Positions 1-41,879 of a stretch of DNA of 41,879 nucleotides are shown piece after piece. The position numbers were made by a program, and so were the translations under genes. Position 1 is the first letter of the stretch. Every line of letters starts with the position of its first letter. The stretch spans positions 1-41,879 of the forward strand of contig CARQUZ010000005.1 of assembly GCA_949051565.1 (NCBI GenBank), in the 5' to 3' direction. The DNA is from an uncultured Lachnospiraceae bacterium (GTDB lineage Bacteria > Bacillota > Clostridia > Lachnospirales > Lachnospiraceae). Under the pieces are notes generated by a model. That model searched no databases. It saw only the letters and a program-made list of their open reading frames with translations, and had not been told where the DNA came from.

Positions 1-86
1 GTGAAAAAAGTCTGCTATGCAGACTTAATAGTTCTTAGGCTGTGTCTTTTGCTGCCTTAGAACGATTTTTCACACTAACCTCCATG

Positions 87-224
87 CTTCCAATATCCTG
101 CGAATTTGTGCTCCTGCACAAATTTGCCAATTTTCTACTCTTCATTCTTCCAATATCCTGCGAATTTGTGCTCCTGCACAAATTTGCCAATTGAAAAATC
201 TTTGATTTTTCAATTTCTACTCTT
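87..224. repeat. Tandem repeat with ~60-bp period: two perfect 46-bp copies (87-132, 147-192) plus a partial third. Each copy carries a 12-bp-arm palindrome GCGAATTTGTGC-tcct-GCACAAATTTGC. A perfect 10-bp-arm palindrome TTGAAAAATCtttGATTTTTCAA follows at 191-213
   Basis: Seen directly in the sequence. Copies 87-132 and 147-192 are identical. The reverse complement of the inner right arm equals the left arm apart from one mismatch. The array lies downstream of the minus-strand NADAR gene. Confidence 0.8.
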
Positions 225-1038
225 TGCAAATCCGAAATAGTTCATCGCGCACAGTCATCAATGCAAATCCAAGCAGATTAAGCCCTCTCCACATAGAAGG
301 AGTACTCTCTATGGCTTCTTGTTGTGCCATACCAATTCCCCAAATCCGATCATAAGGGCTTGCCTCCACTAAAATCGCATCTTTGGTACTCAAAAGGTAC
401 TTTTGCAGTCTAGGAATCTGTGAAAATTTATAGTAATTTCCTGTCATTACAATCAAGGACTTGAATTCATTCCAAACTGCCTCATCAAAATTTTTTACTT
501 TTCTTCCCAACGACTTAATTTCCTTTTGAGTACTCGTCTCCATAATTTGCTTTTCTGTCTGCACATCCCCAAAAAGTTGTGCCTTCTTTGCCATCATATA
601 TTGTTCCATACAACAATACTTAAGATGTCCTACATAAAAATCTGCCATATACCATTGGCTAAGCACTTCTTTTCCTTCTTCTCCCTGTTTGGGCTTATGG
701 CCCCAAAAAAAGACATAGTCACACTTTTTTTCAGCATTTTGCTTTTCAATAATAGACTCGACAGAGTAAGTACGAACACATGGTTGTTTCCAATTATAGA
801 TCCAAAAGTCATTGTGTCTCTTAATATTCCATTCTGATGTTGACCAGCACACAGGCTCTGGAAACCTTGTATTGTACTCCTCTTTTTCTTCTGGTGTAAG
901 ACTTTGATACCACTCTATATACTCACAGCTATATGCTTCTCCACTGCCCATACGCCACCCGATACTTCCTTGTGGAATCTGAGGATACTTGCGCCACAAC
1001 GGAAGAAACATTTCTCCATTTTTTTGTTTCCCATCCAT
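217..1038 (-). CDS. NADAR (YbiA-like, DUF1768) domain protein with an unrecognised ~125-aa Trp-rich N-terminal domain
   Basis: The C-terminal half carries NADAR family signatures (FFWG...LSQWY...EQYMMAKKA...KFSQ...LLSTKDAILVEASPYDRIWGIG). RBS AAAGGAG lies 7 nt upstream of the ATG at 1038 on the minus strand. The N-terminal domain (FLPLWRKYPQIPQGSIGWRMGSGE...WSTSEWNIKRHNDFWIYNW) matches no family I recognise. Confidence 0.75.
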   Translation of the reverse strand: MDGKQKNGEMFLPLWRKYPQIPQGSIGWRMGSGEAYSCEYIEWYQSLTPEEKEEYNTRFPEPVCWSTSEWNIKRHNDFWIYNWKQPCVRTYSVESIIEKQNAEKKCDYVFFWGHKPKQGEEGKEVLSQWYMADFYVGHLKYCCMEQYMMAKKAQLFGDVQTEKQIMETSTQKEIKSLGRKVKNFDEAVWNEFKSLIVMTGNYYKFSQIPRLQKYLLSTKDAILVEASPYDRIWGIGMAQQEAIESTPSMWRGLNLLGFALMTVRDELFRICKE

Positions 1039-1390
1039 ACTCTGTTTCTCCTTTCTCCATCTTTTACATACCTCTTAGGCATTTGCGAAACTCTGAAATC
1101 ATTGAATATACTGGTTTCTTTGCTCTAAATAAGATAATTTCTCCTCAAAAATGTTTACCTTGACCACTTCTCAACAGTTGTGGAAACGTAAATATTTCCT
1201 TGGAATATTCATCTTCTAGTAATCATTCTTGTTTTGTTACTTACAAAGTCAATAACTTCGTTAGAAATTTCATACATTATCCACATCAATGCTATTTTGC
1301 GTTTCACAATTACCTATCTTTTACATACCTCTACTCAACTATTCTACATAAACTAACTTGTAATTCACAGCAAAATATCCAGCACTCTTT

Positions 1391-1625
1391 ACTATGCAAG
1401 TCATTCTATACTATGAAAATAAAAAAACAACTTTCATAGTATGGATGGCCATTCGGCAGATTAAACATCATGCAAGTTTACTATGAAAGTAAAAAAGCAA
1501 CTTTCATAGTATAGATGGCCATTCGGCCCACCATACGGCAGATTGAACATCATGCAAGTTTTCTATGAAAGTAAAAAAATAACTTTCATAATATGGATGG
1601 CCATACGGCAGATTGAGCATGATAC
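1391..1625 (+). repeat. Intergenic repeat family 1: three tandem copies of a ~61-79 bp unit. Each copy has a 10-bp-stem hairpin CTATGAAAGT-n9-ACTTTCATAG followed by ATGGATGGCCATTCGGCAGATTGAACATCATGCAAGTT
   Basis: Seen directly in the sequence. The copies differ by small indels, for example an extra 'cccaccatacgg' in copy 2. A further copy occurs at 24989-25040. Confidence 0.85.
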
Positions 1626-1654
1626 AAGGTTATGATTAACAAATATTTAGAATA

Positions 1655-2068
1655 TTAGTTCTTGTTGCAAAGTACAAACACATACGCATAGATACTATCC
1701 TCTGCCCCGTTGGTCATTCTCTTCATGCATCGGATAACAGGCCATACCATTATGCCGTTTGTTGTCTCAACAGCGATATTGATTTCTCCTTCTGGGTCCT
1801 TGTCATCAGTTCTCCACTTCCCACCACACAAATTGATAATCGTCTGACCAATATAGGAACCTATCGCAAAAATGATCTGTCCACGATTTTGAGAAAGAAT
1901 CCCATTTGGTACATTTTGCTCGTCAAAAAATCTATCAATTTCCTTCATACTCTCCAAACTGTAATCTGCCCTATATCCTGATTTATTGAGCGCTGTGACC
2001 ACCCACTGTGCTGCTATTACAATATCCTGCTCTAATGTATTGATTTGTTTTTCGTCAACATGATCCAT
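1655..2068 (-). CDS. Small hypothetical protein (DUF3806-like)
   Basis: 137-aa ORF with RBS AAGGGGGA upstream of the ATG at 2068. No recognised catalytic motifs. The DUF3806 call is from memory and uncertain. Confidence 0.55.
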   Translation of the reverse strand: MDHVDEKQINTLEQDIVIAAQWVVTALNKSGYRADYSLESMKEIDRFFDEQNVPNGILSQNRGQIIFAIGSYIGQTIINLCGGKWRTDDKDPEGEINIAVETTNGIMVWPVIRCMKRMTNGAEDSIYAYVFVLCNKN

Positions 2069-2267
2069 GATTTGAATCCCCCTTTTTGATCCACTGTTAG
2101 CCCTCTGATATAAAGATTTATTTCCTGCTCTAATACTCTCTTATTTTTCGGCCTGTAAGCAAGTTATTTTTAGGTAAAGTATAGCATAGCACCACAGTAA
2201 AATCAAACTTTTTCGTTCTTATGTCTGTGTCATGTAGTTAGTCCATCTGACAAAAACACACATCTAT

Positions 2268-2304
2268 ATAAAAAAGGCAGCAAACCTTTTTCGATTTGCT
2301 GCCT
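2268..2304 (-). terminator. Rho-independent terminator downstream of the GH85 gene (bidirectional-capable hairpin)
   Basis: 10-bp stem AGGCAGCAAA/TTTGCTGCCT (2275-2304) with a U-run on the minus strand (A-run 2270-2275 on +). Confidence 0.65.
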
Positions 2305-2350
2305 TTGTGTTTGGCTTTGATATAACATTATGCGTTGGCGGCTCAAATGA

Positions 2351-5230
2351 TTACTCCATCGCTGCTTCTAATCCATATACTTCAACTTCATAGATACGTG
2401 CTGCGCTGTCGCTTCCCTGAGTTGGTTTATTTATGACAAGCTTTACAAACTGTGCGTTTACAGGTGCAAATGCATCATGTGTAGTTCCCGCTGTATTTCT
2501 GGTCACACTTCTTACTTCTGTAAATGCCGCTCCATCTTCACTGACATAAATTGCATAGGACTTTGTATTCATATCTGCGCTCTCGCCACCTGCCTCAGCA
2601 TGGTAGACATCTACTGCACTTACGGTCTTGATACTTCCAAGATCCAATGTGATCTCATGTGGTGCACTTCCTGTTGCACACCATTTCTTTGTAATGTCAC
2701 CGTCCACTGCAAACTGAGGAGCCTCATTGTCATTGACATAGGTATCTGCCTCTGTGCCAGCGCCCTGTGAAAGCAAAACAAGTCCTTCCGATGCATTCTC
2801 AGTAATTACAATATAATTCTCCATAAAAGCTTCGCTGCTACCAGACTCATTTTCTGCCTTGATAGAAACAGAATATACGCCTTCATTAGCATAAGTTACA
2901 GATACACTGTTACCTTCTGCGGACTCTTTGTCTGCACCTGTAAGAGTCCATGTTACCTTCTGTGTATTCTGTGAACACAAACTGTTCAATGTAATTGTTT
3001 CACCAGGTGCTGCCAATGTGATATCTGCTGCAAACGCTGCCTTCGGGATGCTGTTGTCTGGCCAATCCATTGTCACCTGTGCACCAGTTCCTTCTACTAA
3101 CAGAGCATTGACTGGAACTACCTCAAAAACAGATTTGTTTGTGTCATCTGTTCGTGGCAAAGTATTGATATAGAAGCTGTTTGTATTAGATACACCCAAC
3201 AAAGACTTTGTCTGGTCCTGATTAATCCGATAAACTTCATAATAATCGGTCTGTACATCTGAATCCCATGCAAGACGCACACCTGCATACATACTATCTT
3301 CATCAAACTCACTGTCGAGTACACGCACATTGCTCACTGTCGCTGTTTCCTCGGCTGCTTGCTCGATCATACTGATATTGCCCAAACGCAACTGTAAACC
3401 ACTTGCATCTGCATCTGCTGTGATCTTGTAAGAGATTGTCTTGATGGTCTTTCCTGCTAGTCCTGCGGTGTCATAAGACACTGTTGTCCACTCATCCTTA
3501 ACTTTCTTGTCACCTTCTAGAACAAGCTCTGAGCCATCATCGAGCGTAAGTACTGCATCTAATGCAATTTCTGCCCCTTTTGCACGCGCTGTTGTGGTGA
3601 ATGTCATGCTGTCTGTTGCGGGAAGACTTGCACTATAGAGCTTGATTACTGACTCTACACCTTGCTTCACTGCACCACGCAAAATCATGCTGTTTCCGCC
3701 ATAGTAAGCATCTCCCACATCTAGATCAGCAGTCAGATTATTGCCTGTGCCATTCTCAATAATATAACGATATGTAGGCAATACATCAGAAATGCTGCGA
3801 TTGTTCCAATCTAACATACTGATAAGCTCACCATTTTTATAGAACCCATAGCCATTTCCTGTAGAGAAGTTGGTCACAAAAGGAAGTTGTGTAATCGCTG
3901 TTCGCTCCACAACATAAGTAGACACGCCCCTCCACTGAGTATCATCTGACATCTCCATCTGTACAGAGGGATCTCCTTTGGAATTCACCCACAACTTATT
4001 TTCCTGTTTCCAGAAATCTTGTACAGTACCTGCTGAAAAATAAGCCCAGCTTGGACAGTAAAGTCCTAGAGATGTATAGGTTCCTCCCTCTGGATTCTCA
4101 AACAAATTCCATCTAATCGGAGTTGCATAACCATTGCTCTGCAAATCAACTCCTGCATATAAATCATAAGGATCTATGTTCTTTTCCTGTGCAAGCTGTG
4201 CAGAGGACTTTAACAATTCTTCTGGCGCTAGTTTTTCCGTTGTCCACCAGAAATTCAAGAACATCTCATCTGCAACAGAAGCACCTTCCTCATTTTGCAT
4301 AAAAGCTACATTTTTCTCTGTCAATGCATTTTGCCAATCCATCTCGCCATCCACTGTCATTGAATCATAGTAAACCAATTCTAATTCAGGAGCTTTTTCC
4401 TTAAAGTAGGACAAGAACTCTTGCATCCGCACAGCGTGATCTGCTGTTAGGGGCTCTGTGTCTGTTCCTTCTGTCTCCTGGTTGATAAACCATCCATCAA
4501 ACCCATATGTATTGGCAACCTCGATCAACTTGTCAACTACTGGATAGCTACCATCCTCTTTCTTTGTCAAGAGATCCTCTAACCACTGCATCTTTCCGCC
4601 ATGAGCTGCCTGTGGCATAAACACAGTTCCAATTACCTTTACACCATTCTTGTGTCCTGCGTCCACCACATCTGCACTAGGTGCCACAATCAACCCTTCT
4701 CCTGAAGAGCCGCCCCAATATACCAATAGATCTACATACTGCCAGTATGAAAATGTGTTGGCATTAAACTTGTTTAGACCATGTGGAGAGTTTCCGCTCG
4801 TACTTCCATTCATAATGGAAATAGACATGACCTTTGTATCCTTATTTTGAGTTGAATTTACTGGCTCTAGATCTGCAATGTCCACGCGTGATGCAAGCGG
4901 CACACTACTCACGTTAAAAATGAGATCTTCATCCTTGCTGGAATCCCACTCCAGCAACTGTGCTGGAAACCAATAAGATGACTCTGGTTGACGATTCATG
5001 GTCAACTCTTTGTTGTCATTCTCCTCTGTCACAGAATATGCCGCTGCTGGTGCTTCTGTCTGTTCTGGTGCTGGTTCTGATGTAGGTTCAGATTCTACTA
5101 CAGCAGTCTGTGTGGATGCTGGCTCCTGCTCTACTTTTTGTTCCCCATTGCCGCACGCAACAAGCCCTGTCATCATAGTCGCTGCCAAAATAATACTGAT
5201 AATTTTCTTTCCATATTCTTTCTTGCGCAT
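2351..5230 (-). CDS. Secreted lipoprotein endo-beta-N-acetylglucosaminidase (GH85) with C-terminal Ig-like and F5/8 type C (discoidin) carbohydrate-binding domains
   Basis: Lipobox LVAC after an N-terminal signal peptide. GH85 core motifs are present (FNANTFSYWQYVDLLVYWGG...GHKNGVKVIGTVF). A discoidin-like C-terminus (DGDITKKWCATG...). RBS GGAAAGGAAAC. Confidence 0.75.
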   Translation of the reverse strand: MRKKEYGKKIISIILAATMMTGLVACGNGEQKVEQEPASTQTAVVESEPTSEPAPEQTEAPAAAYSVTEENDNKELTMNRQPESSYWFPAQLLEWDSSKDEDLIFNVSSVPLASRVDIADLEPVNSTQNKDTKVMSISIMNGSTSGNSPHGLNKFNANTFSYWQYVDLLVYWGGSSGEGLIVAPSADVVDAGHKNGVKVIGTVFMPQAAHGGKMQWLEDLLTKKEDGSYPVVDKLIEVANTYGFDGWFINQETEGTDTEPLTADHAVRMQEFLSYFKEKAPELELVYYDSMTVDGEMDWQNALTEKNVAFMQNEEGASVADEMFLNFWWTTEKLAPEELLKSSAQLAQEKNIDPYDLYAGVDLQSNGYATPIRWNLFENPEGGTYTSLGLYCPSWAYFSAGTVQDFWKQENKLWVNSKGDPSVQMEMSDDTQWRGVSTYVVERTAITQLPFVTNFSTGNGYGFYKNGELISMLDWNNRSISDVLPTYRYIIENGTGNNLTADLDVGDAYYGGNSMILRGAVKQGVESVIKLYSASLPATDSMTFTTTARAKGAEIALDAVLTLDDGSELVLEGDKKVKDEWTTVSYDTAGLAGKTIKTISYKITADADASGLQLRLGNISMIEQAAEETATVSNVRVLDSEFDEDSMYAGVRLAWDSDVQTDYYEVYRINQDQTKSLLGVSNTNSFYINTLPRTDDTNKSVFEVVPVNALLVEGTGAQVTMDWPDNSIPKAAFAADITLAAPGETITLNSLCSQNTQKVTWTLTGADKESAEGNSVSVTYANEGVYSVSIKAENESGSSEAFMENYIVITENASEGLVLLSQGAGTEADTYVNDNEAPQFAVDGDITKKWCATGSAPHEITLDLGSIKTVSAVDVYHAEAGGESADMNTKSYAIYVSEDGAAFTEVRSVTRNTAGTTHDAFAPVNAQFVKLVINKPTQGSDSAARIYEVEVYGLEAAME

Positions 5231-5352
5231 AAAGTTTCCTTTCCACTTTGAAAGTATTTACTTGTAAAAAATCCTTGATCTTTCAACCTTCTTTTTATGG
5301 TAAGGCGGCCATGTAAAACAGACCACCTTGCCAGATTTCTTATTATATCTTT

Positions 5353-8300
5353 TTAGCGAAGCAAAACTGTCACAACTTCATATGGCTTTAATACAACATC
5401 AATCACATTTCCTGTTACAGTTGTCTCCTCCTGTGTCTCTTCTAGTAAATTACAGATATATGCTTTTTCAAATGGTGCATGCACTGTCAATTTTGTCTTA
5501 GTATATGAATTCTCTGACTCATACATACGAATGACTGTTCCATTTCCATCCTCTGCCTTTTTAATCGTCTCAAGAATGACATTTGCATGTGCAACAGATG
5601 CAAATGAGAATGTTTCCTTAGAGGCGGTTCCCAACTCAGCAACTAATGGCTGATTGAGCTTGTATGCTTCCTCTACAGTACCTGCCTGACGCCATCCTTC
5701 TGCATGTGGATAAAGTGCATAGGTAAAATCATGCTCTTCCTGGTCTGTAGTTGGATTGGGTTCTATACCAGATTTAATCAAAGTCAATGCCATATTGGAA
5801 TCCTTTACAGAATGTCCATACTTACAATCATTGAGTAGAGAAACTCCATAGTGGCCTTCTGAGAGATCCATCCATTTCTGTCCACAACTCTCAAAACGCG
5901 CCACATCCCAACTTGTATTTTGATGCGTTTTTCTAGTCAGATTTCCAAACTGTACATCAAAGGTTGCCTCATCTGTATGCACTGCTATCGGGAAATGTAC
6001 CTTTAATAGTGTCTGATGCTCTTTCCAGTCCACATGAGTCACAAACTCTATCCGACGGCTGTTCGCATAGAATATAATCTTCTGCTCGATTGTTGACTTA
6101 GATGCCTTGCGTGTTATCTCTAGCACCGCGCGCACAGGACCTACCTCTGTCCATTCCATATGCTCTACTTGATCCACATCCCAGAACTTCTCTGTATAGT
6201 AAATGTCAATATCCCAGTTGTCAAAATAAATAGGCTTATCCTCATACATGCGAATCAAATTTCCACGTTCTTTCTCCTGTATGATCTCCCTATCATTTTC
6301 CTTGTCATAAATGCTTGTAAACAGTCCCTGTTCATCCAGTTTTATGGTGTAGAATGGCGTTTCTAGTGCAAGGTTTCCAGTCAATACAAATGGGCAATCT
6401 GTATCTGTTGCCTTAGCAGCCGTAAATGATTTGTAACCCTTTGAAGGTACATTCTTCACGTATGCCACACTTCCGTCCTTTGTTTTCTGAACAGGATAGA
6501 TTGTTCCATTCTCATCCTGAAGAGCCTCTCCGTCAAAGTCTCCGAGATTGACAATGTCTTCTCTTTCTTTTCCTATTGTATTAAAGATCGTGATTGCATC
6601 TCCAGTCTGTGCGATTGCCTTTCTACGTTGTGTAGACAAATCTGCTATCTGCTCTGCAAGCTGGCTATACTCTTCCTTTGTCACATCATAAACTTCTTTG
6701 ATAGATGAACCTGGCAAAATATCATGGAACTGATTTAGCAGCACGACTCTCCACATTGCCTCTAGATCCTTTGTTGGATAGTCTACTGTCTGCTCTGCCA
6801 AAACAGATAGTAATTCCAGATCCATCAATCCCAGCTCGGATTTTCGATTAGAACGTTTGTTTCGTGCCATAGAGGTCAATGTCCCTCTGTGATACTCAAA
6901 GTAAAACTCACCTTCCCACACTGGAAGACGTCTACTTTGTCCAACACGTTCATTCAGCTCGTCAAAGAATGTGCGCGCAAACTCTTGGCGAACGGTCGGG
7001 ATACCTTTCACACCCTTTTCCATACGAATAGATGTCTCTAACATTTCTCTGGTTGGACCACCACCGCCATCTCCATAGCCATAAGAGATTAAGATATCAT
7101 TGTTGAGATCTTTATTTTGATAACGCATCCATCCACCCATAATAGCGTCTGGATGAAGCATGCCATTATATGTCGTGAAGAAATTCTTGATTGGTTGCTC
7201 CACGCCCAATGTGGTAATCAAATGTGTCAATACCTCTGATCCATCGATACCTCTCCACATCATTGTATCATATGGTATCTTATTAAACTGATTCCACGCA
7301 AGTTTGGTGGTCATAAAATAATCAATTCCACACTTTTTCATGATCTGTGGAAGTGCTCCCGAATAACCAAACACATCTGGCAACCACAAAATACGATTGT
7401 CCACACCAAACTCTTCGCGGAAAAAGCGCTTGCCATACATAAACTGGCGAACCAATGATTCTCCTGAGGTCAGATTGCAGTCTGCCTCCACCCACATACC
7501 ACCTTCTGGCTCCCAGCGCTGTTGTTCGATACGTTCTTTCACTTTCTCATAAAGGTCTGGGTAGCGCTCTTTCAAAAAGGCATAAAGCTGTGGTTGGCTT
7601 GACATAAACTTGTAATTGGGATATTCTTCCATCAGCTTTAATACTGTCGCAAAGCTACGTGCAACTTTTTCCCTTGTCTGCTCTACTGTCCACCACCATG
7701 CAACATCAATGTGTGTATGTCCAATACAAGTTGCAATCACATCCTTATATCCTGCCAAATCAGAATACAATGCCCGATCAATATAGTTAGACGCCTCTTC
7801 CATTGTAGAATAAAACGCATCCGAATATGGAGTTCTCAAATCCAGGAAATTCACTGTGGTATTCAAGATTTCCTGAATATCCTTTCGATTCTTATCGTCT
7901 TCCTCCATTCTAGAAAATGCTGCGAGTGGAACCCACAAATCATAGTACAACTTCTCGATTTTGTCGTCAATCTCACGCATTTCCACAATCAGATTAAACT
8001 CGTCATGCAACGTTCCAGTATAGGCTTGAAGTCCAATCTCCAAAACTTCCCCTTCTTTTGCTTGAGCGCGCAAAAAGACATCTTTGTGGTTCATATCAAT
8101 TCCTTGGATGGCTTCTCCGTTTACAAACAGTAAGAACTGTGGATTTTTCGCATCATCCCACTCGTCAATCTGTGTGCGTACATGAAGCCACATCCGTTTT
8201 CCATCTAGCTCTTTAGGCACTTGATATGTTGTCTTAAACCAGTAATGACGATCCTTTCCATACCAGTGCATATTTTTGCTATAAAAGTCTTGCCACGGTG

Positions 8301-8439
8301 CAGAATCCGCCTCTGCCTCTTCAGGTTTAATATAATTGCCCTCTTTATACTTCAAGTGGTCAATTGGAAATTTTTGTTTTACCTTTAACTTTTTTAATTC
8401 TTCACAAATAACATGAACTCTCTTGTCCAAAAAATACAT
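5353..8439 (-). CDS. GH38 alpha-mannosidase (cytoplasmic)
   Basis: GH38 signature HTHIDVAWWW and length consistent with bacterial GH38. The ORF extends to 8460 (MNDKEAK-MYFLD), but a strong RBS AAGGAGG sits 5 nt before the second ATG, so the preferred start is 8439. Confidence 0.85.
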   Translation of the reverse strand: MYFLDKRVHVICEELKKLKVKQKFPIDHLKYKEGNYIKPEEAEADSAPWQDFYSKNMHWYGKDRHYWFKTTYQVPKELDGKRMWLHVRTQIDEWDDAKNPQFLLFVNGEAIQGIDMNHKDVFLRAQAKEGEVLEIGLQAYTGTLHDEFNLIVEMREIDDKIEKLYYDLWVPLAAFSRMEEDDKNRKDIQEILNTTVNFLDLRTPYSDAFYSTMEEASNYIDRALYSDLAGYKDVIATCIGHTHIDVAWWWTVEQTREKVARSFATVLKLMEEYPNYKFMSSQPQLYAFLKERYPDLYEKVKERIEQQRWEPEGGMWVEADCNLTSGESLVRQFMYGKRFFREEFGVDNRILWLPDVFGYSGALPQIMKKCGIDYFMTTKLAWNQFNKIPYDTMMWRGIDGSEVLTHLITTLGVEQPIKNFFTTYNGMLHPDAIMGGWMRYQNKDLNNDILISYGYGDGGGGPTREMLETSIRMEKGVKGIPTVRQEFARTFFDELNERVGQSRRLPVWEGEFYFEYHRGTLTSMARNKRSNRKSELGLMDLELLSVLAEQTVDYPTKDLEAMWRVVLLNQFHDILPGSSIKEVYDVTKEEYSQLAEQIADLSTQRRKAIAQTGDAITIFNTIGKEREDIVNLGDFDGEALQDENGTIYPVQKTKDGSVAYVKNVPSKGYKSFTAAKATDTDCPFVLTGNLALETPFYTIKLDEQGLFTSIYDKENDREIIQEKERGNLIRMYEDKPIYFDNWDIDIYYTEKFWDVDQVEHMEWTEVGPVRAVLEITRKASKSTIEQKIIFYANSRRIEFVTHVDWKEHQTLLKVHFPIAVHTDEATFDVQFGNLTRKTHQNTSWDVARFESCGQKWMDLSEGHYGVSLLNDCKYGHSVKDSNMALTLIKSGIEPNPTTDQEEHDFTYALYPHAEGWRQAGTVEEAYKLNQPLVAELGTASKETFSFASVAHANVILETIKKAEDGNGTVIRMYESENSYTKTKLTVHAPFEKAYICNLLEETQEETTVTGNVIDVVLKPYEVVTVLLR

Positions 8440-8592
8440 TTTTGCCTCCTTGTCATTCATTTACCGCCTTCTGACAGACGGATTTTTAAACATATTCTGA
8501 AGTAATACTCCTCACTTCGTTTTTCCTCATAGTATTTATGCCCATATCCGCATATTATGATAACATTTTATTTTATAGAAACTTTTCATGCG

Positions 8593-8649
8593 GTAAAAAG
8601 GCCGCCGCAAAATTAGCCAAAGCTTTCACTTTTTCTTTTTGCGGCAGCC
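8593..8649 (-). terminator. Hairpin (13-bp GC-rich stem) with a U-run between the GH130 and GH38 genes. It is an intra-locus terminator or attenuator
   Basis: GGCCGCCGCAAAA...TTTTGCGGCAGCC (1 mismatch). An A-run on + at 8595-8599 gives a U-run on the minus-strand transcript. Confidence 0.55.
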
Positions 8650-8678
8650 ATCCTGTATGAAATCAACAATACCAATGT

Positions 8679-9659
8679 TTATTCCATATATGCCATTAAA
8701 CGGTCTACTGTAGTAAATGCAAGCCCTGTCACTGTGTCTGCACATCCATAGTAGATGGCAATCCTTCCAGTCGCCGCATCTGTCAGCGCCGCGCAAGGGA
8801 AGACTACATTAGGTACATCTCCTACACACTCATATAACTCATGAGGTCCTAAAATATAATTTTTGGTTCTCTTTTTCACTTTCCACGGCTCTTCCAAATC
8901 CAACAAAGCACATCCCATTCGGTAAACAAATCCGTTACAGGTATTGATTACGCCATGATAAATCAGAAGCCAGCCTTCATCTGTCTCAATAGGAACACTC
9001 CCTGCACCAATCTTAGTACACTGCCATGCAGATGCATCTCCTTTGATCGTTCCCATCACATACCGATGACATCCCCAATATTTCAAGTCTGGACTTTCAC
9101 TCAGGAAAATATCTCCAAATGGTGTGTGTCCATTATCACTAGGACGACTTAGCATATAATAGTTACCATTGATCTTGCGTGGAAATAGTACCCCATTGCG
9201 ATTAAATGGCAAAAATGCATTTTCCAATTGATAAAATTCCTTAAAATCAAAGGTATACCCTACCCCAATCGTGGGATATTCGTGATATCCATTGCACCAT
9301 GTGATATAATATCTGTCCTCTATAAAACAGACTCTTGGATCATAGCGAAAGTCTCTTTTTGCCACTTCAGGGTGTGCGCCCTGAAATGTAAGTGGTTCAT
9401 CCGAAATGTTCCAGCTAATCCCATCCTTGCTAAATCCTGCAAAGATATCCATGCTGATGGACTTGCTGTCACAGCGGAACACGCCCGCAAAACCATCTTC
9501 AAAGGGGACTACTGCACTGTTAAAAATACTGTTTGAGTTTTTCGTTGCAAATCTTTCGATAATCGGATTTGCATTGTAGCGCCATACAGGCAGTTTTTCC
9601 GAATCTGTCGGTTCCTGCCAAGGCAGATTGGGCAAATCCCTTCCGATTATTTTTGCCAT
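8679..9659 (-). CDS. GH130 family glycoside phosphorylase, likely beta-1,4-mannosyl-N-acetylglucosamine phosphorylase
   Basis: 326-aa 5-bladed beta-propeller-like protein with no signal peptide. Its size and context (between the ABC transporter and GH38/GH85) match known N-glycan loci. RBS GAGGTGG. The family call is from memory of GH130 features, not a search. Confidence 0.6.
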
Positions 9660-9686
9660 CTTATCGCCACCTCTGTCACTTATTAT

Positions 9687-11201
9687 TTATTTACCCAGAA
9701 ACTCATCAACTTGTTTCTGTGCTGCATCAACGATATCTTGCCAGCCAGCCTTCATCAACTCATCTTTGATCTGAGGAACTGCCACTGCAGGGTCCTGCAC
9801 ACCTGTCATCACCTCACTGCGGTAGCGCAGCCAAATCTCACGACAGTTTGCAAGTTGGTCAGACACTTCTGTTGTATCAAATGTAAATCCAAGCATAATA
9901 GAAGAAACTGCCTGCTCATTCAATGCCTTTACTTCATCCCACTGATTAATCTCATCTGTGTCAAGTGTTGTTACTGTGAAGAATGTTGCCTGTGTATATC
10001 CTGCCATTGCCCACTCATTGTTGATCTTGTGAACTTTGCCATCTGCGGTATACTCAAAGTTTACGCCTTCCTCACCATAGTAGAACATATCACGCAACTT
10101 TGTATCTACGTTCACTAAATCCAAAAGCTGTAAACATTTTTCTGGATACTTGCTATTTGTGGAAACCATGTTCAATGATCCACGTACAGTCTCATTAGAA
10201 AGAATAGTGTCGCCTAACTTCTGCACTACTACTTCTTTGCCCATCTGAGGTCCCCATGCAGTTATACCTGCTGACTCCCAACCTTGAGCAACACGCCACA
10301 TATTATATACACGACCTTCTGTCAATGTGGAAGCATCAGGATTGATGATGCCCTTTTGATACCACTCATGCAATGTCTGCAACTGCTCAAAAATGTCTGG
10401 CTGCTCTAATACAAAGCACACCTTTGCATCCTTGTCATCATACCGAACACCGAGGATCTGTGTACCAGCACCAATTTGATCGTATACGTCAAAGATATAG
10501 TATACACCATCATTCTTGATATAAACTGGATAATCATTCTTATCTGCTTTCAACTTCTCAAAAGTCTCTGTCATAGAATCAAGCTCAATCAATGATGAAA
10601 TATCTAGACTGTACTCATCTACCAATTCCTTATCCCAGATTGAATAGTTGGTAATAGAACTGTCCTTGTACGTAGGAACACCATAAATTCTGTCTTTTAC
10701 ACGTACACCATCCCAGTATTTTTCAGGCATTAACTCTACTAATCCTGGCATATTGGTTGGTATCATGTCAGTGATGTCACAGTATGCGCCCAGATTGATA
10801 TCTGCAACATAATTATTACCATTTCCAAAAATAATATCATAGGGTTCGTTGGTGCTGACAATGATATTGCGGCGATTATCCCAATCACCCCAAGGAATAA
10901 CTTCCATCTCAAGGTTTACGCCAATCTTTTCTCCGATGTACTCGTTTACTTTCGCAATCCATGTATCATAATTTGTTGGCATACCATTTCCGATTGTAAC
11001 CCACTTTAAGTTTACAATCTCTCCGCTACTCGTACCCTGAGAAGATTGCGCCCCCCCGTCATTTGAGGATGTAGTGGAATTGTCACTTGTTCCAGTACTA
11101 TTTGCGTTGTTGTTGGTGTCTTTGTTTCCTCCACAACCAGACAAAGTTCCCAGAACCATTGCTGTTGCTGCACTTACTGCCAAAACTTTCTTAAACTTCA
11201 T
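9687..11201 (-). CDS. Lipoprotein extracellular solute-binding protein of a carbohydrate ABC transporter (large family-1 SBP, LplA/YtcQ-like)
   Basis: Signal peptide plus lipobox LSGCGG, a low-complexity linker, and ~500 aa. RBS AAGGAGG. Confidence 0.8.
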   Translation of the reverse strand: MKFKKVLAVSAATAMVLGTLSGCGGNKDTNNNANSTGTSDNSTTSSNDGGAQSSQGTSSGEIVNLKWVTIGNGMPTNYDTWIAKVNEYIGEKIGVNLEMEVIPWGDWDNRRNIIVSTNEPYDIIFGNGNNYVADINLGAYCDITDMIPTNMPGLVELMPEKYWDGVRVKDRIYGVPTYKDSSITNYSIWDKELVDEYSLDISSLIELDSMTETFEKLKADKNDYPVYIKNDGVYYIFDVYDQIGAGTQILGVRYDDKDAKVCFVLEQPDIFEQLQTLHEWYQKGIINPDASTLTEGRVYNMWRVAQGWESAGITAWGPQMGKEVVVQKLGDTILSNETVRGSLNMVSTNSKYPEKCLQLLDLVNVDTKLRDMFYYGEEGVNFEYTADGKVHKINNEWAMAGYTQATFFTVTTLDTDEINQWDEVKALNEQAVSSIMLGFTFDTTEVSDQLANCREIWLRYRSEVMTGVQDPAVAVPQIKDELMKAGWQDIVDAAQKQVDEFLGK

Positions 11202-11272
11202 AATGATCCTCCTTTATAAAATACTAGTCATTGGCACAGCCTACAAACTCCCGCAGAGTTGCCTGCTGTTTT

Positions 11273-12190
11273 TTATTCCTTTACCGATCCAATTGTCAGA
11301 CCGGAAATGAAATACTTCTGGAAAAATGGATAGGTACATGCAATTGGTACGATGATAACAATTGCAATTGCCATACGAACACTCTCTGTTGGCATGGATA
11401 ACTTATACTGTTGCAAAGAGAGTCCACCATATGGATTGTTTGCAATATACTCGATGTTCTTCTGAATATTATTCAATAAGGACTGGAGTGTCTGCAAATT
11501 CTTATCTTGTATGTACAAAGAAGCCTGGAACCAATCATTCCAATATCCAAACGCCGCAAACATACCGATCGTTGCGATAACTGGCTTAGAGATTGGCATA
11601 ACAATCTGGGACCAAATACGAAACTGTCCTGCACCGTCAATCTTTGCAGATTCAATGATAGAATCTGGAACCGTTGTTCTGAAGAAAGTTCGGCAAATTG
11701 TAACACTGAAGGAAGAACATGCAAGAGGCAATATCAATGCCCAAACAGTATTGCTCAACCCTAAAATATTGTTTACTACTACATAGCTTGCTAACATTCC
11801 GCCATTAAATACCATTGGAACGAAAATCAACCATGTATACAATTTTTTCAAAGCAAAATTTCTTCTAGAAACAACGTATCCCATTGATGTATCCAATGCG
11901 ATCGCAATCAATGTACCAACAATTGTCACGAACACAGACATAAACGCTGCACGTAAAATCATCATGCGCTCATTCCACAAAAATTTGTAAGCAGAACCAG
12001 AAAGAACAGATGGGAAAAGTTGATATCCATTTGTGCGCAGTGCTTCCTCATCTGTGATAGAAATTGAAAATACAAACAATAGAGGAATAACACACATTAC
12101 TGCTAAAATCAGAAACACAACGTTAAATATAATGTTGGTAGAGGTTTTAATCTGATTTAAGGATTGACCGCTTTCTTCTCTTTTTGCCAC
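11273..12190 (-). CDS. Carbohydrate ABC transporter permease (LplC/YtcP-like)
   Basis: Six predicted TM segments and an EAA loop (ESAKIDGAGQFRIWSQIVMP). Likely a GTG start at 12190 with RBS AGGGAGG. Confidence 0.8.
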   Translation of the reverse strand: MAKREESGQSLNQIKTSTNIIFNVVFLILAVMCVIPLLFVFSISITDEEALRTNGYQLFPSVLSGSAYKFLWNERMMILRAAFMSVFVTIVGTLIAIALDTSMGYVVSRRNFALKKLYTWLIFVPMVFNGGMLASYVVVNNILGLSNTVWALILPLACSSFSVTICRTFFRTTVPDSIIESAKIDGAGQFRIWSQIVMPISKPVIATIGMFAAFGYWNDWFQASLYIQDKNLQTLQSLLNNIQKNIEYIANNPYGGLSLQQYKLSMPTESVRMAIAIVIIVPIACTYPFFQKYFISGLTIGSVKE

Positions 12191-12206
12191 ACTAACACCT
12201 CCCTAA

Positions 12207-13190
12207 TTATATAATCCTGTTTTCATTGTCTATTTTACTTACAACCCAGTTTGCTAACAAGATCGTTCCACAGCTACAAATTGCCTGGAAGAATGATGCC
12301 GCAGCAGTCTGACCAATCGGCGCTGTAGACTGAATTGCGTTGTAAATATATGTATCGAATGTAGAAACTGTGGTGTACAAAGACTGTGGAATTCGTCCAG
12401 TTACTTGATAGAATAGACCAAAGTCGGAGTTGAAAATCTTACCACAATCTAGTATCAACATCATGATAAACACAGGCTTGATAGCTGGAAGTGTGATATG
12501 TCTTGCCTGTTGCTTTTTTGTCGCACCGTCCATAACTGCTGCTTCATAGAGTGATGGATCAATACCCGTGATACTTGCCAGGTACAATACCATTCCGTAT
12601 CCCATACCTTTCCACGTATTTAGGAAAATCAGGATAAGTGGCCAATATTTCTTCTCCTGGTACCACATGATACGTTCCCCGCCAAGGGATGTAATGATTC
12701 CATTGATATATCCTCTCTCTGGTGTCAACAGCGCATACACGAAATAGCTGACAACAACCCATGACATAAAGTAAGGAAGGAACATCATCGTCTGGTAAAC
12801 CTTTGAACCTCTCTTGTTGCGCATGCTGCTAAGCATCAATGCGCCTCCCACTGCAACGCTTGCACTGATAATAATGAATGCAATGTTGTAGAGAATTGTG
12901 TTCCTAAGCAGCATTAGGAACGAATTGGACGTAAAGAAATAGGTAAAATTCTTAAATCCCGCCCAATCACTGTGCAATAAGTTGTAAATAAAACCATGTC
13001 CGCCAGGCGCCAATTTGTACACCTTAAATGCAATAATGACACCAAACATTGGCAGATAGCAAAATACTAGAAACCATAGTAAAGTAGGCAGTGAAAGCAA
13101 AAACAGCTCCGTGTCATCTTTAGACCATCGTTTCCTCTTGGGTTTTACGCCGGAAGTATTTCCTCCGTCGAGCGTATTGTTCTTTCCCAT
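12207..13190 (-). CDS. Carbohydrate ABC transporter permease (LplB/YteP-like)
   Basis: TM-rich with an EAA loop (EAAVMDGATKKQQARHITLPAIKP). RBS GAAGGAGG. Confidence 0.8.
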   Translation of the reverse strand: MGKNNTLDGGNTSGVKPKRKRWSKDDTELFLLSLPTLLWFLVFCYLPMFGVIIAFKVYKLAPGGHGFIYNLLHSDWAGFKNFTYFFTSNSFLMLLRNTILYNIAFIIISASVAVGGALMLSSMRNKRGSKVYQTMMFLPYFMSWVVVSYFVYALLTPERGYINGIITSLGGERIMWYQEKKYWPLILIFLNTWKGMGYGMVLYLASITGIDPSLYEAAVMDGATKKQQARHITLPAIKPVFIMMLILDCGKIFNSDFGLFYQVTGRIPQSLYTTVSTFDTYIYNAIQSTAPIGQTAAASFFQAICSCGTILLANWVVSKIDNENRII

Positions 13191-13340
13191 TATTTGACCT
13201 CCTTCTTTATTTTTGTTAAATTTATATTAACATTAGTTAAGTAATAGGTCAACTTATTTTGGCATTTTCATCACTATATCCAACTTTACATTGTATTTTT
13301 AGTATATTTTTACGTACTGTATACATTTTTAATCCTGTTG

Positions 13341-13374
13341 TGTAAAGTTTGTATTTACAAACATTAACTTTACT
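13341..13374. promoter_or_regulatory. Nested palindrome TGTAAAGTT-TGTATTTACAAACA-AACTTTACA in the divergent promoter region between the ABC operon and lacI. Candidate LacI-family operator
   Basis: Seen directly: outer 9-bp arms TGTAAAGTT/AACTTTACA and inner arms GTTTGTA/TACAAAC. Its location in the 370-bp divergent intergenic region fits an operator. Confidence 0.35.
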
Positions 13375-13602
13375 TCTATTTTTCCCTGTTTTCCCATTCA
13401 AAAAGGAGCAAAAATAGGCATATTTACTTCTTTTTGCACCATATTCCAGAGTATTTATATATTTTGTGCCAAAAAACCTCTCAATATTGGTTCTCTTTTT
13501 ATTAACATTTGTAAACTTCTTTATTGTCTTTTTTTCTTTAGCATGCTATACTAAACTATATGATTGAATGAAGTGACATGTATTGCACAAGTAGGAGGCG
13601 CT

Positions 13603-14628
13603 ATGGAAAAAATCACTATGAAAGATATCGCGGATGCTCTTAATATCTCCCGTGTCACGGTTAGCAAGGCATTTAACCACCAAGCTGGCGTGTCTGATTC
13701 TCTTCGCGACCTGATCTTTGAGAAGGCCAAAGAGCTCGGCTATGCCAAGATTCCTTATCAGGCAATCTCACAGCCGCAGCCCGTGCAATCGGCTCACCGC
13801 ACGGTTTCTTTGATTGTTTCGCGACCCGATTCCGCCTTTTTCTGGACCAGCATTATTCATCGTATGGCTCAGGAACTTTCCAATTATAATATCAACCTCC
13901 TATATACATATGTTCCTTCTACCCACACAAAACCGTTTAATCTGCCTTCTATTCTATTAAACAATGGTGTGGATGGCATCGTCGTACTGAATGTGTACGA
14001 TCCTGAAATTTTGAATATTATCAATCAGCTTTCTCTTCCTAAAGTCTTTCTCGACACTATCCCTTCTTTGCCCAACCGACAGTTAAGTGGCGACTTACTC
14101 TTAATTGAAGGGTACTGTACAGAAGCTGACATCACAGAAACGCTCATTCGCAATGGTCATAAAAACATTGGATTTCTAGGTGATATCAACTATGCGCAAA
14201 CCAATATGGAACGTTATCTAGGATACTGTGATTGTATGGAACGGCATGGCCTTGCCATCAAACCAGAGCACTGTCTAACTGGAAATATTGATATTTTTTC
14301 TTATGGCAAAGAACTTAATTCCTTTTTGGACAGCCTGGCCAATTGGCCTAGTGCATTTGTGTGTGTCAGTGACTATGTGGCACATTTTGTACAACTTTAT
14401 CTAGATGAAAATGCCCAGCGTCTGCCACACCCTGTAATCCTGACCGGATTTGACAATGCAGTGGAGTATACCAACGTTACAGGGCGTATTATTACTGCCA
14501 ATGTTCCGACTGGTCTGCTTGGAAAGCGTCTAGCTATGCAACTTCTATTTCGCACAGAGCATCCTGACGCACCTTATGAGCTTACCTTTATCAATCCCCC
14601 GATTGTCATTCCTTATGACTCTCCTTAA
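13603..14628 (+). CDS. LacI-family transcriptional regulator, likely repressor of the adjacent N-glycan locus
   Basis: N-terminal HTH (MKDIADALNISRVTVSKAFN) and a periplasmic-binding-fold C-terminal domain. RBS AGGAGG precedes the ATG at 13603. The ORF track's 13564 start lacks an RBS. Confidence 0.85.
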   Translation: MEKITMKDIADALNISRVTVSKAFNHQAGVSDSLRDLIFEKAKELGYAKIPYQAISQPQPVQSAHRTVSLIVSRPDSAFFWTSIIHRMAQELSNYNINLLYTYVPSTHTKPFNLPSILLNNGVDGIVVLNVYDPEILNIINQLSLPKVFLDTIPSLPNRQLSGDLLLIEGYCTEADITETLIRNGHKNIGFLGDINYAQTNMERYLGYCDCMERHGLAIKPEHCLTGNIDIFSYGKELNSFLDSLANWPSAFVCVSDYVAHFVQLYLDENAQRLPHPVILTGFDNAVEYTNVTGRIITANVPTGLLGKRLAMQLLFRTEHPDAPYELTFINPPIVIPYDSP

Positions 14629-16060
14629 AAGGAGGTAAAATAGCCTCCACGTCCTTTTGAGCGGGCGTATCAAGCAGACTTCCATCCGCACTAAAACGTG
14701 AGCCGTGACAAGGACAATCCCAACTTTGTTCCTCCTTATTCCACACTAATTTGCACCCCATATGAGAACAGCGTTTTGTAGATTTTGTCAACATCCCTTG
14801 GATCAATCCTTTTGTGCTCTCTCCAATATCAATACACAAATTTTGAATACCTGCACACACTAGAAAACGCTGAGGCGTAAAAACAGCCTCATACATATTG
14901 TGAATACCGCAAATCTGATCGCTTAGGACAGATGCCGCCACCATCGCGGATGTCATTCCCCACTTCTGAAATCCTGTGGCAACATACCAATAGGGACGAA
15001 ATACCGAATACCTGCCAATAAATGGAATCCGGTCATGTGGCATACAATCTTGTGCCGACCAGCAAAAAACTTCTGTACTGTGTGGATAATAGCGTTGTGC
15101 CATCTGTCGCAGATATGTGTATCCTTCTGCCTTTTGCTCTGCATTTGGACAACTATGTTTTCCTGTTCTGTGCGATCCTCCTCCCATAAGAAGCAATCCA
15201 TCTGCACTTCTAAATGATAATCCATCTTTGTCCATACTATAATATTGTCCTGACAGGCGCTGCGGAATATCTTCTCCTTCTAAAGCTAACACATAGCTTC
15301 TTTTTTGATGTTGCCTCAAAAAATAAAATCCTGGAATATTCACAAATGGATAATGTGTCGCAAAGATAATATGGTCTGCTGTAATTGTGCCCTTATGCTC
15401 CTGCACTGAATCTTCCTTATCTTGGCTTATCTCCTCTTTGCTCTCGTACTCAATCGCATGCTCCTTTACAGACAACACTTTTGTGTGTTCATAAATCGTT
15501 AGCTTTTTTGCTAGTGCGCGCATAAACTCCAGTGGATGAAATTGTGCCTGTTGACGAAAGCACACAGCACCTGCTATCGCAAACGGAAGCTCCTCTAGTT
15601 TGTTTCCTCTTACTAAATGCGCGCGGATGCCTAATTTTCTAGCAGTGTCTGCTTCTTTTTCTAATCGTTTTACTTTTGTCTGGTCTGTGGTATACAGATA
15701 GGAAGGTATTCGCTCAAAATGACATGCAATCCCTTCTTCCCATATTAACTCCTCATAAAAATTAATGGCGTCCTCATTTGCCATTGCATATCCGCACGCC
15801 CTATCCTTTCCAGCTCTTCTTACCATATTCTGATAGAGAAATCCATGTTGACTTGTAATTTTTGCCGTAGTATTGCCTGTTTGTCCACTGGCAAGCTCCT
15901 GCGCTTCTAGTACAATAACCTGCTGCCCTTTTTTCTGCAAAAAATACGCAGTAAGAAGCCCTGTCATTCCCCCACCAATCACAACATTTTGTACATGAAA
16001 ATCACTCTGTAGAATCTTCTGTCTTGGTATCTGCACCTGCTGCTTCCATAATGACATCAT
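14606..16060 (-). CDS. FAD-dependent oxidoreductase fused to a C-terminal Rieske [2Fe-2S] domain (YhfW-like)
   Basis: Rossmann FAD motif VVIGGGMTGL. Rieske motifs CSHMGC...CPCHGS. RBS AGGAGG. Overlaps the lacI 3' end convergently by 23 bp. Confidence 0.8.
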   Translation of the reverse strand: MMSLWKQQVQIPRQKILQSDFHVQNVVIGGGMTGLLTAYFLQKKGQQVIVLEAQELASGQTGNTTAKITSQHGFLYQNMVRRAGKDRACGYAMANEDAINFYEELIWEEGIACHFERIPSYLYTTDQTKVKRLEKEADTARKLGIRAHLVRGNKLEELPFAIAGAVCFRQQAQFHPLEFMRALAKKLTIYEHTKVLSVKEHAIEYESKEEISQDKEDSVQEHKGTITADHIIFATHYPFVNIPGFYFLRQHQKRSYVLALEGEDIPQRLSGQYYSMDKDGLSFRSADGLLLMGGGSHRTGKHSCPNAEQKAEGYTYLRQMAQRYYPHSTEVFCWSAQDCMPHDRIPFIGRYSVFRPYWYVATGFQKWGMTSAMVAASVLSDQICGIHNMYEAVFTPQRFLVCAGIQNLCIDIGESTKGLIQGMLTKSTKRCSHMGCKLVWNKEEQSWDCPCHGSRFSADGSLLDTPAQKDVEAILPPFKESHKE

Positions 16061-16217
16061 TTTTGCATCCTCCTGCCTTTTGCTAATCCTACCTTTTATT
16101 TGTCCTCTCCACTAGTAGACAACTCCATCAAAATGGTAAATTCTCTGATTTTATTTTATAGCTTTTACATTTTTTTGAATTTTACCCCAACTACTGTATG
16201 AGAATACAAAAAATTCA

Positions 16218-16245
16218 TTGACATCTTGCAACAATATGTTATAAT
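16218..16245 (+). promoter_or_regulatory. Consensus sigma-A promoter (TTGACA-N16-TATAAT) driving tRNA-Gly
   Basis: -35 TTGACA at 16218-16223 and -10 TATAAT at 16240-16245, about 9 nt upstream of the tRNA 5' end. Confidence 0.7.
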
Positions 16246-16254
16246 ATGATTTAT

Positions 16255-16325
16255 GCAGATATAGTTCATTGGTAGAATGCTAGCTTCCCAAGCTGGAGAG
16301 GCGGGTTCGATTCCCGTTATCTGCT
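16255..16325 (+). tRNA. tRNA-Gly (anticodon CCC). CCA not encoded
   Basis: Manual cloverleaf: acceptor GCAGATA/TATCTGC, D-arm GTTC-ATTGGTA-GAAT, anticodon stem CTAGC/GCTGG with loop TTCCCAA, T-arm GCGGG-TTCGATT-CCCGT, discriminator T. Confidence 0.85.
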
Positions 16326-16337
16326 TTTTTGATTCTA

Positions 16338-16365
16338 AAATAGTCATTTTACGCGACTATTTTTT
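16338..16365 (+). terminator. Rho-independent terminator after tRNA-Gly
   Basis: Stem AAATAGTC/GACTATTT followed by a T-run. Confidence 0.6.
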
Positions 16366-16430
16366 ACATAAATCTATAATCAAACACTACTCCTATAGTA
16401 GTTATTCTTTCTCTTAAAATTTATGTGAAT

Positions 16431-16463
16431 AAAAAAGTGCTGATGGTGTATCAGCACTTTTTT
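16431..16463. terminator. Bidirectional rho-independent terminator (hydrolase gene on the minus strand, tRNA region on the plus strand)
   Basis: A-run, then stem GTGCTGA/TCAGCAC, then TTTTTT. Confidence 0.65.
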
Positions 16464-16503
16464 CATTTCTATATTCTCTAGCATTGTATATTCTTTGTAT
16501 AGT

Positions 16504-17691
16504 TCAATCAAATAAGTTTCCAAATATTCGCATAATTGGACCGCCATTTCCACGTTCTAGCACCGCTGTAGCATCCACATTTTCCATCCATGCCAAAGCT
16601 TTGCTGTCTGTCTCTATGATTGGCTTCCATTCTCCATCTATCTGTTGATTCACAATACGAACTTTACAGCGTCTGCCTTCCACATCAATCCCCTGCATAG
16701 TATAATCCGCTATCATGCTAACAGCACCATCCAAGTAATCCCGTCTGACATCACACCCTCCTGGAATAATAGTGCCATGAAAATGCTCATTGTCACAATA
16801 TCCTGTGAAAAAAGTTCTAATTTCCTTATAATTTTCTCCCTCTGCAAGTTCTCTATGCGTAATAACAACGCGTATTGTGAACAACTCCTTGCGTCCTAAA
16901 AGAAATTGATGGATTGAAGCCACCACGTTCTCCTCTTGCTCCTGATTAAAACCATGTCCAACATTTCGAAGCAACTGCAATTGGCATTGACCTGGCTGAT
17001 AGTTTTCGCGCGCACGGATCGCATAGGAGTAATTGACTATCTTATCCTCCATTCCCTGCAAAATCAGCACAGGACCTTTATATGGTCTTAATTTTAAAAA
17101 AACATCCATTCTGACAGCTTCATCATGAAATTTTTTCCCGAGCAAAATTGTACGGCAGTTAATCACCTCTGGCACATTCTCCACATCATAGCTCGCTCCT
17201 CCTAGACATCCTCTTCTTGCATGATCTGGAATACAGAGTGCTGGATATATCATAATGATTTTCTTAATCTCATCATTACATTGTGCCGCCGCTAATCCTG
17301 TTACCATTCCGCCTTGGCTAATTCCCAACAGGCTAAGGCTGTGTGCGTCAACATATGGTAATTGCTGCACATATGTTTTGACCGCCAGCAAATCAGACAC
17401 TTCTGTCATAATCGTCGTATCGACAGTGTCTCCATCACTTTTTAACTCTTCCTTTGTATCTATGTCGCTACCACCGCAAAAACTAAAGCTAAACACTGCA
17501 TAGCCGCGCTTAGCAAGCATTCTGCACATCGTTTCATTACTAGTATAATTTCCACCAAAACCATGACTTACAATAATTGCCGGATATGTCTTTGTCTGTG
17601 CATCCTCATCAGGCAAATACTGCATCCCTCTAATAATTAAGTGATCTCTCTCACAGGAAAATGCTGCTTCTTTTATTCCAGTATTATTCAT
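16504..17691 (-). CDS. Alpha/beta hydrolase (S9/dienelactone-hydrolase-like, GxSxG GISQG) with a C-terminal DUF3237-like domain
   Basis: Nucleophile elbow LLGISQGGMV and HGFGG near the N-terminus. A C-terminal ~120-aa extra domain is present. Confidence 0.7.
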   Translation of the reverse strand: MNNTGIKEAAFSCERDHLIIRGMQYLPDEDAQTKTYPAIIVSHGFGGNYTSNETMCRMLAKRGYAVFSFSFCGGSDIDTKEELKSDGDTVDTTIMTEVSDLLAVKTYVQQLPYVDAHSLSLLGISQGGMVTGLAAAQCNDEIKKIIMIYPALCIPDHARRGCLGGASYDVENVPEVINCRTILLGKKFHDEAVRMDVFLKLRPYKGPVLILQGMEDKIVNYSYAIRARENYQPGQCQLQLLRNVGHGFNQEQEENVVASIHQFLLGRKELFTIRVVITHRELAEGENYKEIRTFFTGYCDNEHFHGTIIPGGCDVRRDYLDGAVSMIADYTMQGIDVEGRRCKVRIVNQQIDGEWKPIIETDSKALAWMENVDATAVLERGNGGPIMRIFGNLFD

Positions 17692-17712
17692 TTCCTATTC
17701 CTCATTTTATAG

Positions 17713-17845
17713 TATATTTCACACGAACTCCCATCTGCCTGCTTTGACAGGCGTACAAATCAAGATGCGTGAAATTTTATATTTCATGCTAACTCCCATC
17801 TGCACGCTTTTGCGGGCACTTTTATCAGGATGTGACAAATTTGTA
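17713..17845 (+). repeat. Intergenic repeat family 2 (two tandem, diverged copies). The unit is CTAACTCCCATCTGCCCGC-ATTA-GCGGGC...CAAATCAGGATG-TGTGAAATTATATATTTCACA
   Basis: Seen directly. The first hairpin shows compensatory changes between copies (GCCTGctttgaCAGGC versus GCCCGCattaGCGGGC). Confidence 0.8.
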
Positions 17846-17977
17846 TAGCAGACAACGCTCGCATTATTGAAAATTCTTTGATGGTTCAGCTTATCTCTTT
17901 GATGGTAATACTATCAAACACACAAAATATGGTGAAAGCCACTTTTTATTCAGTTCCTATCTCAATGGCAATCTCTA

Positions 17978-18766
17978 TCAATCCCACCAGAAAAACCACT
18001 TGCAATATTGTCTAAGAATATCTGCTAAACGACCAATTGTCTCCACTCCCTGATCGACAATATCCCTGCAAAACAGATACTGTTCTTTTGCAAGATGCAT
18101 AGCCTGTTCGCTGTCAACTGACTGTGGAAGTTCAAACTCCAACGTATCATATGCAATAACGGCTGGGACTGCACCATATTTTTCAAACCAATATTTTGCA
18201 ACAGACATCAAATCCTCTGTACCAGGACACTCATTCCAGCCGCCAAAAGGCACATAGGCGAACACTTCCCACGGATTTTTAACAGGAATTTCTGCCAAAA
18301 TAGTCGGTTTTGTTATATCAGAACTATAACTTCGATATCCTCTAAATGAAAGTTCTTCTTCTCCTTCACTTTCACTTTCTCCTTCACTTTCCATCTCACC
18401 AATCAGCCACTCGGGCCAATAATCCTCCTGATTACATTTTTCAAAAAACTCTGTAGTGTCTTTGATTGTGGCAGAAAGATTTTCTTTTCGATAGGCAGCC
18501 ACGCGCTCCATATCAAAACTACCATTTTTTGCCTCACTATCTACATTAAACCGCAAACTCTCCCACAAGATATCCTCCACCACAATCAAAACAGGAACAA
18601 AACCTTCTTGTATTCCGCGCTGTCTTGCTTTATTATATGCTTCTATGATGGTTTTGTCCTGTTTCATTGGCGGAAAATAGTCACACGAACAATTTAGGTA
18701 CTTGCTAAAATTGACCACCAACTCCGGTGTATTTGCATCAACATTGTTTAACATCTGTATTCCCAC
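17978..18766 (-). CDS. Hypothetical protein (DUF4253-like) with an internal acidic ESEGES/ESEGEE repeat
   Basis: ORF with RBS AAGGTGGG favouring the start at 18754 (MLNNV...). The family assignment is uncertain. Confidence 0.5.
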   Translation of the reverse strand: MGIQMLNNVDANTPELVVNFSKYLNCSCDYFPPMKQDKTIIEAYNKARQRGIQEGFVPVLIVVEDILWESLRFNVDSEAKNGSFDMERVAAYRKENLSATIKDTTEFFEKCNQEDYWPEWLIGEMESEGESESEGEEELSFRGYRSYSSDITKPTILAEIPVKNPWEVFAYVPFGGWNECPGTEDLMSVAKYWFEKYGAVPAVIAYDTLEFELPQSVDSEQAMHLAKEQYLFCRDIVDQGVETIGRLADILRQYCKWFFWWD

Positions 18767-18947
18767 CTTTCGCTGTTTTTGCCATTATACTATACCTAAA
18801 CAAATATTTCCAGTAAAGATCTATTAAGAAAAACTGAACCATTTATGAACAAAGAAATACAAACATACAATTTTTATATTTCGATAAGAATCTATGTTAT
18901 AGCAAACAAAAAACAGCCATTTTCAGGTTGTTTTTTGTTGTGTTCTT

Positions 18948-20132
18948 TTACAAATATTTCTTTAGCACATCCACCTTGTCAATCTTTTCCCAAGGCAAGT
19001 CAAGGTCATTGCGCCCAAAATGTCCATATGCTGCTGTCTGCTTGTATATTGGTCTTCTCAAATCCAACATCTTGATAATTCCAGCGGGTCTTAAATCGAA
19101 ATTTTCACGAATAATCTCAACTAGCTTCTCGCTGTCAATCTTGCCTGTTCCAAATGTATCGACATTGACAGAGGTCGGCTGCGCAACACCAATTGCATAA
19201 GAAAGTTGAATCTCACACTTGTCTGCAAGTCCTGCTGCCACAATGTTTTTTGCAACATAGCGCGCTGCATATGCACCGCTTCGATCTACTTTTGTACAAT
19301 CCTTTCCAGAGAATGCACCGCCGCCGTGACGCGCATACCCACCATAAGTATCCACAATAATCTTGCGTCCTGTAAGTCCTGCATCTCCATGTGGTCCACC
19401 AATAACAAAACGTCCTGTCGGATTAATATAGAACTTTGTATCTGCATCAATCAGCTCTGCTGGAAGAATCACATCAAATACATGCTTTTTGATATCCTCA
19501 TGAATTTGTTCCTGAGTCACATCTGGATCATGCTGTGTTGAGAGTACTACTGCCTCTAATCTCTTTGGTTTACCTTGCTCATCATACTCTACAGAAACCT
19601 GTGTCTTTCCATCTGGCCTTAAATACTGTAATGTGCCATTCTTGCGAACCTTTGTCAACTGCAACGCAAGCTTGTGTGCAAGTGCAATTGGATATGGCAT
19701 ATATTCTTCTGTCTCATTGGTTGCATATCCAAACATCATTCCTTGATCGCCAGCGCCAATAGCTTCGATCTGTTCATCACTCATCTCGATCTTTGCTTCA
19801 TATGCCTTGTCCACACCCATCGCAATATCGCCTGACTGTTCATCAATTGCTGTAAAGACTGCACAGGTATTTCCATCAAAACCATATTCTGACTTGTCAT
19901 AACCAATTTCCTTTACTGTGTCGCGCACAAGCTTTGGAATATCTACATACGCTTTGGTAGTAATCTCACCTGTCACCAACACAAATCCTGTACAAGTAGC
20001 TGTCTCACATGCCACGCGGCTCATAGGATCTTGCTCCATCAAAGCATCCAAAATCGCATCAGAAATCGCATCACATACTTTGTCAGGATGACCTTCTGTA
20101 ACAGATTCTGAAGTAAACAATAATTTCTCCAT
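18948..20132 (-). CDS. metK: S-adenosylmethionine synthetase
   Basis: Canonical MetK motifs ([16 protein letters not shown]...GGGAFSGKD). RBS AGGAGG. Confidence 0.95.
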
Positions 20133-20184
20133 TTGTATTCTTTCCTCCTATCAAATAATGACCTTTATCATTTTGTCCTCACAA

Positions 20185-20365
20185 CAAAACAATAGAAAAT
20201 CCGCTGTATTCTGGCAGAATAAGCGGATTGTATCAGTTCCTTGATAATCAAATCCTCTTATTGTTCGACCTATCTATAATAGTCCCGCTCAGGTTGGCAC
20301 CTTCCACATTGGGGTTGCCGTGGCTTCACAGATCCTTTGTATCTCCACCACTCTGAATAAGAGAT
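20185..20365 (-). ncRNA. SAM-I (S-box) riboswitch with terminator expression platform, in the metK leader
   Basis: Minus-strand aptamer from about 20362 to 20254. It has P1 CTCTTATT/AATAAGAG, GGTGGAGAT, GAAGCCACGGCAACC and GGTGCCAACCTGAGC. Terminator hairpin AATCCGCT...AGCGGATT (20197-20228) with a U-run follows, then the metK RBS. Confidence 0.85.
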
Positions 20366-20469
20366 TAGTATTCGTTCAATATTGAATTGTCATATCGCTT
20401 ATATCATATACCTATATTGTGTGCTTGTCAACTAGTAATATTCATTTCGCAATCAACAATCTCAACTTA

Positions 20470-21762
20470 TTATCCTACTTTGAGTTTAAAGCGCTGAATA
20501 TCTTTATCAGACTCTACCTTTTCAATCTGTGCGCCAAGGCTTTGTAGTTTTACATCAAAATCCTCATAACCGCGCTCTATATATCGGATATCATCCACTG
20601 TGCTAAAGCCTTCTGCTGTCAGACATGCCAACACAAGCGCTGCGCCCGCGCGAAGATCTGGCGCCGTTAAATTGGCACTAGTTAATCGCTCTATCCCTTC
20701 TATAATCGCTGTATTCCCTTCTACTTTAATATTAGACCCCATCTTTGCTAATTCATCTACATATTTGAATCGATTGTCAAAAATACTTTCTGTGACAATA
20801 CTAGTACCGCAAGCTGTAGCCAAAGACACTGCTACCTGTGGCTGCAAATCTGTGGGAAATCCTGGATAAGGCAATGTTTTGACATGGGTGTTTGTCAGAC
20901 GCTTTGACGCAGTCACACGTACAGCATCATCTGATTCCTCTACTTGACATCCCATCTCAATCAACTTGGCTGTCGTTGATTCCAAATGTTTAGGAATAAC
21001 ATTTTTGACGGTCACATCTCCCTTTGTAATTGCTGCGGCAAACATAAATGTACCCGCTTCGATCTGATCTGGAATAATAGAATATTCAGAGGAGTGAAGC
21101 TTTTTCACGCCTGAGATTCGAATCACATCTGTACCCGCACCTTTTATGTTGGCTCCCATCGAATTGAGAAAATTGGCTACATCTACTACATGTGGCTCTT
21201 TAGCCGCATTTTCAATCACGGTTTTCCCTTCTGCAAGCACGGCTGCCAGCATAATATTGATTGTGGCACCAACAGAAACAGTATCTAAATAAATATGTGT
21301 TCCTCTTAGCTGCTTTGCATCTGCAATAATTAATCCATGTTCAATCTTTACATTGGCACCGAGTGCCTTGAATCCTTTGATATGCAAATCAATCTTGCGA
21401 CTTCCAATATTACATCCACCCGGAAGTGCAACTTCTGCATGTCTATATTTTCCCAACAAAGCCCCCAACAAATAATAGGATGCTCTAATCTTCTTGATGT
21501 AATCATCCTCAATAACCAAGCCCGATATCATGGATGCATTAACCCGCACGGTATGTCTATCTGTTCTATATACAATGACTCCGATACTTTCCATCGCCTG
21601 AAGCAAGACATTGATATCTCTTACATCTGGTATATTTCCAATCGCTGTCATATCATCAGTCATAATTGCTGCAGCAAGCACTCCTAGCGCCGCATTTTTT
21701 GCACCGCCGATTTCAACTTCACCAACTAGAGGATTCCCCCCCTTAATTGCGTACTGTTCCAT
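20470..21762 (-). CDS. murA: UDP-N-acetylglucosamine 1-carboxyvinyltransferase
   Basis: MurA/EPSP-synthase fold motifs (IKGGNPLVGEVEIGGAKNAAL..., the active-site Cys region). The preferred start is MEQYAIKGG at 21762. The ORF extends to 21774. Confidence 0.9.
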   Translation of the reverse strand: MEQYAIKGGNPLVGEVEIGGAKNAALGVLAAAIMTDDMTAIGNIPDVRDINVLLQAMESIGVIVYRTDRHTVRVNASMISGLVIEDDYIKKIRASYYLLGALLGKYRHAEVALPGGCNIGSRKIDLHIKGFKALGANVKIEHGLIIADAKQLRGTHIYLDTVSVGATINIMLAAVLAEGKTVIENAAKEPHVVDVANFLNSMGANIKGAGTDVIRISGVKKLHSSEYSIIPDQIEAGTFMFAAAITKGDVTVKNVIPKHLESTTAKLIEMGCQVEESDDAVRVTASKRLTNTHVKTLPYPGFPTDLQPQVAVSLATACGTSIVTESIFDNRFKYVDELAKMGSNIKVEGNTAIIEGIERLTSANLTAPDLRAGAALVLACLTAEGFSTVDDIRYIERGYEDFDVKLQSLGAQIEKVESDKDIQRFKLKVG

Positions 21763-21963
21763 CGCCCACCTCATTATAAACCTTCCAATTCTTAATCAAC
21801 CCGCAAATTTGGACGAAAGCACAAATTGCCGATTGGCAAAGGCGCAAACACTTGTTTTTTTGCCTTTATCCCTCATACTGTTTTCCGATTATAAACCTTT
21901 TTTAAGCATTTGTAAACCATCATCTTGCCCATTCATACAGTGAAAGGAACCCAATTTTTGTAA

Positions 21964-22180
21964 TAACTCCCAATTATCTATGCTAACTCCCATCTGCCCG
22001 CATTAGCGGGCATACAAATCAGGATGTGTGAAATTATATATTTCACGCTAACTCCCATCTGCCCGCATTAGCGGGCGTACAAATCAGGATGTGTGAAATT
22101 ATATATTTCACACTAACTCCCATCTGCCCGCATTAGCGGGCATACAAATCAGGATGTGTGAAATTATATATTTCACACTA
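21964..22180 (+). repeat. Intergenic repeat family 2: three near-identical tandem 65-bp copies (21983-22047, 22048-22112, 22113-22177) plus partial flanking copies
   Basis: Seen directly. Each unit has two hairpins (GCCCGCattaGCGGGC and TGTGAAATtatatATTTCACA). There are no unique spacers between units. Confidence 0.9.
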
Positions 22181-22274
22181 ATTTGCCATACCACCAACAA
22201 CATCACGAATAAAGTTCGCATTGTTGAATTTGAATGACGACTGCAATCGGCATATTTCACATGAATAGCCGAAA

Positions 22275-23924
22275 CTAATTCAAATAATTTAAAGGATTCA
22301 CTGCATTTCCATTGATACGAATCTCAAAATGTAGATGTGGTCCTGTACTTCTTCCAGTATTTCCACTCAGCGCAATTCTCTCACCCTGTGAGACTGTTTG
22401 TCCTGTCTTAACCAAAACCTTGCTCAAATGTCCATACCTAGTCTGTCTACCGTCTGCATGATTGATATACACAGCATAGCCATAACCGCTCGCCCATCCC
22501 GCATGAACCACTGTTCCTGCATTGGAGGCGGTTACCGCCGTTCCAATTGGGACTGCCCAATCCACTCCCTTATGATAGGTAGAAGCCCCTTTCGTTGGCG
22601 CACTTCGCGCTCCGAATCCAGAACTAAGACGCCCACCTGAAATAGGTTTGATATAAGTTGGCGGCGTTTTCGTACCACGTTCCACAATTTTGGGAACAGC
22701 CTGCGCATACACTTCTTCCTTTAAAATTTCTCTGTCAATTTCCTGTCCATTTTTATATGTAATGATAGCGGCCACCCTGCGCCTGCCGGCTGATGGTTCC
22801 TGACGTGTGACTTTTTGTGTTGTGTACCAGTCATCGTTAGGAATATACTCTACTGGCACATCATAGTCTTCTATATAAACTTGCTCGTTCTTCCATAAAA
22901 TAGAAAGCTCTGGTTCTGGCACGGTCATCACAAGCTTCTGCCCCACACGAATAATAGAGCGCTCATCTTCCAGCTCATCATTGATTGCAATCAACTCATC
23001 CATTGGAATATTATTAGAAAGACTAATCTGTGAAAGTGTATCTCCTTGAACTACCTCGTATATTACTTGTACTTCCTGTTCCTTTGTCACAAGATCTACA
23101 GACTCTTCCACAGTATTGAGCTCATCTTCCAGCAAATACGCCTCCACCACCTCAATTTTTTCTGCGTATTCTATATCAGAAAGCACTGTCCCATACTCAT
23201 CAAAACTTTTTTCTACTTGCGGCTCCACCTGCATAAACATTTTATTGAGTTCAGCCTCAACTCCTGCCGCCATCTCAACCGAATCTTGTGCCTGTGTAGA
23301 ATCTGATTTTAGAGACACTACTGCTTCTAGTACATTCACTTCTCTATCACGATCAAGCTCCAAATGTACCTGATATTGTTTTTGTGTATCATAAGGTGCC
23401 AACGCTTGTTCTAGAAAAGCATAAACCTCCTCATAAGAGCGTAAATTTACTGACGTTTCATTCACTTTAACTGTATAAGAACGATGTAGCGTCTCGCGCA
23501 TACTCCCTCGCATTGCTGCTGCCATATTTTGTATAATATCGGGTGTACTATCTACAGTCGCCCACAGTCTCTCACTGCCCACTATCTCAAGCTGTGCATC
23601 CATAAACACAAGCTCACTACTGCCGCTATCTAAGACCGCCTTGCGTCGTGCGTCTGTTAGCATTGTATCCAACTGATCTGTCGATCCAATATGTCCTACT
23701 TCGACACCATTTAAAAACACTGTAAAAAAATTGTCTCCTGTATGCTCAAAAAACTGTATAGAAGGTAATAAAAAGATACAGACAATCACTGTGATGACCG
23801 CCGCCTCTATATAACACAATCTAAATCTTCTATAATAATGATGTATTTTCTTCATTTTATCTATGCCTCTGCTTTGTATTGCGTTCATTCTTAGCTCCAT
23901 CTGCTCTGTCCATAGATCGCACAA
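22275..23924 (-). CDS. Membrane-anchored M23 family metallopeptidase with a LysM domain
   Basis: N-terminal TM helix. LysM (GDTLSQISLSNNIPMDELIAINDEL). A C-terminal M23 domain with HxxxD and HLH (HKGVDWAVPIGT...GPHLHFEIR). The exact start is uncertain because several in-frame ATGs have weak RBSs. Confidence 0.8.
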   Translation of the reverse strand: MCDLWTEQMELRMNAIQSRGIDKMKKIHHYYRRFRLCYIEAAVITVIVCIFLLPSIQFFEHTGDNFFTVFLNGVEVGHIGSTDQLDTMLTDARRKAVLDSGSSELVFMDAQLEIVGSERLWATVDSTPDIIQNMAAAMRGSMRETLHRSYTVKVNETSVNLRSYEEVYAFLEQALAPYDTQKQYQVHLELDRDREVNVLEAVVSLKSDSTQAQDSVEMAAGVEAELNKMFMQVEPQVEKSFDEYGTVLSDIEYAEKIEVVEAYLLEDELNTVEESVDLVTKEQEVQVIYEVVQGDTLSQISLSNNIPMDELIAINDELEDERSIIRVGQKLVMTVPEPELSILWKNEQVYIEDYDVPVEYIPNDDWYTTQKVTRQEPSAGRRRVAAIITYKNGQEIDREILKEEVYAQAVPKIVERGTKTPPTYIKPISGGRLSSGFGARSAPTKGASTYHKGVDWAVPIGTAVTASNAGTVVHAGWASGYGYAVYINHADGRQTRYGHLSKVLVKTGQTVSQGERIALSGNTGRSTGPHLHFEIRINGNAVNPLNYLN

Positions 23925-23985
23925 AAATTAGACAGATAGGACTATTTTACCAGCCATTTGCAATATTGTAAAGAAAATGAATGAT

Positions 23986-24552
23986 TCAACGCTTCTTTTG
24001 TATGCTATAACCAAACTTCCCGATCTGCCTGCCAAGGCCAAAGTAATCCCCGTGACTATACACAATTGGCAATGCATCTTGCAAGCAAAAACGTCCTTTT
24101 TCATCCATATAGCGCTCTTCTACATGTACAGCTTCCACTTGTGCAAGAAACAAATCGTGTGATCCCATTGTCTCCACTCTTGTCACTCTACATTCTATGT
24201 TTACAGGACTCTCAGCTATGTATGGCACAGCCACTTTTTCTGATGATACAGGTGTCAATTTCATTTCTTTCCACTTGTTCACATCTTTTCCACTCATAAC
24301 TCCACAATAATCTGTAGCATAGGCTAATTCCTCTGTGGTAAGATTGATAACAAATTCTTTTGTCTCCATTAACATATGATGTGAATAGCGCGAAGGACGC
24401 ACAGATATACTTACCATTGGTGGATTAGTACAAATTGTACCTGCCCACGCCACCGTAATAATATTGGTGCTACCATCTTTTCCTGCTACACTCACCAAGA
24501 CAACTGGAAGTGGATAGAGCATATTCCCAGGCTTAAACGAAATCTTTGCCAT
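23986..24552 (-). CDS. Flavin reductase-like (FMN-binding split-barrel) protein
   Basis: Flavin_Reduct-like motifs (YPLPVVLVS...G..NIITVAW.G). 188 aa. RBS GGGGGA. Confidence 0.7.
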   Translation of the reverse strand: MAKISFKPGNMLYPLPVVLVSVAGKDGSTNIITVAWAGTICTNPPMVSISVRPSRYSHHMLMETKEFVINLTTEELAYATDYCGVMSGKDVNKWKEMKLTPVSSEKVAVPYIAESPVNIECRVTRVETMGSHDLFLAQVEAVHVEERYMDEKGRFCLQDALPIVYSHGDYFGLGRQIGKFGYSIQKKR

Positions 24553-24617
24553 ATTAATCCCCCATGCCGCCTTTGGCGGCTCAAATAGAAATGAAAAACG
24601 CAGTCTTTTGCGTTTTT

Positions 24618-24712
24618 CCTGTGTGAAATTTTATATTTCACACTAACTCCCATCTGCCCGCTTTAGCGGGCACTCCAATCAGGATGGGTGAAATTTTATA
24701 TTTCACATTAAT
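24618..24712 (+). repeat. Intergenic repeat family 2 (one full unit plus flanking partials)
   Basis: TGTGTGAAATTTTATATTTCACA-CTAACTCCCATCTGCCCGCtttaGCGGGC...TGAAATTTTATATTTCACA. Confidence 0.85.
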
Positions 24713-24988
24713 CCCATATCCTTTTTCTGCAATGTATACCCCAAAAAATACAAATCATACCAAACTGCCTAAAACACAAAAATTTTCTGTTATAATCAAA
24801 CAGTAGACAATACAAAACCTTTTGTCTACAAGGGTTTTGTTCTAAAGCATAATCCTATAACCAAATCCATCTCGAGAACATTTTGTCAATTTATTTGCAA
24901 CACAAATGTCATTTGCATTCGCAAATGAATTTGTGTTGTGAATAATAAACAAATGATCTTAATTGATTGACAACTGATCGCGTAAAGT

Positions 24989-25040
24989 TTTATTATGAAA
25001 GTAAAGAACAACTTTCATAGTAAGATGGCCATTCGGCCTG
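24989..25040 (+). repeat. Intergenic repeat family 1 copy (hairpin TATGAAAGT...ACTTTCATA + GATGGCCATTCGGCC), with a degenerate partial copy at 25075-25107
   Basis: Seen directly. Same orientation as the array at 1391-1625. Confidence 0.8.
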
Positions 25041-25154
25041 AAATGATATAAAACATTCCAGATATTGTATGATGCTACTTTATTATGAAAGATAAAGAAT
25101 GATAACATAACATGTAAATCAATTTGTATATATTGGTGATTAAGGAGGAGAATA

Positions 25155-25499
25155 ATGCCATTTATTAACTCAAGGGTAAGTGTCACAATGACCAAAGCCC
25201 AGAAAACTTCCATAAAAGAAAAACTAGGAAAAGCCATTTCCATCATTCCAGGAAAATCTGAGCAGTGGCTCATGATAGAATTTGCCGATGCTTGTGATTT
25301 ATATTTTCAGGGTGAAAATACACAACCTTGTGCTTTTATAGAAGTCAAAGTATTTGGTGGTATTCCTGAATACTGTCTAGAAAATTTAACAGCCGTGATT
25401 AGTGAAATCTACGAGACAGATTTACAGCTTGCAAAGGATCATATTTATATAAAATATGAACCCATTTCTGAGTGGGGCTGGAATGGCCAAAATTTCTAG
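25155..25499 (+). CDS. MIF (macrophage migration inhibitory factor)-like tautomerase superfamily protein
   Basis: N-terminal Met-Pro (catalytic Pro1) and ~114 aa. Blocks align to MIF (PCAFIEVKVFGGI; IYIKYEPISEWGWNGQNF versus [20 protein letters not shown]). RBS AAGGAGG. Confidence 0.7.
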   Translation: MPFINSRVSVTMTKAQKTSIKEKLGKAISIIPGKSEQWLMIEFADACDLYFQGENTQPCAFIEVKVFGGIPEYCLENLTAVISEIYETDLQLAKDHIYIKYEPISEWGWNGQNF

Positions 25500-25563
25500 T
25501 GTGTTTTATTTATTTTCTATGCTATTTTCTCATGATTTTTGTAGTTGCAATACCATTTATGTG

Positions 25564-25599
25564 AAATAGTTCAGCTATTTTGTAGCTGAACTATTTTTC
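25564..25599. terminator. Bidirectional terminator between the convergent MIF-like gene and the P-loop kinase gene
   Basis: 13-bp stem AAATAGTTCAGCT/AGCTGAACTATTT with a T-run. Confidence 0.7.
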
Positions 25600-26166
25600 T
25601 TGTTTTCTATTCCGTAATTCTTTTTGTATTTGATATTCCTCTATAATGCGTGTTGTATTATTCTCCAAGGTGTCTGCACCATCAATAAAAAGGACCTTAC
25701 AAGGCAGTGTAGACGCCCATTGGAGATGCGTTTGCAGATTAGGCGAAGCATCACTTGTATCATAGCGCATCGCACTCTCAATAAACTTTTGATGCCCCTC
25801 GTATAGATCACCGCCTTCTAAAATCCGTTCTCCAAAACGATTTATTGCCCTTTGTTGTATCCGCTCAAATCGAACAGCGCTGTCTGCCGTAATATGAATA
25901 GCTAAATCAAACAATGGATCAAATGGATCATGAAAACTATCCATTGATCCTGCCATGACAAAATGTTCGTATTCTGATATATCGTGCAACAATCTGCCTG
26001 CTTTTTCTTCTTTAGAATACATCATTGTATATGGACGTTGTGTGTCCTTTCTCCAGATATAATCATCTATATCAAAATATGGATATCCCAATTGCTTGGC
26101 TACAAGCTTTCCTAGTGTTGTCTTTCCAGCTCCCGCCGAACCAAATATAATAATTCCTCTTGACAT
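25591..26166 (-). CDS. P-loop NTPase (AAA_33 / shikimate-kinase-like small kinase)
   Basis: Walker A GSAGAGKTT close to the N-terminus. RBS GGAG 5 nt before the ATG at 26166. The ORF track's 26232 start lacks an RBS. Confidence 0.7.
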   Translation of the reverse strand: MSRGIIIFGSAGAGKTTLGKLVAKQLGYPYFDIDDYIWRKDTQRPYTMMYSKEEKAGRLLHDISEYEHFVMAGSMDSFHDPFDPLFDLAIHITADSAVRFERIQQRAINRFGERILEGGDLYEGHQKFIESAMRYDTSDASPNLQTHLQWASTLPCKVLFIDGADTLENNTTRIIEEYQIQKELRNRKQEK

Positions 26167-26569
26167 TGTTTCTCCATTTCTGCGCAACTTTTTCGTCTGA
26201 TAATTTGTACACACCACCTTTTTTGCTTTCACACCCTTCTAACAATTGATTTTTATTGTATCATATATATTTGATGCATCCAACATAGAATTGATTCATT
26301 ATAAAAATTTGATTCTTCGACTTATCTTTTTCATTTTTCAATTCTCTATCTTTCTCATTTTTAATCTGCTCTTTATGTGCTAAGAACATATACGATCGAT
26401 TGAAAGTTGACTTATTTCATTTGTCTTAATAAACATATTTATGGTGAATCCCAACTCATAAATCCAAAAGAAAAGTTCCTCTATCTCATGTGCTCTTATA
26501 TTGCAAATAGTGTATATCAATGATATAATAACCACAGAAAAAATGGAGATATAAAGGATGGAATGATAT

Positions 26570-27811
26570 ATGAAAAAAAGAATGTGGTGCTTGCTTTTGA
26601 GTATTTTATGTACCACAACGCTTATGGGATGTGGTACACAAGAGAAAACAGACTTTGAAAATACAGAAAATACAGAATCCGAAAAAGTTGAATTGGTTGT
26701 CTGGGGAGCACAGGAAGATACAGAACTGATGAATCAGATCATCCAAAGTTTTCAGACACATTATCAGGGACAGGCTGATTTTCAAATTTCATTCGAAGTA
26801 CAAGGAGAATCGCAGTGTAAAAATGTATTGCTTGGTGGGCTGGAAGACGGTGCTGATGTATTTACTTTCGCAGACGATCAGTTAAGTGCTCTCGCCGCCG
26901 CTGGAGCATTGGAGCCTATTGATGACGCTGACACAATCCGTCAAAACAATCTTTCAAGCGCCGTCGAAGCTGCTACAATAAACAATCAGCTATACGCCTA
27001 TCCATTGACGGCAGATAACGGCTACTTCTTGTATTACAACAAACAATATATTACAGAAGAGCAAGTTAAAACACTAGACGGCATATTACAAGCAGCGGCC
27101 ACTCACAATAAATTATTTACTATGGATTGGTCTTCAGCATGGTATGTATATTCTTTTTTTGGGAATACAGGACTTGAAGTTGGACTTAACGACGACGGAA
27201 TCACTAATTATTGTACATGGAATCAGGCCGATGGTGACATTCGGGGGATTGACGTAGCGCGATCAATGCTCCAGATTGCAGGAAATCCAGGATTTTCCAG
27301 TTGTACAGACGAAGAATTTCTTAATGGAGTAAAGAATGGAACAATAATTGCAGGCGTCAGCGGTGTATGGAATTCTGTTCCGATCAATGAGGTCTGGGGT
27401 GACAATACGGGGGCTACTAAATTGCCCACTTATACTTGTAATGGCCGCCAAGTACAGATGGCTTCTTTTTCAGGTTGCAAACTAATCGGGGTAAATGCTT
27501 ATTCTGACCATCCCCAATGGGCATCCAAGCTTGCCGAATGGATCACTAACGAAGAAAACCAACAACTCCGCTTTGAAATGCGCGGTCAAGGACCATCAAA
27601 CATCACTGTCGCAGGCTCAACACAAGTCAAGCAATCACCAGCGATCACTGCTCTTTTAGAGCAATCCGAATTTTCTCAGCTTCAGCGCATAGGCGGCAAA
27701 TTCTGGGACCCTGTCTCAAAATTTGCAGAAAATATGGCGGCTGGAAATCCTTCTGGTCAAAACTTACAAAAGCAATTAGATGAGATGGCAGAACAGATTT
27801 CTGCAAGGTAG
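26570..27811 (+). CDS. Lipoprotein extracellular solute-binding protein (family 1, sugar-type SBP)
   Basis: Signal peptide plus lipobox LMGCGT and ~410 aa. It immediately precedes an MCP gene. Confidence 0.75.
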   Translation: MKKRMWCLLLSILCTTTLMGCGTQEKTDFENTENTESEKVELVVWGAQEDTELMNQIIQSFQTHYQGQADFQISFEVQGESQCKNVLLGGLEDGADVFTFADDQLSALAAAGALEPIDDADTIRQNNLSSAVEAATINNQLYAYPLTADNGYFLYYNKQYITEEQVKTLDGILQAAATHNKLFTMDWSSAWYVYSFFGNTGLEVGLNDDGITNYCTWNQADGDIRGIDVARSMLQIAGNPGFSSCTDEEFLNGVKNGTIIAGVSGVWNSVPINEVWGDNTGATKLPTYTCNGRQVQMASFSGCKLIGVNAYSDHPQWASKLAEWITNEENQQLRFEMRGQGPSNITVAGSTQVKQSPAITALLEQSEFSQLQRIGGKFWDPVSKFAENMAAGNPSGQNLQKQLDEMAEQISAR

Positions 27812-27841
27812 ATATATATTGAAAGGATTTGTTAATGTAAG

Positions 27842-29428
27842 ATGAAGAAAAAACTCACCATACAACAACGCCTGATACTTCCGATCATCCTTTTGGGGAT
27901 TGTGGCATTGATTTCCAGTGCCTTATCGGTTTTTAGTATCAATAATGTAAATTCCAATGCTTCTAAAATCGTAGATATCTATATGGTAGGTTCAGAAACA
28001 TTGCAAAATATTCGTCATACCACCACAAATATTCATAAGATGGCACTATCCCATATTGTTGCAACAGACTATACCACCATGATTACTGTTGTAGCACAGA
28101 TCAAGGATGAAGAAAAAACATTGGAGACATATTTGCAGGAATACAAGAACTATGTCACAGAAGACGAAGAAGTGATCTATGCACAACTTTTAGAAAATTA
28201 TGACTCTTTTAAACATGCTCTAGTTTATCTTGTATGTGCAAGTGCAGACAGCAAGACTCAAGATGCCTATGCTTGTGCCAATGGTGACGTTGCTCACTTC
28301 GGTTCTGCCATAGCAAACAATGCTAATGAGTTATATGCGGCTGTAAGTACGCGGACAGCCAATGCACGGCAAAAGCTTTTGATCGTCTATATGATCTCAC
28401 TGATTATTGCTGCTGCATCTATTGTCACCTGCTTCCTATTGGTTCTTGCAACTATTCGAATCATAAAAAAATATGTGATAACCCCTATCAAAGACACAGT
28501 GAACACTCTTCAAGAAAGTTCACAAAAGCTTGACACCGTGACAGGCGAAGTACTCAAACACACTCGCACATCAGGAAAAAGTGTCAAGAGACTTTCTTCT
28601 CTTACAGGCTCTTTGTCTATGGCAATCCAAAAAGTGGCAAATAATGCGACAATTATTAATGATCGTGCCACAACTATCAAAGAGGATGTCCATGATATGG
28701 CAGAAGAATGTAACACCATCATGGAGTATTCCTCTGCTATGAAAATACGAGCAACCGAAATGGAATCAGCAGCACAGACAAACACAGAAGCCATTCAAAC
28801 AAAAACCACGGATATTCTAAAAGTATTAAAAGAAGCAATTGAAAATAGTAAGAGTGTAGATCAGGTAAACAAACTCACAAAAGATATTGTAGAGATCTCA
28901 TCAACCACCAATCTGATTGCTCTTAATGCTTCCATAGAAGCTATGCGCGCTGGAGAAGCTGGAAAGGGCTTTGCCGTCGTTGCAAGACAAATTAAATCCT
29001 TGGCAAACTCTTGCAGTGAAACTGCTGGACGTATCCAAGAAGTCAATCAGATTGTCACAAACGCAGTACATAATCTATCAAAACATTCTCAGGATATGGC
29101 TGACTATCTAAGCGAAACTATTTTGGCAGAGTTTCAGGAATTTGTCCATTCTGGAAGACAGTACAAAGAGGATGCTGATTATATAAAAGAAATGATCGAC
29201 GCATTTAGCAACAGAACTGACCACCTTAGAAACTCTATGATCGAGATAGCCGCTTCCATTGAAAGCATTACCAAAGCCATTGATGATGGTGCCACAGGAA
29301 TCACTGGAGTTGCGGGCAATACAGAGAGCTTAGTCAAGGATATGGCGGATATTACAAATCGTATGGATACAAACAGAGAGATCGTAGAAGAACTAAAAAA
29401 GCAAATGGAAGTATTTGCAGATTTTTAA
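27842..29428 (+). CDS. Methyl-accepting chemotaxis protein (two TM segments, periplasmic ligand-binding region)
   Basis: MCP signalling-domain motif [33 protein letters not shown]1 near residue 15 and TM2 near residue 185. Confidence 0.85.
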
Positions 29429-29493
29429 GAAAACTACTCCTACTCAAAATTAAACAATATTTACATATTCCTATTTTTTATACTCTTTGCTAA

Positions 29494-29517
29494 AAAACGC
29501 CTAATTCGGGCGTTTTT
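29494..29517 (+). terminator. Rho-independent terminator after the MCP gene
   Basis: Stem AAAACGCC/GGCGTTTT, loop TAATTCG, then a T-run. Confidence 0.75.
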
Positions 29518-29521
29518 CGGC

Positions 29522-29663
29522 ATAAAGCTTAGTACTTCTTTGTGAAATAACCTTTGTTGCAAGCAGTTAGAAGTACTTTTCATGATGTGAGACTTAGAGT
29601 TTCTCTGTGAAACAGTCTTTGCTGCAAGCAGAAACTACCACAGGTAGTTAGAAACTCTTCTCA
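29522..29663 (+). repeat. Repeat family 3: two tandem ~65-80-nt structured units upstream of the MVP gene. Long inverted repeats (AGTACTTCT...AGAAGTACT and TGTGAGAcTTAGAGTTTCT...AGAAACTCTTCTCACA) enclose a conserved TGTGAAA...(T)GCTGCAAGCAG core. A family-2 fragment follows at 29666-29723
   Basis: Seen directly. The 35-bp left arm CATGATGTGAGACTTAGAGTTTCTCTGTGAAACAG (29581-29615) recurs at 32207-32242. Confidence 0.75.
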
Positions 29664-39379: not shown

Positions 39380-39886
39380 ATGGCGGAAGAATTGAAAGAA
39401 GAAGAACTGTTGGAGGAAGATACCCAAAAGGGAAAGTTTATGACCTTTCAGACAGGAAAAGAGTACTTCGGCATTAGTATCAGTTATGTCAACGAAATCA
39501 TTGCCATGCAGCCAATTACGGCAATACCTGAAGTAGATGACTATATCAAGGGACTAATTAATCTTCGCGGAAAAATTATTCCTGTAATTGATGTGCGTGT
39601 GCGATTTAAGATGGAGCCAAAGGAATATACAGACAGGACGTGTATCATCGTTATTGATGTGAAATCAACCGTTATTGGGCTGATTGTGGAAAAAATAGCA
39701 GAAGTAGATACTATTATGGATGATGATGTTATTCCACCCCCTACTCTGGGGCATCATGAGCATAATAAATATGTCTATGGTTTGGCGCGGACAGGTGATA
39801 CAATGAAACTATTGATTGATCCTGAAAAGCTAATCAAGCAAGACGACATGAATATGCTTGAGACGATGCAAGATAATGAAGAATAA
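39380..39886 (+). CDS. cheW: Chemotaxis coupling protein CheW
   Basis: CheW domain ([22 protein letters not shown]...[19 protein letters not shown]). Confidence 0.9.
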
Positions 39887-39908
39887 AATAGTAAAAGGAG
39901 AATTTACC

Positions 39909-41696
39909 ATGAAGAAAAAGTTTTCTGTCAATAGCACCACCGTAAAAACCAAAATTATCTTTTTCGGTGTTATGATGCTGTTTTTGATGATTGTGATCGC
40001 GTCTGTCGGATTATGGAGTGCATCCAATGTTAATAAAGTTCGTACTTCACGTTACAATAATTATGCAATGGGAAAATATTATTTAAGTGAAGCATATGGC
40101 AATTTTGCAGATCTAAAAGTACGCTTGCGCAATATCTTGTATATTTATGCAGACGATCCTGCACAGATTCAAGCTCAGCTTGCTGAAATGTCTCAGTATG
40201 ATGCGAGTACCCATCAAAATCTAACAGAGTTTCGCAATCGCTTAGATGCTTTTGATGCAGATATTACCAGCAAGTACAACAAAGTAGTTGACGAAATGGA
40301 CGAGTACATAAAAACAGCAACCGAATATGCTCAGATGGCACAAGACGGAAATGTTGAACAAGCGCGTGAGGCACTGACTCATAGCGGTGTCGCAATTGCA
40401 AACAATGTTGAAAATCAACTGCTTGAGCTGATAGAGGCAGTCGATAAACTCTCTGATGCAAATAATAAAGTAGTAGAGCAACAAGTTATTGCTCTACAGG
40501 TAGTGGTTATTGTTGTTGTTCTTGTTTCTATCCTTATTTCAATGGCGTATGCATTGCGTTTAGTTAAAACAATTACTGTTCCTATTCGCAAGCTTTCAGA
40601 AGCTGCAAAAAAATTGGCCCTAGGCGATGTTGATGTTGACTGCCATAAAATGTACAATGATGATCTTGGTGATTTAATGGATGCTTTCGCTATCATGGTT
40701 GATGGCATCAAAGATCAAGTTCGCGTTACAGATTTGCTTGCACAAGGTGATTTCACAGTTGAGGTAAAACCACGTAGTGACAGAGATGTTCTCGGCAAAT
40801 CTTTATATAAACTAGTTTCAGATGAAAATGCTCTATTAAGTAATATTCGTGAGGCAGGCTCACAGATTACAGTAGGTTCTGAGCAGGTTGCAAATGCAAG
40901 CCAGGCATTGGCTCAGGGCTCTACAGAACAAGCTAGCGCAATACAGCAGGTAACTGCTTCTATGGACGAAGTAACACAGCGTACAAAAGCCAATGCTTCT
41001 CAGGCAACAGAGGCAAGTTCTTTAGTGAATAATATCAAGATTATGGCAGCATCTGGAAACGATCAGATGAAGGCAATGATCGATGCTATGGATAGTATTA
41101 ACGAGTCTTCTGAGACTATCTCAAAGATTATTAAGACAATTGATGATATTTCATTCCAGACCAATATTCTCGCATTGAATGCTGCAGTAGAGGCTGCTAG
41201 AGCTGGTATACATGGTAAGGGCTTCGCAGTCGTTGCGGAGGAAGTAAGAAATCTAGCTGCAAAGAGTGCCTCTGCTGCTGGTGAAACTGCTGAAATGATC
41301 GAAGATTCTATTCATAAAGTTGCAAATGGTACAAAGATTGTAGAGGAGACTGCAAAGTCACTGAGTGCAATTGTCAATTCTATTGATGAGATTGTTGTTT
41401 TGATTGGAAATATCACAGTATCTTCTAGCGATCAAGCAACTGCAATTTCACAGATCGATCAGGCAATTTCACAGGTTTCTACAGTAGTACAAACCAACGC
41501 TGCAACCAGCGAACAGTGTGCGGCTGCCAGCGAACAGTTATCTAATCAAGCTGTCACATTAAAGAATTTGATTGGACAATACAAACTGCTTACCTCTGGT
41601 TCTAGCAGTTCTTACACAAGTTCTTACTCTGACTCTTCTTCCTACAATAGCAATGAGCAGATTATTTCTTTAGATGGTGACTTTGGCAAATATTAA
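39909..41696 (+). CDS. Methyl-accepting chemotaxis protein with a HAMP domain and a Ser/Tyr-rich C-terminal tail
   Basis: RBS AAAGGAG precedes the ATG at 39909. TM segments, HAMP and the signalling domain ([31 protein letters not shown]) are present. The ORF track's start at 39858 overlaps cheW and lacks an RBS. Confidence 0.88.
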
Positions 41697-41732
41697 TTTT
41701 ATGTAGCACTTTATATAGGTATATGTATACAG

Positions 41733-41762
41733 AAAACGGTTCCTTACGAGGGACCGTTTTTT
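41733..41762 (+). terminator. Rho-independent terminator ending the che operon
   Basis: Stem AAAACGGTtCC/GGgACCGTTTT, loop TTACGA, then a T-run. Confidence 0.8.
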
Positions 41763-41879
41763 ATGTACAGCCCCGTACAACAAAAATATGCCACTATGTA
41801 ATAGTAACAGTTCAGCCATGCAAAATTGAATATACAAAATGCTGTTGGGAGTTTGCTCGCATAAGGCATTTTGTATATT

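What the first reader, a model, noticed from the sequence alone, without database searches (positions are those of the whole stretch)
2351..14628. Complete high-mannose N-glycan foraging locus: GH85 ENGase lipoprotein + ABC importer + GH38 + GH130 + LacI repressor
Five co-oriented genes encode a surface-anchored endo-beta-N-acetylglucosaminidase with discoidin CBM, an oligosaccharide SBP with two permeases, a cytoplasmic alpha-mannosidase and a Man-beta-1,4-GlcNAc phosphorylase. A LacI regulator is divergent. This is the architecture described for host-glycoprotein N-glycan utilisation in gut Bifidobacterium and Bacteroides. It would make this organism a degrader of host or dietary glycoproteins. 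A GH125 (alpha-1,6-mannosidase) is not present in the window.
Basis: partly seen in the sequence, partly recalled or inferred. Interest (0 to 1): 0.5.

Follow-up and report, generated by a model that had tools for sequence, protein, structure and literature searches.

The report
Gut Lachnospiraceae N-glycan harvesting gene cluster
This is an intact, repressor-controlled gene cluster that should let an uncultured gut Lachnospiraceae bacterium clip mannose-rich N-glycans off glycoproteins, import them and break them down; it is a well-conserved but ordinary member of a pathway type already predicted for this bacterial family.

Summary
Between 2351 and 14628 there are six (not five) co-oriented minus-strand genes. 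They encode two ABC permeases, an NgtS-like lipoprotein binding protein, a GH130, a GH38 and a GH85 lipoprotein carrying PKD and F5/8-type-C domains. A divergent LacI gene lies upstream. The GH130 is 68% identical to UhgbMP and keeps every residue diagnostic of a beta-1,4 phosphorylase. The GH85 is 47% identical to Endo-A with its N-x-E/Y catalytic residues. The GH38 belongs to the Ams1/Bifidobacterium clade. The binding protein's only solved relatives are pneumococcal NgtS entries (5MLT unattributed); NgtS binds Man1/Man5GlcNAc. At least 23 species-level Lachnospiraceae genomes keep the same six genes in order, often with an added GH20 or a GH42-fold protein. The operator is better described as a conserved 14-bp motif, TTWACAWWTGTWAA, present three times; one copy overlaps the operon's -10 element. 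A conserved terminator-like hairpin follows GH130. A similar locus (Ros-10) was predicted in Roseburia in 2016, so this is a new member of a known kind. All functions are inferred.

The parts
13603..14628 (+). LacI-family transcriptional regulator, 341 aa from the ATG at 13603; the listed ORF starts at the TTG at 13564
   Evidence: Pfam LacI HTH plus Peripla_BP_1/3 domains. Orthologues 70-77% identical (55% in two distant loci) lie upstream on the opposite strand in 16 related loci; divergence from permease 1 was measured in 8 of them. An AGGAGG ribosome-binding site sits at 13593-13598.
13524..13552 (+). Promoter-like site for the LacI gene (TTGTCT-17-TATACT with an upstream TG)
   Evidence: Consensus scan only. 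It lies directly downstream of operator copy O3.
13502..13515 (+). Operator candidate O3: TTAACATTTGTAAA, a perfect match to TTWACAWWTGTWAA
   Evidence: This copy is a perfect match to the consensus in all 9 distinct related intergenic regions.
13354..13367 (+).
   Evidence: A comparable middle site lies 177-193 nt upstream of the permease ATG in six of nine regions. The 16-mer GTTAATGTTTGTAAAT is shared with L018.
13227..13240 (+). Operator candidate O1 (TTAACATTAGTTAA, 1 mismatch), overlapping the spacer and the -10 element of the operon promoter
   Evidence: AATGTTAA is invariant in 12 aligned promoters.
13206..13219 (+). Second proximal operator-like site O1' (operon-strand TTAACAAAAATAAA, 2 mismatches), 21 bp downstream of O1
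   Evidence: Its TTAACA half-site is near-invariant: TT, AC and A are invariant columns, and the third base is G in L006 and L031.
13224..13252 (-). Operon promoter: TTGACC-17-TAATAT with an extended -10 TG
   Evidence: TTGAC and the -10 region are invariant in the 12-sequence alignment.
12207..13190 (-). ABC permease 1 (327 aa)
   Evidence: Pfam BPD_transp_1. It is 81-94% identical in cassette-bearing relatives.
11273..12190 (-). ABC permease 2 (305 aa)
   Evidence: Pfam BPD_transp_1 (conservation).
9687..11201 (-). Lipoprotein solute-binding protein (504 aa), NgtS-like, with a C-terminal DUF3502
   Evidence: Lipobox LSGC. The PDB hits are 5SWA/5SWB and 5SUO (NgtS; E=7.5e-44 over residues 53-502) plus 5MLT, which was not attributed. 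NgtS binds Man1GlcNAc and Man5GlcNAc (PMC5215778).
8679..9659 (-). Cytoplasmic GH130 beta-1,4-mannoside phosphorylase (326 aa), predicted to act on Man-beta-1,4-GlcNAc
   Evidence: Pfam 236 bits. 68% identical to UhgbMP, PDB 4UDG. D107, Y106, R154, R172, H235, R62 and D308 correspond to UhgbMP D104, Y103, R150, R168, H231, R59 and D304.
8595..8649 (-). Terminator-like hairpin (8649-8600) plus U-run (8599-8595) directly after GH130
   Evidence: Free energy -30.7 kcal/mol, z = -5.0, none of 200 shuffles as stable. The stem GGCTGCCGCAAAA/TTTTGCGGCNGCC is conserved in 10 relatives with variable loops, and stem position 4 shows a T-A / T.G / C-G series.
5353..8460 (-). Cytoplasmic GH38 alpha-mannosidase (1035 aa), Ams1/Bifidobacterium type
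   Evidence: Four GH38 Pfam domains. Best PDB hits are Ams1 (6LZ1, 1e-149) and 7UFR-7UFU (about 1e-122 to 1e-125); streptococcal and enterococcal GH38s reach only 1e-15. 7UFT is a Bifidobacterium GH38 encoded next to a GH85. Motifs HTHID (248-252) and DVFG (362) are present.
2351..5230 (-). Surface lipoprotein GH85 endo-beta-N-acetylglucosaminidase (959 aa): lipobox, Pro/Glu/Thr-rich linker, GH85 catalytic domain, GH85_C, PKD, F5/8 type C (discoidin)
   Evidence: Pfam hits. Lipobox LVAC. 47% identical to Endo-A over the catalytic region, with N250/E252/Y288 aligned to Endo-A positions 171/173/205 of chain 3FHQ_A.
2273..2306 (-). Intrinsic terminator closing the cluster
   Evidence: 14-bp stem followed by a T-run. 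Free energy -22 kcal/mol, z = -5.6.

Best explanation
This is a LacI-controlled Gram-positive polysaccharide-utilisation locus for high-mannose-type N-glycans, in an uncultured gut Lachnospiraceae bacterium. Every enzymatic and regulatory step below is inferred from homology and gene context.

1. The membrane-anchored GH85 lipoprotein is held away from the cell by a flexible linker, and its PKD and discoidin domains may help it dock onto glycoproteins. It cuts the GlcNAc-beta-1,4-GlcNAc core and releases Man(n)GlcNAc.
2. An NgtS-like lipoprotein binding protein captures this glycan and passes it to two permeases. The ATPase is encoded elsewhere, as is usual for this transporter class in Firmicutes.
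3. In the cytoplasm a single Ams1/Bifidobacterium-type GH38 removes the alpha-linked mannoses down to Man-beta-1,4-GlcNAc.
4. The GH130 splits that disaccharide with phosphate into alpha-mannose-1-phosphate and GlcNAc. This saves one ATP compared with hydrolysis.
5. The LacI repressor binds copies of TTWACAWWTGTWAA. One copy overlaps the -10 element of the operon promoter and one flanks its own promoter. It probably releases the DNA when a breakdown product, perhaps Man-GlcNAc, accumulates.
6. A conserved hairpin with a U-run after GH130 probably lowers expression of GH38 and GH85 relative to the transporter and GH130, or separates the two halves transcriptionally.
For: - **Families and catalytic residues.** Pfam scores are far above threshold for all three enzymes. 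GH85 keeps N250/E252/Y288 and is 47% identical to Endo-A. GH130 is 68% identical to UhgbMP and keeps the proton donor, the phosphate-binding R/H pair and the Y/R pair diagnostic of beta-1,4 linkage. GH38 carries the family motifs and groups with Ams1 and the Bifidobacterium GH38s.
- **Transport.** The binding protein matches only three distinct PDB sequences. Two are NgtS (5SWA/5SWB, 5SUO), which binds Man1GlcNAc and Man5GlcNAc and excludes a second reducing-end GlcNAc; 5MLT was not attributed.
- **Localisation.** GH85 and the binding protein have lipoboxes. GH38 and GH130 have no signal sequence.
- **Conservation.** The six genes keep the same order in at least 23 species-level Lachnospiraceae genomes, and a LacI orthologue lies upstream on the opposite strand in 16 related loci.
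- **Regulation.** The motif has 2 hits at up to 1 mismatch in the whole 41.9-kb window, both in this intergenic region, against 0.38 expected. Nine distinct related intergenic regions hold 11 perfect copies, against 0 in 500 composition-matched shuffles. AATGTTAA over the -10 element is invariant.
- **Boundaries.** A strong terminator follows GH85.
- **Literature.** B. longum GH38s remove all alpha-mannose linkages, including the last alpha-1,6 one. GH130 is one of three families that cleave Man-beta-1,4-GlcNAc (PMC10154615).
Against: - No experiment exists for this locus or for any close relative.
- Sequence cannot separate Man-GlcNAc phosphorylases from beta-1,4-mannooligosaccharide phosphorylases. 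Both fall in one sequence cluster and the enzymes accept several acceptors (PMC7660257). The second-best structural match is the mannooligosaccharide phosphorylase RaMP2.
- GH85 glycan preference varies within the family and is only guessed here from the similarity to Endo-A.
- Whether one GH38 handles alpha-1,2, alpha-1,3 and alpha-1,6 linkages is extrapolated from enzymes about 30% identical.
- The Trp386 platform of NgtS appears to align with a Tyr in this protein (the numbering offset is my inference).
- The internal hairpin means LacI control of GH38 and GH85 is not established. A promoter-like site downstream of it (8597-8570) is not conserved in relatives.
- The operator consensus was derived from the same sequences used to count it.
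Confidence: 0.8

Rival explanations
1. The locus degrades N-glycans, but the preferred substrate is not host high-mannose glycan. It could instead be dietary or microbial glycoprotein (yeast, plant or soybean high-mannose), or hybrid or trimmed complex glycans. The GH85 would then have a broader or different specificity than Endo-A.
For: GH85 specificities differ widely within the family. Relatives insert a cytoplasmic GH20 and/or a GH42-fold protein between GH130 and GH38, which suggests that some imported glycans carry GlcNAc or Gal caps. The discoidin (F5/8 type C) domain has no assigned ligand.
Against: The window version has no GH20, galactosidase, sialidase or fucosidase, so only mannose-capped glycans could be fully consumed. 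The closest characterised GH85 is Endo-A.
Confidence: 0.12
2. The transporter and GH130 half serves beta-mannan or beta-mannooligosaccharide use, as with RaMP2 of Ruminococcus albus. GH38 and GH85 would be a separately expressed neighbour module.
For: RaMP2 is the second-best structural match, at 2.7e-140. Sequence does not resolve the acceptor. A conserved terminator-like hairpin separates GH130 from GH38 and GH85.
Against: There is no mannanase (GH26, GH5, GH113), no GH36, no epimerase and no esterase in the window. The binding protein is an NgtS homologue. GH130, GH38 and GH85 stay adjacent in all cassette-bearing relatives, and some relatives have no gap at all between GH130 and GH38 (L017, L058, L066).
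Confidence: 0.05
3. The GH85 acts mainly as a host-modulating deglycosylase, for example on immunoglobulins or mucosal glycoproteins, rather than for nutrition.
For: Secreted or surface endoglycosidases of pathogens have such roles; EndoS is cited, and EndoD contributes to virulence.
Against: The GH85 is tightly and conservatively linked to an importer and two cytoplasmic catabolic enzymes under a sugar-type repressor.
Confidence: 0.03

Closest known systems
Ros-10 Gram-positive PUL of Roseburia intestinalis XB6B4 (Sheridan et al. 2016, PMC5320581; a prediction only)
   Same: Same bacterial family (Lachnospiraceae). Same core set of GH85, GH38 and GH130, with an ABC transporter and LacI regulation, predicted to target 'N-linked mucus glycans'. 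MAGs labelled Roseburia carry the same cassette (L030, L037).
   Different: Ros-10 is larger: it also lists GH3, GH125, GH20, CE1, an MFS transporter, two LacI and two NagC regulators. The window locus is a minimal three-enzyme version with one LacI and no GH125 or GH20.
Bifidobacterium longum high-mannose N-glycan system (reviewed in PMC10154615)
   Same: An extracellular GH85 acts on the intact glycan, which is imported by an ABC transporter and demannosylated in the cytoplasm by Ams1-type GH38s. The window GH38 matches the Bifidobacterium GH38 structures 7UFR-7UFU at about 1e-122 to 1e-125.
   Different: As I recall it, B. longum uses two GH38s and a GH5_18 beta-mannosidase that hydrolyses the core. 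Here there is one GH38 and a GH130 that phosphorolyses it. The Bifidobacterium binding protein in L063 is of a different type (SBP_bac_1/8, 463 aa).
Streptococcus pneumoniae EndoD + NgtS-P1-P2 + carbohydrate-processing locus (Robb et al. 2017, PMC5215778)
   Same: A GH85 endoglycosidase, and an NgtS-type lipoprotein binding protein with two permeases that imports Man(n)GlcNAc carrying a single reducing-end GlcNAc.
   Different: In the pneumococcus the genes are scattered over three loci. Surface GH92 trimming is needed before EndoD can act. The GH38 is the alpha-1,3-specific type paired with GH125, and it matches the window GH38 only at 1e-15. There is no GH130.
UhgbMP and BT1033 GH130 phosphorylases of Bacteroidota N-glycan loci
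   Same: 68% identity to UhgbMP, with the catalytic, phosphate-binding and +1-subsite residues all conserved. The predicted reaction is the same: Man-beta-1,4-GlcNAc(-GlcNAc) + Pi gives Man-1-P.
   Different: By my recollection, those enzymes sit in SusC/D-type PULs with GH18 and GH92 enzymes and act in a Gram-negative cell plan. Here the partners are GH85, GH38 and an ABC importer.
Eukaryotic cytosolic free-oligosaccharide pathway (ENGase GH85 + Man2C1/Ams1 GH38); from my own knowledge
   Same: The same two enzyme families act in the same order. The window GH38's best solved relatives are yeast Ams1 structures.
   Different: The eukaryotic pathway is an intracellular quality-control route. 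Here the GH85 is extracellular and the pathway is nutritional, ending in phosphorolysis.

Membership tests
GH85 endo-beta-N-acetylglucosaminidase | Match to the family HMM above the curated threshold | tested here: met
   PF03644 scores 302 bits against a cutoff of 22.2, covering profile positions 8-301 of 302. PF21910 (GH85_C) scores 67 bits.
GH85 endo-beta-N-acetylglucosaminidase | Catalytic N-x-E pair and the conserved Tyr (Endo-A N171, E173, Y205; residue roles from my own knowledge) | tested here: met
   N250, E252 and Y288 align to positions 171, 173 and 205 of chain 3FHQ_A.
GH85 endo-beta-N-acetylglucosaminidase | Hydrolysis of the chitobiose core of N-glycans, and which glycan type is preferred | not testable with these tools
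   Only similarity to Endo-A is available (47% identity over the first 412 aligned columns of the catalytic region).
GH130 beta-1,4-mannoside phosphorylase (meta-node C2 / GH130_2, PMC7660257) | Family HMM, proton-donor Asp, phosphate-binding Arg/His pair, no signal peptide | tested here: met
   PF04041 scores 236 bits. D107, R172 and H235 correspond to UhgbMP D104, R168 and H231. There is no hydrophobic N-terminus.
GH130 beta-1,4-mannoside phosphorylase (meta-node C2 / GH130_2, PMC7660257) | Y/R pair at the +1 subsite, which predicts beta-1,4 linkage (Y103/R150), plus R59 and D304 | tested here: met
   Y106, R154, R62 and D308 are present.
GH130 beta-1,4-mannoside phosphorylase (meta-node C2 / GH130_2, PMC7660257) | GlcNAc rather than Man or Glc as the physiological +1 sugar | not testable with these tools
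   PMC7660257 reports that Man-GlcNAc-acting and mannooligosaccharide-acting enzymes do not separate by sequence. Only the gene context (GH85, NgtS-like binding protein) argues for GlcNAc.
GH38 alpha-mannosidase, Ams1/Man2C1/Bifidobacterium clade | All GH38 domains and the metal-binding and nucleophile motifs | tested here: met
   PF01074, PF09261, PF07748 and PF17677 are all above threshold. The HTHID and DVFG motifs are present (motif roles from my own knowledge).
GH38 alpha-mannosidase, Ams1/Man2C1/Bifidobacterium clade | Closer to the Ams1/Bifidobacterium enzymes than to the streptococcal alpha-1,3-specific GH38s | tested here: met
   6LZ1 at 1e-149 and 7UFS at 2e-125, against 2WYH and 5KBP at about 1e-15. 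7UFT is tied to a Bifidobacterium GH85 locus.
GH38 alpha-mannosidase, Ams1/Man2C1/Bifidobacterium clade | Broad alpha-1,2/1,3/1,6 activity sufficient without GH125 or GH92 | not testable with these tools
   Extrapolated from the B. longum enzymes described in PMC10154615.
NgtS-type N-glycan ABC importer | Lipoprotein binding protein homologous to NgtS, encoded next to two permeases | tested here: met
   E=7.5e-44 over residues 53-502. The PDB hits are the NgtS entries 5SWA/5SWB and 5SUO plus 5MLT, which was not attributed. Lipobox LSGC is present. The two BPD_transp_1 permeases are adjacent.
NgtS-type N-glycan ABC importer | Conservation of the Trp386 platform that stacks on Man-beta-1,4-GlcNAc | tested here: inconclusive
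   The position appears to align with a Tyr. The numbering offset between chain and native protein is my own inference.
LacI-family repressor with palindromic operator | N-terminal HTH plus a periplasmic-binding-protein-like effector domain | tested here: met
   PF00356, PF00532 and PF13377.
LacI-family repressor with palindromic operator | A conserved palindromic site positioned to block the regulated promoter | tested here: met
   TTWACAWWTGTWAA overlaps the -10 element, and a perfect copy lies next to the lacI promoter; both are conserved across species. Binding itself was not tested.
Gram-positive PUL (a co-localised degradative enzyme, transporter and regulator, as I recall the term from Sheridan 2016) | At least one glycan-degrading enzyme, a transport system and a transcriptional regulator encoded together | tested here: met
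   Three GH enzymes, an ABC importer and a LacI gene lie within 12.3 kb.

The most novel reading that the evidence does not exclude
This is a minimal, self-sufficient three-enzyme N-glycan module. One surface GH85, one broad-specificity Ams1-type GH38 and one GH130 phosphorylase would take Man9GlcNAc2-protein all the way to mannose, mannose-1-phosphate and GlcNAc, with no GH92, GH125 or beta-mannosidase. Control would come from a three-operator LacI switch, with a conserved internal attenuator that keeps GH38 and GH85 at a different expression level from the importer. Relatives would then extend the substrate range in a modular way by slotting a GH20 and/or an unclassified GH42-fold enzyme into the same site between GH130 and GH38.
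Probability: 0.4. Interest if true: 0.45.

Novelty: new member of a known kind. Interest (0 to 1): 0.3.

Why it matters
If the locus is functional, a widespread clade of rodent- and other gut-associated Lachnospiraceae would be foragers of high-mannose N-glycans from host or dietary glycoproteins. That niche has mostly been studied in Bacteroides, Bifidobacterium and streptococci. The clade includes the cultured strain A4; a relative of Eubacterium plexicaudatum ASF492 is included too, though its copy looks disrupted.

The compact enzyme set is a tidy experimental system: a GH85, a single Ams1-type GH38 and an ATP-saving GH130. It is also a possible source of glyco-engineering enzymes. The conserved operator motif gives a concrete handle on the regulon.

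It does not change current understanding, because the same family combination was already predicted for Roseburia in 2016.

Tried and rejected
1. My first LacI comparison used a query starting at 13604, which is out of frame. It gave spurious 33-43% identities and a false idea that the effector domain had diverged. One search exposed the error. The in-frame query (13603) gives 70-77% orthologues, and the idea was dropped.
2. I demoted it to a possible auxiliary site.
3. CcpA cre site search (TGWAANCGNTNWCA, up to 1 mismatch): no hit in the locus.
4. Rfam scan of the whole window: nothing in the locus. It found only a SAM riboswitch and a tRNA elsewhere.
5. A secondary promoter for GH38-GH85: a promoter-like site lies downstream of the hairpin in the window (8597-8570), but it is not conserved, and several relatives have only about 40 nt there. 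This is unresolved.
6. A literature search for '7UFR' returned only irrelevant papers. I established the identity of those PDB entries indirectly through the Bifidobacterium locus L063.
7. PMC4461205, the UhgbMP structure paper, is not held. Residue criteria were taken from PMC7660257 instead.
The taxonomy rests on the titles of related records.
9. NCBIfam has no equivalog for any protein of the locus; every hit is far below cutoff.

Full report
**What is there.** The region 2351-14628 holds six co-oriented minus-strand ORFs and one divergent plus-strand ORF. Pfam assigns them as follows:
- 12207-13190 and 11273-12190: ABC permeases (BPD_transp_1).
- 9687-11201: a 504-aa protein with a C-terminal DUF3502.
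- 8679-9659: GH130, 236 bits against a cutoff of 26.
- 5353-8460: GH38, all four domains.
- 2351-5230: GH85 at 302 bits, plus GH85_C, PKD and F5/8 type C domains.
- 13564/13603-14628: a LacI-family regulator.

NCBIfam has no equivalog for any of them, so no curated name exists.

**Localisation.** The GH85 starts MRKKEYGKKIISIILAATMMTGLVAC, which contains a lipobox. A Glu/Pro/Thr/Ala-rich linker of about 50 residues follows. The binding protein has the lipobox LSGC. GH38 and GH130 have no hydrophobic N-terminal segment.

**The enzymes.**
- *GH130.* The best solved relative is UhgbMP (4UDG, E=4e-149, 68% identity over 312 columns), followed by RaMP2 and TM1225. PMC7660257 gives published criteria for GH130 mechanism and linkage, and every diagnostic residue is present: the proton donor D107 (=D104), the phosphate-binding pair R172/H235 (=R168/H231), and the +1-subsite residues R62, Y106, R154 and D308 (=R59, Y103, R150, D304). 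The Y/R pair predicts beta-1,4 specificity. The same paper warns that enzymes acting on Man-GlcNAc and on mannooligosaccharides do not separate by sequence. The choice of GlcNAc as acceptor therefore rests on gene context.
- *GH85.* The closest solved structure is Endo-A (3FHQ, E=2.7e-133; 47% identity over the catalytic region). N250/E252/Y288 align to Endo-A positions 171/173/205 of chain 3FHQ_A.
- *GH38.* It matches yeast Ams1 (6LZ1, 1e-149) and PDB entries 7UFR-7UFU (about 1e-122 to 1e-125). It matches the streptococcal and enterococcal GH38s only at 1e-15. I tied 7UFT to Bifidobacterium: a GH38 encoded near a GH85 in a Bifidobacterium MAG (L063) hits 7UFT at 1888 bits over its full length. 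[quoted passage not shown] This gives a reasonable explanation for the absence of GH125 and GH92, which I confirmed for the whole window.

**The transporter.** The binding protein matches only three distinct PDB sequences. Two are 5SWA/5SWB and 5SUO (E about 1e-43 over nearly the full length). These are NgtS of Streptococcus pneumoniae, which binds Man1GlcNAc and Man5GlcNAc and has no room for a second reducing-end GlcNAc, so it fits the products of a GH85 (PMC5215778). The third, 5MLT, I did not attribute. The Trp386 stacking platform appears to be a Tyr here, which is inconclusive. No ABC ATPase is encoded in the window. In Firmicutes such importers commonly share an MsmK-type ATPase; the MsmK paper is listed among the references of PMC5215778, and the generalisation is my own knowledge.

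**Conservation and taxonomy.** Identical copies of the locus occur on metagenome contigs. A scan of species-representative genomes with the GH85 returned 80 loci. In 23 of them all six genes occur in the same order, at 67-95% amino-acid identity. Nearly all of these are Lachnospiraceae MAGs, many from the mouse gut catalogue, plus the cultured Lachnospiraceae bacterium A4. Nine more loci are cut by contig ends or otherwise incomplete. One of these is Eubacterium plexicaudatum ASF492, where the transporter and GH130 hits are partial or missing. More distant GH85 loci (Clostridium perfringens, Enterococcus, Blautia) lack the cassette. In-frame LacI orthologues, 70-77% identical (55% in two distant loci), lie upstream on the opposite strand in 16 related loci. 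An earlier result of 33-43% identity came from an out-of-frame query of mine and is withdrawn.

Many relatives carry extra genes in the GH130-GH38 gap: a cytoplasmic GH20 at that site in eleven loci, a 720-750-aa protein in eight, and both in two of these. In two further relatives (L006, L031) a GH20 lies at the far end of the locus, beyond LacI. The window has the minimal form.

**Regulation.** Upstream regions of permease 1 from twelve sequences were aligned. They share an invariant TTGAC (-35), an invariant AATGTTAA running into the -10 element (TAATAT, with an extended-10 TG), a near-invariant TTAACA half-site within a conserved GTTRACAAA block 21 bp further on, and the ribosome-binding site. 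The recurring element is a 14-bp imperfect palindrome, TTWACAWWTGTWAA.
- In the window it occurs at 13227-13240 (1 mismatch, over the promoter) and at 13502-13515 (perfect, just upstream of the lacI promoter-like site at 13524-13552).
- These are the only two hits at up to 1 mismatch in 41.9 kb, against 0.38 expected.
- Weaker copies lie at 13354-13367 and 13206-13219.
- In nine distinct intergenic regions there are 11 perfect copies and 34 copies with up to 2 mismatches. Five hundred composition-matched shuffles gave a mean of 0 and 1.96 respectively. The rest of those loci hold 18 copies with up to 2 mismatches in 184 kb.
- Two caveats apply: the consensus was derived from these same sequences, and the sequences are related by descent.

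It may be an auxiliary site, for example for DNA looping. The promoter-proximal and lacI-proximal sites are the better EMSA targets. No cre site and no Rfam element lies in the locus.

**Transcript structure.** A 14-bp-stem terminator follows the GH85 (2306-2273). Unexpectedly, a strong hairpin with a U-run also follows the GH130 stop codon (8649-8595; -30.7 kcal/mol, z = -5.0). Its stem is conserved in ten relatives while the loops vary widely. Stem position 4 shows a T-A, T.G, C-G series, which is evidence that the structure is under selection. Three cassette-type relatives (L017, L058, L066) and the rearranged Roseburia locus L037 have almost no gap there. I read the hairpin as an internal attenuator or terminator that sets different expression levels for the transporter-GH130 half and the GH38-GH85 half. 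Whether GH38 and GH85 are under LacI control is therefore open.

**Mechanism.** All steps are inferred.
1. The surface GH85 releases Man(n)GlcNAc.
2. The NgtS-like ABC system imports it.
3. The GH38 trims it to Man-beta-1,4-GlcNAc.
4. The GH130 converts this with phosphate to mannose-1-phosphate and GlcNAc.
5. LacI is released by a pathway intermediate.

**Rivals.**
- A mannan or mannooligosaccharide role for the transporter-GH130 half is disfavoured, because no mannanase is present and the binding protein is NgtS-like.
- A different glycan source or type remains possible, since GH85 specificities vary and relatives add GH20 and GH42-fold enzymes.
- A non-nutritional deglycosylase role is disfavoured by the tight linkage to catabolic genes.

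**Comparison with known systems and novelty.** The closest described locus is Ros-10 of Roseburia intestinalis XB6B4. [quoted passage not shown] The characterised systems of B. longum, S. pneumoniae and B. thetaiotaomicron each share some parts. None of them combines GH85, an Ams1-type GH38, GH130 and an NgtS-type importer in one unit. I found no biochemical study of a Lachnospiraceae GH85 locus in the held literature. The finding is therefore a well-supported, compact new member of a known kind. It is useful but not surprising.

Noticed in passing
L022:4505-6754, L029:2652-4817, L033:2780-5017 (related loci; absent from the window): A conserved 720-750-aa cytoplasmic protein sits between GH130 and GH20/GH38 in eight relatives. 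It has no Pfam or NCBIfam family above threshold and no PDB sequence hit, and sources label it 'hypothetical' (788 homologues found). An AlphaFold model (pLDDT 69.6, pTM 0.76) matches GH42 beta-galactosidases, an Ignavibacterium beta-1,2-glucosyltransferase and GH164 beta-mannosidase at 10-13% identity (Foldseek E about 1e-19, TM about 0.6). It is a candidate unclassified glycosidase of N-glycan loci.
   Followed up: partly
window 8595-8649 (-): A conserved terminator-like hairpin lies inside the gene cluster, directly after GH130. Pairing is maintained through base changes in relatives. It implies two expression levels or two transcription units.
   Followed up: partly
L007:4728-6692, L010:4740-6725, L029:4838-6688 and eight further relatives: A cytoplasmic GH20 beta-N-acetylhexosaminidase gene is inserted at the GH130-GH38 junction in eleven related loci. 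In L006 and L031 a GH20 lies at the far end of the locus, beyond LacI. This suggests those species import GlcNAc-capped (hybrid-type) glycans.
   Followed up: partly
window 29746-32211 (+): An 821-aa protein has a Major Vault Protein shoulder domain (PF11978, E=1e-20) and a sub-threshold vault repeat. It is a bacterial MVP-like protein of unknown role, located between a chemotaxis receptor gene and mnmG.
   Followed up: no
window ~26000-34000: GC skew changes sign from negative to positive here, gene orientation flips, and mnmG (gidA) lies at 32328-34247. This region is probably close to the replication origin.
   Followed up: no
window 20255-20363 (-) and 16255-16325 (+): A SAM riboswitch (67.8 bits) lies upstream of the S-adenosylmethionine synthetase gene (18948-20132). 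A tRNA gene lies between the oxidoreductase and hydrolase genes. Both are ordinary.
   Followed up: no
window 14606-16060 (-): A FAD-dependent oxidoreductase (DAO) with a C-terminal Rieske 2Fe-2S domain converges on LacI, and the two ORFs overlap by 23 bp. tblastn found it in none of the 80 related loci, so it is not part of the cassette.
   Followed up: partly
window 26570-29428 (+): A sugar-type solute-binding protein gene (SBP_bac_8) is followed immediately by a methyl-accepting chemotaxis protein gene, upstream of a che operon. This may be a binding-protein-coupled chemoreceptor pair.
   Followed up: no
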